Of a DNA stretch of 50,516 bases, positions 1 to 50,516 are shown piece by piece. The notes below the pieces were generated by a model. That model had not been told where the DNA came from and made no database searches. It saw only the letters and a program-made list of their open reading frames with translations. The position numbers were made by a program, and so were the translations under genes. Source of the stretch: a virus (taxonomy: Duplodnaviria; Caudoviricetes); IMG/VR virus record IMGVR_UViG_3300044834_000021, positions 1 through 50,516 of that record. One strand, 5' to 3'. Numbering within the stretch: the first letter of the stretch is position 1; every line of letters begins with the position of its first letter.

Positions 1-127
1 ACGACCAACGGGTTGAGCCGGACCTTCGCGAGGATCGAGGACGGGAGGATGAGGGTGTTCGGGCGCTTGCCCGTGACCGACCTGATCTTCTCCTTGCCGT
101 TCTCGACATCGAGCATCGGGTCGCCGG
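1..127. repeat. Terminal direct repeat (assembly overlap of a circular or permuted genome), copy 1
   Basis: 1-127 is identical to 50390-50516. 127 nt matches a common assembler k-mer, and the capsid ORF reads through the join. Confidence 0.95.
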
Positions 128-602
128 TTGCGGTGTCCCAACGTGCGCCACCCGCGAGGGCGACGACGTTCGCGCCGGGGTAGGTGCCTGCCGTGACCGC
201 AAGGAGTGCGGCCTCGGCCTCGCGTCCGAGGAGGAGTGCGTCGGTCGCCGACTGCACGGCCTCGGTCTCGGGCTGCAAGGGGTCGGAGGCGTTCTCCTTC
301 TCACGGTCGTCCACGGCCGCTGCGATCGCGTGCTCCTCGGCCGCGTAGGACGCGCGCGTGTTGGCCCACTCCACGAGTGCGGCGCGCGCCCTCGGTGCGC
401 GGATGTCGTCATAGACGCGCATCCGGTCCTTGAGCGGGTCGATCGTGAAGTATTGCCCGGCTTCCTTCGCCACCGGGACGGCCGGGAAGAGACTCTCGGC
501 CACGAAGCCGGGATTCTCGTATGCGAGCGCGATGTTGGTCAGGATCGGGTCCACCCCTTGAAGGTCTTGAGGGGCGGCGTACTTGCGAACGATTCTCGTC
601 AT
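1..602 (-). CDS. Major capsid protein, 5' part (continues across the join to the stop at 50038; about 317 aa in total)
   Basis: ATG at 602 after GAAAGGAAG. Reads MTRIVRKYAAPQDLQGVDPILTNIALAYENPGFVAESLFP..., a typical capsid N-terminus. In frame with 50038..50505 and lies after the protease and decoration genes. Confidence 0.9.
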   Translation of the reverse strand, partial: MTRIVRKYAAPQDLQGVDPILTNIALAYENPGFVAESLFPAVPVAKEAGQYFTIDPLKDRMRVYDDIRAPRARAALVEWANTRASYAAEEHAIAAAVDDREKENASDPLQPETEAVQSATDALLLGREAEAALLAVTAGTYPGANVVALAGGARWDTATGDPMLDVENGKEKIRSVTGKRPNTLILPSSILAKVRLNPLV

Positions 603-624
603 GTGTTCTTCCTTTCCCTCAGAC

Positions 625-1005
625 CTATGAGAACTTCGTGCCGGGTGCGGTCATCCGCATCTCGACCACATCGTCGAGAGCCGCAGCGGCTTGAAGTGAA
701 ACGCCGACGACGTAGTTCGTCGCCGTCGCGGTGAGGACCCGGCCGTTCGCGTCGGCCATGAGCGGGATGTTGGCCGCGAACGCGGCGGCCGCGCGCACCT
801 CGGCGGTGCCCGAGATGATGATGCCGACGGCGGTGCCGACGGTCGCGCGGGGCTTGTTGTAGATCACGCCGAGCGGGACATCCGCGCCTGCGCCTGTCGT
901 GAGCGTGCAACCGTTGGAGGCGGTGGCCTTCACGACCTTGCGCGCGTGCGTGGAGAGGTCGATGTCGGCCTTGCGCGTGATGGTCAGAAGTGGACGGTGT
1001 GGCAT
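625..1005 (-). CDS. Capsid decoration/cement protein (DUF2190-like)
   Basis: 126 aa Gly/Ala/Val-rich beta protein ending GVSLQAAAALDDVVEM; lies between scaffold and capsid. Confidence 0.75.
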   Translation of the reverse strand: MPHRPLLTITRKADIDLSTHARKVVKATASNGCTLTTGAGADVPLGVIYNKPRATVGTAVGIIISGTAEVRAAAAFAANIPLMADANGRVLTATATNYVVGVSLQAAAALDDVVEMRMTAPGTKFS

Positions 1006-1016
1006 CTTCCTCTCCT

Positions 1017-2783
1017 CTAGTTCGTCGCTGCGCGGGCCGACGCGGCGGCCTTTGCAACGTCCGGGTTGTTTTGCGTGACGATCTTGAGCGCGCTCGGGTA
1101 GTCGAGATCGCCCTTCGACTCCTGCATCGCGTTGAGCGCGAGACGGTGGAGCGCAGCGCGCGCGTCACCATCGGGATCGGGCGGCGTGGCCTCGGTGCCC
1201 TTCGATCCGCCGAAGATCGCGGGAGTCGCCGCGAGGTACTCCTTGAAGCCCTCGGGGTTGGACTTCGCGAACTTGGTGGCCCACGCCTTCTGAGCGGGGG
1301 CGACCTTCTTCTCCGTGATCGCCTGCGTGACGAGTGCGGTCGCGCGCTCCGTGGCACGCTCGGCCTTGAGCGTGACCAACTCTTCGCGCATCGCGTAGTC
1401 GGACGGCATCTTGCACGAGCCGTCTTCCCACTTGCCGCCCTTGTCCTCGCACTCGGCCTGCGTGGTGAACTCGCTCGCCACGCTGACCTTCTTGAACTTG
1501 GTCGCGGCCTCGGTGTTCGCGACTACGGCGGCGAGGATGTCCGCTTCGCTTGCCGTCTCCGCGAGTCCGAGGGCTTTGGCGATGACCTTCGGTTCCATGT
1601 TTGCTCCCTTCGCGTATTCACCTACGCCGGTCGCGGAGGCGTGCTGATCGAGGTGCGCTTTGGCCGCGTGGTCGCCGGACTTGAGTGCTGCGCGGAGGCC
1701 GCCGAGGTGCAGGAACATCTCGTCACCGGACACCCAATGGTGCGGATGGACCCACTTGGTCTTGTCGTCATCGGTCGCCACGGCGAAAGCCTCGGCCGGG
1801 AGTTGATCCTTCTCGATCTCGCTCCACGGTGGCTCGCCGCCACGTGATGTGTCGGAGTGCTTGAGCGCGGTACGCGCGTGCGCAGCCGCGTTGCCCTTGA
1901 GGAGGCCGCGTAGCGCGGCCGCCGTCTCGGTGAGGAACGAGCGCATCCGGGGCGCGCCGATCTTGCCCTTCGTGCCGTCCTTCACCTTCGCCGCGAGCGC
2001 CTCGAACTCGTCGGCGATGTTGTCCGCGATCTGATCGGTGCTCGCCTCGGAGAGGTCGTGATCCTTCGACGTGAACTTGATGACCGCATCGGCCTTCTTG
2101 TCGGAGGCGTAGGTGAGCGCGCCACCGTGGCGGCCGAGCGTGGAGCCGTAGAGGCTCACGATGTCGTCGAGGGTGGCGACGGCGGGTATCTCCTCACCGA
2201 GGAACGCGATCGCCTTGAGGACGTGCTTGTACGACTTGCCGTTCGGAGCCTTGCCGAACGAGCGCCAAATCTCCGAGGAGATGTTGCCGTATGCCTTCGC
2301 CTTGATGAGCGCCGCGATCTTCGCGGGCACCCGCGCCACGTCGGCCATCACCTTGTCGCCGACGCGGTACAGGTTGGTCACCCACCCGGCGGCGGGGTAG
2401 CCCTCGCGTTCGAGGAACTCTTGGTCGTCCTTGTGCCCGATCTTCGCGGGCGGTTCGAGGAGGCCCTCGGCCGTCAACTCGTTCGTGTTCTTGATGAGGT
2501 CCGCGATCTGCTCATCGGTGTACGGCTCGCCGTTCCAATGGCCGACGCTGAAAATCTCGACGCCGAGGAGGTCCTCGGTCGGGAGCGATTGGCCGTTGAT
2601 CGTGAGGGCCGTGCCGTCGTGGAAGTGGCCGATCGCGTGCTTCTTCGTGTCGCTCGATCCATCGCCGCCGCCCGACGCGATCGCGGTGCAGATGGTGCGC
2701 GCGCCCTCGTCGGTGAGTTCGGGGTCGCGGGATCGCTGCGCCACCATGCACGCATTGAGATCGGGGTACGGTCCTACGCTCAC
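1017..2783 (-). CDS. Mu-like prohead protease/scaffold fusion
   Basis: VEIFSVGHWNG, PAKIGH, PAAGWVTNL, YGNISSE, LKAIAFLGEEIPAV motifs. C-terminal scaffold region (KALGLAETASEADIL...ALVTQAITEKKVAPAQ). GTG 2783 lies 6 nt after TACGGT (leaderless). Confidence 0.85.
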   Translation of the reverse strand: MSVGPYPDLNACMVAQRSRDPELTDEGARTICTAIASGGGDGSSDTKKHAIGHFHDGTALTINGQSLPTEDLLGVEIFSVGHWNGEPYTDEQIADLIKNTNELTAEGLLEPPAKIGHKDDQEFLEREGYPAAGWVTNLYRVGDKVMADVARVPAKIAALIKAKAYGNISSEIWRSFGKAPNGKSYKHVLKAIAFLGEEIPAVATLDDIVSLYGSTLGRHGGALTYASDKKADAVIKFTSKDHDLSEASTDQIADNIADEFEALAAKVKDGTKGKIGAPRMRSFLTETAAALRGLLKGNAAAHARTALKHSDTSRGGEPPWSEIEKDQLPAEAFAVATDDDKTKWVHPHHWVSGDEMFLHLGGLRAALKSGDHAAKAHLDQHASATGVGEYAKGANMEPKVIAKALGLAETASEADILAAVVANTEAATKFKKVSVASEFTTQAECEDKGGKWEDGSCKMPSDYAMREELVTLKAERATERATALVTQAITEKKVAPAQKAWATKFAKSNPEGFKEYLAATPAIFGGSKGTEATPPDPDGDARAALHRLALNAMQESKGDLDYPSALKIVTQNNPDVAKAAASARAATN

Positions 2784-2832
2784 GCGCCGACCGTATAGCA
2801 CGCGAGTCCACGATAGGTAGCAGGGGTGCCAA

Positions 2833-2870
2833 CAAATAAGGCAGCGCCCCGGTCTGATCGGGACGCTGCC
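2833..2870 (-). terminator. Intrinsic terminator-like hairpin
   Basis: Minus strand: GGCAGCG...CGCTGCC stem followed by TTATTTGTT. Confidence 0.55.
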
Positions 2871-3116
2871 TTCGTGGGGAGGGGGAGGTGAGTCGGTCTA
2901 GTTCACGCCGCCGCCTGCCGGGTGAGGAGGGCGAGGAAGCATCGAGCGCAGAGGACCGAGATCGGGCCGTCGCGGATCACGCCGCGCCGGGTGCAGCCTC
3001 GGTGACATCGCTCGCCGTAGGGAACGAACTCTTCGATCGGCTCGTCGCCGTCCATGCCGCCACCATGAACGGGTGCAGACGGGGCGTCATGACGATTCGG
3101 TAATCCGCGTCGGGGC

Positions 3117-3344
3117 CTACGTGGCGGCGGGAACTCCCGCGAGCGCGAGCGCCTCGGCCTCGGTAATCTCGGTCGCGCCGATCTCGCCGTTGTACAGGTA
3201 TGCGGAAAGGGCCTCCGTGTCCTCGATCCACTTGCCCTGCGTCGGGTCGAAGCGTTCGAGGAAGAGGCCCTCTTCGGAGCGGCGCTCGCGAGCCACGTAG
3301 CGCAGCGCCCCCGCTAGATCGTCCACTCGGTAGTACCGGATCAT
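3117..3344 (-). CDS. Putative immunity protein for the MuF RelA/SpoT-like toxin (IapK-like)
   Basis: 75 aa with N-terminal RYYR, central W and C-terminal EITEAEA. From memory this resembles Apk2 immunity proteins. TAGACT -10 box lies 8 nt before the ATG. Confidence 0.55.
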   Translation of the reverse strand: MIRYYRVDDLAGALRYVARERRSEEGLFLERFDPTQGKWIEDTEALSAYLYNGEIGATEITEAEALALAGVPAAT

Positions 3345-3390
3345 TGAGGCGGAGTCTAGGCCCTACGCACCTCCGCCGGTTGGGTGATCT

Positions 3391-3606
3391 CTACGAGAGC
3401 CACCCGCCGACCTCGCCCGCGAGGAACTTGCGGCGGGCCTCCGCGATCGTGTCGGCCATCACCCACGCCCACTTGTCCACGCGGTCGATCCCGTTGCGGA
3501 CCTCGCGCTCGTTCGTCATGCCGTCGGCCGTGACCTCGACGATCTGCCGACCCATGTACGCGGGTCGCTTCGGGTACGCGATCTCGGCGAGATGGAAGCG
3601 CCTCAC
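3391..3606 (-). CDS. Hypothetical protein (71 aa)
   Basis: GTGA overlap with the upstream stop; phage-like codon usage. Confidence 0.6.
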   Translation of the reverse strand: MRRFHLAEIAYPKRPAYMGRQIVEVTADGMTNEREVRNGIDRVDKWAWVMADTIAEARRKFLAGEVGGWLS

Positions 3607-4202
3607 GAGTGCGCCTTCACGATGAACTTCGCGAGCGCGGCCTTCGCCGCCGCGCGGACTTGCTTCGCCTCGTTGAACGCGAGGGCCGTCTTGGTGACTT
3701 CCTCCTCGGCCGCTTCGAGTTCCCGTTCGAGGTGCTCGCGCTCGGCCCCGCCGAGGACCTTGATCGCTTCGGGTGTCTTCACCCACTCGTTGAAGGCTCG
3801 CTCGATCTCGGCTCCGATCGCGAGCCTCGCGGACTTGCTCGCGTCGTCGTGTCCCTTCGTGCCGTCCCACGCCCTCGTCGCGTAGAGGTTGGAGGCGTTC
3901 TCCTGCCTCGCCTTCCATTGGTCAGGCCCGTGAAGCCGCGCTTCGAGTTGCTTGTTCGACTCGTTCACGCCGTCGAACACCTCGTAGTTGTACCCATAGC
4001 CCTCGTACTTGCCGATGTGCCACGTCCCGTCGGACCACGGGAAGAGGTGCGCGCTCACGTGGTACTCGATGCCCCTGATCGGCCCCATCATCTTCGCCGT
4101 CCCGTGCTCGTAGCCGGGGTGCGAGACGTGGACGTGCTTCGCGTCGGTCGCGGTGATCTCGCGTGTGCCGAACTTCGTTTCGAGGATCGCGGTCTTGAAC
4201 AT
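3603..4202 (-). CDS. Hypothetical protein with C-terminal coiled coil (199 aa)
   Basis: ATG 4202 after AAGGAAGGGAG; downstream of repeat promoter 4225-4253. Confidence 0.75.
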   Translation of the reverse strand: MFKTAILETKFGTREITATDAKHVHVSHPGYEHGTAKMMGPIRGIEYHVSAHLFPWSDGTWHIGKYEGYGYNYEVFDGVNESNKQLEARLHGPDQWKARQENASNLYATRAWDGTKGHDDASKSARLAIGAEIERAFNEWVKTPEAIKVLGGAEREHLERELEAAEEEVTKTALAFNEAKQVRAAAKAALAKFIVKAHS

Positions 4203-4224
4203 CTCTAGTCTCCCTTCCTTCTTG

Positions 4225-4253
4225 ATCGTAGCCGTGTCGTCGCCTGTCGTCAA
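4225..4253 (-). promoter_or_regulatory. Repeat promoter/operator copy 1
   Basis: TTGACG-acaggcgacgacacggc (17)-TACGAT. Confidence 0.85.
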
Positions 4254-4429
4254 CCGGGCGTGCCGCGCGCCCACGCCGTCAGGAGCCGAGCGCGCGTCTG
4301 CTCCCAAAACCGTGCCTGCGTCTCGTTCGGCGGCTTCGCGTATCGGAAGTCGGAGATGACCTGAGTGATCGCGGCGTCGATGTCGAGCGCGTCCTTCTTG
4401 GAGAGGATCACGCTGCGCAGTTCGTCCAT
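4250..4429 (-). CDS. Hypothetical protein (59 aa, below ORF-track cutoff)
   Basis: MDELRSVILSKKDALDIDAAI...ARGTPG*; SD AAGGAG; its TGA lies inside the -35 box of copy 1. Confidence 0.65.
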   Translation of the reverse strand: MDELRSVILSKKDALDIDAAITQVISDFRYAKPPNETQARFWEQTRARLLTAWARGTPG

Positions 4430-4440
4430 CGGTCGGCTCC

Positions 4441-4797
4441 TTACGCTCCGGTCGCCAACGCGCGCTCGCGTGCGCCGGGTGTCTCGCGGAGGTACTTGTC
4501 TCGCGCCTTGCTCGCCGCCTTGAGGAACTTCGGTGCGCGCTCCACCGTGCCGTCAGGGTTGATGCGGAACGAGGCGACCTTGAACGCGGCGGTCTGCCCC
4601 TCGAAGTCGTTGATCCCGTGCTCGGCCATGCGGTAGATCGTGCCGGTGTACGCACCGTCATCGTTCTCGCGGCCGCGCTCGTAGAAGTACCGCGCGCCGC
4701 CCTCCATGAACGTGTTGGAGGAGCCGGTCTGCTCGCGGCACGCCTTCGTCCACAACTCCTCGGTCTTGCTCGCCGCCGCCGTCAATGAGTAGCCCAC
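4441..4797 (-). CDS. Hypothetical protein
   Basis: 118 aa; TAGTG overlap with the upstream gene. Confidence 0.7.
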   Translation of the reverse strand: MGYSLTAAASKTEELWTKACREQTGSSNTFMEGGARYFYERGRENDDGAYTGTIYRMAEHGINDFEGQTAAFKVASFRINPDGTVERAPKFLKAASKARDKYLRETPGARERALATGA

Positions 4798-5132
4798 TAG
4801 GTCCCGCCTTTCAGACCGAGGAGCGCGTCGAGCGCCTCGTCGGTCACGTACTTCTTCGCGATCTCATCCATGACGGCCTTCTGCGCGGGCGACGAGTCAC
4901 GGATGCCGGACCAATCGAAGCCCACGTCCGCGCCGTAGCCGAAGCCGTCCTGCTCGGCCCATATCTCCGCGATCGCCTCGGGGGCCACGTCCATCGCGGT
5001 CGTGATCCGCAGGAGGTTGCGCGAGCCGGTGAAGTTGTACCAACGACCCGCCTGCGCGTCCTCTTCGTTGAACGCGAACTCGCCCTTGTACTTGCCGGGA
5101 CCGATCACCTGCACGTTGCGGTACTTCTGCAT
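4797..5132 (-). CDS. Hypothetical protein
   Basis: 111 aa; SD GGAAGGGAG; downstream of copy 2. Confidence 0.75.
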   Translation of the reverse strand: MQKYRNVQVIGPGKYKGEFAFNEEDAQAGRWYNFTGSRNLLRITTAMDVAPEAIAEIWAEQDGFGYGADVGFDWSGIRDSSPAQKAVMDEIAKKYVTDEALDALLGLKGGT

Positions 5133-5155
5133 CTGTCAGTCTCCCTTCCGATCTG

Positions 5156-5183
5156 AGTCTAGCACGTCGTCACCTGTCGTCAC
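5156..5183 (-). promoter_or_regulatory. Repeat promoter/operator copy 2
   Basis: GTGACG-acaggtgacgacgtgc (16)-TAGACT. Confidence 0.75.
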
Positions 5184-5458
5184 CACGCGCCGCCCGTATT
5201 CTCCACGATCGCGACGATCCACTCGAAGATGTGCTGCTCGTGCATCTCCTCGACGCGGGCCTTGATCGCGCCGCCGGTCCTCGACTCCCACCCGCACTTG
5301 CAGGTGAGGTCGAAGCCGATCCCCTTCACGGAGACGCCCCACGGCTGCGTGTACCACTTGCCGCCGGTCGTCCACTTCCACGTGGCGCGGTGCCCGGCGC
5401 GCACGGCCTTGTAGTCGAGGCCCGCCTTCTTCGCGGCGCGCTCGGCGAGTCCGGTCAC
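5180..5458 (-). CDS. Hypothetical protein with CxCGW...H motif
   Basis: GTGA overlap at 5455-5458; stop TGA lies in the -35 box of copy 2. Confidence 0.7.
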   Translation of the reverse strand: MTGLAERAAKKAGLDYKAVRAGHRATWKWTTGGKWYTQPWGVSVKGIGFDLTCKCGWESRTGGAIKARVEEMHEQHIFEWIVAIVENTGGAW

Positions 5459-5637
5459 TTCTGACCACCTTTCTTCGCGAGCGCCTTGAGCGCCTTCTCG
5501 ATCTTGGTGAAGCAGGGGTCGCACACCTCGCCCGTCACCCATCCCTTCCCCGGCACGAAGGCCATGTGCTTCGTCCGCCACGGGTGGTCGGGGCACCCCC
5601 CGTCGATCGCCCTGCCGGTCTGTCTCTTCTGTCTCAC
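5455..5637 (-). CDS. Small Cys-containing hypothetical protein (leaderless)
   Basis: GTG 6 nt after the TACGCT of copy 3; CxxH and CxxC motifs. Confidence 0.6.
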   Translation of the reverse strand: MRQKRQTGRAIDGGCPDHPWRTKHMAFVPGKGWVTGEVCDPCFTKIEKALKALAKKGGQK

Positions 5638-5643
5638 GGTCGA

Positions 5644-5672
5644 AGCGTACTCCTGTCGTCACGTGTCGTCAA
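5644..5672 (-). promoter_or_regulatory. Repeat promoter/operator copy 3 (divergent pair with copy 4)
   Basis: TTGACG-acacgtgacgacaggag (17)-TACGCT. Confidence 0.85.
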
Positions 5673-5737
5673 CACAGATCGCGCGCACGCCCGCCGGGCT
5701 GATACCGACCCGACGCCGCTACCTATCTCGGTCGCGC

Positions 5738-5766
5738 TTGACGACAGGTGACGACGCGAGTACGCT
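5738..5766 (+). promoter_or_regulatory. Repeat promoter/operator copy 4
   Basis: TTGACG-acaggtgacgacgcgag (17)-TACGCT; ATG 6 nt downstream. Confidence 0.85.
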
Positions 5767-5772
5767 TTGGGC

Positions 5773-6630
5773 ATGAAGGAACAGGCCACCACCACCCTCG
5801 CGATCGAGACCGACACGGCGCTCGCCGCCCTGTACTACAGGAAGGCGGCGCTCGGCGAGGACATCTCGGGCGACGTGAAGACGCTCGACTTCTACACGAA
5901 GAAGGCGGGGAAGGGCGCACTCGCGCCGTGGGACGCCGAGGCCGTGAAGAGGACCGAGGCCGGTCTCGCGATCAAGAGGGCGGAGATGGCCGAGATCAAG
6001 AAGGCGATGGAGCCGCTCGAAGCGATCTACGAGGCGCACAGGTGGACGAGGGCCTTCCTCGTGGTGCAGTCGCACAAGGGCCACGTGCACTCCTCGATGC
6101 ATTGCTCGACGTGCTACCCGACCACGGCCTTCGTGTGGCTCCCGAAATACTCCGGTGAGAGCGAGACGAAGATCGTGGCCGACGCGGGCGAGCGGGCGTG
6201 CACGATCTGCTACCCGAGCGCGCCGGTAGACGCGAAGGGCACGGTGATCTTCTCCGAGGACGAGATCGCCGCCGCGAAAAGGAAGGCCGAGAAGGCCGAG
6301 GCCAAGATCGCGAAGGACGCCAAGAAGGCAGCGGCCGCGCCCACCAAGAGCGGCGCTCCCCTGACGATCATCGAGGTGAGCACGGGTTGGGACGGCAAGA
6401 GCCACTCGTACAAGAGGAGCCTCGCGACCGAGATCACGGCCAAGAGCGAGTACGTGAGCATGGCTCAGTCGATCGCGTGGTCGAAGTGGCCGCAGGACAT
6501 CGAGGCGAAGAAGGTGGCGATGGCGCAGATCGCCGAGGCCCTCGCCGAGAAGCATGGCGTGACGATCGAGGAAGAGATCGCGGCCCTCGCGAAGAAGGTG
6601 GCCGCGAAGAACAGGAAGGACGGGGGATGA
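5773..6630 (+). CDS. Conserved phage Zn-binding hypothetical protein (leaderless)
   Basis: GHVHSSMHCSTCYPTT...CTICYPSAP motif, recalled from actinophage early proteins; flanking coiled coils. Confidence 0.8.
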   Translation: MKEQATTTLAIETDTALAALYYRKAALGEDISGDVKTLDFYTKKAGKGALAPWDAEAVKRTEAGLAIKRAEMAEIKKAMEPLEAIYEAHRWTRAFLVVQSHKGHVHSSMHCSTCYPTTAFVWLPKYSGESETKIVADAGERACTICYPSAPVDAKGTVIFSEDEIAAAKRKAEKAEAKIAKDAKKAAAAPTKSGAPLTIIEVSTGWDGKSHSYKRSLATEITAKSEYVSMAQSIAWSKWPQDIEAKKVAMAQIAEALAEKHGVTIEEEIAALAKKVAAKNRKDGG

Positions 6631-6749
6631 GAGGCCCGGAGGGATCGTTCTTCGGATGGACAGGCGGCGAGGTCGTGGTCGGCCTGATCGTGCTCGCGTT
6701 CTTTGTGATCGCGGTCCTGATCGCCATGCGGATCAAGCCCCCCGCTTGA
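6627..6749 (+). CDS. Small single-pass membrane protein (40 aa)
   Basis: ATGA overlap; hydrophobic VVVGLIVLAFFVIAVLIAM; stop TGA lies in the -35 box of copy 5. Confidence 0.6.
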   Translation: MRGPEGSFFGWTGGEVVVGLIVLAFFVIAVLIAMRIKPPA

Positions 6750-6774
6750 CGACAGGTGACGACGATGGTACGCT
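6746..6774 (+). promoter_or_regulatory. Repeat promoter/operator copy 5
   Basis: TTGACG-acaggtgacgacgatgg (17)-TACGCT. Confidence 0.85.
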
Positions 6775-6802
6775 TGGGGCAGCAAGGAAGGGAGACCAAC
6801 AG

Positions 6803-7216
6803 ATGAAGAACCCGTGGGGCAAGAGCATTCCGGTGGAGCCGAGGGCCACACTCGCCGATCGGGCTTACGCGGTCTACGAGGACCTCAGACTTCCCGGTTG
6901 GACGTGGTACGTGCTCAAGGTCAACCAAGCGCCCGGATCGAAGAAGGGCAAGTTCTCGTCGGCGTTCTGCCTCGTGACCTCGCCGATGACCGGCGGGTCG
7001 GGCGATCTCGGTGACACGTACCTGAGCGACATCGGCGGCACACTCATCAAGGGCGTGGACATCAAGGCCGGTGCGCCGATCGTGGAGGACCCGCTCGCGG
7101 ACATCCTCGACAAGCCGATCCCCGGCAAGCAGTACGCGCTCACCTCGTTCAAGAACGGCGGGCCGTCGATCGCGAACGGCAACACGTGGGCCGAGTCCGA
7201 AGTGAAGGAGGACTAG
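6803..7216 (+). CDS. Hypothetical protein, DUF2958-like
   Basis: MKNPWGKS...WTWYVLK...FCLVTSP...DLGDTYLSDI; SD AAGGAAGGGAG. Confidence 0.65.
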   Translation: MKNPWGKSIPVEPRATLADRAYAVYEDLRLPGWTWYVLKVNQAPGSKKGKFSSAFCLVTSPMTGGSGDLGDTYLSDIGGTLIKGVDIKAGAPIVEDPLADILDKPIPGKQYALTSFKNGGPSIANGNTWAESEVKED

Positions 7217-7426
7217 ATGGGCTACATGAGCGCAATGGGATCGTGCTTCGGGTGCGGGCGACTCTTCTCGTTCAATCCCGATCGCGTTCCCTCGGTGACG
7301 CCGCCGGGCGGCACACGGGAGCCGATCTGCCCCGAGTGCGTGAAGCGCGCGAACGTGGTGCGCGCGAAGAACGGCAAGGCCCTCATCGTCCCGATGCCGG
7401 GGGCCTACGAGCCGGAGGAGGTCTGA
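7217..7426 (+). CDS. Small Zn-finger protein
   Basis: CFGC...CPEC; start abuts the upstream TAG. Confidence 0.7.
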   Translation: MGYMSAMGSCFGCGRLFSFNPDRVPSVTPPGGTREPICPECVKRANVVRAKNGKALIVPMPGAYEPEEV

Positions 7427-7427
7427 G

Positions 7428-7703
7428 ATGCCACGCAGCACACGCCGCCCGTATTGGCCCCGGTACTTCCTCGTGCACGACTCGGGCTTCCCGGCTCACG
7501 CGAAGGACGCCGGGACGCTCAAGAGGGCGCGCGACATCTATCACGCAGCCGGGTGGCACACGACGATCATCGGCCCGGTCGGCTCGCGCGAGGAGGCGAT
7601 GAAGAGGGCGCGGCCGTGGTGGGACAAGTTGCGCGCGGCCGAGCGCGCGCTCGCCGATCGCGCCGAGGCCCTCATGGCGGCGAAGAAGGAGAGCGCGTCG
7701 TGA
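7428..7703 (+). CDS. Hypothetical protein
   Basis: 91 aa; SD GGAGGAGG. Confidence 0.65.
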   Translation: MPRSTRRPYWPRYFLVHDSGFPAHAKDAGTLKRARDIYHAAGWHTTIIGPVGSREEAMKRARPWWDKLRAAERALADRAEALMAAKKESAS

Positions 7704-7828
7704 TGTGGCTCGACGAGGACAGGCGGCTCGGAGAGGCGCTCATCGAGCGCGCGGTCAACGGGGTCGAGGCCGCCGTGAGAGAGTGGGAACAAGAGATGAT
7801 CCGCGCGGACGAGGCTGTAGCCCGGTAA
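7703..7828 (+). CDS. Hypothetical protein (41 aa)
   Basis: TGATG overlap; SD AAGGAG. Confidence 0.5.
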   Translation: MWLDEDRRLGEALIERAVNGVEAAVREWEQEMIRADEAVAR

Positions 7829-7857
7829 TTCCGGGGTGGGTAGCGAGCGGCGCGGAG

Positions 7858-7888
7858 CCGCCGGGTGAAAGCCCGGCGGTTTTCTTTT
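7858..7888 (+). terminator. Intrinsic terminator ending the rightward cassette
   Basis: GCCGCCGGG-TGAAAG-CCCGGCGGT followed by TTTCTTTT; abuts the stop of the convergent MuF gene. Confidence 0.85.
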
Positions 7889-9104
7889 ACGCCGCGAGGT
7901 CGAGGTCGAGCACGCCGTTGGGACGCGGCACGGTCTTCCATGCGTCCGCGATCTTGCGCTCGATCGCGAGGCGCTCCTTCGGATCGGTGCTCGCCTTGAG
8001 GAGGTCGTAGAGCGGGTGGCTGATCCGCTCCTTCACGTCGATCGAGAAGGGCGTGTGGAACTGCATCTCGAAGAGTTGCCCGTTCTGCGCGCGCCATACG
8101 GTGTTGATCCCCTGATAGCCGGTGGCCTCGGCCTGCCATGCGTTCTTGACCCGGACGAGCGTGAAGCCCTGCGCGCGCAGGCGCGCGATCACGGTCTTGG
8201 TCCCGGCCGCGTACTGCTCGGCGCGGAAGAGGGTCGTGTAGCGGATCGCGTCCTTGATCGAGTCCTGCACGGCGGGCGCGACGAGGAGGTGGACATCCGC
8301 CGCGATCTTGCGCTCGATCGAGGCCACCGTCTTGAGCCGGAACTCGAAGCCGCCGAGCGTGCCATTCGCGTCGTCGGCCGCCTGCGCCACCGCGCGCGAG
8401 ATCGCAGGCTCGCTCGCGGCCGCGCGCTCGCGCACCGCCACCGCGTACTCCTTCGGCGTGCCGGTGGCGGGCAGCGACTTGACCGGCGGCGGGACGAACT
8501 CGGGCTTCGGTGAGACGGTCGGGGCCGGGAGCGGAACGATCGGGGCCGGAGGCGAGACGATTGGGCGTTCCCACGGTACGGGCGTCCCACGAGACGGCAG
8601 GGGCCGCCACGGAGGACGCGGGCTGAGAGGGCGCAGCGGGATCGCGCCGGGCGGGGCCTCGGTCTTGAGCGTGAGCACGAACTGACACCGGCACCGGCCG
8701 CGCCCCTCGCAGTCCACGTAGGGCGGCAGGAGCGCGTTGTACTCGGCCGAGCCGAACACGACCTCGGTCCCGTCGGCGGCCGCGCAGGCATCGCAGGTGT
8801 TCTCGTCGAGGAGCGAGGTGTACGTCGCGACCTCGATCTCCTGCGCGAACACCGTCATCTCATCGTGCCGCCCGAGCGCGAGCGCCTCACTCGCGAGGTT
8901 GTCGGCCGCCTGCGAGAGGAGCGAGTCCGCGCGCCCGGTGAGGACCTCGATGAAGTGCTCGGTCGTGGCCGCGTCGAGGTTGGACGTGCGCATCTGCGCG
9001 AGCGCCTCTTCGAGTGAGGCGAAGCGCAGGCCGTCCGCGATCTGCACCGCCTGCGCCGTAGCGCGCCCGGTGAGGATCGAGTTCGAGCGTCGGAGATCGA
9101 TCAC
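7887..9104 (-). CDS. MuF (gpF/SPP1 gp7-like) head morphogenesis protein with C-terminal RelA/SpoT-like nucleotidyltransferase toxin domain
   Basis: LDENTCDAC...PPYVDCEGRGRCRC (MuF), a Pro-rich linker, then FRLKTVASIERK, DAIRYT, VKNAW, YQGIN, FEMQFHT, HPLY. Start is uncertain; GTG 9104 chosen. Confidence 0.85.
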   Translation of the reverse strand: MIDLRRSNSILTGRATAQAVQIADGLRFASLEEALAQMRTSNLDAATTEHFIEVLTGRADSLLSQAADNLASEALALGRHDEMTVFAQEIEVATYTSLLDENTCDACAAADGTEVVFGSAEYNALLPPYVDCEGRGRCRCQFVLTLKTEAPPGAIPLRPLSPRPPWRPLPSRGTPVPWERPIVSPPAPIVPLPAPTVSPKPEFVPPPVKSLPATGTPKEYAVAVRERAAASEPAISRAVAQAADDANGTLGGFEFRLKTVASIERKIAADVHLLVAPAVQDSIKDAIRYTTLFRAEQYAAGTKTVIARLRAQGFTLVRVKNAWQAEATGYQGINTVWRAQNGQLFEMQFHTPFSIDVKERISHPLYDLLKASTDPKERLAIERKIADAWKTVPRPNGVLDLDLAA

Positions 9105-9240
9105 GAGGTTGCCCGAGCGGTATATGGGACTTTTCGCATTTGGCGTGGGGTCGATGCGCGAGTGCATTGAGGTCCATGCACTTTTGCATCGCTGCAAGGC
9201 CGCCAACTCAATGTCAAGGTCGATTTGCCGAGCACGACCC

Positions 9241-9258
9241 GTGACGACAAGTGACCAC
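9241..9258 (+). promoter_or_regulatory. Degenerate operator copy 6
   Basis: GTGACGACAAGTGACCAC in the divergent AT-richer intergenic region; no -10 box at the usual spacing. Confidence 0.45.
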
Positions 9259-9331
9259 AATCCCCTTTGTAGCCTGAGAGTTTACGGGTCCGCTTTTCAT
9301 ACTGAGGGTGTACCTCGGAAGGAGGACGCAG

Positions 9332-9481
9332 ATGAAGAAGTGTCGAGTGTGTTCCCGGTTCATGCGACCTCGATCCATCGCGCGCCCGAGCAAGGCGGAC
9401 CCGACCGTGTGTCAGGTGTGCTCCGACCTGACCTTCGCGCTTCACGGCAAGCGACCCGAGCAGAAGAGGAGGGCTGCCTAG
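9332..9481 (+). CDS. Small Zn-finger protein (49 aa)
   Basis: MKKCRVC...CQVC; SD GGAAGGAGG; TAG abuts the next ATG. Confidence 0.65.
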   Translation: MKKCRVCSRFMRPRSIARPSKADPTVCQVCSDLTFALHGKRPEQKRRAA

Positions 9482-10048
9482 ATGAGGGTGGTCAACGAGA
9501 CCTCGTATCGCACCGACCATCTCCGCGCGATCGCCGCGCGGGTGGCGAAGGTCGAGATCGAAGACGCCGGGGCGCGCAAGCGCCTCGTCGTCGTGTTCTC
9601 GTATCGCAAGCGCAGGGGGTGGCTCGCCGCCGCTCATGACACCGGAGTATCCGGGCACGCCTCGATGGGGAGCAACCGCTTCCCCGGCCGGGCCACGATC
9701 CTCGTCACGCGCTCGGGCATCGACCACACCGATCTCGCCTTCGTGCTCGCGCACGAGTTGGCTCACACGAGGGGCATGGGCCACGCGCTCATGCGCGGCT
9801 CCTCGATCTACCGGCGGGAGGGCGAGTGGCGCGCTCGCTACGAGTGGGCGGAGGCCATGCCGATCGACCTCAAGCCGGTGAAGGGCAAGAAGGTCGTGAC
9901 CCCGGAGGTCGCGCTCGCCATGAGGATCGCGCTCGCGCGCAGGCGCGAGAAGGAGTGGACGACGCGCGCGCGCCGCGCGGCGACGGCACTCAAGAAGTAC
10001 AAGCGCACGATCACGCGGCTCGAACGCAAGGCCGCGATCTCGACCTAG
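9482..10048 (+). CDS. HExxH zinc metallopeptidase-like protein (SprT-like) with basic C-terminal helix
   Basis: VLAHELAHTRGMGH. Confidence 0.7.
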   Translation: MRVVNETSYRTDHLRAIAARVAKVEIEDAGARKRLVVVFSYRKRRGWLAAAHDTGVSGHASMGSNRFPGRATILVTRSGIDHTDLAFVLAHELAHTRGMGHALMRGSSIYRREGEWRARYEWAEAMPIDLKPVKGKKVVTPEVALAMRIALARRREKEWTTRARRAATALKKYKRTITRLERKAAIST

Positions 10049-10053
10049 TGGAC

Positions 10054-10098
10054 GGCCCGGCCGGGGATCACCAACTGACACGGGCACCCGGCCGGGCC
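10054..10098. terminator. GC-rich hairpin between convergent genes
   Basis: GGCCCGGCCGGG (10054-65) pairs with CCCGGCCGGGCC (10087-98); a second stem spans 10142-10198. Confidence 0.5.
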
Positions 10099-10212
10099 TA
10101 GCCGTAACGCCCGCCCGCTCCGGGCAGTCTAGACACGAAGACACCTCGCCGGGGAGGACCGCAGCGACCCCGAGATCGACGGCGCTCCCGACGAGGTGCC
10201 TGAGTCACAAGC

Positions 10213-10683
10213 CTACGCGCGTCCCTTATCGGTGGCGGGCGGCGGCTTGCTCGTCACCTGCTCCACCTTGAGCGGCGCGAGTTCCTCCGCGCGCTTGACG
10301 ATCTCGACCGGGACCGGCCCCGGCTTGGACTCGCGCTTCGCGTCGGCGTCGGCTTCAAGACGACCCTCGGCCTTCGCGCTCGCCTTCGTGAGCGCGAGCA
10401 GTTCGGAGAGTCGGCCATCCACACGCTTGCCCAACTCGAACACGCCCTCCGAGGTCGAGATCATGATGGCGCGGCCTTCCTCGGCCGCCGTCTTCGCAGC
10501 CTCGGCGGCGGCGACTGCGGCGGCACCCTTCTCGGCGGCGATCACCTTCGCGGCCTCGGCGGCCACCTTCGCGTCGTTCGCCTTCTGCCCGTTGCGCAGC
10601 GTCACGACGAGCGCGCCGATCGCGGCGATGAGCGTCGTGATCGCCGTGATCGCGTTGGGTACGTCTTCCCAATTGAAGTCCAC
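10213..10683 (-). CDS. Holin-like single-TM protein
   Basis: N-terminal TM AITAITTLIAAIGALVVTL, a coiled coil and VDGRLSELL; SD GAGGAGG before GTG 10683. Confidence 0.55.
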   Translation of the reverse strand: MDFNWEDVPNAITAITTLIAAIGALVVTLRNGQKANDAKVAAEAAKVIAAEKGAAAVAAAEAAKTAAEEGRAIMISTSEGVFELGKRVDGRLSELLALTKASAKAEGRLEADADAKRESKPGPVPVEIVKRAEELAPLKVEQVTSKPPPATDKGRA

Positions 10684-10696
10684 TAGTCCTCCTCGT

Positions 10697-10978
10697 TCAT
10701 GGTGTGAAGTTCGAGTCTCGCACACGGAGCACGCGCTCGGCCGCCGCCTCGATCGTGCCCGTGCCCTCGAAGCGGTAGTGCCATTCGCCCTCCGCGTTGA
10801 GCGAGAGGTCGTGCGTGTAGACGCCGACGCTCGGGTGGGTCGGCACGGGCGTCGTCACGGTCCCGGCCGGGTCCTTGATGCGCAGCACGACGGCGGTCGG
10901 ATCGCCGAGCACGTCGGCGTCGTAGAAGTTCGCCGTGAGCCGCGCGCGCCCGCCCTTGTCGTAGGTGTTGATCGGCAC
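10697..10978 (-). CDS. Small Ig-like virion structural protein
   Basis: DPTAVVLRIKDPAG...GVYTHD...GEWHYRFEGTG pattern. Confidence 0.55.
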   Translation of the reverse strand: MPINTYDKGGRARLTANFYDADVLGDPTAVVLRIKDPAGTVTTPVPTHPSVGVYTHDLSLNAEGEWHYRFEGTGTIEAAAERVLRVRDSNFTP

Positions 10979-11883
10979 TAGGCACCCACCGTGTCGAGGT
11001 AGTAGAGCGTGACCTCGACCACACCGCTGACCGGCGCGGTCGCCTGCCCGCCGATCTGTACAAGCGGATGAGTACCCGGCCCGAGGATGTAGTCACTCAC
11101 CGCCGCGTTGCCCGTGGACTTCTTGATCGAGTCGCCCGCGACCGCCCCCGCGAGGCCGTGGCCGACCACGGCATCATCCACGGCCGTCAGGAACACTCCG
11201 GCCTCGAACGCCTGCGTGATGTCGAGGACCGCGCCCACCGGGACCGCGCCGAGCGGCAAGGACCCGGCGAACGTGGCGCAGTAGTTGCCGTTGGGCGGGT
11301 CGATGTCCACGAAGTCGGCGAAGCCGAACGTCTCGATGATCTGTTTGAGTTCGGGCGCACCGGGGTCGATGTAGAAGATCGTGACCGCGATCTCGCCGTC
11401 GGTGGAGATGTCGGTGGACGTGTCCACCGTCGGGAACACGGGCGCGGTCGCGTCGAAGGTCCCGCCCTCCTGCGCGAGAGACGGGTATCGGCCGACCGCC
11501 TGCAACTGCGCAGAGGAGATGTTCCCGCACGGGGTCATGCCGAGCGCGGGTCTCACGAGTAGCGACTGCACGGGCGCGCCCATTGGCTCAAGCACCTCGA
11601 TGAGCGAGCCGAGCACGAGCGCGCCCGGAGGCAGGGGCGTGTCGAAGGTCGCGACCGAACTCCCGTCCACGTCGGCGAAGTCGGCATCGGTGAACGTCTG
11701 CTTGCGCGTGCGGATCATCGCGCCACCCGCCACGATCGCGCCCTCGACGCCCGCCTCGGGTCCGAGGAGGAGGTCGAGCAGGGTGACGGCCCCGAGCGGC
11801 GCATCGTCGAGCGCCACGTGGCCGACGCGCGCATCCTCGACCGTGATGCCGAGGACCGGCTCATCGGTGATCTCAAGCGTCAT
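10978..11883 (-). CDS. Putative virion structural protein with two tandem beta domains
   Basis: Internal duplication TFTDADF...LPPGALVLG...V.IFYID / TFGFADF...LPLGAVPVG...V.LYYLD. Confidence 0.6.
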   Translation of the reverse strand: MTLEITDEPVLGITVEDARVGHVALDDAPLGAVTLLDLLLGPEAGVEGAIVAGGAMIRTRKQTFTDADFADVDGSSVATFDTPLPPGALVLGSLIEVLEPMGAPVQSLLVRPALGMTPCGNISSAQLQAVGRYPSLAQEGGTFDATAPVFPTVDTSTDISTDGEIAVTIFYIDPGAPELKQIIETFGFADFVDIDPPNGNYCATFAGSLPLGAVPVGAVLDITQAFEAGVFLTAVDDAVVGHGLAGAVAGDSIKKSTGNAAVSDYILGPGTHPLVQIGGQATAPVSGVVEVTLYYLDTVGA

Positions 11884-12811
11884 CGATCGCGGCCATCATC
11901 ATCGCGAGGATCACCGGGTTGGCGTAGCGCGGGTCCGGCCACTTCTTCACACCCGCCACGTCCCACACCTTCACCTCGTCGCGGCCGCGCAAGCGCGCGA
12001 GCACGGCCGCATCGTCGAGCGCCTTCGCGCCTTCGCTGAGATCGGCGACCTGTCTGCGCCTGCGTGGCGACATCGGGCCGGTGCCGACGCTCGGGTACGA
12101 CGGGGTGGGGATCGACTCGTTGACCTCGGCCGCGTCCTCCGCGAAGGCATCGTCGGCCGCGTTGATCTCGACGAAGACCGTGACCTCGGCGGCATCGCTC
12201 GCCGTGGCGTCGTCGCTTGTCGTCGCGAGGGTGGCTGCGATCGCAAGGTCGTCCGAGACCGGGATGAGTTCATCGGCCGTGGCGGCCGCGCTGATCTGCG
12301 CGAGGTCGTCGCCCATGCCGGGATCATCCGGGTGCGCCTGCACGAGCAGGCTCGCCTCGTCGAGTCCACTTCCGGTATCGGCCGGGCTGACGATCGCGAG
12401 GACCGAGGTCGCATCCGCCCCCGTGGCCGTGTCGCCGCCCACAAGGAGCGCGGTCACGGTGCCCGTGTCGCCTCCTGTGGCTTGATCTGAGGCAGTCGCG
12501 AAGACGCCTACACCTGCGGTATCCCCGGCTGCGCCGAGGTCACTACCGTCGGGAGCCGCTAGGACGGCGGCGCTATCACTTCCGGTAGCGGGATCGTCGG
12601 CGCTGATCGAGACCGGCCCGCCGACCTGTGCCTCGTTGAACGCCATCTCGGCCGGAGACCAATAGGTCTCGGTCGTCCACGCGGGCTGCGCCGCGTTGAA
12701 CTGCATGGAGAGCGTGATCGGTGCCGTGTCGTGGAAGCCCCACGTGGTCGCGGTCGCGCCCGCCGCGAAGTCGTCGTAACTGAATGGAAGGTCCCACGTG
12801 AGTTTCGCCAC
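11873..12811 (-). CDS. Acidic repeat-rich putative fibre/structural protein
   Basis: About 19-aa repeats (SADDPATGSDS, ASDQATGGDT, GGDTATGADA, PADTGSGLDE, TSDDATASDA, AADDAFAEDA). Confidence 0.6.
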   Translation of the reverse strand: MAKLTWDLPFSYDDFAAGATATTWGFHDTAPITLSMQFNAAQPAWTTETYWSPAEMAFNEAQVGGPVSISADDPATGSDSAAVLAAPDGSDLGAAGDTAGVGVFATASDQATGGDTGTVTALLVGGDTATGADATSVLAIVSPADTGSGLDEASLLVQAHPDDPGMGDDLAQISAAATADELIPVSDDLAIAATLATTSDDATASDAAEVTVFVEINAADDAFAEDAAEVNESIPTPSYPSVGTGPMSPRRRRQVADLSEGAKALDDAAVLARLRGRDEVKVWDVAGVKKWPDPRYANPVILAMMMAAIDDA

Positions 12812-12814
12812 CCG

Positions 12815-13285
12815 CTAGTGCTTCTTCGCCTTCGCCTTGAGTGCCTTGCCCATGCTCGCGTGCCTCTTGTCCGACGCGACGGTCGCGTTGGTCAGGAGCA
12901 CGATGCGCTCACCTTCGAGCCGCGCGATCGTGGCGAGTGTCGTGTCGCGCTTGGTCTTGAGATCGGTGGGCCACTTGTCCTCGGCCACGCCATCGAGCGC
13001 GCGGAGCACGGGCGCGATCTCGGTGTTGTACGTGTACTGCACCGCATCGCGCTCGGCCGCCTTCTCCATGATCTCCCGTTGGTGGGGTATCTGCTCCGTG
13101 AGTTGCGCCACGCACTCATCGAAGAGGACTTGCATCGCGTCGAGTTGGTGGGCCTCGCACGCATCCGCCTCTTCGGAGTGGCCGGTCGGCATCTCGGGCA
13201 AGACCACGTTGTCGATCTGCACGCCGACCACGACCCGGAACGCCGGGACCTCACCGCCCACGTCGCACTTCTTCTCGGTTGTCAC
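12815..13285 (-). CDS. Hypothetical coiled-coil protein
   Basis: GTGA overlap with the upstream stop; SD GGGAGGAG. Confidence 0.65.
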   Translation of the reverse strand: MTTEKKCDVGGEVPAFRVVVGVQIDNVVLPEMPTGHSEEADACEAHQLDAMQVLFDECVAQLTEQIPHQREIMEKAAERDAVQYTYNTEIAPVLRALDGVAEDKWPTDLKTKRDTTLATIARLEGERIVLLTNATVASDKRHASMGKALKAKAKKH

Positions 13286-13950
13286 TCGAACTCCTCCCAT
13301 GCCGGGTTGATGTAGAGACGGCGGTTGCCCGCCGTGACCGCGACCGCGTGCCACATCGAGACGCCCTCACCCGCCCGGTGCACCATCTCGGCCTGCTCGC
13401 TATCGGGATTCCACTCGGCCCGGTGCGGATTCCAATGGCCCGCGCCGCCGGTCACGAGGTCCATCGTGTTGTACTGCTCGCCGAAGATGACGCCCGTGAG
13501 CGTCACCGTGAGGCCCGTCGATGCGAGCCGGAGGTTGCCCTGCGCGGCCGCGTCGGTCGTGTCACGCTTCGCCGGAGTGACGAGCGTGCCCGATCCCGTG
13601 CCGGTGAAGGTGAATAGTTGGAAGCGCAGTTCGCCGCCGAGGAGATCGACCGCGAGCGCGATGAACTGCACGTTCCACGTGAGCCGCTTGAGCGCCATCT
13701 TGATCGTGGCCCCGACCGGGTTGTAGAGCCATGCGTACCCGGTGCTCGTGCCGTTCTGCACGGCGGCCGGGACGGTGAGGACACCCGTGCTCGCCTTGTA
13801 GCCGCCCGTGACGCCGCGCGCGGAGATCGGGATGAAGAAGTGCTCGTGGGTCGTGTCCGACCCGACGACGCGCGTCTGCGTGCGGTTCTTCTTGCCGGTG
13901 TTGCCGGTATCGACCGGCAGTTGAATGAAGGACGCGATCGGCGCGGCCAT
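13282..13950 (-). CDS. Putative virion structural protein
   Basis: Beta-rich 222 aa; begins with SFIQLPVDTGNTGKK and ends with WEE. Confidence 0.6.
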   Translation of the reverse strand: MAAPIASFIQLPVDTGNTGKKNRTQTRVVGSDTTHEHFFIPISARGVTGGYKASTGVLTVPAAVQNGTSTGYAWLYNPVGATIKMALKRLTWNVQFIALAVDLLGGELRFQLFTFTGTGSGTLVTPAKRDTTDAAAQGNLRLASTGLTVTLTGVIFGEQYNTMDLVTGGAGHWNPHRAEWNPDSEQAEMVHRAGEGVSMWHAVAVTAGNRRLYINPAWEEFE

Positions 13951-14541
13951 CTAGGAGAACGTAATCGTGGCCGTGATCTGCCACACGACGCCGACGATCT
14001 TGGTGCCGAACGCCTGCACGGCGCGGTTGAGCAGATCGCCCGCTCCCGCCGCCGCGTTGCGGATGCCCCACTCGTTCCATGCCTGATTGGCGTCACCGCT
14101 CGCGAAGGTCGAGCGCCACGTGACGATGTTCGAGCCGACGCCCGGCGCGCCCACGCTCGGGTACGTCGGGTCCATCGCGATGCAGACCTCGGCCGTGAGC
14201 GCGGTCGAGGTGTTCGGCACCGGGTTGGCGGTCGAGGATGTGCCGACGCAGATGCGCGCGTTCGCGTTGTTGAAGGCGGTCCCGCCGTTGCCCGAGATGA
14301 GTTGCCCGATCACGTGCGCGCCGTTGTCGCGCGTGAGCGAGTTGATGCTCATGCGCCGGAACAGGGGCTTGATGCCGCGCCGCGCGAGGAGGTCGCGCGC
14401 GATCCGGTCGGCCTCGATCGGCGAGTAGCCCGCGCGCGCCGCTTCCTTCTCCCACGCGAACTTGAGCGCGATGTCGCGCGGCCGCCACGCCTCGACGAGA
14501 CCGATGCCCTTGATCCGGCCGGGGTCTACCGAGTTGAGCAT
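13951..14541 (-). CDS. Putative virion structural (fibre-base-like) protein
   Basis: WRSTFASGDANQAWNEWGI...LLNRAV...GTK...WQITATITFS motif, recalled from phage structural proteins. Confidence 0.65.
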   Translation of the reverse strand: MLNSVDPGRIKGIGLVEAWRPRDIALKFAWEKEAARAGYSPIEADRIARDLLARRGIKPLFRRMSINSLTRDNGAHVIGQLISGNGGTAFNNANARICVGTSSTANPVPNTSTALTAEVCIAMDPTYPSVGAPGVGSNIVTWRSTFASGDANQAWNEWGIRNAAAGAGDLLNRAVQAFGTKIVGVVWQITATITFS

Positions 14542-14829
14542 CTAGGCCACCGCCGAGACGCCGTGCACGAGGACCCACGCGATGTCGTTGAGTAGCGCGC
14601 CGTTGGTCAGGATGATGTTCGTGCTCGGCGCGACGGGCGACACGTTGAACGGCCCGGCCGCGTTCGGCGAGAAGACCGCCGTCGCCTTCGTGACCTTCTT
14701 GAAGTACCCGCCGACCTCAAGGGTGTCGAGGTCGTCCACGTCGCTGCACCGGAACAACATCACGCGCTCGCTCGCGCCGCCGTCGTCGGCGAGCACCCGG
14801 ACGTTGGGATGCACGAGCGCCTTAGCCAC
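14542..14829 (-). CDS. Hypothetical protein
   Basis: 95 aa; TAG abuts the next ATG. Confidence 0.6.
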   Translation of the reverse strand: MAKALVHPNVRVLADDGGASERVMLFRCSDVDDLDTLEVGGYFKKVTKATAVFSPNAAGPFNVSPVAPSTNIILTNGALLNDIAWVLVHGVSAVA

Positions 14830-15169
14830 GGCTCGGCACCCCGCGTCCCGCGTTCACGGCCTCGATCATCCGGTCGCGCGTCATCTTCACGAAGTCGCGG
14901 CCCCTCTTGGAGAGCGTGACCTCGGTGCGCCGACCGTTGCAGCCGCATTGCACCCACGGCGGCTCGTCGTTGGTCAACTGCATGACGTGATTGGGAGCGC
15001 CGCAGTTCGAGCAGGCCACGATCCCGTGCGCCGCCATCTCCTCGGCGTCGTCGGTCGCGATGTCCTTCGCTGCTCCCTCGATCGTGTTCACGCGCACGAA
15101 CTTCGGCGCGTCCTTCGCCTTGAAGATGAGGTGCGCTTCGCGACGTTCGGGCGATTTGCCCTCGGCCAT
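14822..15169 (-). CDS. Zn-ribbon hypothetical protein
   Basis: CSNCG...CGC; follows the portal gene. Confidence 0.6.
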   Translation of the reverse strand: MAEGKSPERREAHLIFKAKDAPKFVRVNTIEGAAKDIATDDAEEMAAHGIVACSNCGAPNHVMQLTNDEPPWVQCGCNGRRTEVTLSKRGRDFVKMTRDRMIEAVNAGRGVPSRG

Positions 15170-15173
15170 TTGC

Positions 15174-17534
15174 CTACTCCTCTACCGGCTCGATGCCGGT
15201 GACGACTCCGTGCTCATCGATCTTGGTCTTGTACGCCACGCGCTTCTTGCCGCCCTCAGTCTGCACCACGATCGGGCGTGAGGCCATCGCCTTGACGAGT
15301 TCGAGCACACGATCGCCGGTCTTCGCGTCCGCACTCGCGCGCGTGATCTCCTCGAAGGCGTGCCGATAGGTCTCGATGAGCGCGGCCTCGCGCGTCATCT
15401 GCGCCGCCTGCGTGCCGCGCACGTCCACGATCTGCTTCTTGATCTCGTCCCTCACGTGCAGCGCGCCCGTGCGGTAAAGGTCGTCGAGTTGCGTCTTGAG
15501 CGCGGCTTCGAGTTCGCCCGTGTCGAGGCCGAGCGCGTCGGCTTGCAGGATCGAGGGATCGCCCGCCTTGAGCGCACGCACCGCGCGCGCGGCGAGATCG
15601 CGAATGATCCGCTGCACCGGGGTCTCGGCCCCGTCCTTGATCTTGCCCTTCGCCTCCGCGAGGGTGCGGTCGAGCGCCTCGAAGTCCACGTAGGACTCGG
15701 GCTTGGTGAGCGCGCGCTTGGGCGACCACACGAACGGCATCGCCTCCTTCGGATAGGAGGTGTGGAGATCGCCCTGCGCGTCCTCGTTCATCGGCTCAAG
15801 CCCGCACATGAGGCAGCGCGGGTGCCCGTTGGCCGTGGTGAAGCGCGCGGAGTGGAAGGCGTGCGGGGCCTTCGCCTCGTCCATCGCGGCGTTGCGCGCG
15901 ATCTGCGCGTTCTCGCTCGCGTAGTCGGACGCGACCGTGAGGAGCGGCACGAGCGGGCCGGTCTCGGTCGCGGGATCGGGCACCTCATGCGCCGCCGGGC
16001 GGCCGTCGAGTTCCGCGTCGAGTTCGCTCCTGACCGCGTACCTGCGCGTGCGCCGCCTGTTGAGGCGCGCACCGGGCGGCGCGGGCGACATCGGCTGCCC
16101 CTTCGTGGCGCTCGGGTTGGTGGCGGCTCCGCTCGGTGGCTGACCGGGCGGCGTCGTCGCGCCTCCGAGTTGCGGCATCGTGTCTTGCACGCCGGGCGGC
16201 ATCATCCCGGCGGGCATCTCCGGCCGGATCACGTCGCCGTTCGCATCGCGCGGCAGGAGCGGGAGGCCGTTCATCTCGCGGAGGTCGTCCTCGATGTCGT
16301 CGTCGGGCGTGATGAGGCCCGCGTTCGCGGCGTTCGCGAGACCCGACAGGAGTTCGACCGCCTTGCGGGTCTCGATCTTGGTGACCTTGAGTTTTGGGTA
16401 CTCCTTTACGCCCGCGTAGTTGTAATCAACCCACCGAGGAATGAGGTGCCGGTTGATGATGTCGCACACGTAGTCGCCGATCGACTGCTCGACCATGAGG
16501 AAGAGGCCCGACTGATCGGCGCTGAGTGCCCACGACCCCACGTCGTTCGAGCCGAGCGTGAGGAATTGTTCGAGCATCGCGACCGCGATCATGCGGTCGT
16601 GGTGCTGAATCATCGGCAGGAGGTCCATCTGCTGCCCGCCGCCCTGCGAGGACGTGATGAGCGAGAAGAGATACCCGGCGGGCCACACGACGTAGCCGCG
16701 CTCATGCGCGCGCAGGCTCGCGAGGATGTTCTCCGCCTTGCGCACGTTGTCATCGTCGCTTTGATCCGGCGGTAGCGTGACGCTCGGGATGCCGACGCCC
16801 CACCGCTCGGCCGCCATCGCCTGAATGCGGTAGAGCGTGTCCTTGATCCACCAATGCTTGTACGCCGGGCGCAGGACGGAGAGACCCATCCAATCCGCGC
16901 CCTCCTTCTCGTTCACGAACACGAGCAGGCGGCCGATGTCGATGTCGATGTTCTCGAAGCCGCGCGATCCATACGTGGACTGCGTGACGGTTTCGAGGCC
17001 GCCGTCGTCGGCCGTGTTGAACTTGAGGATCGTCTTCTGCAAGCGCGGCGCGAGTTTGCGGAGCATGAACTTTTGCTCGCCGTCTACATCGCGCACCTCG
17101 AACACGGTCTCGAACACGCCGAAGCCGAAGGGCAGGAACGAGAGGATTTGCCTGAGCGTGTCCTGCCATGAGGTCGTGAGGCCCTCGAAGAGACCGTCCT
17201 CGATCTCTTCGCCGATCTCGGTGTTCTTCTCATCGTCGTCGGCGGGCACGATCTCCCACTCGGCGGAGAGGAGCGGCATCATGAGGCCGCGCAACACCGC
17301 CTTCACCATGCCGTCCGATCGGCGCATCTTGTCAAAGGTGCGCAGCCCGGAGAGGCCGGTGAGTTCCGGCACGTACTCGTCGGTGGCGATGAAGCCGTGG
17401 AAGGCTTGGGTGCCGGTGCGGCCGCGCTCGCCGAGTGGTGCGCTCGGACGCCGGACACTCTCCTGCATCGGGATCACCTTGCGGCCCTCGGGATCGCGCG
17501 CGATGTGCGCGGCGTTGATGTCGCGCACGGCCAC
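15174..17534 (-). CDS. Portal protein (Mu gp29/DUF935-like) with long C-terminal extension
   Basis: FGFGVFETV, GLSVLRPAYKHW, AERWGVGIP, GSWALS, INRHLIPRWVDYNY. Followed by a Pro-rich linker and a helical gpF-N-like region. Directly follows TerL. Confidence 0.9.
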   Translation of the reverse strand: MAVRDINAAHIARDPEGRKVIPMQESVRRPSAPLGERGRTGTQAFHGFIATDEYVPELTGLSGLRTFDKMRRSDGMVKAVLRGLMMPLLSAEWEIVPADDDEKNTEIGEEIEDGLFEGLTTSWQDTLRQILSFLPFGFGVFETVFEVRDVDGEQKFMLRKLAPRLQKTILKFNTADDGGLETVTQSTYGSRGFENIDIDIGRLLVFVNEKEGADWMGLSVLRPAYKHWWIKDTLYRIQAMAAERWGVGIPSVTLPPDQSDDDNVRKAENILASLRAHERGYVVWPAGYLFSLITSSQGGGQQMDLLPMIQHHDRMIAVAMLEQFLTLGSNDVGSWALSADQSGLFLMVEQSIGDYVCDIINRHLIPRWVDYNYAGVKEYPKLKVTKIETRKAVELLSGLANAANAGLITPDDDIEDDLREMNGLPLLPRDANGDVIRPEMPAGMMPPGVQDTMPQLGGATTPPGQPPSGAATNPSATKGQPMSPAPPGARLNRRRTRRYAVRSELDAELDGRPAAHEVPDPATETGPLVPLLTVASDYASENAQIARNAAMDEAKAPHAFHSARFTTANGHPRCLMCGLEPMNEDAQGDLHTSYPKEAMPFVWSPKRALTKPESYVDFEALDRTLAEAKGKIKDGAETPVQRIIRDLAARAVRALKAGDPSILQADALGLDTGELEAALKTQLDDLYRTGALHVRDEIKKQIVDVRGTQAAQMTREAALIETYRHAFEEITRASADAKTGDRVLELVKAMASRPIVVQTEGGKKRVAYKTKIDEHGVVTGIEPVEE

Positions 17535-17541
17535 TAGCGGA

Positions 17542-19002
17542 TCACCATTGCTTCGTCAGGAGACCGGCGGTCTCGGGTCGGCTGCGATCGCGGCGTACCG
17601 ATGTGTCGCCTGCCGGTGCCCGCAGGGGTCGGGTCCGACCGAAGGCCGAGAGACCCATCGCGAGGTAGCGGAGAGCATCGGCTTCGTCGTCGTCCTTCTT
17701 CACCAACTGCTCCTTGCCGGTGCCTTCGGCCCATCGCGCGCGCTCGACGCCTGCTACCACTTTCGGGCAACGGCCTCGCAGGAAGAGTAGGCGACGTTGT
17801 TGCAGGCGTCCATAGACTTCTGCGACCCCGCCCTTTATGTCGTTGATCTTGATTTTCGCGAGGCCGGGGATGATCTTCGCGCTCGGCAGATCGTCGCCGG
17901 TCGTGACCGGCAGGCGATGCACGGTGCGCAACTCGTTGATGATCTGCGCCGCGCTCGGGTCCGCGAAGATGAGGCGCGGCCGCCGCGTGAGGATCACGCG
18001 CGCGACATCGCTCACGCTCATGCCGGACTCGACGTGCTCGCGGAAGATGTACAGGCGATTGGTCTCGGGACTCCATGCACCCCACACGATCGCGGTCGGG
18101 TGAGCCGACCCGAAGTCGAGACCCATGTACACGTGCCACCCCGGTAGCGGCTCGAACTCCTCGATCACGTGAACGTCCTCGTCGAAGTTCGGCCACGCCG
18201 CGCCCTCGGGCTTGGACAGGAGACCGAGGTAGAACATCGCGAAGCGCCACCACGGCTCGGTCTCCATGAGGCGCTCGAACTCCTTGCGCGGGTACATGGG
18301 ATTCATGACCGACGGGAAGTGAATGACCTCGATCTCGGGGTCGGCCTTGCGCCGGAAGTCCTGCACCACCTGCAACGTCCACCCCTCGCTCACATAGGGC
18401 GTGGTCGTGACGAGCAGATCGCCGAGGTGGAAGGCGAGACGACGCAGGACCGTGGAGTGCGTCTTGTCGTCGATCTGCCCGCCCTCATCCACCCACGCGG
18501 CGCGGTAGTGCACACCCTCGATCGAGCCGGGGTTGTCGAGCGAGCGGAAGCGGATGAGGATGCCGCCCTTGAGGTGCCACGTCTTCGTCGATCGCACGAA
18601 GCCGTCCTTGCCGTCGCCGTAGCGCGGATCGCCGAGACGGCGCAGCCACGGCGCGAGTTCGGCGTAGGCCGGGAACAGGAGGTCGGTGGTCGGAGCCGCG
18701 ACGAGGAAGTTGCGCGTGCGCAGCGGCCACCCCATCGCCTTCTTGATCCGTGGTAAGAGCCAATGCGGGCCGATCGTTGTCTTACCACCGCCGGAGCCTG
18801 CGAACAGGTACGTGCGGCGCGCTTTGGAAAGGAGCGCGCGCCGCTGCCCGTCGTGTATCCGCACCGGCACGATCTCGCGGTTGGGATCGCTGACTCGGTA
18901 GCCCTGCTTTTGGAGCGCGAGCCTGATCTCCTCATCGGAGTAGTCCTCCCATGAGAGCGCGCCGAGATCGACGGTCTTCTTCGTTCTAGGCACCGGCATC
19001 AC
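17542..19002 (-). CDS. terL: Terminase large subunit
   Basis: Walker A GSGGGKT, Walker B WVDEGG, TTTP, nuclease GLDFGSAHPTA, FADPSA, DDEADALRY. Confidence 0.95.
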   Translation of the reverse strand: MMPVPRTKKTVDLGALSWEDYSDEEIRLALQKQGYRVSDPNREIVPVRIHDGQRRALLSKARRTYLFAGSGGGKTTIGPHWLLPRIKKAMGWPLRTRNFLVAAPTTDLLFPAYAELAPWLRRLGDPRYGDGKDGFVRSTKTWHLKGGILIRFRSLDNPGSIEGVHYRAAWVDEGGQIDDKTHSTVLRRLAFHLGDLLVTTTPYVSEGWTLQVVQDFRRKADPEIEVIHFPSVMNPMYPRKEFERLMETEPWWRFAMFYLGLLSKPEGAAWPNFDEDVHVIEEFEPLPGWHVYMGLDFGSAHPTAIVWGAWSPETNRLYIFREHVESGMSVSDVARVILTRRPRLIFADPSAAQIINELRTVHRLPVTTGDDLPSAKIIPGLAKIKINDIKGGVAEVYGRLQQRRLLFLRGRCPKVVAGVERARWAEGTGKEQLVKKDDDEADALRYLAMGLSAFGRTRPLRAPAGDTSVRRDRSRPETAGLLTKQW

Positions 19003-19207
19003 GCAGTCGCTTGCGCGCGGCCGCCTCGACCATCGCTTGAAGGAACTCGTTGGAGGGATCGCGCGGCTCGCTCCCGATGTCGATGTCCACGCAGCGCCAC
19101 CCGGCGGCTTCGAGTTCGCGCTCGTTGCGGTCGAACATCCACTCCGGGTAGACGCGCCCGGTCGGCGGGATGCGTTGATCGAACTCGCCGCCGGGCTTGA
19201 GGCTCAC
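18986..19207 (-). CDS. Hypothetical protein
   Basis: 73 aa; coupled overlaps with its neighbours. Confidence 0.5.
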   Translation of the reverse strand: MSLKPGGEFDQRIPPTGRVYPEWMFDRNERELEAAGWRCVDIDIGSEPRDPSNEFLQAMVEAAARKRLRDAGA

Positions 19208-19680
19208 AGGAGCGCGACCTGTCCCGACGCCTCCATGCGTGCCGTCTTCGCGATCGCGGCCCGCTCCTTCGCCTCGCGCGCGGTCTTGAGCGCGTGGCAG
19301 TCACGACACAGGAGTTGAAGATTGAAGGGGAGCCACCACTTGTGTTCGAGCCTCTCGGTCGCGCTCAGGCTCCACAGGGGCTTGACGTGTTCGAGTTCGA
19401 GCGGATAGATGAGGCCCTCGCCGCGCTTACGACACTCCCAACAAATGCGACCGTGCGCCTTGACCAAGAGCGAGATCGCGTTCTGCGGGAACGCGATGTA
19501 GTGCCACATCTCGACGCACGCGGGGTGCCACCATCCCCGCTTGCCGGGCGCGATCTCGCCACACATGGGGCAGACCTTCCGGCCGTCTCGATACGGCGCG
19601 GCCTCGAAGGGTGGTCGTGGGGGCCGCCGAGTCTCGGCCCGGAGTTCCGCGCGCCTGCGCAGTTCGGCGTAGTCGATCAC
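19204..19680 (-). CDS. HNH endonuclease
   Basis: CWEC...LELEHVKPL...NLQLLCRDCHALKT; located beside the terminase genes. Confidence 0.85.
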   Translation of the reverse strand: MIDYAELRRRAELRAETRRPPRPPFEAAPYRDGRKVCPMCGEIAPGKRGWWHPACVEMWHYIAFPQNAISLLVKAHGRICWECRKRGEGLIYPLELEHVKPLWSLSATERLEHKWWLPFNLQLLCRDCHALKTAREAKERAAIAKTARMEASGQVALL

Positions 19681-19928
19681 GCGAGCACGCTGCCCGCTAC
19701 GTGCAGCGCCACCGCCTTCCGGTGGAGCCGCTCGCACTCGGCGCAGTAGGTCGCGAAGACGCGCGTGACGACGTAGGTCGTGATCCCCTCGAAGCCCGGC
19801 ATCGGCACCGCGACCCGCTCGCCCTCCTTGACGTGCTCCATCACGAGCGTCCGCGCACCTGCGAGTGGACCGTCGAGGAGCAGGATGCGCGTCTCGGGAG
19901 AGCATTCGAGACGCGGCATCGTGCTCAC
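19677..19928 (-). CDS. Hypothetical protein
   Basis: LLDGPLAG motif; GTGA overlaps. Confidence 0.55.
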   Translation of the reverse strand: MSTMPRLECSPETRILLLDGPLAGARTLVMEHVKEGERVAVPMPGFEGITTYVVTRVFATYCAECERLHRKAVALHVAGSVLA

Positions 19929-20308
19929 GGTCGGCTCGGTGTGGTGGTGACGGGCGGGATGAGAGGCGCAGTTCTAAGTATTGATGGCGATACTTGGAAA
20001 CTCGGGGCAGGCGCGATCGTGCTCGGGCCGCACCGCGCGAACAACGTGCCCACGATCACGATGAGGAGCAGGGCGTACACGAGCACGAACGCGCCGCACG
20101 AACGGTTGGCCTCGACCGTGACGCGCTTGATCGGCACGCCACTCGACGCGAAGCGTTGCCCATTCGAGATGCGCTGCGCGATCTGCGCGACCGAGAGGAG
20201 TTGCTCCTTGCGGATGCGATCGATGAGCGCGCGCGCCTCCACATAGGAGATGTCGTGCGAGGCCGCGATCGAGATGGCGAGGAGTTGCGTCTGCTCGTCG
20301 TCTCTCAT
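19925..20308 (-). CDS. Membrane protein
   Basis: TM segment AFVLVYALLLIVIVGTLF and a Pro/Thr tail. Confidence 0.55.
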   Translation of the reverse strand: MRDDEQTQLLAISIAASHDISYVEARALIDRIRKEQLLSVAQIAQRISNGQRFASSGVPIKRVTVEANRSCGAFVLVYALLLIVIVGTLFARCGPSTIAPAPSFQVSPSILRTAPLIPPVTTTPSRP

Positions 20309-20381
20309 GCGCGGCTCACGGCGTAGAGGACTAGGCCGATGACGACGGCGGTCCACGGCCGATCGAGAAGCCACCGCTCGA

Positions 20382-20954
20382 TCATGCCCGGCCCGCCCTT
20401 TCCTGCACCCGCTTCTCGATCTCGGCCATCTCCTTCGGGTCGCGGTTGCTCGCGAGGTACACGATCTCGAACTCGGTCGGCGCGATCTCGCCCTCGGCCG
20501 CCGCACCGGCCGGGCCTCCGCCGGTCTGCCGGAGGAACTCGTCGGGCACGAGCGACTCAAGCGCGCGCGAGGCCGCGATCCAATTGCCCGGCACGTGCTC
20601 CATGAGCGGCACCGGCTTGCCGTTCTTCTCCTCGAACATCGGGTTGCCCTGCTTGTCGCGCATGACGACCTCGTGCCCGAGCGCCGCGTCCTTGATCGTC
20701 GAGTACAACTTCGAGGCGAGGCGGCCGCGCGCCTTTTCTACGGCGTGCCACAAATGCCGGATATTGGGATGCGCCTTCTCGTCCTCACCCTGAGCGAGCC
20801 ACCTGTACCACGTGCGCTTCGGGACGCCGCAGGCGCGCGCGGCTGATAGCGGGAACGTGCCCTGCTCGATGAGGTTCACGATCTCGGCGACGAGTTCATG
20901 GCTCAGATCGACGGGGCCGGGTGGCCTGCCACGGCCCCGTGTCGCGGTCGCTAT
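20382..20954 (-). CDS. terS: Terminase small subunit (HTH); probable non-canonical ATA start
   Basis: RGRGRPPGPVDLSHELVAEIVNLI...AARACGVPKRTWYRWL...NWIAASRALE. The first canonical start (GTG 20879) removes the GRP motif. Confidence 0.75.
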   Translation of the reverse strand: MATATRGRGRPPGPVDLSHELVAEIVNLIEQGTFPLSAARACGVPKRTWYRWLAQGEDEKAHPNIRHLWHAVEKARGRLASKLYSTIKDAALGHEVVMRDKQGNPMFEEKNGKPVPLMEHVPGNWIAASRALESLVPDEFLRQTGGGPAGAAAEGEIAPTEFEIVYLASNRDPKEMAEIEKRVQERAGRA

Positions 20955-20967
20955 GGCCGCGAGCGTA

Positions 20968-21108
20968 CTACGTGGGTGACGCCCCGTCGTGCGCGTCGAT
21001 CCACTTGATCCACGCGCGCTTGCGACCGGCGCACCCGCACCCCTCGGGCGATGGCACGCGGTCGAGCACCCATCGCGCGATCCTTAGCAGGAAGTACGGG
21101 CGCAGCAT
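20968..21108 (-). CDS. Small protein with CGC..RK motif (46 aa)
   Basis: MLRPYFLL...EGCGCAGRKRAWIKW. Confidence 0.5.
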   Translation of the reverse strand: MLRPYFLLRIARWVLDRVPSPEGCGCAGRKRAWIKWIDAHDGASPT

Positions 21109-21230
21109 CGCGTACAGCCGTAGATGTTCTTGTGGACGTTCGGCGCGCTCGGATACGAGCACGTGCCGAGGACCGTCGATCCCCAAGCGTGACCGAAGAC
21201 ACACATCCACCCGTTCCAACATGACCCCAT
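21084..21230 (-). CDS. Cys-rich peptide (48 aa, 7 Cys)
   Basis: SD AGAAGGAG; TACGCT -10 box at 21272-21277. Confidence 0.5.
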   Translation of the reverse strand: MGSCWNGWMCVFGHAWGSTVLGTCSYPSAPNVHKNIYGCTRCCARTSC

Positions 21231-21307
21231 TGCTTGCTCCTTCTGCGCGCTGATCGCGCGCCGCTGCATGGAGCGTAGTCGCGCGGGCTAGATCGATGCG
21301 GTCTCGA

Positions 21308-21508
21308 TCACGGCGGGAAGTCGCGCGGGCCGGACTTGCCCCTCGCCTTGAGCGCGCTCACCGCTCGGTCGATCGCCGCGTCGGTCGCGACCACGCAGCC
21401 CGCCGCCCGGCATTGCGGCGTCTCGTCGTGGACGCGGAAGAGATCGCCCTCGACGCCGACCTCAAGCATCGCGCGCGGCTTCTTCTCGGTGCGCTCCATC
21501 GTCTTCAC
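21308..21508 (-). CDS. Hypothetical protein
   Basis: GTGA-coupled small ORF. Confidence 0.5.
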   Translation of the reverse strand: MKTMERTEKKPRAMLEVGVEGDLFRVHDETPQCRAAGCVVATDAAIDRAVSALKARGKSGPRDFPP

Positions 21509-21711
21509 GTCGTCGCCTCCGGCGGGAACGGGTGGCCGGTCGTCTTGCACCACTCCTCGTAGGTCATGCCGTCGATCTCCCTCACCATCTTCCCCTTCGC
21601 GTAGGTATCGCACACGCTGATCTTGGTCTTGTGCTCCTTGCAGCACGTGGCCCCGAAGATGTGGACCGCGCGCTTGGGCCGGTCGAAGTGCAGCCATGCC
21701 TCGTCTCTCAC
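21505..21711 (-). CDS. Hypothetical protein
   Basis: GTGA-coupled small ORF. Confidence 0.5.
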   Translation of the reverse strand: MRDEAWLHFDRPKRAVHIFGATCCKEHKTKISVCDTYAKGKMVREIDGMTYEEWCKTTGHPFPPEATT

Positions 21712-21944
21712 GTCGGGAGCCGCTCGCCGCGCGCGAGCATCCGCGCCCGGTCCTCGGGGTCGTACCTGCGGCACGGCCGGTTGTCGAAGTAGTGCACGGT
21801 GATGGTCGCCGAGGCGGCGTCCTCATCGGGGGTCTTCGCGAGATCGAACGACCCCACCTGCCGGGGCGCGGGGATGCCCGGCTCGTCCTTCTTCTGCGCC
21901 ACCGCGAGCGCGCCGCACGTGCAGCGCCCCGTCGCTCCCGCCAC
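21708..21944 (-). CDS. Hypothetical protein
   Basis: TAGTG-coupled; CTCG motif. Confidence 0.5.
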   Translation of the reverse strand: MAGATGRCTCGALAVAQKKDEPGIPAPRQVGSFDLAKTPDEDAASATITVHYFDNRPCRRYDPEDRARMLARGERLPT

Positions 21945-22141
21945 TACTTCACCACCGTCGGCTGCGTGTACCGCAGCGCGATCTCCGTGCCGTTGCACAT
22001 GAAGTCGCCGAGTTTGCGTGCAGGCTCACCGGGCACGCGGTCCAAGATCGCGAGGGTGTGGCACGAGCACCGCACCCATTGCTTCTCGGTGGTCACGAAC
22101 GTCTCGATGATCCGGTGGCCGACGCGCGGCTCATGCGACAC
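21944..22141 (-). CDS. Hypothetical protein
   Basis: 65 aa ORF in a coupled chain. Confidence 0.5.
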   Translation of the reverse strand: MSHEPRVGHRIIETFVTTEKQWVRCSCHTLAILDRVPGEPARKLGDFMCNGTEIALRYTQPTVVK

Positions 22142-22406
22142 CGGCCCGCTCCTTCGCCTTCGCGAGCACCGTCATGCTCACGAGGGGCGTTGTGGGGATC
22201 ATCGGCCCACAGGCTTCGCCGAGTGCGTCCAGATTCCCCGGTCGGATGTGCGCTCGGATCGTCGTACCTCCGTAGGTCTTGGTCGTGACGAACTGCGTGT
22301 CGCAGATGAAGCGCCGCTCGCACGCCGCGCACTCCCACGCCTGCGTGTGATGTTGACGAAAGCAGGCCGGGCACGACCGCATCCCCTCACGCGCTTCGCC
22401 GCTCAT
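22131..22406 (-). CDS. Zn-finger hypothetical protein
   Basis: CPAC...CAAC. Confidence 0.55.
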   Translation of the reverse strand: MSGEAREGMRSCPACFRQHHTQAWECAACERRFICDTQFVTTKTYGGTTIRAHIRPGNLDALGEACGPMIPTTPLVSMTVLAKAKERAGVA

Positions 22407-22448
22407 GGCGCTACATCATGGAGCAGGCGAGCGAGCGTGTCACGACCC

Positions 22449-22847
22449 TCAGTCATGCTCCTCGGCCTGCGGCGCGAAGATGCCCGTGCGATCGAGCGCG
22501 TCCGTTTCGCGCACGGGCGGAGCCGGTGGACGGTCTTCGAGGAGCGCGGCGGCCGCATCGATCGCGGGTTGCAGGATGTAGGTCCGCAGGATCGTCGGGT
22601 TGCCTTCCGCCGCCTCGTCGTTGAACGCCTTGACGATCTCGACGAGCGCATCGCGCAGCCGCGCGCGCTCGGTCGGCACGGTCGCCTCGGGCACGAAGCA
22701 CGGTCGCCCCATCCGGTGCCCCGCCGCCGTGATCGCCTCGCGCCACACGTCGAGCGTGCGGATCGTCTGCTTGCCTCGGAGCGACATCTCGCCGCACCCG
22801 CACGCCGCCTCGGCGTCGAACGTGAACACGTCGTCCTTATCCCTCAT
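22449..22847 (-). CDS. Hypothetical protein
   Basis: ATG 22847; CGCG motif. Confidence 0.55.
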   Translation of the reverse strand: MRDKDDVFTFDAEAACGCGEMSLRGKQTIRTLDVWREAITAAGHRMGRPCFVPEATVPTERARLRDALVEIVKAFNDEAAEGNPTILRTYILQPAIDAAAALLEDRPPAPPVRETDALDRTGIFAPQAEEHD

Positions 22848-23175
22848 CGCCCAACCTTTCCAACAGGCTCCGCACGAGCCGCCTCGCCTCTTGCCGGACC
22901 TTCGTGATGTGCTCGGCCTTGTCCGCGACCGCGATCCCGACCGGGGCCTCGACCGTGCTCCACCTCTTGCCGCACGCGCCGCACCCACGCCGCCGGTTGA
23001 CCACCACGCCGTCCTCGGCGACTCGACTGTTCGTCACGTGGACCGGGCTGCCCCCGCAGTACGGGCAGCGGCCGTTCGGCTCGCGCCTGCCGCCGTGCTC
23101 CTTGCGCTCGCGCGCGTCACGCCGGTCCATCTCCTGCGTGTCGAGGCCGTGAGACATCGGTTGCTCACGCGCCAC
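22837..23175 (-). CDS. NrdR-like N-terminal Zn-ribbon protein (no ATP cone)
   Basis: CPYCG...VTNSR...RRRGCGACGKRWSTVE matches the NrdR ribbon pattern. Confidence 0.75.
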   Translation of the reverse strand: MAREQPMSHGLDTQEMDRRDARERKEHGGRREPNGRCPYCGGSPVHVTNSRVAEDGVVVNRRRGCGACGKRWSTVEAPVGIAVADKAEHITKVRQEARRLVRSLLERLGDEG

Positions 23176-23532
23176 CTAGAGCGGCACATCGCGCAGGAGG
23201 CGGCGCGCGATCTGCTCGAAGTCGGCGGGCCACCACACGTAGACCTCAAGCGCGCCGCTCGATCCGCGCGCCACCATCCGGCCTGCGCTGATCCACTTGT
23301 CCTGCTCGGTCGTGGTCTTGCCGCCCTTCTTCTTGAGTTCGGCGTGAATCTCGACGCCGCCCCGGATCATCACGCAGTCGTAGAAGCCTGCCGACGAATG
23401 CCGGGAGTCATGCGTGTGATAGAACAGCCACCCGCCCTCGATCGCAAGACGGCGCACGTGGTCGGTGAAGTCGCGTTCGAGGATGTCGGGATCGAGGACG
23501 TAGACCGAGAAGTCGCGCGCGATCGCGCTCAC
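23176..23532 (-). CDS. VRR-NUC / PD-(D/E)xK nuclease (putative Holliday junction resolvase)
   Basis: LERDF...HTHDSRHS.AGFYD...AELKKKGGKTTTEQDKW. Confidence 0.8.
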   Translation of the reverse strand: MSAIARDFSVYVLDPDILERDFTDHVRRLAIEGGWLFYHTHDSRHSSAGFYDCVMIRGGVEIHAELKKKGGKTTTEQDKWISAGRMVARGSSGALEVYVWWPADFEQIARRLLRDVPL

Positions 23533-23723
23533 GACAAGATGCTCGCCATATCGACGACCTCGAACGGGCCGGGCCAAATCGTCTTCGCGAACGCGATGAG
23601 CGTGGCCTCGTGCTCATCGCAGGCGACGACGCACACCTCGCCCCGGAAGAGGATGGCCTTCTTCGGGAGGGCGTGGCACTCGTCGGCCTCGCACGCGCCG
23701 TCGCGCCTCACGTCGCGCCTCAC
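23529..23723 (-). CDS. Hypothetical Cys-containing protein
   Basis: GTGA-coupled. Confidence 0.5.
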   Translation of the reverse strand: MRRDVRRDGACEADECHALPKKAILFRGEVCVVACDEHEATLIAFAKTIWPGPFEVVDMASILS

Positions 23724-23983
23724 GCGAGACCACGCGGGTAGATCGGCACCGAGAGATCGCCATAGCCCTCGGGCACCTGCACCTCAACGCCGCAGTTCGA
23801 GCACCGGGCGTACCACAGGCTAGGCACGCCATACGCGCCCTTCGCCACCACCATGAGATCGCCGTGCCGCGTCGTACCGTCGAGGCACGTGATGCGTGGC
23901 TTCCCGTCCTCGATCACGATGTCCAACTCGCGCCCATTGACGAGGTACATGGCGCGGCCGCCGCGCATCACGACCTCACCCAT
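23720..23983 (-). CDS. Hypothetical Zn-ribbon protein
   Basis: CSNCG; overlaps the upstream gene. Confidence 0.5.
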   Translation of the reverse strand: MGEVVMRGGRAMYLVNGRELDIVIEDGKPRITCLDGTTRHGDLMVVAKGAYGVPSLWYARCSNCGVEVQVPEGYGDLSVPIYPRGLA

Positions 23984-24479
23984 TCCGGTGCTCGATGTTC
24001 CACGCGATCGCGGCGTCGGCCACGCCACCGTCGAGCCACTCGCCCGAGAAGCCGGTGAGCGCCGCGATCGGGATGGCGACCATGACCTCCTGATCGTTCG
24101 CCGATCCGGGCCGGGGCTTGCGGCCGCCGATGTAGCGCGTCTCGACCCTGCGCACCTTCTCGACTTCGATCCACCACACGCTGCGATCGACGAGCATCAC
24201 GAACACGAGAACGCCCTTGACCCCGTAGCGTTGCGCGAGGTCTTCGAGCGCCCTGATCTTCTTCTCCGCGATCTCCACCGAGAGTGAGTCGAGGTACTTG
24301 CGCGTGCGGCCCTTGACCTCGACCACCATCTGCTCGCCGTCGCGCTTCTCGATCGCGTAGTCGGCGGCCTCGAACTCGGGGAGGCGACGGAAGCGGTCGA
24401 GGCCCCACGCGCGCCGCATGATCGAGAGGACCGCGTGCTCGGTCGCCTTGCTCGTCTCGTTCTCGAAGGTCGTCGTCAT
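23976..24479 (-). CDS. PD-(D/E)xK restriction-like endonuclease fold protein
   Basis: ADYAI...VVEVKGR. Confidence 0.65.
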   Translation of the reverse strand: MTTTFENETSKATEHAVLSIMRRAWGLDRFRRLPEFEAADYAIEKRDGEQMVVEVKGRTRKYLDSLSVEIAEKKIRALEDLAQRYGVKGVLVFVMLVDRSVWWIEVEKVRRVETRYIGGRKPRPGSANDQEVMVAIPIAALTGFSGEWLDGGVADAAIAWNIEHRNG

Positions 24480-24868
24480 CGGCGTGACGCTAGGGCCATC
24501 GCGAGCGTCTCGGGTGTCGAGGTGCCGTTGTGATCCGATCCACCGATCTGCCGGGCACGTTCAAGGAAGCCGAAGGTCTCGATCTCGGTGAGCCACCGGG
24601 ACGGCGTGCAGCCGTGCGGGCAGCGCATGAGGCGCGTCAGACCCCACAGGCGGCAGATCATCGGCCGCTTCTCGTAGACGCTGCACTCGCCCTCGACCGT
24701 GAGGAGCGGACAGAGCGCGTCCTCGCCGACCGGGCCGGGCTTGCCGATCCGCTCGAACTCCCATCGCGACATCATGATCGGGCCGCACGCGAGGGTGCAC
24801 CTCTTCTTGCACTCGATCTCGGGGAGTTCGGCGTAGAGCGCCTCCATGCGAGTCGTGCGGTTAGGCAA
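24476..24868 (-). CDS. YkgJ/CxxCxxCC Zn/Fe-chelating protein
   Basis: CKKRCTLACGP...CPLL...CSVYEKRPMICRLWG. Confidence 0.8.
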   Translation of the reverse strand: MPNRTTRMEALYAELPEIECKKRCTLACGPIMMSRWEFERIGKPGPVGEDALCPLLTVEGECSVYEKRPMICRLWGLTRLMRCPHGCTPSRWLTEIETFGFLERARQIGGSDHNGTSTPETLAMALASRR

Positions 24869-25199
24869 GAGGCTTGCCGTCCCACCCGAGGCGCTCGGCC
24901 TGCCACACGTTCTTCGGCGCGCCGCGCTTGCGCTTGTCCGCGATCGGCAGGATGGTGAGCGGACCCTCGACGCGCGCCGGGACCGCGACGGTCGGCTTGC
25001 GGTCGTGCAGGTTCCTCACCTTGCACACGTCCCGGTGCGTGAAGTACGCGCCGTACACGTCCCACGAGAAGTAGGCGGGCTGCCCGACCTTGATCGCCTT
25101 GCCGCACGAGTCGCAGCGATGCGCGGCCTCGGTCTGCACGAGGATCGTCGCCGTCTTGCGGCCCATCTCGCCCACGCTCATCGTGTTGAGGACGATCAC
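24861..25199 (-). CDS. Zn-binding hypothetical protein
   Basis: HRCDSCGKAIKVG...HRDVC. Confidence 0.6.
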   Translation of the reverse strand: MIVLNTMSVGEMGRKTATILVQTEAAHRCDSCGKAIKVGQPAYFSWDVYGAYFTHRDVCKVRNLHDRKPTVAVPARVEGPLTILPIADKRKRGAPKNVWQAERLGWDGKPLA

Positions 25200-25429
25200 C
25201 CCTTGAGTTCCTCCGCGATCTCGACCGTGACCGTGCGCTTGATCCGCACGCGCTTCGAGGAGAGCGTGATGTGCTTGGCCTCGAAGATGTGATCCACGCC
25301 GACCCGCTCGGCCTTCGTCTGCGAGCCGTGATACTTGTTGCCGTTCTCGTCGGGGAGGTCCTTGCCGTGTTGCTCGCAGCGCACGATGTAGACCTTGCGG
25401 ACGCTCCCCTTGCCCTTCTTCTTATCCAT
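25196..25429 (-). CDS. Basic hypothetical protein
   Basis: MDKKKGKG start; coupled to its neighbours. Confidence 0.5.
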   Translation of the reverse strand: MDKKKGKGSVRKVYIVRCEQHGKDLPDENGNKYHGSQTKAERVGVDHIFEAKHITLSSKRVRIKRTVTVEIAEELKG

Positions 25430-26069
25430 TGCGGCGCGTCGTGTCGAGCACGGCCCTTTCGAGATCGGTGAGGTCCCACGTCGCGACGACGACGAAGAGG
25501 TCGGCCGTGATCTGCCGCAGGAGCGCCGGGTCGCGCGGCGCGCGCGGCGCTCCGGGCTGCGAGGTGATGTGCCACTTCTCCACCTCGAAGAGGACGTGGT
25601 GCTTGGTGAGGTCCTCGGGGCGAATGTCGGGCGGCACCACCGGCACGATCGCCGTGGCATCGACGGTGTGCCACGTCTGCGTGTTGCCGGAGTTGCGCCG
25701 GTTCCACTCGTTCCAATCGACAAGGCTTTGCGGCAGTCTCCCCGTGATCGTGCCCTCGCCGAAGGAGAAGTGCTCGCCCTTCTTCGATCCCGAGGACATC
25801 GCGATGGAGCCGCGCAGGTTGACGGTGCACGTGATCTTGCGCGCGTCCGCGCGCGCGATCGCGAGACGCGGCAGACCTTCGTTGTCGAGACCGGCGTCGG
25901 CCATGAGTTGCCGAAGCGAGACCACGCGCTTGCCGAGCGCGATCGCGCGGTAGCCCCTCGCGATCTGCTGATCCTCCGCGCTCGCGAGACCCTTCGCCTT
26001 GCTCGCCCGGTACATCTTGTACGCCTCGCGGGCCTCGTCCTTGTCCATCCCGATCGTCGAGAGTTTCAC
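25422..26069 (-). CDS. Conserved phage hypothetical protein
   Basis: VPVVPPDIRP...DPALLRQI...VVATWDLTDLERAVL; SD GAGGAGG. Confidence 0.7.
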   Translation of the reverse strand: MKLSTIGMDKDEAREAYKMYRASKAKGLASAEDQQIARGYRAIALGKRVVSLRQLMADAGLDNEGLPRLAIARADARKITCTVNLRGSIAMSSGSKKGEHFSFGEGTITGRLPQSLVDWNEWNRRNSGNTQTWHTVDATAIVPVVPPDIRPEDLTKHHVLFEVEKWHITSQPGAPRAPRDPALLRQITADLFVVVATWDLTDLERAVLDTTRRNG

Positions 26070-26296
26070 TTGGTCGCCTCCTCTTTTCTTCGCTCGTCTT
26101 CTTCCTTGACGAACTCCCACGGCCGCACGGTCGCGCCCGGCACCATCGCGCACGCGACCTTCCACTCATTCATCGCGTCGTCCCAACTCATCGGTGCGGA
26201 GTGCTCGCCGGGCGCGATCTCGACGACGTAGAGCGCGTTGGGATCGCGGCTCGGCGGCGCGATGATCTTGCGAGCGCGCGGGGGGTAGCGATTCAT
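26066..26296 (-). CDS. Hypothetical protein
   Basis: 76 aa ORF coupled to the next gene. Confidence 0.5.
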   Translation of the reverse strand: MNRYPPRARKIIAPPSRDPNALYVVEIAPGEHSAPMSWDDAMNEWKVACAMVPGATVRPWEFVKEEDERRKEEATK

Positions 26297-26410
26297 CCTT
26301 CGGCCACCGCATCGCGACGAGTTGGTCGAGGCCCACGAAGATCATCACCATGAGGAAGATGAAGGCGAGCCATTCGAGAGTCCCGGCGGATGACCACGAG
26401 AGGATCAAGA

Positions 26411-26661
26411 GGCCGAGGTGGCGGCGGGTCCCGGCGAAAGCGTGACCTCGGAAGGGAGACCAACTCCGCTACCCGCCGCCGTTGCCCTCGGTTGCGCACC
26501 GAGTCTAAGAGACGAGGGTGCGCTCCGCTCACCCCGATCGCGAGCGTCGAGACCGGCTCCGCCGTTTCGCAGGGGAGGCAGGGTGCCTTTCGCTGCGCCG
26601 ACGCGAGTTCGTTGCACGTTCCACGTCGGAACGAGGGAGCCGGTCGCGACGAGCGCGATCG
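26411..26661. ncRNA. Candidate structured RNA (two multi-stem domains)
   Basis: GGCGGCGGGT/ACCCGCCGCC stem, plus a ~26-bp imperfect stem (26535-60 with 26636-61) enclosing smaller hairpins. Confidence 0.4.
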
Positions 26662-26820
26662 TCATAGCGGGATCACTTGGAGGTGCAGGCCCATCGCGTC
26701 CGCGATGGTGAGGAGTCGCGTCACGTCCTTCTCGCAGATGATCGCCTCGTTCTTGCCCGGCCACGTGTAGCGGAACGCGCCCGGATTAGTGCAGCCGGTT
26801 TGATCGCAGTTTTTCGTCAT
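26662..26820 (-). CDS. Small hypothetical protein (52 aa)
   Basis: MTKNCDQTGC...RYTWPG...ADAMGLHLQVIPL*; ATGA overlap. Confidence 0.6.
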   Translation of the reverse strand: MTKNCDQTGCTNPGAFRYTWPGKNEAIICEKDVTRLLTIADAMGLHLQVIPL

Positions 26821-27050
26821 CGGCGTGGCTCGTCGTAGTCGCCGTTGCGCACCTTGTCCGCAAGATCGATGAGGCCCATCTCGCGGAGGTCGCGGTCGAG
26901 CGCGATCTTGGGTGTCGCGATCGTGGTCTCGAAGTCGTGATAGTGGCCGCGCTGCGCGCGCTTGAGGACCTCGGCCTTGTGATCGAGGTAGCGCAGCGGC
27001 ACGGATGCGGCCTTGAGATCGCGAACGAACTCAACCTTCGTGCTTCCCAT
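26817..27050 (-). CDS. Hypothetical protein
   Basis: SD GGAAGGAGG; GHYHDF...NGDYD. Confidence 0.7.
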   Translation of the reverse strand: MGSTKVEFVRDLKAASVPLRYLDHKAEVLKRAQRGHYHDFETTIATPKIALDRDLREMGLIDLADKVRNGDYDEPRR

Positions 27051-27486
27051 GATCTCCTCCTTCCGAGTGTTCGCGCATTCTACGCTCCGTGATGAGCGCG
27101 ATCGAGGAGCGCAGATCGTGCAGCCCTTGCACGCTGCGCCGGGTGCCGAGGTCGATCACGTTGTCGCGCTCGGCCTTGCTGATCTCGCGCTCGACCTCGC
27201 CGATCTTCGCGCAGAACATCCGCGCGACCTCCTCGGTGAACGCGACCGCGTGGTACGGCGCGCTCGGGTGGCGATCGTCCTTCGCCTGCGCCGCGAAGGT
27301 CGCGACCGCGTAGTACAGGAGCGTGGGGTCCATGCCCTTCTCGTAGAAGAGACGCCATCGCTCGACCGCGATCCCGACCTCCTTCTTGAAGGGCGAGAGC
27401 GCAGCCCACGCGCCCGCGACCTCGTAGGAGAAGTCATCGCGCGGGTTGCTCGGTGCGGGCGCGATAGCGCGCTTACTCACGCGCAC
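27031..27486 (-). CDS. Hypothetical protein (possibly replication-associated)
   Basis: 151 aa helical ORF next to DnaA-box-like sites. Confidence 0.55.
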   Translation of the reverse strand: MRVSKRAIAPAPSNPRDDFSYEVAGAWAALSPFKKEVGIAVERWRLFYEKGMDPTLLYYAVATFAAQAKDDRHPSAPYHAVAFTEEVARMFCAKIGEVEREISKAERDNVIDLGTRRSVQGLHDLRSSIALITERRMREHSEGGDHGKHEG

Positions 27487-27797
27487 GGATTCCTTCGACC
27501 GAGGCAGTCCCGTGAGTGCGTCTTGCAGACCGTGAGGTACACCCCGTCCTCTCTTCTGAGGAACTCGACCGCGTGGCCGACGATCTGTTCCGGCTCCTCA
27601 TCGGGCCAAAGCGTTGTCTGAATGGCGAGCCGCCGAGGCGGCTCAACCTCGTCCTTCGTCCTCTTGGTACGTTGGGTCGCTTGCGCACGCGGCGGTATCG
27701 TGCGCCGGGATAACTCGCGCTGCATCCCCAATGGCTCCACAATCTCGTCAACATCGCTTTGTGCTCGGGCGGCCGAGTTGTCCACACACTTCTCCAC
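27477..27797 (-). CDS. Hypothetical protein
   Basis: 106 aa; the 5' part has atypical composition and overlaps the DnaA-box-like sites. Confidence 0.35.
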   Translation of the reverse strand: MEKCVDNSAARAQSDVDEIVEPLGMQRELSRRTIPPRAQATQRTKRTKDEVEPPRRLAIQTTLWPDEEPEQIVGHAVEFLRREDGVYLTVCKTHSRDCLGRRNPCA

Positions 27798-27798
27798 A
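27778..27798 (+). promoter_or_regulatory. DnaA-box-like pair
   Basis: TTGTCCACA (27778-86) and TTCTCCACA (27790-98) in a lower-GC tract. Confidence 0.35.
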
Positions 27799-27925
27799 AT
27801 GTCGATAACTTCGGGCGGCGATTTCTGTCACCCCCGAGGTCGGCCGACCATAGCAAAGGGCCGGGGCGATACCGTTCTTCGGCGCACCCCGGCCCCTGCC
27901 ACACAACCCTCTCCCCTAGCGCGGC

Positions 27926-28306
27926 TTAGTCGCTGCCCTTGTCGTCGTCGGTCGTCTTCTCGTCCTTGCCGGTCTCGTCCTCGACCTCGGTCGTCTTCTC
28001 CGAGGTCTTCTCGGTGGTCTTGCCGGTGATCCGCTCGCTCGGCTTCTCGGTCTCGGTGCCGGACTCGTTGGTGCCGGGCTGCGTGGTCTTCTTCTCCTGC
28101 ACGGTCTCTCCTCCTTCCTTCGGTGCTTCGGCGTAGATCGCATAACCCGCGACCGGGCAATGGGCGATGTAGCGCGCGAGGATCATGCGCCGCCGATCGC
28201 GCGGGTCCACCACCTCGCGCGGCGTGAGCAGTTCGCCGAGCGGCAGATCGACGTGATCCTGCCCGCACCGGCAGTTGCGAACGTCGAGGGTCGTGGTGGG
28301 ATTCAT
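27926..28306 (-). CDS. Hypothetical protein: Cys/His N-domain plus Thr/Glu/Lys low-complexity tail; internal in-frame start at 28102
   Basis: ATG 28306 by ATGA overlap; strong SD GAAGGAAGGAGGAG before GTG 28102. Confidence 0.55.
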   Translation of the reverse strand: MNPTTTLDVRNCRCGQDHVDLPLGELLTPREVVDPRDRRRMILARYIAHCPVAGYAIYAEAPKEGGETVQEKKTTQPGTNESGTETEKPSERITGKTTEKTSEKTTEVEDETGKDEKTTDDDKGSD

Positions 28307-28488
28307 CGCCGCCCCATCGGCAGGAGATCGGGCCGGTCCTCGATCGGGCGGCCGAGGTGCACGGTCTTGATGTGCTCGTCGAGACACACGCCCTTGTCGA
28401 AGTGCGAGACCTCGCCGAGGCTGCGCAGGCAGACGATGTTGTCGCGACCGACGGCAGGGATCGGGCTGCCGCAGAAGGAGCACGTCAT
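28303..28488 (-). CDS. Small Zn-binding protein
   Basis: CSFCG...H...C...H. Confidence 0.55.
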   Translation of the reverse strand: MTCSFCGSPIPAVGRDNIVCLRSLGEVSHFDKGVCLDEHIKTVHLGRPIEDRPDLLPMGRR

Positions 28489-28688
28489 ACGCGCTCCTCT
28501 CGCGCTGCGTGCGTGCCGAGGATCATCGCGAGCACGACCGCGATCGCGATGAGTGCGGCGATGAGGTACTCGTCGGCGACGAGGAGCGCCGTGTCGATGA
28601 ACAACGCGACCGCGATCCCCACGGTGAAGACCATGACGAGCAGGGCGAGGATGCCGCCGAACGCCTTACTCATCGTCCTCTTCGTCAC
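28485..28688 (-). CDS. Two-TM membrane protein
   Basis: Two hydrophobic stretches. Confidence 0.6.
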   Translation of the reverse strand: MTKRTMSKAFGGILALLVMVFTVGIAVALFIDTALLVADEYLIAALIAIAVVLAMILGTHAAREERV

Positions 28689-28869
28689 TCTTGTCCGCGC
28701 CCTCCATCGGACGCTCCTTGTCGGCGTCGAGGACCCAATCGAGCGCGGCCTGCACGCCGTCCTCGTATGACATCCCCGGCCAATTCGATCCGCCCTCGTC
28801 CTGCTTCTTGACCGCGAGATTGATCTCCTCGCCGATCTCGTCGTCGGTCGGTCTCTTATTCGCCATCAT
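28666..28869 (-). CDS. Acidic hypothetical protein
   Basis: WPGMSYEDGVQAALDWV motif. Confidence 0.65.
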   Translation of the reverse strand: MMANKRPTDDEIGEEINLAVKKQDEGGSNWPGMSYEDGVQAALDWVLDADKERPMEGADKSDEEDDE

Positions 28870-29584
28870 CGACCTCCTCGCCGTTGACCGGCACGAGGCC
28901 GGACTCTACCTGCTCGGGCGTGGGATCGAGGTGCTCGACCTTGACCGGCGTGAGTCCGCGCTTCACGAGCGCCTCAAGTTCCTCCTCGGTCTCATCGCCC
29001 TTCACCACGTACTCGATGCGCTCGGGCTTGAACACCCGGAAGATGCCGGGCGTGAACTTGACCTCGCCGCGCCCGAGTTCCTTGTTGTCCACGATCGCCA
29101 TGATCGCCTTCCGGTGACCGAGGAAGACCCACGTCTTGCCGACCTCGAAGTCGCGAGGCACCTGCGAGATGCGGCGGCTCACGCCCATGCGCGCCGCCTC
29201 CTCGGTGAAGTGCGCGACCGTCGGGTAGAACTTCTCGCCGATCCACAGGAGGCCGACCTTCGTGAGGTCCTTGCCGTCGTCATCGAGGACCGTGCGGACG
29301 TAGCCCTCGCCCTTGATCTCGGTCGAGCGGCGCGATCCGAGCGGGCAGCGCCGGTCGTGTTGCTCGGTGCCGTGCTTGACGTGGCCGAAGAACTCCTCGC
29401 CGTCGATCCACGCGAAGCCGCGCGCGGGCTTGATCCCGCGCCTGCACGTCGGGCACTCCACCACGGGCAGCGGTAGCCGCTCACACGGCTCGCCTAGCCC
29501 GCCGCTCATGAGATAGAGGCCCCCGCCCTTCCTGTACCCGCAACCCCGTGGACCCTCTTGTAGGACCTGTACCTCGACCGCCAT
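28856..29584 (-). CDS. Conserved phage hypothetical protein (Cys-rich)
   Basis: RGCGYRKGGGLYL...LLWIGEKFYPT...GVSRRI. Confidence 0.75.
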   Translation of the reverse strand: MAVEVQVLQEGPRGCGYRKGGGLYLMSGGLGEPCERLPLPVVECPTCRRGIKPARGFAWIDGEEFFGHVKHGTEQHDRRCPLGSRRSTEIKGEGYVRTVLDDDGKDLTKVGLLWIGEKFYPTVAHFTEEAARMGVSRRISQVPRDFEVGKTWVFLGHRKAIMAIVDNKELGRGEVKFTPGIFRVFKPERIEYVVKGDETEEELEALVKRGLTPVKVEHLDPTPEQVESGLVPVNGEEVDDGE

Positions 29585-29847
29585 TACCCTGCCTCCTCTT
29601 CGATTACGCGGAACGTGATGCGACCTTCGAGCGAGGTCGTGCGCACGATGCACGTCGTGTCCTTGTCCAACCGCTCGAATACGAGCGGCGAGATCGTGAC
29701 CGGCCCGGTCACCTTGAGGATCGCCGCGAGCATGAGGCGCATCTCGCTCGCGTTGCGAAGAAGATCGCCCACGACCCCCGACGCCTCGTCGAGCGTGCCC
29801 TCGGCGGCCTCGGCCCGGAGTCTCCATATCTCCGACGCGCGCATCAC
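29584..29847 (-). CDS. Hypothetical protein
   Basis: Coupled ORF. Confidence 0.55.
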   Translation of the reverse strand: MMRASEIWRLRAEAAEGTLDEASGVVGDLLRNASEMRLMLAAILKVTGPVTISPLVFERLDKDTTCIVRTTSLEGRITFRVIEEEAG

Positions 29848-30044
29848 GGCGCGGTCACCTGATCGAGATACTCCCACGCGGCCGCCTCGAACTCGGCTTG
29901 CGTTGCCGGGTGTCGTCCGCGCACCCACTTGAGCCAATCGCAGAAGACCCACTCGAACGCGCCGCGACAGAACACGACGAGCGCGGAGTCACCCTCGACG
30001 AAGCGGTAGCCCAACTCGCGGACCTCGAAGCGTTGCCGCCTCAC
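29844..30044 (-). CDS. Hypothetical protein
   Basis: GTGA overlap; SD GAGGAG. Confidence 0.55.
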   Translation of the reverse strand: MRRQRFEVRELGYRFVEGDSALVVFCRGAFEWVFCDWLKWVRGRHPATQAEFEAAAWEYLDQVTAP

Positions 30045-31036
30045 TTCTTCTCCTCGGGGAAGAGGGCCTCGGTCTTCTTGCCGTTGCCGTTCTTCGGCTC
30101 CTCGAACTCCGGCGGCTTCTCGATCCCGATGGCGATGCGGATGGCCTGCACGTCGTCGGCTCCGCGCGAGGCGAAGTCGGCCCATAGGTCCTTCGCCGCC
30201 GTGCCCCGATAGCCGAGACCACGGAGCACCTTCTTGACATCATCGATCGTCTTCTTCGCGGCCGGGTCCTCCGCATCGACGAGCATCTTCCACGCCTTCG
30301 AGATCGGTTCGAGTTGCTCGGTCTTCACCGGATCGCCGTTGTCGGGCGGGCCTTGCTCGGCGACCTCTTCGGCGGGCGTCGGCGAGTGACCACCGAGGAC
30401 CGCGACCCATGAGTAGTTGAGGCGCGCGACCTTCGAGCCTGCGCGCGTCTGCGCCATTGAGCGCAGTTGGAAGAGAGGCACGGGGTCGGTGCCGATGAGC
30501 ACCTTCGCGCGCTTGCGGCGCTCGCCCTTGTCCTCGAACGTGGAGCGCCGATCGACAGGCCGCCCCGCGATCGCCTCGGGCGTGTCGTCCACCCACTCGT
30601 ACTTGTTCTTCTCGCGCCACTTCGGCTCGTCGGTGAGGCACGTCATCGAGGCGGAGATGTCGGTGCGCCTGCCCGTGCGGATGTCCACGAGGTACGCCAC
30701 GGCCTCGTAGCCGTACACGTGGACGGGCTTGCCGGGCACGATCTCGATGGTGCCGAGGTCGATGAAGCGCGTCTCGTCGATCGGTGTCGCGATCGCGCGG
30801 CCGAAGAACGTGGTGACGAGCGACCAATCCTCGAACTCTAGGTAGCGTTCGTTGTTCATCATCACCCGCTCCTTGAGCGGCTTGCGGTCCATGACCGCGT
30901 TGAGCGCCTTCGCGGCGCGCTCGCCGTCGCGGATGATGAGGTCGGGGTCGCGCGCGATCTGCGTGAACTGTCCCTCGATGATCGCGAGCGCGCTTTCCCT
31001 GCGCTCACTATCGGTTTCGCGTTCCTCTATCGCCAT
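30041..31036 (-). CDS. Putative single-strand annealing recombinase (RecT/Red-beta-like)
   Basis: RSMAQTRAGSK...GHSPTPAEE motif typical of phage SSAPs; size 331 aa. Confidence 0.6.
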   Translation of the reverse strand: MAIEERETDSERRESALAIIEGQFTQIARDPDLIIRDGERAAKALNAVMDRKPLKERVMMNNERYLEFEDWSLVTTFFGRAIATPIDETRFIDLGTIEIVPGKPVHVYGYEAVAYLVDIRTGRRTDISASMTCLTDEPKWREKNKYEWVDDTPEAIAGRPVDRRSTFEDKGERRKRAKVLIGTDPVPLFQLRSMAQTRAGSKVARLNYSWVAVLGGHSPTPAEEVAEQGPPDNGDPVKTEQLEPISKAWKMLVDAEDPAAKKTIDDVKKVLRGLGYRGTAAKDLWADFASRGADDVQAIRIAIGIEKPPEFEEPKNGNGKKTEALFPEEKK

Positions 31037-31069
31037 CGTTGGTCTCCTATCCTTCCGAGTCCGCAGACT

Positions 31070-31633
31070 CTAGCGCGTCTTGATCTCGACCGTTGGCTCG
31101 GCCCTGCGGCGGAGCGTGTCGATCTTCTCCTTGACCTCTTTGCGCGCGACCTTGTAGATCGCGTTGATGCCGGTGTGATTCACGACGAGGCGCACCGGGG
31201 GCTTGCCGCACTTCGGGCAGGCCGGGAACGCCATCCACTCGTGGCCGTCGTGCGAGCACTTGAGCGCGAACTCGACCGCCGTGTCCGCGATCGCCTTGTC
31301 GAGTTGCTCCTGCGTGAAGTCGTCGCCGACGTAGGTCGTGAGGAACTTGAGGAGCGCGCGGGCTTCCCACTCTTCCATCTGCCACGCGCCATCCTTGAGG
31401 CCGTACACGGTCGCGCCGTACACGCGCTGCCTGCCCTCGCGGTCCTTGAGGTGCGCGCGGACCATCATCTCGCCGAGGCCCTTGATCTCCATGAGCCGCC
31501 GGATGCGACGATGCACCTCGGGCAGGATCGCGAGCGAGACTTCGAGATCGATGAGCGGCGACACGACCTTGACCTCGGGGTCGAGGAGGAGGTCCACCTC
31601 TTTGTCGGGCGTGGTCGCGAGTCCTCGCTTCAC
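31070..31633 (-). CDS. Hypothetical protein with Zn ribbon
   Basis: CSHDGHEW...CPKCG; upstream of the SSAP. Confidence 0.6.
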   Translation of the reverse strand: MKRGLATTPDKEVDLLLDPEVKVVSPLIDLEVSLAILPEVHRRIRRLMEIKGLGEMMVRAHLKDREGRQRVYGATVYGLKDGAWQMEEWEARALLKFLTTYVGDDFTQEQLDKAIADTAVEFALKCSHDGHEWMAFPACPKCGKPPVRLVVNHTGINAIYKVARKEVKEKIDTLRRRAEPTVEIKTR

Positions 31634-31998
31634 CTGAGCCTCCCCGAGCGGAAGGCGTGCGCGACGAGCGCCGCGCGCGAGTCCACCCCGGCCGCCTCGA
31701 AGAGTGCGTCGAGGGTGTTCTTCACGTAGTCAGTCGAGTAGCCGAGCGCCTCGGCGATCTCGGGGTTGGTGCGCCCGTCGGCGACGAGATCGAGGATGTG
31801 CTGCCCGAGCATCGCCTGCGAGTGCACGATCCCGCGCTGCACGAGGAGCCGCTCGATCGAGACGATCTCGGCGGTCATGAGGTTGGCGCGCTTCTGCCAC
31901 GTCTCCACGCGGCCGCGCGCCTTCGTGCGTTGCTTCGCGAGCCAATCGCGGCGGTCCACAAGGTCCTGCGTGGAACGCTCCTCGTTAGTCGCGATCAT
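31630..31998 (-). CDS. LuxR-family HTH transcriptional regulator
   Basis: ILDLVADGRTNPEIAEALGYSTDYVKNTL...GVDSRAALVAHAFRSG. Confidence 0.85.
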   Translation of the reverse strand: MIATNEERSTQDLVDRRDWLAKQRTKARGRVETWQKRANLMTAEIVSIERLLVQRGIVHSQAMLGQHILDLVADGRTNPEIAEALGYSTDYVKNTLDALFEAAGVDSRAALVAHAFRSGRLR

Positions 31999-32404
31999 CG
32001 CCGCCCTCCCATCCCGGCATCGCGTTGTGCGAGGTCGTGGACTTGAGCCACCGCTCCATGAGACGGCCGCGCTCGATGATCTCGGCCTGCGTCAACTCGA
32101 CCGTGATCTGCTTGGGCAGCGCGTGCTCCCACCCCCTGAGCGTGGACTCGCGCACGATCGAGAACTCGCAGATGCCGCACACGGATCGGAGCGGCTTCAC
32201 CTCGGGCGGCAGGACGGCTTCGACGTACTCCTGCGCGTTCCTCGGCGCGCGGTCGCGGCCGCACTTGCAGAAGCCGTCCGGCTGCGTCGGGTCCATGAAG
32301 AAGCACGGGCGCTCGCCCCACTCGATCGTGTGATGGTCGAGGTGCTTACAGTCGGGGCAGCGCCGGGGTCGCTCGTTGTGGAACAGTCCGACGAGATGCT
32401 TCAC
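31985..32404 (-). CDS. Cys-rich hypothetical protein
   Basis: CPDCKH, CKC, CGIC; SD GGAAGGGAGG. Confidence 0.65.
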   Translation of the reverse strand: MKHLVGLFHNERPRRCPDCKHLDHHTIEWGERPCFFMDPTQPDGFCKCGRDRAPRNAQEYVEAVLPPEVKPLRSVCGICEFSIVRESTLRGWEHALPKQITVELTQAEIIERGRLMERWLKSTTSHNAMPGWEGGDDRD

Positions 32405-32431
32405 GCCCTGCCTCCCTTCCGAGTTGCGAGA

Positions 32432-32467
32432 AGTATATGGCTCATATACTCGTCGTCAACTGTCGTC
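32432..32467 (-). promoter_or_regulatory. Repeat promoter copy 7 with an extra palindromic operator
   Basis: TTGACG-16-TATACT. GACGAC-agtt-GACGAC is shifted 10 bp upstream. Perfect inverted repeat AGTATATG-N3-CATATACT at 32432-32450. Confidence 0.8.
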
Positions 32468-33457
32468 GCCGTCCGCGAGTTCCATGAGCCGGTCGGCCTC
32501 CTCGTCCTCGGCCTTGCGCTCGGCCGTGCCCTCCTCGATCTCCTCCTCCACGCGGTCCTCGTCGAGCGTCGAGGCGATGTCGCCCCATTGCTCGGCCGCC
32601 ACGCGGAGCCGGGCGCGCGCGTCCTCTTCCTTCGTGACCGCCTCATCCCACGCATCCTGATCGCGCAGTTCGAGCACCTCGCGCCGGACGAGACCGACGA
32701 GCACGTTGGGGTCGAGGGCGTCCAACTCCCACGACTCATCGCCGTACTCGCGCTCATACGCCTCGAAGCGCGAGTCGGTCACCTTCGCGGGGTTGGGCGG
32801 CGGGTTGTACCGCTCGATCTGATCGGTGTTGAGCGCAAGCCTGCGGAAGTCGAGCGCCCGCACCCCGAAGATGCCGAGGCGGTTCTCGATGTCGCGGCTC
32901 ATATCCATGCCGCTCGGATCGTGGTCGCCGAAGTGCAGGATCGTGACCTTCTGCCCGGCACGCTCGAAGGCGCGGAGCCGGATCGATGCGCCCCACATCT
33001 CGGACTGCGACACGTAGCCCCGGCAGGACAGGTACGGCACGTCGAGCGGAACGCAGGCGCGCTCCATGATCCCGGCGAGGGCCTCCTTCTCGACCCACAC
33101 CTCGATGCGCTTGCCCTGCTCGGCCCACTTGTCGATGCGGAACGAGGACGCCGCCGACTTCACCACGTCGGCCGGATCGTCCCAATGCGAGACCTTCTCA
33201 AGTTCGCGCGTGCGGTCCACGATCGCGTCCCAATCGATGAGACCCGCCATGCGGCCATCGTCGATGATGCCGCCGAGCCGCTTGTATTCCTGCACGCGGT
33301 TGGGGATGAGATCGCGCGCGACGAATTGGTAGTAAATCTGCCGGAGCGTGAGCGTGAAGCCCTGCGCTTGGTACTCGCGGATGATCGCGTTTGCCTGCGC
33401 GATGATCTTCGCCTTGACCGGCGAGACGACCTGATCTGAATACCTGATCTTCGGCAT
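32456..33457 (-). CDS. Topoisomerase VI subunit A/Spo11-like wHTH+TOPRIM protein
   Basis: LTLRQIYYQ, IEVWVEKEAL, RGY, HFGDHDPSG, ELDAL; acidic tail; its stop lies inside the -35 box of copy 7. Confidence 0.8.
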   Translation of the reverse strand: MPKIRYSDQVVSPVKAKIIAQANAIIREYQAQGFTLTLRQIYYQFVARDLIPNRVQEYKRLGGIIDDGRMAGLIDWDAIVDRTRELEKVSHWDDPADVVKSAASSFRIDKWAEQGKRIEVWVEKEALAGIMERACVPLDVPYLSCRGYVSQSEMWGASIRLRAFERAGQKVTILHFGDHDPSGMDMSRDIENRLGIFGVRALDFRRLALNTDQIERYNPPPNPAKVTDSRFEAYEREYGDESWELDALDPNVLVGLVRREVLELRDQDAWDEAVTKEEDARARLRVAAEQWGDIASTLDEDRVEEEIEEGTAERKAEDEEADRLMELADGDDS

Positions 33458-34111
33458 CTAAACCGCCACGCCCCGGCGACCGACCCGGCTCGTGCGACCC
33501 GTCGGCGTCCTCCACTTGATCGGACTGCTGCCCCACGCGCCGATCGCGCCACCCTTGCGGAGCCACTTCTTGTAGCGCACCTTGAGCCGCTTGATCTCGG
33601 GGTCCTCTTCCTTCGTCGAGTTCTCCCATATGTCCATGTAGATCGTGTCGAAGAACTCGAACTCGCCGGGCTGCCACTTGAACACGTCGCCCTCGACGAT
33701 CTTCGCATCGAGGCGCACCGTCGGCGCGACGAGCGCGATCACGTCGGGATTCTTCTCGATCACCGTGACCGAGCGCACATCCTCGCGGCCGCGCAGTTCT
33801 TCGAGGATGAGACCGAGGCCGAGACCGCCGATGAGCACGTCGCCCTTCACGTGGTCGAGGAACGGCAGGTTGGTGATGAACTCCATGTTGGTCGAGGACA
33901 TCATCAATGCCCCGTCGATCTCAAGTTTCACGTACTTGCCCGGAGGCGTGTACGCGAGTTGCCGCTCCGTGTGGGACTTCGCGCGGATCGCGCCCCACTC
34001 GATGTCGTGCCGAGTCACCTCGTAGAGCACGATCTCGGCGCTGCCCTGCTTCTTGATCGGGTAGCGCGCGAACAACTCCTCGCCGTTCGGCTGCCACATT
34101 GGCTTGTTCAA
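33458..34111 (-). CDS. Class I SAM-dependent methyltransferase / spermidine-synthase-like protein
   Basis: GDVLIGGLGLG, VTVIEKNPDVI, FDTIYMDIW; start is TTG 34111 or ATG 34099. Confidence 0.8.
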   Translation of the reverse strand: MNKPMWQPNGEELFARYPIKKQGSAEIVLYEVTRHDIEWGAIRAKSHTERQLAYTPPGKYVKLEIDGALMMSSTNMEFITNLPFLDHVKGDVLIGGLGLGLILEELRGREDVRSVTVIEKNPDVIALVAPTVRLDAKIVEGDVFKWQPGEFEFFDTIYMDIWENSTKEEDPEIKRLKVRYKKWLRKGGAIGAWGSSPIKWRTPTGRTSRVGRRGVAV

Positions 34112-35430
34112 TTGGTCACCCCTTCCGTTGCGCCCACCGTAGCCGTGTCGTCGCCTGTCGTCAAGAGGGCGACGAACGCGCCCCGCGTGACGAGCGTTTG
34201 TTTCATCCCGTTCCATTCCTCGTGAGCCTTCACCGTGGCCTTGATCTTCACCACGTCGCCCTGCGCGATGCCCCGCTCCATCGGCACCTTCTTCTCGTCG
34301 TCGTGGAACTCGCCGGTCGGGACCCGCAGGCCGCTCGACGAAAACCACTTCGCCACGTTGCCCTTCTCGTCCTCGAACGTGTAGAGGAGCGAGTCGCCGA
34401 AGTCGCTCGGGATCACCTTCGGCTCCCTCACCAACTTGAGCGTCATCACTTGCCGCTTGCCGATCTCGCCGATCCACTCGGTCGGGTGCTCGGCCTTCGC
34501 CTTCTCGATCGCGTGCGCCTTCTCCTCGGCCCGGCCCTTCGCGCTCGGGATCGAGGCGAAGATGCCCCACGTGCGCTGCTCGATGTACTCCATGCCCGAG
34601 ACCACGCCGACGTTGTACCGATAGTCCTCGGTGCTCGGGTCCGCGTCCTCGCCCCACGCCCGCGCCCACTCGATGATCTCCCGAGCCTTCGCCCGTTCGT
34701 CCTCGGTCACCGCGATCCGTGTCGAGCCGCCGATGATCTCGCTGATCCGCTGCACCGTCGAGGGCGTCTTCGGCGGGTTGGCCTTCGCCTTCGAGATGAA
34801 GCCCTCGGCCGCGATGATCCGCAGCGCGAGCGCCATGAAGTCCTCGGCGTTCACCCGGTAGTAGCCGTGGCCGGTCGGCCGATCTCCGCCGTCCTCGTCC
34901 TCGGCATACCCGCCGAAGTCGAGCGAGGTGAGGAACTCGGCCTGCGCCGCGAGCGTCTCGGGCGATGTCGTGCGGATGAAGTCCGCGAGGCAGTTCCGGC
35001 CCACGAGCGCCGTCCGGCCGTCCTCGTGTTGCACCACGAAGGCGGCGAGCCTGCGCCTGATCTTGTGGCAATGGTCGCAGTCGTCGGGCGAAGCCTTGAG
35101 GTACGGCGCGGGGAGCGTGGCCCCCTCGGCGACCTTGATGAGCACTTGCCCTTCCACGTGCTTGAGCGCCGCGATGAAGTGCCACCCGGCGAGTACCGGC
35201 GTGGTGCCCTCGATCTTCGTGATGGCGTACCGGAACTCCTCCCGCACGCCGTCGGTCTCGATCACCTTGATCTCGGTGCGCAGCACCGTGACCACGATCG
35301 GCGGGAGCGCGAGCCGCTTCGCCCGCTTGTTGAGCCGCTCCACGTCGTACCGCAGTCGCGCGAGGTTGCCCTCGGGAATGCGATACTCCGCCTTCGGCTC
35401 CTGCTCGGGGGTGGTCTCGATCTCTTGCAC
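34108..35430 (-). CDS. Zn-finger plus C-terminal OB-fold nucleic-acid-binding protein (leaderless)
   Basis: CDHC...VGRNCL; WIGEIGKR...FG...GNVAKW...IKATVKAH...KQTLVTR. Confidence 0.75.
   Translation of the reverse strand: MQEIETTPEQEPKAEYRIPEGNLARLRYDVERLNKRAKRLALPPIVVTVLRTEIKVIETDGVREEFRYAITKIEGTTPVLAGWHFIAALKHVEGQVLIKVAEGATLPAPYLKASPDDCDHCHKIRRRLAAFVVQHEDGRTALVGRNCLADFIRTTSPETLAAQAEFLTSLDFGGYAEDEDGGDRPTGHGYYRVNAEDFMALALRIIAAEGFISKAKANPPKTPSTVQRISEIIGGSTRIAVTEDERAKAREIIEWARAWGEDADPSTEDYRYNVGVVSGMEYIEQRTWGIFASIPSAKGRAEEKAHAIEKAKAEHPTEWIGEIGKRQVMTLKLVREPKVIPSDFGDSLLYTFEDEKGNVAKWFSSSGLRVPTGEFHDDEKKVPMERGIAQGDVVKIKATVKAHEEWNGMKQTLVTRGAFVALLTTGDDTATVGATEGVTN
34136..34164 (-). promoter_or_regulatory. 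Repeat promoter/operator copy 8 (inside the 3' end of the upstream CDS)
   Basis: TTGACG-acaggcgacgacacggc-TACGGT; 27 nt identical to copy 1. Confidence 0.85.
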
Positions 35431-35436
35431 GGGCCT

Positions 35437-35465
35437 AGCGTACCCGCGTCGTCACCTGTCGTCAA
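35437..35465 (-). promoter_or_regulatory. Repeat promoter/operator copy 9 (divergent pair with copy 10)
   Basis: TTGACG-acaggtgacgacgcggg-TACGCT; GTG 6 nt downstream. Confidence 0.85.
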
Positions 35466-35499
35466 GTGCCACCGTTCTCGGGTGCGCGGCCGCCGGGGC

Positions 35500-35528
35500 T
35501 TGACGACACCGGACGACGGGTGTACGGT
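35500..35528 (+). promoter_or_regulatory. Repeat promoter/operator copy 10
   Basis: TTGACG-acaccggacgacgggtg-TACGGT. Confidence 0.8.
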
Positions 35529-35555
35529 TCGGCGAAACAACGAGGAGGCGCACCA

Positions 35556-35825
35556 ATGCGCGCGACCAAGAAGGGGAGCAAGGCCACGCGGGATCGTAAG
35601 AACGATCTCTACGCGCGCGGCGTGCCCTCGGCGACGACCATCAAGGAGATCAAGCACCTCGCGGCCGTGAAGCGCACGACCGTCGGCGACATCATCCACC
35701 GGGAGCACGCGGTCGTCCGCGATCTGCGCACGCTCCTGAGCACGAGCGCCGAGGCCGAGCCGTTCGATCGCGCCGCGATCGAGGACTCGCTCACGAAGCA
35801 CGGCCTCGCGGCGGAGACGGTGTGA
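35556..35825 (+). CDS. Putative ribbon-helix-helix DNA-binding regulator
   Basis: NDLYARGVPSATTIKEIKHLAAVKRTTVGDII fits an Arc/CopG strand-helix-helix pattern; SD GAGGAGG. Confidence 0.55.
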   Translation: MRATKKGSKATRDRKNDLYARGVPSATTIKEIKHLAAVKRTTVGDIIHREHAVVRDLRTLLSTSAEAEPFDRAAIEDSLTKHGLAAETV

Positions 35826-36007
35826 CGCCGATCGAGCGCGCGATCGCGGCGTCGAGCCGCATCACCGAGGCGCGCATCGAGATCGGCAAGTTGCAGCGTG
35901 CCGAGGCCGAGCAACACAAGATCATCAACCTCGCGCACGCCGAGGTGGACACCTTCCTCGCGTTGATCCGCGACGGCGCGATCGCGGCGGAGGGATCGCC
36001 CTTCTAA
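35822..36007 (+). CDS. Hypothetical helical protein
   Basis: GTGA overlap. Confidence 0.6.
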   Translation: MTPIERAIAASSRITEARIEIGKLQRAEAEQHKIINLAHAEVDTFLALIRDGAIAAEGSPF

Positions 36008-36010
36008 CGA

Positions 36011-36048
36011 ACGGCCCGGCCGTGAGAGCGGTCGGGCCGTCGTCTTCC
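36011..36048 (+). terminator. Hairpin terminator candidate
   Basis: ACGGCCCGGCC...GGTCGGGCCGT after the stop; weak U tract. Confidence 0.5.
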
Positions 36049-36167
36049 TCCGTGATGAGGCGAGTGATCTACGCGGCTTTGAGCCTCCCGGCTACCCGCG
36101 CATGGGACACCTCCGGCGTCGTCTTGACGCCGATTGTTTCACGTGTGTCAGAGCACACAGGCACACG

Positions 36168-36695
36168 TCACCATCCGAGCCGGGCCGGGTAAGCGAACTG
36201 CACCCGGCGGCGGCCATCGAAGGTCAGGATCGCCTCCATCTTCGCGAGCACCTTCTCGCCGTACTCGGGAGAGGGTGCCCAACGTCCTGAGCCGCCTAGC
36301 GTGGCGATCTCCGGCGAAGTGGCCCGATGCTCGGCTCCGAAGTGTCGCGGGTCCCACGGCTGCCCACACAGGGCGTTGACGTGCTTCGGGACGGCGTACC
36401 ACGCAAGGTGAGCCGCCTGCGCGATGCACCCGAGGAAGGGCGACTCGAACTTCGCGATCGCGGTGGTCTCGGTGTTCTTGATCCCGGCGTAGTTGTTGAA
36501 CTCGGGGCAGCCCGAGAAGACCGAGGTCCCGCATCCGCCGTAGGCGTACAGGCCGGTCTCGTGGAGTTGTTGCGCGAGGATGACCTCGGCCCGGATGCCG
36601 AACGTCGCCGCGACGAACGCGATCCGCTCCGCGTGACCGGGTGGCGCGAGCGGTGCGAACGCGGCGATGTATCCCGCGAGTCCCTCGGCGCTCAC
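36168..36695 (-). CDS. Glucosaminidase (GH73-like) peptidoglycan hydrolase
   Basis: AQQLHETG...NNYAGIK...WAPSPEYG; may start at GTA 36725. Confidence 0.75.
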   Translation of the reverse strand: MSAEGLAGYIAAFAPLAPPGHAERIAFVAATFGIRAEVILAQQLHETGLYAYGGCGTSVFSGCPEFNNYAGIKNTETTAIAKFESPFLGCIAQAAHLAWYAVPKHVNALCGQPWDPRHFGAEHRATSPEIATLGGSGRWAPSPEYGEKVLAKMEAILTFDGRRRVQFAYPARLGW

Positions 36696-36721
36696 CTGCG
36701 AGCGACCCGCGATGAGTTCGG

Positions 36722-36961
36722 TTACCGCCCGGCCTTCGCCGCCTCGGCACGCCGAGCGCGCAGCATGGCAGCCTCACGTCCGGCCGCGAGCGTTGCGCCG
36801 ATGTTCACGGTGAAGACCCCGAGGCCGCCGACGAGCAGACCGCCCCGGAGCACCGGGTCGATGTTGAGCGGCGGGTTGGTGAGCGATGACGCGGTGAAAA
36901 GTGCGATCGCGATTGCGCCACCGATGACCTTGAGTACGAACGCGCGAGTGTCAGGGTCCAT
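36722..36961 (-). CDS. Holin candidate
   Basis: 79 aa, two TM segments, basic C-terminus, located between lysins. Confidence 0.65.
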   Translation of the reverse strand: MDPDTRAFVLKVIGGAIAIALFTASSLTNPPLNIDPVLRGGLLVGGLGVFTVNIGATLAAGREAAMLRARRAEAAKAGR

Positions 36962-37039
36962 CTACTTCTTCTCCTTGTCGCTTGTCTTCTTCACGACCCG
37001 CGTCTTGCGGACCATCTTCTTCACCGTGCCTGTCGGCAT
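36962..37039 (-). CDS. Basic micro-peptide (25 aa)
   Basis: MPTGTVKKMVRKTRVVKKTSDKEKK; SD GGAAGGGG; TAG abuts the holin ATG. Confidence 0.4.
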   Translation of the reverse strand: MPTGTVKKMVRKTRVVKKTSDKEKK

Positions 37040-37045
37040 CTGTCG

Positions 37046-37834
37046 TCACCCCCTTCCATGACCGCTGCGAACGGCCGAGTCGCTCGGCGCTCCGCGCGGA
37101 CGAGATCGCGCGGTGCGCTTGGGAGCCGAGAGGATGAGACCCTTCGGCGGCCGCGCGCTCAACTCGATCAAGCGCGTGAGCCGCTTCACCTTCCCGGCCG
37201 GGAGACCGGGCGCTCCGGCCGCCCACTTCGCGAGCGGGTTGAGAAGTTCCTTGACCGCATCGAAGGACCATCCCACCTGCTCGACGTACTTGTTGAACTT
37301 GTCGAGATCGACCATGCCCGCTTCTCCCTTCGCGATCGCGAGTATGCGCTCGATGTCGAGGCCGCTCGGGCACGCGGTCGCGTTGTACCAACGGTGCGGC
37401 CCGCAGTTCTCTAGCGTGAGATCGAAACCGTATTCGGATGCAAGCGCCCGGTGGAGCGCAGCCGAGGCGAGGTACATCTCGGGCGTGCGCTCGGAGTCCC
37501 AATGCCGACCCTCGTCCTCGTGCTCGATGCCGACGCGCTCGACGTTGATCGGCCAATTGCCCGCGTGATACGCGATGTGCCATACGCGCACCCACATCAC
37601 GATCCTGCCCGAGAGACCGATGCCGAAGTGCGCGCTCACGTTCGAGGTCGGATTCTTGAAGCGCGCCTCGGCGCTCGCGATCGTGCCGACCATCGAGTGA
37701 TTGACCGTGCCGAGCACGGCGCGGAACGTGTTGTCGAAGTTCGAGGAGGGCAGCGGGCCGCGCCACTCGTTCGCCGGTAGCGCAGCCCGAAGCCTCTCGA
37801 CCGCGATCTTGGACGGTGGCGCGAGGACGAGCAC
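37046..37834 (-). CDS. N-acetylmuramoyl-L-alanine amidase (Amidase_2) endolysin
   Basis: VNHSMVG, VSAHFGI, AYHAGN, VGIEHE, PHR...TACP. Confidence 0.9.
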   Translation of the reverse strand: MLVLAPPSKIAVERLRAALPANEWRGPLPSSNFDNTFRAVLGTVNHSMVGTIASAEARFKNPTSNVSAHFGIGLSGRIVMWVRVWHIAYHAGNWPINVERVGIEHEDEGRHWDSERTPEMYLASAALHRALASEYGFDLTLENCGPHRWYNATACPSGLDIERILAIAKGEAGMVDLDKFNKYVEQVGWSFDAVKELLNPLAKWAAGAPGLPAGKVKRLTRLIELSARPPKGLILSAPKRTARSRPRGAPSDSAVRSGHGRG

Positions 37835-38664
37835 TACTTGTTGCGCATCGCTTCGAGATCGGCCATGAGACCGGCGAGGTCGAGACCGCTCACGGTCTTG
37901 CCGGTGTTCTCACGCACGAACTCGGGATCGATGTAGGTCCAAGCCTCGTCCATGTACCGGGCCTGCCACTCCTCGCTCATCTCCTGCTCCGCGCCCCACG
38001 TGACGCAGCGCCGCGACTTGGTGGTGATCCGCCCGGTGTAGATCGCGTGCCCGCCCCACGACCACGGCTCCGAGCCGGGGCCGACAACCGTGCTCCACGT
38101 CTTGCCCTTGCCGGTCTCCTTCTGCGCGCTCACGGGCAGCCCGACGCCCGTGTAGAGCACGCCGAAGAGGAAGAGGCACGCGACCATCTGCCGCTCGTCG
38201 AGCGGGTCCACGGCGAGGTAAGGACCGATCGTGTCGGTGCCGTCGCCGCCGAGGCCCTTGTGCTGCGCGTACTTGAGGACATCGAGCAGATAGACGCCGT
38301 TGTCGTTCGCGCCCGTGTTCGGGTCGTAGCCCGAGATCGCGGAGTAGTTGCGGATCGCGCGCGCCTCGCGGTCCACCTCTTCGATCGCGGGGTGCAGGCC
38401 CCACGTCTCGGCCGTGATGTCGGCGTGCTCGATCGACGCGAGGCCGCAGTCGCCGAGCCGGTTGTTGGCGAGCATCGGGAACGGGACGCCCTTCACCTTC
38501 TTGGTGCCCTTCGTGACGCGGCTCATGCGATCGACGACCTTCGGGATGTGCGGCAACTTGCGCGGGTTGATGTAGTGCGCGGCGCGGAACGTGCGAGGGT
38601 CGAACTTCGGCGGCAGTTTTCCTAGCCGACGACCCTCGACGACGAGTGTCTCCTGAGTCTCCAA
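37834..38664 (-). CDS. Papain-like cysteine peptidase
   Basis: NNRLGDC (catalytic Cys), GGHAI (His), VTWG. Confidence 0.75.
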   Translation of the reverse strand: METQETLVVEGRRLGKLPPKFDPRTFRAAHYINPRKLPHIPKVVDRMSRVTKGTKKVKGVPFPMLANNRLGDCGLASIEHADITAETWGLHPAIEEVDREARAIRNYSAISGYDPNTGANDNGVYLLDVLKYAQHKGLGGDGTDTIGPYLAVDPLDERQMVACLFLFGVLYTGVGLPVSAQKETGKGKTWSTVVGPGSEPWSWGGHAIYTGRITTKSRRCVTWGAEQEMSEEWQARYMDEAWTYIDPEFVRENTGKTVSGLDLAGLMADLEAMRNK

Positions 38665-38709
38665 CGGTCACCCTCCCGATCTTGTTCGGGCAGTTGTACC
38701 ACGCCCGCC

Positions 38710-38955
38710 CTAGCCGAGGATGTAGGCGTAGTCGGTGCCCTTCGGGAGTTGAATCGCGACCTGAATGACCATCTGCGTGAGTCGAACGCGCTGCGAGGTC
38801 GGCAGGAGCGTCATCTGCGTCACGAACTGCGTGGCCCGCAACTGCTGCGAAGTCGGCACGGTCGCCATCTGCGCCACGAACTGCGTGAGCCGCGCGAGTT
38901 CCGATGCTGAGAACAAGGCCATTTGGACCGGGGCTTGAGAGACACGGGTGCCCAC
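38710..38955 (-). CDS. Small tail-associated repeat protein (81 aa)
   Basis: 18-aa repeats RLTQFVAQ/RATQFVTQ/RLTQMVIQ; TAGTG overlap. Confidence 0.6.
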   Translation of the reverse strand: MGTRVSQAPVQMALFSASELARLTQFVAQMATVPTSQQLRATQFVTQMTLLPTSQRVRLTQMVIQVAIQLPKGTDYAYILG

Positions 38956-39998
38956 TAGGCCACGACCTTCACGCCGAACTCGTCGGCGTTGATCTCGGAG
39001 AGGGTCCAATCGTTCGTGGTCGCGGGATTCTTGCGGTAATACTCGGAGACGTAGACGTATGAGGTGCCGATGTTTTGATTGGCACCGAGATAGTTCACGC
39101 CGCCCTCGCGCACCACGGGCGCGATCGTGCGCACACCCGCGTCGTCCTTGCGCGCGAAGAGGTGAATGCCGACCGCCTTGACCGTGCCGCTCGTCGGGGT
39201 CGCGTTCTGCATCGCATACGTGTCGATGTCGCCGGGCGTGGCGCTGCCCACGTAGTCGGTATCCGAGTTCGGCGTGGCCTCATCGACGAGCAGGTAGTTG
39301 TCCACGCTGTTGCCGTCGCTCCCGACGAACGCGCTCGTCGCGCCGTTGCCGTTCGGCAGGCGACCCTCGACTCGCACGTCGCCCCAATCCTCGTAGTCGT
39401 TCCACCAAAAGTCATCCCAATCGAGGATCGTGTCGCCGTTGTAGGCCGCGTCGTTCGCGAGCATCCCGCGATTGGCGTAGGCGTTCGCGGTGATCTTCGT
39501 GTCCTGCGCCGAGATGTTGATGTCGGTGACGCCGTTGACGGTGACGACGAACTCGCCCACGGTGTCGGAGATCACGACCTTGCAGGTGATGTACCGCTCG
39601 ACGCCGTTGCTCATGATCGCGGTCCCGGTCGCGAGGAGCACGCCGCCGCCCCCGGTGATCGGGGTGCTGCGCCACACTTCAAGTTTCTGATTCACGCCGT
39701 TGAGGTAGAGGCCGCATTGCACACCGGCCGCGCCCGCCGTGCCGGTGTCCACGAAGACGAAGATCGGATGCCGGGCACCGATGAGCGTCGTCGTTTTCAT
39801 CGAGACGCCCATGTAGTGCGTGGCGAAGCCGTTGGCGATGTCCTTCCAACACCCGTTGACCGAGTTGCCGGTGCGCAGCCCCGGAGTGCCGTTGCGTCCG
39901 AAGGCCCCGATGGTCGCGCTGTTGTTGCCGGTCCAATGGAGAAGGTTCTGCGCGCTCGCGTAGAAGTCGAAGCCGTCCATGTGATGCACCGTTGGCAT
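38955..39998 (-). CDS. Minor tail protein (beta-sandwich, receptor-binding candidate)
   Basis: MDGFD start, WDDFW, NPATTNDWT...INADEFGVK end. Confidence 0.7.
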   Translation of the reverse strand: MPTVHHMDGFDFYASAQNLLHWTGNNSATIGAFGRNGTPGLRTGNSVNGCWKDIANGFATHYMGVSMKTTTLIGARHPIFVFVDTGTAGAAGVQCGLYLNGVNQKLEVWRSTPITGGGGVLLATGTAIMSNGVERYITCKVVISDTVGEFVVTVNGVTDINISAQDTKITANAYANRGMLANDAAYNGDTILDWDDFWWNDYEDWGDVRVEGRLPNGNGATSAFVGSDGNSVDNYLLVDEATPNSDTDYVGSATPGDIDTYAMQNATPTSGTVKAVGIHLFARKDDAGVRTIAPVVREGGVNYLGANQNIGTSYVYVSEYYRKNPATTNDWTLSEINADEFGVKVVA

Positions 39999-40001
39999 TC
40001 G

Positions 40002-40505
40002 CTAGTCCCTTCTCACCTTGACGACAAGGAGCGCGCGCTGCGCAAGATCGTTCGTGTCCACGTTCACGCGGATGGTCTCGCCCGCCACGATGGTCTTCTT
40101 CGTCCACGCGCTCGGGCTGCCTACGGCCTTGAGCGCCGCCACGGTCTGCGGCCGGTTGCCCGACGCGCCCGGCATCGTATCGCCCGCGACCGGCGGATAG
40201 TTCCCGTAGGTGTCCTTCCACAGATCGATGCGCATGGTCGCCGCGATGTCGAGGAGCATCGTCCACCCGATCACCGTGCAGTCGAAGTCCACGACGAGAT
40301 CGAGTTTGATCCCGACCGAGATGAGCGCGCCGCCGCCGATGCAGAAGACGAGATCGGCCATCGGCTTCTGCACGTTGGTCGCATCACTCGCCTCGTTCTC
40401 GCCGGGGATCACGCTCGCCGCCGGAGCGAGCGCCGCGACCGCCTCGCGCCGACCCTCGCGGCCGCGCAGGAGTTGGGCGATGTTCTTGGGGTGGCGAGAG
40501 ATCAC
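40002..40505 (-). CDS. Minor tail protein
   Basis: IDLWKDTYGNYPP...AGETIRVNVD; follows the hub gene. Confidence 0.65.
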   Translation of the reverse strand: MISRHPKNIAQLLRGREGRREAVAALAPAASVIPGENEASDATNVQKPMADLVFCIGGGALISVGIKLDLVVDFDCTVIGWTMLLDIAATMRIDLWKDTYGNYPPVAGDTMPGASGNRPQTVAALKAVGSPSAWTKKTIVAGETIRVNVDTNDLAQRALLVVKVRRD

Positions 40506-43489
40506 GGCGCACCACTCGGCACGGCTCCCACGTAAAGCGGAATGAGGACCAAGACCATAAGGTACGCCCCGCCGCGCGGCTCCTGATCGCTGCGCGAGCC
40601 GACCACGATCCAATCGCTATCGACGCCCGCGCCCGGCGTGGTGATGGTCACGCGGTCGTTGATCTGAATGCCGGGGTTGCCGAGCACGCCGACGGTGATG
40701 TGTCGGGAGTATTCGCCGAGCCTGCGCATCTGCGCCTCGGCCATCGACTTCGCGACCGCCTTGTCGGTGACCGCGAGATCGGTGACGCGCGCGAGCCGCA
40801 CCTCGCCGATGAGCGCGCGTTCGAGTTCGACGTTCACGGCCTCGGCGTAGATCGCGGTCTCGACCCCGGTCGGCGTCACGGGCACGTACTTGATGATCTC
40901 GTTCGCGTCCTTGAAGACCTCGTAGACCGCGCCGAAGTCGAAGGCCGCCGGGTCGTCCACGGTCGCGATCTCGTTGGCGTTGATCCGGGGCTGCTTGATG
41001 AGGTTCACGGTGTTGCCCGCGAAGTCGCATTGGAGGAAGTCGGCCGCGTCCCACCCCGAGACGTACAGGCCGCCGCCCGTGTCGGTGTCGAGCGCGGTGG
41101 GCATCGTCACTTGCGCGACCACGCTTGAGATCGTCGCGCCCGTGGTCGAGTTCATCGTGTAAATCTTGCCCGTGGTGAAGGTCGTCATCTTGATCTTGAT
41201 GGTGCCCGCGTCGTTCCACGCCCACAGATCGCAATGGTCGCCGTCCGGGTTGGTGAACGGGCCGAGCATGAGCGCGCGCGTGCCTCGGTTGATCTTCTTG
41301 AACTTCCGATTCACGTTGTTGCCGACGCTCGCGTTGAAGCCGTCGCTGATCCACAGGTGATTGTCGAGCGGGTCCACCGTGATCCCGTCGGGGTAGCCGA
41401 GGCCGAGCGCGTGCGGTCCCTCGATGATCGTCATGGGATTGGTGGTCGGGCTGAGACGGTAGAGGTCGGAGTTCTGATCGAGATACCACAGGTGCCCGGT
41501 GGTCTTGTCGTATGCGATCCCGGCGGGCGCACCGAGGCCCGGCCACTTGAACTGCTCCTCTAGGTACTTCGCGCCCTCGTTGGCCTTGCCGTAGATGCGC
41601 ACGCGCGTCTTGAGCGCGTCGTCGTCCACGTCGGGGTCGAGGACGATGATGTCCTCCTTCGAGCGGAACGTGTACTGCGAGGTGGCCGGGACGTGCGCGA
41701 TCGCGCGTGTGCGGATAAGGCCGTCCTCGTCGGCCCACAGATCGAAGCCCGCGATGTCGCAGCATCGCTTGAGGAAGTCGATGAGCCGTTGGCCGTCGCT
41801 GCCCCTGATCTCACGGAAGAGGAAGTTCGAGGGCGCGAGATCGCGTGCGTATCCGGGGATGCCCGCGTAATCGAGGATGAAGTCGATGACATCGTTGAGC
41901 CGCTTGTCGAGGAAGACGAAGTTCGAGGTGTCGCGGATGTAGTTGACCGCGCCCTCCTTGTCCACGGAGTCGATGTCCTGCGGCCCGAGGAGCCTGATCT
42001 CCTGCGTGAGCAGTTTCTTGTTCCGGTCGCGCCCCGAGAACACGACCGAGCGCGGGTCGTCGTGCTGCCTCGCCGAGTCGGTGATCCCGTAGAAGGTGCG
42101 CTCGGCGTTCGCCACGACGCCGTGCCATTGCTCGATCTCCACGTACACGTTGGGCTTCGCGAACTTCGTGAGCGCCCCCGAGCCGTCCTCGGCGTTGACG
42201 TTGAACGCGCCGTCCTCGTTGTGCAGTTCGAGGTTGAAGGTGTCGGAGTCCATCTCCTTCGACTTGTCGAGTGAGATCGAGATGACGCGATCGCTCACGT
42301 CGATCGTCTCACCCACGGCGGCGACGTTCGCGCCGCCCGCGCCGAGGAGGATGTGAATGTTCGGCTCCGCGACGTTCATCTTCACCACGCGGATCGAGGT
42401 CTCTAGCGGATCGCTCGCCCACACGTACTCGCCGAAGGTGTGCGCGGGCACGTACATCCCGAAGCCCGGCCCAACGCCGTAGACGTTCCCGCCCGCCGGG
42501 AAGGGCGTGGGTATCTGCGTGCTCATCGGGAAGACGGTGATCCACGTGAGGCCGGAGTCGAGCGAGTACCACATCCCCATGCCGGTGCCGTCGCACTCGA
42601 AGGCGTAGGCCATGAGGTCGCCGTTGCGATCGCGGAAGATGTTGCCGAGCGAGCCGGTGAAACCCGAGAGGCCGCCGCCGTAGCCGTCGTTGAGTCGCCG
42701 CGTCCACGCGCCGCCGAGCGTGCCGGTGTAGATCGCCTTCGAGCCGTGCCAATCGCCGTCGTCACTCATCGCGACCATAGCCCACGTGCCCGGCGTCTTG
42801 GTCTCGCAGATCGCGAACGAGCGCGAGGTGTCCTGATTGATGCCCGCCGTCCCGCCATAGTTGCGGCCCGGCCCGGTGATCGCCATGCCGATCGACGCCT
42901 CGCCGCTCCATCCCGTCGTCGGGTCGTCATTGGTCGTCGTGCGATAGACGACGTGCTTGTCCGAGTCGCGCAAGTAGAAGAGATACAGGGTGTCGCCCGC
43001 CTTGTTGGTCATGAGTTGGAGGGCCACGTAGCCGTCGCGGCCGTCGTACTCGACCTCCTGATCCGTGAAGGCGGTCGCCATGAGGTCGGCCTCCGCGCTC
43101 CACGTGAGGCCCTCATCGGTCGAGATGCGCGTGCGCAGCCGTGCCGAAGCCTGATCGAACGCGACCGCGACGATCTTGCCCCGCCAATTCGCGATGGTCA
43201 GGTTGAGCGTGTTCTCGTCGAACAACTTGATCGGCTCGCGCTGCGCGCCCTCGTTGATGTACGCCATGAAGTAGGTGTGGAAGTCGCCGCCGCCATAGGG
43301 AGCCTCCTGCGCATTGAAGAGGAGGCAGGGCTGCCCGTTGTTCATGAGGCAGCCCTCGGGGTAGCAGAGATTTTGCAACTCGAACTCGGGCGTGTACGCG
43401 GTCATGAGCACGCGCTGCGAGTGCCCCTGCGGTCCCGACTGCCACTTGTCCTTGAGGATCGCGAGTTCGTTCGCGGTGAGCGCCCGCAC
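40502..43489 (-). CDS. Tail tip/hub protein with Asp-box propeller and an inserted second propeller
   Basis: Asp-boxes STDEGLTW and SLDSGLTW; hub motifs (FNLELHN, SGRD, LWADEDG, GNPGIQINDRV); GIAYD/GITVDP repeats. Confidence 0.8.
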   Translation of the reverse strand: MRALTANELAILKDKWQSGPQGHSQRVLMTAYTPEFELQNLCYPEGCLMNNGQPCLLFNAQEAPYGGGDFHTYFMAYINEGAQREPIKLFDENTLNLTIANWRGKIVAVAFDQASARLRTRISTDEGLTWSAEADLMATAFTDQEVEYDGRDGYVALQLMTNKAGDTLYLFYLRDSDKHVVYRTTTNDDPTTGWSGEASIGMAITGPGRNYGGTAGINQDTSRSFAICETKTPGTWAMVAMSDDGDWHGSKAIYTGTLGGAWTRRLNDGYGGGLSGFTGSLGNIFRDRNGDLMAYAFECDGTGMGMWYSLDSGLTWITVFPMSTQIPTPFPAGGNVYGVGPGFGMYVPAHTFGEYVWASDPLETSIRVVKMNVAEPNIHILLGAGGANVAAVGETIDVSDRVISISLDKSKEMDSDTFNLELHNEDGAFNVNAEDGSGALTKFAKPNVYVEIEQWHGVVANAERTFYGITDSARQHDDPRSVVFSGRDRNKKLLTQEIRLLGPQDIDSVDKEGAVNYIRDTSNFVFLDKRLNDVIDFILDYAGIPGYARDLAPSNFLFREIRGSDGQRLIDFLKRCCDIAGFDLWADEDGLIRTRAIAHVPATSQYTFRSKEDIIVLDPDVDDDALKTRVRIYGKANEGAKYLEEQFKWPGLGAPAGIAYDKTTGHLWYLDQNSDLYRLSPTTNPMTIIEGPHALGLGYPDGITVDPLDNHLWISDGFNASVGNNVNRKFKKINRGTRALMLGPFTNPDGDHCDLWAWNDAGTIKIKMTTFTTGKIYTMNSTTGATISSVVAQVTMPTALDTDTGGGLYVSGWDAADFLQCDFAGNTVNLIKQPRINANEIATVDDPAAFDFGAVYEVFKDANEIIKYVPVTPTGVETAIYAEAVNVELERALIGEVRLARVTDLAVTDKAVAKSMAEAQMRRLGEYSRHITVGVLGNPGIQINDRVTITTPGAGVDSDWIVVGSRSDQEPRGGAYLMVLVLIPLYVGAVPSGAP

Positions 43490-43875
43490 TAGACCGTCTC
43501 GCGGAAGTTGAAGGCCACGATCCAAATGGGCAGCCCACCGGCCCACACCCAAATGTGCGGCCGCGCGCTCATGACGATGACCGTGTGATCGGCCGCCTCC
43601 ACGCCGTCGTTGTGGAGAACCTTCTTGTACAGGAGCGCGACGAACGCATCGCGGATCGCGAGCGAGTCGGCGTAGACCTCAAGCGATGCCGAGCGCGCGC
43701 CCTTCGAGGAGGACTGAATGACCTCGTTCTTGTCGGCGAGCGCCGGGTCTTTGCCGAGCAACTTCTGCACGCTCGCTTGATCCTCGTAGCCGTACCCGGT
43801 GTACGAGTCGCGCACGGCGCGGTAGGCGATCGTGGCCTCGGCGGCGTACTTGAGTGAGAACGGAGCGAGAGGCAT
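43489..43875 (-). CDS. Distal tail protein candidate
   Basis: Position between tape measure and hub. Confidence 0.55.
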   Translation of the reverse strand: MPLAPFSLKYAAEATIAYRAVRDSYTGYGYEDQASVQKLLGKDPALADKNEVIQSSSKGARSASLEVYADSLAIRDAFVALLYKKVLHNDGVEAADHTVIVMSARPHIWVWAGGLPIWIVAFNFRETV

Positions 43876-45968
43876 TAGGTGGCGAAGGGCGACGAGCGGT
43901 CGCCGAGCCTGCGCTGCCCCTGCCGGATCGCCTCGGTGACCTGATCCACCACGTCGGCTGCGAGACGCGCGGCCGCCGCCTTGTCGGCCGAGCCGCCGTA
44001 GACGAGCGTGATGCCGCCGGGCGCGATCGTGACCCCGCCGCCGCCCATCCCGCCCCGGCCGCCGACCCCCTCGGGCGTCACGGTGACGCGCTCACGGGTG
44101 CCCTGCTCGCCCACTTGGAGCCACGTGGGGCGCGAGACGGTGGTATCGAGGCCCAACTGCCCTTGCAGCCCGCCCAAGCGCCGGTTGACGATCGGCGTGG
44201 AGCCGCCGCGCGCGATCGCGCCGAGTTGGGCGAGCCGATCCGCGCCGGTCGTCGCGCTGCCTCCGATGTACGAGACCCCCGTGTTGCCCGCGCGCGTGAG
44301 GTTGAGCGAGTTGTACGCGGCCTGCACCTCGAACACCGAGTCCTTCTCAAGCATGAGGAGGTTCTTCTGCTTCGCGTGGAACTCTTGGACCGCCTTCGCC
44401 TGCGCGGCCGCGCCCCGGTCGATGAGGCCCTTCACCTCGGCGTCGATCTCACCGGCTCGCGTCTGCGCGTCCTTGAACTCCTTTTGGAAAGCCTTGAGCG
44501 CGTCGGCGACCGAGATGCCGTGCTCGCCCGCGTATGCCTTGAGCGCGGCCGCGCGCTCGGGGCCGCCCTTGTCGAGTTCCTCTTGAATGGCGACGAGCGG
44601 CGCGATGAGTTCGCCCTGCACCTTGTCGTGCACGCGCTTGTACAACTGATCGCCGAGTTCGCGGTAGCGCGCCTCGGGCGTGGCACCGATCACGTTGTTG
44701 AGGATGTCCTCGATCTTCGCGAACGCCGGGTCGTCGAGTGCGATCCCGCCCTCACCACCGAACGTGTCGCGCAGTTCCTTCCCGATCGACTCCGCGATCC
44801 CGCCCGCGCGCGCGAGACCGCCGCCGCCCTTGCCGCTCATCTTGCCGCTGATCCTGTCGATGATGTCCGGGTACTTCCCGAGCGCGATGCGCAGCCGGTC
44901 GATCGCCTGCGTGGAGGTCTCGGCCGGTTGGCGGATGCCGAGTATCTCGTCCTTGAGCAGACCGAGCGCGCCGACAAATCCCTTCTTCTCCATGATCTTG
45001 AGGAAGAGGTCCATCGACCCCGTGCCTTCCTTGTTGGAGAACTGATCGAGGAACGGGATGCCCGCTTGACCACCGGCCTCGGCGAGTTTCAGGATGCCGA
45101 AGAACTCGCCCGCGAGGAGCGCCGCCGTGCCGAAGCCGCGCGCGAGTTGAGGCAGCATCCCGACCACGCCCTTCGTGACACCGGAGAAGCGCGTCATCTG
45201 CGTGCCGCCGATGTCCACGGTCTGCGTGAAGAACTTGACCGCGCCGGTCGCGCCGCCGACGAGCATCGGTAGCCCCTGCATCGTGGTCGAGAGGTTCGCG
45301 ATCGGCCCGAGCACTTGCCCGATCTTCGCCTCCGCGTCGTGCCATGCGTTCGCCATCTTGTCGGCCGCGCCCGCCTGCGAGTCTCCGTAGCGTTCGGCCG
45401 CGCCCGACACGCGCGACTGCACGACCGCGAGCGCCTCGGTCTCGGTCGCGCCCTTCTCGATCGCGAAGCCCATGCGCTGCAAGCCCGCCACGTTCTCGTC
45501 GTTGACCCGGCCGAGGAGCCGGGACGCGGTGACGAGATCGACGTTCATCGCGCGCGAGAGGTCCATCGCGAGGAGTTGCCGCTGCTGCGCCTTCTCGTAG
45601 GAGCCGGTCTCGATCGTCAGGATCGAGAGCGAGTCCATGAGTTGATTGTCGGAAAAGGCGAGACGCTTGCGCGCGTCGATGACCTTCTCGATCTCGACCT
45701 GTTGACGCTTCCACGATCCGCCGCCCTGATCGACCGCGTTCGCGAGGCGCAGCGTGGAGACCTCCTGATCGCGCGCGGCCTGCCCGAAGGTCTGCAACGC
45801 GCGAGCCGCGCCGCCGACCATGAGGCCGGTGAAGATCGAGGACGCCGCGCCCGCGAGATCGAGACCCTGCTTGGTGGCGGCGAGGTTCTTGTTGAGCGAG
45901 GAGAAGCCCGGCCCGGACTCGTCGCGGGCCTTGATGAGCAGGTTGATCGCGGCGTCGTAGTCGTTCAT
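43875..45968 (-). CDS. Tape measure protein
   Basis: 697 aa Ala/Gly-rich helical; INLLIKARDES start; follows the chaperones. Confidence 0.9.
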   Translation of the reverse strand: MNDYDAAINLLIKARDESGPGFSSLNKNLAATKQGLDLAGAASSIFTGLMVGGAARALQTFGQAARDQEVSTLRLANAVDQGGGSWKRQQVEIEKVIDARKRLAFSDNQLMDSLSILTIETGSYEKAQQRQLLAMDLSRAMNVDLVTASRLLGRVNDENVAGLQRMGFAIEKGATETEALAVVQSRVSGAAERYGDSQAGAADKMANAWHDAEAKIGQVLGPIANLSTTMQGLPMLVGGATGAVKFFTQTVDIGGTQMTRFSGVTKGVVGMLPQLARGFGTAALLAGEFFGILKLAEAGGQAGIPFLDQFSNKEGTGSMDLFLKIMEKKGFVGALGLLKDEILGIRQPAETSTQAIDRLRIALGKYPDIIDRISGKMSGKGGGGLARAGGIAESIGKELRDTFGGEGGIALDDPAFAKIEDILNNVIGATPEARYRELGDQLYKRVHDKVQGELIAPLVAIQEELDKGGPERAAALKAYAGEHGISVADALKAFQKEFKDAQTRAGEIDAEVKGLIDRGAAAQAKAVQEFHAKQKNLLMLEKDSVFEVQAAYNSLNLTRAGNTGVSYIGGSATTGADRLAQLGAIARGGSTPIVNRRLGGLQGQLGLDTTVSRPTWLQVGEQGTRERVTVTPEGVGGRGGMGGGGVTIAPGGITLVYGGSADKAAAARLAADVVDQVTEAIRQGQRRLGDRSSPFAT

Positions 45969-46223
45969 CTAGTTCGGCTTCGTCTCCAAGTGCTTGAGCC
46001 GCTCATCGTTCATCGACTCCGCGTCGAGGTACGCCTCGAACGCGAAGATCACGTGGTCGGGGAGGTCGAGGAACTCTCTCCATGAGGTGTGCCCTCCGGT
46101 GTGGGTGTTCCATCGCTTGAGGAGATACCACTCGTAGATGAAGGGAGGGATGCTCGCGCCTTCTTCACCTTCGCCTCCACGTCCGATGAGGAAGGCGAGG
46201 TATCTTGAGGCAAGAGGAAAGGG
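45969..46223 (-). CDS. Tail assembly chaperone, -1 frameshift extension (gpGT-like)
   Basis: Slippery C CCT TTC at 46223-46217 gives ...DPFPLASRY...WREFLDLPD...KPN*. Confidence 0.7.
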   Translation of the reverse strand, partial: PFPLASRYLAFLIGRGGEGEEGASIPPFIYEWYLLKRWNTHTGGHTSWREFLDLPDHVIFAFEAYLDAESMNDERLKHLETKPN

Positions 46224-46624
46224 TCGCCGCTCGCGCGGAACTTGTCCTCCCTCGCATCGACGACGCGAAGCAGAACGTCGCCGGTCTCGTCGAGACCAAG
46301 CACCGTCTCCTCGGTGATCGCCCATGCCTTGCAGTCGTTCGCGTGCGGGCCGGTGTTGCGCGAGCATCGGCATCCCGCGTTGCACGTGCAGCCGAAGCCC
46401 GGCCCACCCCACGCCACGATCGCGCGTTGCAGCATGACGATGTTGCCCGCTTCGAGGCGCGAGGCGTTCGGATCGTCGCGTGTGGCCTCGACCATCGCGC
46501 CCGTGATCGCCTGCCGGTCGCCGAAGTTGAGGATGCGCAGATCGGCCCAATCGCCCTCGTCGTTGAGTTCGATGTGCTCGATCTCGCGCGATGCCTTACG
46601 GAGCCGCCCCGCTAGTCGCGTCAT
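46049..46624 (-). CDS. Tail assembly chaperone (gpG-like)
   Basis: Between tube and TMP; LQRAIVAW; SD AAGGAGG. Confidence 0.75.
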   Translation of the reverse strand: MTRLAGRLRKASREIEHIELNDEGDWADLRILNFGDRQAITGAMVEATRDDPNASRLEAGNIVMLQRAIVAWGGPGFGCTCNAGCRCSRNTGPHANDCKAWAITEETVLGLDETGDVLLRVVDAREDKFRASGDPFLLPQDTSPSSSDVEAKVKKARASLPSSTSGISSSDGTPTPEGTPHGESSSTSPTT

Positions 46625-46656
46625 GTGGTGCCTCCTTGCTGCGTTGCCTCCTTACC

Positions 46657-47658
46657 CTAGACGAGCGGGTCGGCGATGCCGTTGACCGAGACCATGCGGA
46701 ACTGCTTGGCGAAGGTCACGTCGTAGATGCCGCGCAGTTTCATGGTGAAGATGCGGTTCGAGGTCCGCGACGAAAGCGCCCACCCGTCCCAAATGCCGGG
46801 CATGACGAGCCGCAACTTCTTCTTGACCGGGCCGGTCGAGCCTGCGATGTCGGACCCGAGGGCCTCGATCGCGACCACGCGCGGCGTGTTGGTCGTCCAA
46901 TTGACGCGCTCGGCGAGCGAGGAGGCGTTCTCCTCGAAGGTGAAGTCGCACTCGATCTCGCGGTGCTCGCGGCCGACGCCGCCCATCGCGTCGGAGCCGT
47001 CGCCGAAGAACTTGCGCCGGAAGTTGTTGCGGATGAGCAGGCGGAAGTCGATGAACGTGCCGGTCACCTGACCGGCGGGGTCCGAGCCGATCGCGCCGAT
47101 GTACAACTTCGAGTGCCCCATGCGCACGGTCTCACGACCGAGGCGCGCACCGGGATCGGTGAACGCTGCGACCGGAACGAGATCGCTCCCGAGGATCGTC
47201 GCGCGCAGCGACCACGGCTGCCCGACCGCCCCGGTGATCTCCAACTCGTCAACGAGACCGAAGGGCATCCGCCACGCCTGCGTCTCGTCCTGCTGCCAAA
47301 AGGTCGCGGCCTTGAGGTTGTCCACGGTCTCGTGCGGATCGAAGGTGCGCGTGTACGCGGTGACCGCTGAGAGGACGGCGGCCACGTCGCCACGCAGGGC
47401 GAGCAGGCCCCACCACGGGATGTCCTCGTAGGTCACGTTCTCGTTGTGCGTGCCGCCCGCTTCGAGCGGCCCGAGGACCGCGCCCTCCGCGCCGATGATC
47501 TGCGAGAACTGTCCAACGTCCTCGTCACGGATGACGAGCGGTTGGGTCTTGGTCAGATCGGTGGTGCCGTAGATGCGCCGCCCCGGAGGCGGTGCCTCGG
47601 CCGTGCCGCGAACGGCCTCGAACTTCGCGGCCGTGATGGTGAGTACACGCTCGCCCAT
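46657..47658 (-). CDS. Major tail (tube) protein
   Basis: EAVRGT N-terminal motif; beta-rich 333 aa; position; no sheath gene seen. Confidence 0.8.
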   Translation of the reverse strand: MGERVLTITAAKFEAVRGTAEAPPPGRRIYGTTDLTKTQPLVIRDEDVGQFSQIIGAEGAVLGPLEAGGTHNENVTYEDIPWWGLLALRGDVAAVLSAVTAYTRTFDPHETVDNLKAATFWQQDETQAWRMPFGLVDELEITGAVGQPWSLRATILGSDLVPVAAFTDPGARLGRETVRMGHSKLYIGAIGSDPAGQVTGTFIDFRLLIRNNFRRKFFGDGSDAMGGVGREHREIECDFTFEENASSLAERVNWTTNTPRVVAIEALGSDIAGSTGPVKKKLRLVMPGIWDGWALSSRTSNRIFTMKLRGIYDVTFAKQFRMVSVNGIADPLV

Positions 47659-47955
47659 CTAGGACTCCTTCTCCGAGTTGGCCGCGTCGGCCTTCTCCTT
47701 CTTCGTCCGCTCCTGCTCGGCCTTGTACAACTCCGAGTGCCCGAGTGGCGACTTGAACTTGTACATCGGGGTCTCGCGCTCGGCGTCCTGCCGGAGGCGC
47801 TCCATCGTGTGCTCGTCCATCTCCTTGAGATCGTCGTCGGTGAGATCGCGAGCCGGGACGCCGGGGAGATACCCGCCGCCCTCGTACTTCGCGACGGTCG
47901 GAGCCTTCTTCTCCTCGGCCTTGTCGGTCTTCTTGGTCTCGTCAGGCTTGGTCAT
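47659..47955 (-). CDS. Small virion-region protein
   Basis: YEGGGYLPGVPARDLT motif; SD GAGGAGGG. Confidence 0.65.
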   Translation of the reverse strand: MTKPDETKKTDKAEEKKAPTVAKYEGGGYLPGVPARDLTDDDLKEMDEHTMERLRQDAERETPMYKFKSPLGHSELYKAEQERTKKEKADAANSEKES

Positions 47956-48479
47956 GTTCGACCCTCCTCGATCGTGCAAATTGTGGGAATGAAGATGTCG
48001 CGCGCGAAGAGATCGTCTGCGATGAATCGGACAGGCGAGTAGTCGATGAGTTCCGCTTGCAGATCGAGGCCGAAGCCGATGCCGCCCGCGACGAAGGTCC
48101 CGGCCGAGCGTGCGGCCATGAGCGCGTCGATGACGGCGCGCTCGTAGCGCCACACGAGAAGCGTGAGGTCCTCCTCCGGGTCGGCGGTCTGCGTGGGTGC
48201 GACGGGTGCGGTGACGATCGCCACGATCGCCACGGTGAAGATCGATTTCATGTAGTCGATCGCATCGGTCTCGACCGTGTGCTGCACGGCCTCGATCTCG
48301 ATGGCCGGATAGGCGGCGTGATTGGAGTGCGTGCCGAGCACGACGGCGGCCGGGTCCGCGAGCGCGTTGGCCGGAAGGCCGAGGTCGGACTCCACCCGGC
48401 GCAGGGCGGCCGGAACGCGCGCGATGAGTTGCTCCTGCACGCATCTCGCGATCGGCTCGACGAGTGCGATCGTGGTCAT
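47952..48479 (-). CDS. Tail terminator/completion protein
   Basis: YPAIEI motif; position. Confidence 0.6.
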   Translation of the reverse strand: MTTIALVEPIARCVQEQLIARVPAALRRVESDLGLPANALADPAAVVLGTHSNHAAYPAIEIEAVQHTVETDAIDYMKSIFTVAIVAIVTAPVAPTQTADPEEDLTLLVWRYERAVIDALMAARSAGTFVAGGIGFGLDLQAELIDYSPVRFIADDLFARDIFIPTICTIEEGRT

Positions 48480-49006
48480 CCCATGCTCGCTTTGGCGTTG
48501 ATCGCGGCGGCGGCTTCCTTCGCCGCCTCGTTCAAGCGCCTCGCGATGATCCGCTCCCACGACCGCTTCTGATCCTGCGTGACAACGAGCCACGGCCGGG
48601 CGGGCATCCGCCGGGTGCCGGTTTGGTGGAGCCGCGCGCGCAGGCCGACGGCGCTGCGCTCGTCGATGCCCATGCGCATCTGCATCGGCTTGATGTCGAG
48701 GACCGCGCCCGCACTCTTATCGCCCGTGGCCGCGTGGAACATCTGATCCGTGCGCCGGAGGATGCCCTTGTTCGGGAAGTTGCGCGCCTTCCATGCGGCG
48801 TAGCGAGGTGAGAGGGGTGCCCATTGCCCGGTCGCGGCCGAGCCGGAGGACTCGAACTGCGCGCGCTCACCGATGTAGAAGGAAGTCGCGATCTCCCTGA
48901 ACGCATCGCTGAGATCGGAGATGTCCTTCGTGAAGCGCGTGAAGACGCGATCGAAGAACGGTGCGTCGGGGTTGAACGCGAATGTGACGCGAAGGCCACC
49001 GGCCAT
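48476..49006 (-). CDS. Virion morphogenesis protein (Mu gpG-like)
   Basis: WAPLSPRY...ILRRT...HQTGTRRMPARPWL. Confidence 0.85.
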   Translation of the reverse strand: MAGGLRVTFAFNPDAPFFDRVFTRFTKDISDLSDAFREIATSFYIGERAQFESSGSAATGQWAPLSPRYAAWKARNFPNKGILRRTDQMFHAATGDKSAGAVLDIKPMQMRMGIDERSAVGLRARLHQTGTRRMPARPWLVVTQDQKRSWERIIARRLNEAAKEAAAAINAKASMG

Positions 49007-49009
49007 CGC

Positions 49010-49519
49010 CTACCACTCAGTCGTGCGTGTGAAGATCGGGTCGCCCGTGGTGCCGAGGGCGACCGCCTCCGAGTCAACATTGCCGTCGGTCCAAAGCGAG
49101 CGAGGCTCGCCCGGCGCGACTCCACCCGTGACGATGATGATGTTGTCGGGGATGAGGTTCTCGCCGTCGGTGAGTTGCTTGAGAAGCGAGCGGTACTCGC
49201 GCGTCTTGTCGTCACCGAGGTTGGAGGACGCAGGCCCGGCCGCGTGCGGGAACATCCCTTGAAGCACGACCCCGGCCGTGCCGAGCGCGTTGAGCCGCTT
49301 GAGGAAGCCCTCGACCCATGAGGTGAGGCTGACCGGGTTCGGCGGCACGGCGACCGGAACTTGAACGCTCCGGGCCGCGAGTACGCCGTCGATCTCCGCT
49401 GCGATGTCGTCGATGATCTCCCCGGCCTGCGTGAGGTTAGGCACGGAGGTCGCGGTGAGGTTGGGGCCGTACCGACCCATCTCCCGCTTCACATCGGCGA
49501 TCTCGCAGTACCCGGACAT
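49010..49519 (-). CDS. Head-tail adaptor (Mu gp36-like)
   Basis: YCEIADV...AEIDGVL...VPV. Confidence 0.75.
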   Translation of the reverse strand: MSGYCEIADVKREMGRYGPNLTATSVPNLTQAGEIIDDIAAEIDGVLAARSVQVPVAVPPNPVSLTSWVEGFLKRLNALGTAGVVLQGMFPHAAGPASSNLGDDKTREYRSLLKQLTDGENLIPDNIIIVTGGVAPGEPRSLWTDGNVDSEAVALGTTGDPIFTRTTEW

Positions 49520-49972
49520 CTACTTCTTCTTCGTCGTCTCGGTCTTGGTCTCGGTCTTGGTCTCGCCGTCCTCGCTCCGCTTGCCCTTCTTCTTCTGAGC
49601 CTCGGCAACGAGGGCCTCTTCGCGCTCCTGCGCGGCAAGGTGAGCGTTCGAGGTGATGGCGGCGGAGTCACCCTCCTGCGCCTTCTTCTCGATCTCGTGC
49701 TCGGCGATCTCATCGCGCATCCGGGCCACCTTGTCCTCGGCGGTCTCCTTCGCGCTTTGCTCCGCCTTGTAGTCGGCGGGGCTGAGTGCGGAGCCTGCGA
49801 GGATGAGTTCCTCGGCGGTGTCCGAGTCGATCTCGAACTCTTCGCCCGGTGCGACGAGTGTCGCCTCTTCCGTGCGGATCATGCCGAGGCCGAGCGGGGC
49901 GCGCTCCGCCTTGCCGCCGAACTTGACGTTGGTCTTCGCTACGAGTTTCACGTTGCCCATGTGTGCTTTCAA
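49520..49972 (-). CDS. Post-capsid head protein (packaging chaperone-like)
   Basis: PGEEFEIDSDTAEELILAGSA plus a charged tail. Confidence 0.6.
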   Translation of the reverse strand: MKAHMGNVKLVAKTNVKFGGKAERAPLGLGMIRTEEATLVAPGEEFEIDSDTAEELILAGSALSPADYKAEQSAKETAEDKVARMRDEIAEHEIEKKAQEGDSAAITSNAHLAAQEREEALVAEAQKKKGKRSEDGETKTETKTETTKKK

Positions 49973-49993
49973 TGCCCCCTTCTATTTGGCGAA

Positions 49994-50022
49994 GGGGCGG
50001 GGGTGGCCTTTACCCCCGCCCC
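49994..50022 (-). terminator. Hairpin after the capsid gene
   Basis: GGGGCGGGGGT-AAAGGCC-ACCCCCGCCCC then TTC. Confidence 0.6.
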
Positions 50023-50037
50023 GCATCGCCGCGTTCG

Positions 50038-50516
50038 CTAAGAGATAACGGTCTGCAAGAGATACCCGCAGATGTTCGCGACGACGTTCGTCGCCCTGAT
50101 CTGCGAGGTCTCGTAGTAGTCCGAGTGCTCGGCCTCTTCGCGCCATCTGCGTGCCCGCTCCTCGGGACCGACCATGAACGTGTAGCCGAACGACAACTGC
50201 CGGATCGCCGGGCGCGGGTTGACGTAGGCGAGGATCACGTTCTTGCCCCACAGATCGCCGATGACCGGGTTTTGTCCGAGGGCCGCCGTGTTCTGCACGG
50301 CGTCGGCGATGACGACGTTCTCGATGTCCCACATCGCCTTGAGCAGTTCCACGGTCGCGATGCCGATGGCCGTGTACTGAATGCGCGCCACGACCAACGG
50401 GTTGAGCCGGACCTTCGCGAGGATCGAGGACGGGAGGATGAGGGTGTTCGGGCGCTTGCCCGTGACCGACCTGATCTTCTCCTTGCCGTTCTCGACATCG
50501 AGCATCGGGTCGCCGG
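50038..50516 (-). CDS. Major capsid protein, 3' part
   Basis: ...GKRPNTLIL...WGKNVILAYV...SFGYTF...CGYLLQTVIS*, typical of an HK97-fold capsid C-terminus. Confidence 0.9.
   Translation of the reverse strand, partial: GDPMLDVENGKEKIRSVTGKRPNTLILPSSILAKVRLNPLVVARIQYTAIGIATVELLKAMWDIENVVIADAVQNTAALGQNPVIGDLWGKNVILAYVNPRPAIRQLSFGYTFMVGPEERARRWREEAEHSDYYETSQIRATNVVANICGYLLQTVIS
50390..50516. repeat. Terminal direct repeat, copy 2
   Basis: Identical to 1-127. Confidence 0.95.

Follow-up and report, generated by a model that had tools for sequence, protein, structure and literature searches.

A family of predicted promoters with a tandem GACGAC core in a divergent small-gene island of an actinobacteriophage

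Introduction

Phages T4 and SPO1 carry host-takeover blocks in which many strong, closely similar early promoters stand before small genes of unknown function. Repeated, predicted early-type promoters heading a small-gene block in the head region of a soil phage, the subject of this study, belong to a known kind of architecture. The concept of repeat-mediated cassettes has already been published for T4-like phages as promoter-early stem-loops, or PeSLs (Arbiol et al. 2010, PMC2839356; Comeau et al. 2014, PMC4122927), which these reports propose, and in phi1/RB49 show, to mediate indels and mini-circles. For MuF-Apk2 toxin genes, the immunity genes are described as coming next (PMC12226406). 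The mapped promoters of Streptomyces are reported to have a TANNNT -10 and an NTGACC -35 element, with 21% leaderless mRNAs (PMC4895711).

Herein, we analysed the whole 50,516-nt stretch of phage DNA in IMG/VR record IMGVR_UViG_3300044834_000021 (the window), in which an earlier reading of the sequence (the original prediction) had described an island of repeat-bounded small genes at 3391-7888. Protein family scans covered 60 (PHROGs) and 40 (Pfam) of the ~89 called genes.

Results

The island at 3391-7888 holds five copies of (T/G)TGACGACAsGyGACGAC. The whole window was searched with the pattern KTGACGACASGTGACGAC, allowing up to 3 mismatches, and 13 matches were observed against 0.49 expected; this number was attained in 0 of 100 shuffles. 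The search recovered all five repeat copies that had been proposed to cut the island into units, at 4236-4253(-), 5166-5183(-), 5655-5672(-), 5738-5755(+) and 6746-6763(+). The core, GACGACANNNGACGAC, has 10 exact copies in the window, and 15 with at most one mismatch, against 0.29 expected, and no shuffle attains the observed count. It consists of two tandem blocks, GACGAC(A)-N3-GACGAC, which are spaced by one helical turn and span the -35 and the spacer. Conservation is highest in these two blocks, whose columns are invariant, rather than in the TTG of the -35. Being asymmetric, the site has an orientation, which agrees with that of local transcription in each of the 10 exact copies. Nine of the 10 mark gene boundaries, and their flanks are conserved over 30-47 nt. 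The tenth, at 12209, is intragenic and has no -10; the one-mismatch sites at 9243 and 37032 have no -10 either.

Each copy has the anatomy of a promoter, with a -35 of (T/G)TGACG, a spacer of 16-17 nt and a TACGCT-like -10 hexamer. A TANNNT was found 16-17 nt past TTGACG/GTGACG in 9 of the 10 exact core sites, with a same-strand gene start ahead, in agreement with the original prediction of promoter-like unit boundaries. The island copies are as follows.

4225..4253, minus strand: P4236, TTGACG-17-TACGAT, GGAAGGGAGAC leader at 4208-4218
5156..5183, minus strand: P5166, GTGACG-16-TAGACT, leader at 5139-5149
5644..5672, minus strand: P5655, TTGACG-17-TACGCT
5738..5766, plus strand: P5738, TTGACG-17-TACGCT, ATG at 5773, 6 nt past the -10
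6746..6774, plus strand: P6746, TTGACG-17-TACGCT, GGAAGGGAGAC leader at 6786-6796

In three copies (5655-, 5738+ and 35448-), a start codon (GTG or ATG) lies exactly 6 nt past TACGCT, implying leaderless mRNAs. The predicted promoters fit those mapped in Streptomyces (PMC4895711). A scan with the E. coli consensus flagged only 2 of 9 copies (4253 and 32459), because TACGCT agrees with TATAAT at three positions only; the copies read as actinobacterial-type. P6746 looks chimeric, with a P5738-like promoter and a P4236/P5166-like leader.

Four ORFs, 4250..4429(-), 5180..5458(-), 6627..6749(+) and 32456..33457(-), have the TGA of the first hexamer as their stop codon, which confirms all four cases originally noted (4250, 5180, 6747 and 32456). 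Two of them are in the leftward arm.

4252-4250, minus strand: TGA inside the -35 of P4236, ending ORF 4250-4429
5182-5180, minus strand: TGA inside the -35 of P5166, ending ORF 5180-5458

A fifth case is the stop of 37046..37834(-), at a degenerate repeat copy. Of the five upstream genes that are co-directional, four have the TGA of the -35 as their stop (binomial 0.045, taking a one-in-three chance; n=5). Same-strand gene pairs touch or overlap in 46 of 76 cases, and since TTGACG/GTGACG contain TGA, this tight packing accounts for the stop codons in the -35 box. The upstream gene ends inside the promoter, and therefore the promoter-bearing gaps are only 47, 47, 51 and 53 nt. The leader GGAAGGGAGAC occurs exactly four times, at 4208(-), 5139(-), 6786(+) and 26450(+), and the first three each follow an island repeat, so a leader common to several units, as first described, is borne out in three. 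With up to 2 mismatches, 20 matches were found against 18.2 expected; near-matches are at chance level, and therefore meaning attaches to the exact copies only.

The interval 3391-7888 contains 13 high-GC3 ORFs, 7 on the minus and 6 on the plus strand, and the small genes diverge from 5638-5772. The divergent block of about 13 small genes thus stood as proposed, and its limits were too narrow: the leftward arm extends past 3391 through 3117-3344 and 2903-3055 to the terminator at 2838-2872. Both arms are closed by strong hairpins.

2838..2872, minus strand: intrinsic terminator of the leftward arm, a 14-bp stem followed by ATTTGTT, -28.8 kcal/mol
2903..3055, minus strand: 50-aa Cys-rich ORF closing the leftward arm, no Pfam family
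3117..3344, minus strand: 75-aa ORF, no significant Pfam family
3391..3606, minus strand: 71-aa ORF, GTGA overlap with the upstream stop, no family matched
3603..4202, minus strand: 199-aa ORF behind P4236 and a Shine-Dalgarno leader, no family matched
4250..4429, minus strand: 59-aa ORF call
4441..4797, minus strand: 118-aa ORF call
4797..5132, minus strand: 111-aa ORF behind P5166 and a Shine-Dalgarno leader
5180..5458, minus strand: 92-aa ORF, weak phrog_23779 match
5455..5637, minus strand: 60-aa ORF opening the leftward arm, GTG 6 nt past the -10, predicted leaderless
5773..6630, plus strand: 285-aa ORF, phrog_15500 at 3.4e-46
6627..6749, plus strand: 40-aa ORF containing a hydrophobic stretch and ending in the TGA of the next -35 (P6746)
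6803..7216, plus strand: 137-aa ORF, N-terminal ~90 aa a widespread small phage protein family
7217..7426, plus strand: 69-aa ORF with two CxxC pairs
7428..7703, plus strand: 91-aa ORF call
7703..7828, plus strand: 41-aa ORF call
~7854..7886, plus strand: terminator hairpin and T-tract ending the rightward arm, -27 kcal/mol

The family of the 285-aa ORF, of unknown function, is widespread in actinobacteriophages (matches in 319 phage records). The G+C content of the island equals that of the genome (0.664 vs 0.667). From its sequence, the 5-kb stretch 2838-7886 looks like a terminator-bounded divergent module of 15 small genes with its own, early-type transcription. It resembles a multi-gene 'moron' or host-takeover block. 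It sits between two flanking genes; upstream of these come a Mu-type portal and the large terminase.

1017..2801, minus strand: head maturation protease/scaffold (Mu-like_Pro)
7887..9167, minus strand: fusion of a MuF-like N-terminus and a small-alarmone-synthetase-like C-terminus

The MuF match of 7887-9167 is under the Pfam cut-off (18 bits vs 29.6), and its C-terminus matches the small alarmone synthetase 8vx3 (E 2e-20).

Outside the island, further copies of the family were located in the window.

35437..35465, minus strand: copy 35448-, in front of the leftward non-structural operon, whose GTG at 35430 is 6 nt past the -10, predicted leaderless
35500..35528, plus strand: its divergent partner, TTGACG-17-TACGGT, predicted to drive 35556-36007
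34136..34164, minus strand: copy in the 3' end of gene 34108-35430, 27 nt identical with P4236
32432..32469, minus strand: shifted-register copy, second half-site TTGACG as -35, 16 nt, TATACT
32458-32456, minus strand: TGA at the shifted-register copy, ending 32456-33457

Together, copies 35448- and 35500+ make up another divergent hub, which stands at the start of the non-structural operon. The island promoters are of the same family as those of this operon, and therefore the island looks early-type; its early timing is inferred from these shared promoters. The tandem core is kept at 32452 despite the shifted promoter register, suggesting that the core has a role of its own.

Discussion

We consider it probable that the repeats constitute a single promoter family of an actinobacteriophage, recognised by the host RNA polymerase (sigma-70/HrdB-type) and predicted to drive an early-type island. 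Host RNA polymerase would read the two divergent arms to the end terminators, and the predicted promoters would serve either a leaderless start 6 nt downstream or a short leader carrying the ribosome-binding GGAAGGGAGAC. The tandem GACGAC core is most likely an overlapping operator, probably for a phage-encoded repressor that, when bound there, would shut the promoters off. A candidate regulator is the HTH protein at 31633-31998, with weak GerE and sigma-region-4-like matches. It is not obvious why co-directional internal promoters would be needed at intervals of ~1 kb when no terminator intervenes.

Chance or codon use was considered as an origin of the repeats, since the genome is G+C-rich, GACGAC encodes Asp-Asp, and coding sequence contains the exact core at 12209 as well as several one-mismatch copies. 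The excess of exact cores over expectation and shuffles and the conserved flanks of the nine boundary copies leave this explanation a negligible probability. The invariance of GACGAC rather than TTG means that protein binding, not promoter activity, could be primary. The repeats would then be mainly stoperator-like sites with secondary hexamers, at which a repressor blocks initiation and elongation. The oriented, asymmetric sites agree with this, as do the three sites lacking a -10. The stoperators of Cluster A mycobacteriophages are likewise described as asymmetric, transcription-oriented repeats at gene ends, related to the early-promoter operator (PMC3029335, PMC5559632). They differ in being 13 bp long and of other sequence, spread throughout the genome in 21-34 copies against ~10 sites in two hubs here, and bound by a known immunity repressor; according to these sources they are not promoters, whereas the present repeats mostly carry a -10. 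A pure operator needs neither the correctly spaced TANNNT of nine exact sites nor the start codon at the expected transcript start of three. No immunity repressor or integrase was recognised by PHROGs (60) or Pfam (40) among the ~89 called genes. We thus regard a mainly stoperator-like function as improbable.

Two further explanations are compatible with the preferred promoter reading. It is doubtful, though somewhat less so, that the repeats are also PeSL-like mobile cassettes, that is, preferred recombination points for gene gain, loss and swap, which is the idea of the original prediction in its published form. Like PeSLs, the repeats flank single ORFans or small ORFan sets (PMC2839356). 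Copies pair across hubs (27 identical nt for P4236/P34147 and 22 for P5738/P35448), and the chimeric look of P6746 would suit an exchange. In the distant relative L010, portal and protease are separated by four co-directional genes, with no divergent island, which upholds the view of an accessory-looking block in the head module. The 137-aa gene family occurs in 17 IMG/VR loci without the other island genes. A MuF relative (P0005) and a protease relative (P0034) each lie on a Logan contig of 7750 bp; if these are one contig, as their equal size alone suggests, the gap is at most ~3.9 kb vs 5.1 kb here. Relatives at 65-73% protein identity are represented by short contigs only. Against shuffling, exact identity among same-strand island copies is 10-22 nt, compared with the ~100 nt reported for PeSLs (PMC2839356), and the units have no stem-loop (z-scores -1.6 to +2.4). 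No repeat-to-repeat joint was seen in the contigs of the single run that holds the phage, which cover it with 0 differences and in which rare variants are lost, and no paralogues link the island to the early region. The annealing recombinase once proposed as the driver found no counterpart: no recombinase was recognised in the PHROGs (60) and Pfam (40) scans of ~89 genes. The chance is slightly better, and still low, that part of the island provides immunity to the MuF/alarmone-synthetase fusion and is expressed early under promoters of its own; both the position and the variability of the island would then stem from the neighbouring polymorphic toxin gene, and the island would change when relatives swap the toxin domain. 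The synthetase match of 7887-9167 favours this, and P0004 and P0005 keep its N-terminus (64-75% identity) with an unrelated C-terminus bearing an HEFGH motif. As in MuF-Apk2 and other polymorphic toxin-immunity loci (PMC12226406, PMC5576092), a MuF-like N-terminus is joined to a variable, RelA/SpoT-type synthetase C-terminus, with variable genes directly downstream. The arrangement seen here recurs in L149/L150, which belong to an unrelated phage lineage (G+C 0.60): there too, the 137-aa gene has a homologue that is convergent with, and ~600 nt from, a protein carrying this synthetase-like domain. However, this synteny is found in one independent lineage (2 loci) among 17 loci, and the MuF match here is sub-threshold. 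No HD-type hydrolase or known immunity family was matched among the island genes. Known immunity genes are described as co-directional with the toxin, whereas the neighbours here converge on 7887-9167, and most island genes are left unexplained.

Several known systems thus resemble the predicted promoter island in part. The T4 and SPO1 takeover blocks belong to other phages and hosts, and the present island is inside the head-gene region. Morons of lambdoid and other phages are described as having their own promoter and terminator and being inserted among late structural genes (PMC3594210). They differ in being one gene, compared with 15 genes, two divergent arms and five promoters here, and the present island has the G+C of its genome, promoters shared with the phage's own early operon and no temperate sign. 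The likeness to integrons drawn at first fails on their defining parts: small genes are separated by a repeat in both, but here no integrase was recognised in the PHROGs (60) and Pfam (40) scans, an attC-type imperfect palindrome and a single Pc are lacking, and each unit has its own predicted promoter. The PeSL cassette is the closer published precedent (PMC2839356). PeSLs are likewise repeated sigma-70-like early promoter units, each with an upstream stop codon, -35/-10 boxes, Shine-Dalgarno and next start codon, and are reported to be concentrated in variable regions before ORFans, with a few inside virion modules. The present units differ from those described in lacking a stem-loop (terminators stand only at the two ends of the island) and an AT-rich block, in being conserved over ~30-47 nt with exact identity of 10-27 nt rather than ~100 nt, and in belonging to a phage of an actinobacterial host, with some copies predicted to be leaderless.

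Anatomy of the repeat family

At up to 3 mismatches, the 18-mer family had 13 matches in the window against 0.49 expected, five of them in the island of small genes, so the repeats of the original prediction are present. The invariant core, GACGACANNNGACGAC, occurs in 10 exact copies against 0.29 expected. We defined the anatomy by aligning nine copies and their flanks. Eight of these carry TTGACG or GTGACG, a spacer of 16-17 nt, and then TACGCT, TACGAT, TACGGT or TAGACT. The ninth, at 32452, keeps the tandem core but uses the second half-site as its -35 box, followed after 16 nt by TATACT. All nine have the sigma-70/HrdB-type arrangement, with a TTGACN-like -35 box and a TANNNT -10 box 16-18 nt apart, and each lies upstream of a gene and points toward it. 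A stricter scan for the E. coli consensus was passed by just two of the nine. In three copies (named by position and strand: 5655-, 5738+ and 35448-), a GTG or ATG start codon stands exactly 6 nt past the -10 box, at 5637, 5773 and 35430, respectively, which lends indirect support to transcripts starting about 6-7 nt after the -10 box. The other copies have a leader of 20-30 nt with a purine-rich ribosome-binding sequence. According to a Streptomyces study (PMC4895711), mapped promoters have a TANNNT -10 box and an NTGACC -35 box, and 21% of mRNAs are leaderless; the repeat copies agree with these experimentally mapped promoters in both the hexamers and the leaderless starts. That the repeats are promoter-like and delimit accessory units is borne out in silico.

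A leader shared by several units had also been proposed. Exact GGAAGGGAGAC does follow three island copies, but looser versions are no commoner than chance (20 matches against 18.2 expected). A fourth exact GGAAGGGAGAC lies at 26450 on the + strand, opposite to the surrounding genes, within 365 nt that hold no called gene (26297-26661). Folding of the nine units gave no common hairpin, with z-scores of -1.6 to +2.4 against shuffles. The 18-mer had no exact match in IMG/VR (0 stretches), and the motif was not described in the literature searched on repeated promoter motifs in actinobacteriophages, a search whose scope excluded supplementary files.

The repeat is a tandem direct repeat. What is invariant in it is a pair of GACGAC blocks spaced by ten nucleotides. 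The TTG of the -35 box does not belong to the invariant columns, and both blocks are retained at 32452 despite the different promoter register. The tandem is probably recognized by a DNA-binding protein, and such a regulator would probably repress, since its putative site spans the -35 box and the spacer. A candidate regulator, of the late genes or of the repeat, is the 122-aa protein encoded at 31633-31998 (-), which has a C-terminal HTH, weak GerE/LuxR and sigma region 4 matches, and a PHROG 'sigma factor' match at 2.7e-8. The divergent unit 35556-36007 encodes two small products that are likewise no more than candidates. All ten exact cores are asymmetric sites oriented with local transcription, as expected of stoperators; no cognate immunity repressor was recognized among the proteins scanned. 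Core-like sites without a -10 box occur at 37032-37049 (-), 12209-12224 (-) and 9243-9258 (+). The site at 12209 is an exact core within a gene, and that at 9243 separates two divergent units, the MuF-like gene and the + strand unit 9347-10048.

Stop codons within the -35 box

The TGA of (T/G)TGACG had been predicted to end the preceding gene at four sites, and it does so at every one, being the stop codon of 4250-4429, 5180-5458, 6627-6749 and 32456-33457. The degenerate copy at 37032 follows suit, its TGA terminating the endolysin-like gene upstream (37046-37834). Four of five co-directional upstream genes stop at the -35 TGA (nominal chance 0.045, n = 5). Same-strand genes touch or overlap in 46 of 76 pairs, and the promoter-bearing gaps are just 47-53 nt. 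A stop codon in the -35 box is consistent with this tight packing.

Genome layout and host

The 50,516-bp window is a complete virus record of IMG/VR whose ends overlap by 127 nt. G+C is about 0.67 along its whole length, and nearly all genes are on the - strand.

Gene order, read along the - strand
38.5-36.2 kb: lysis genes, first in the order
35.43-35.56 kb: divergent control region
After the control region: long non-structural operon, including a methyltransferase-like gene, a phrog_6247 gene and the HTH protein
Downstream of the non-structural operon: small and large terminase, then Mu-type portal
10213-15169, -: nine co-directional genes of unknown function, between portal and MuF-like gene
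9347-10048, +: short unit between the nine unknown genes and the MuF-like gene
7887-9167, -: MuF-like gene, followed by the island
1017-2801, -: protease/scaffold gene past the island, then a decoration-like gene and the capsid-position gene
3-602 with 50038-50505, -: capsid-position gene, spanning the ends of the record

With the 127-nt overlap removed, the capsid-position gene is one ORF of at most 333 codons, and 310 aa align at 43% identity with a 309-aa protein of the distant relative L010. Besides the right arm of the island, two short + strand units interrupt the - strand genome (9347-10048 and 35556-36007), and each ends in a strong hairpin facing the oncoming genes (10049-10110 and 36008-36060, respectively). 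Within the non-structural operon, 27487-27925 (439 nt) has no called gene. A G+C-rich hairpin there runs into T's, and ATTGTGGAG-like words recur; a role as replication origin or control region is possible. Rfam gave 0 matches and the tRNA scan 0 genes, and all-against-all blastp of the called proteins found no paralogues.

The host is most likely an actinobacterium, judging from three observations. The relatives of the portal protein reach just 32-35% identity, and the best of those listed are from phages of Gordonia and Rhodococcus. Homologues of 5773-6630 are present in 319 phage records, all with actinobacterial hosts. The only sequencing run found to contain the phage DNA is a soil metagenome, which may be the source of the record; no RNA run was among those listed.

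Extent and nature of the island

The original prediction placed about 13 small genes in 3391-7888. Thirteen ORFs with high third-position G+C do fill that interval, of which seven are on the - strand and the other six on the + strand, but the boundary was drawn too narrowly: two additional small genes extend the leftward arm, which is closed by a strong terminator at 2838-2872. On the right, the end is a hairpin and T-tract at about 7854-7886. Promoters of this family also stand at the head of the non-structural operon, where 35448- and 35500+ make up a second divergent hub; additional copies are found at 34147- and 32452-. Early-operon signals are therefore present in the island, though its neighbors are late head genes. 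In organization it is reminiscent of a multi-gene moron or host-takeover block; as in a moron, it has its own promoters and terminators within the late operon, as judged from the sequence.

The island products gave little to database searches. Pfam found no family. PHROGs returned two families for 5773-6630, neither of known function, along with one weak match to 5180-5458, and NCBIfam added nothing. Neither the 285-aa nor the 199-aa protein had a named family in the ESM Atlas. Among the products are several small, Cys-rich proteins and a hydrophobic peptide of 40 aa. The island had no Megablast match in 50,697 phage records. In G+C it matches the genome, which gives no hint of a recent foreign origin.

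The MuF-like fusion gene and a possible immunity gene

The gene at 7887-9167 joins a MuF-like N-terminus to a C-terminus (about residues 235-426) that matches a small alarmone synthetase (PDB 8vx3, E 2e-20) and is, below threshold in NCBIfam, similar to the end of XopAD/skwp family proteins. Phage_Mu_F (PF04233) matched both the window protein and four relatives, though below threshold (E 0.004; 18 bits, cut-off 29.6). The C-terminal domain varies among the relatives: it is synthetase-like in three (P0001-P0003), whereas P0004 and P0005 share the N-terminus but have an unrelated C-terminus of about 400 aa with an HEFGH motif. A PDB search with P0004 gave no match. A kept N-terminus with a swapped C-terminus is typical of MuF polymorphic toxins; immunity genes lie downstream of the toxin genes in these systems (PMC12226406).

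The 137-aa island protein encoded at 6803-7216 (+) may be such an immunity protein. Its N-terminal ~90 aa belong to a widespread family of small phage proteins (23 proteins in one search; 17 IMG/VR loci with G+C of 0.33-0.66). In an unrelated phage lineage (L149 and L150), the homologue is convergent to a protein with the same synthetase-like domain, as in the window; in L149, the two are at 5953-6321 and 6907-7932. When the synthetase-like domain was modelled in complex with the 137-aa family, the score was 0.00, which counts neither for nor against the assignment.

Proposed exchange of genes at the repeats

It had been proposed that the repeats are exchange points where genes are gained, lost and shuffled. 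We consider this unlikely. Four observations hint weakly at it. In L010 (portal 51%, protease 37% identity), the portal-to-protease interval holds four co-directional genes and no divergent island. A MuF relative (P0005) and a protease relative (P0034) are both on a 7750-bp Logan contig; if this is a single contig, the interval is shorter than in the window. Promoter copies of one hub pair with those of the other, and one of them looks like a chimera. The family of the 137-aa gene occurs without other island genes in its 17 IMG/VR loci. Against these stand the exact identity of same-strand island copies, which extends over only 10-22 nucleotides, and the contigs of the single run, which contained the phage without differences (three contigs at 80% likeness span 1-12000 with 0 differences). 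The repeat-to-repeat deletions or circles that shuffling would predict were not seen there, although contigs drop rare forms. The 15 joints listed in these contigs have a shorter side of just 21-34 letters. One of them, a 34-letter joint between opposite strands (4260|5766), involves two repeat copies; since its ends fall outside the shared repeat, we rejected it as a recombinant and read it as a cross-alignment of the repeat. Neither an integrase nor the annealing recombinase proposed as the driver was recognized among 60 proteins scanned with PHROGs and 40 with Pfam; about 29 genes, mostly small or tail genes, lay outside the PHROGs scan. The spot may also be variable owing to the neighboring MuF toxin fusion and its possible immunity genes, which we regard as a lead and not a finding.

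Relatives bearing on this question were distant or fragmentary. Short Logan contigs alone encode nearer relatives, two MuF-like proteins (73% and 65% identity) and one protease (67%), and no DNA of a close relative was found in phage records, IMG/VR, JGI metagenomes or GTDB genomes. In IMG/VR, the queries (MuF-like protein, protease, portal and MuF alignment) retrieved distant loci only (L008, L009 and L012-L014 at 27-34%, L011 at 33%, and L010). The JGI metagenomes, scanned with the MuF alignment, gave 427 pattern hits with no relative among these, and the GTDB scan gave one distant locus. The metagenome motif scan found at least 118 stretches; among the matches listed, only L044 and L072 had more than one copy, and these were 10-bp tandem arrays. 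The array unit is GGTGACGAC(A/G), at 1226-1330 in L044 and at 12788-12870 and 13418-13443 in L072; no homology to the phage was found on either contig. By tblastn across 121 loci, only L054 encoded a homologue of a non-island gene.

Implications and comparison with known systems

If the promoter reading is true, it gives a transcription map for an uncultured soil phage, with nine early promoters that are nearly identical and include three leaderless ones, together with a likely operator and two divergent hubs bounded by terminators. It would also mark 15 small orphan genes as early and probably host-directed, adjoining a polymorphic toxin fusion gene, and thereby supply a short testable list for anti-defence, host takeover and toxin immunity screens.

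The integron analogy is wrong. An IntI tyrosine-recombinase integrase was not found among the proteins scanned, and the attC-type imperfect inverted repeat is absent; the island repeat is a tandem direct repeat that does not fold. The promoter-early stem-loops (PeSLs) of T4-like phages are closer. As described in two reports (PMC2839356, PMC4122927), these are repeated early-promoter cassettes, each combining the stop codon of the upstream gene with a promoter (-35 and -10 boxes), a Shine-Dalgarno sequence and the start codon that follows. The cassettes lie beside ORFans, mark the sites of indels that distinguish phi1 from RB49, and give rise to mini-circles. The shuffling concept is therefore already in print for T4-like phages. 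The island shares the layout of a repeated sigma-70-like early promoter ahead of ORFans in a variable region. It differs in that the PeSL unit has a stable stem-loop (terminator/attenuator) and conservation over roughly 100 nt (PMC2839356); the island units have neither, which also speaks against shuffling. It is improbable, in our estimate, that the unit is an actinobacteriophage counterpart of the PeSL, at once a plug-in expression signal and an exchange point for single early genes. Such a unit would supply an upstream stop codon, a promoter, a tandem-repeat regulator site and a translation start, and early genes, possibly including MuF-toxin immunity genes, would move between the early operon and the head-region island. 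If the breakpoints of close relatives fall at the repeats, the PeSL idea would extend beyond T4-like phages. For now, the locus is a well-defined case of familiar phage architecture and not of a new mechanism, and it belongs with phage early-promoter families, moron-like units and PeSL-like cassettes.
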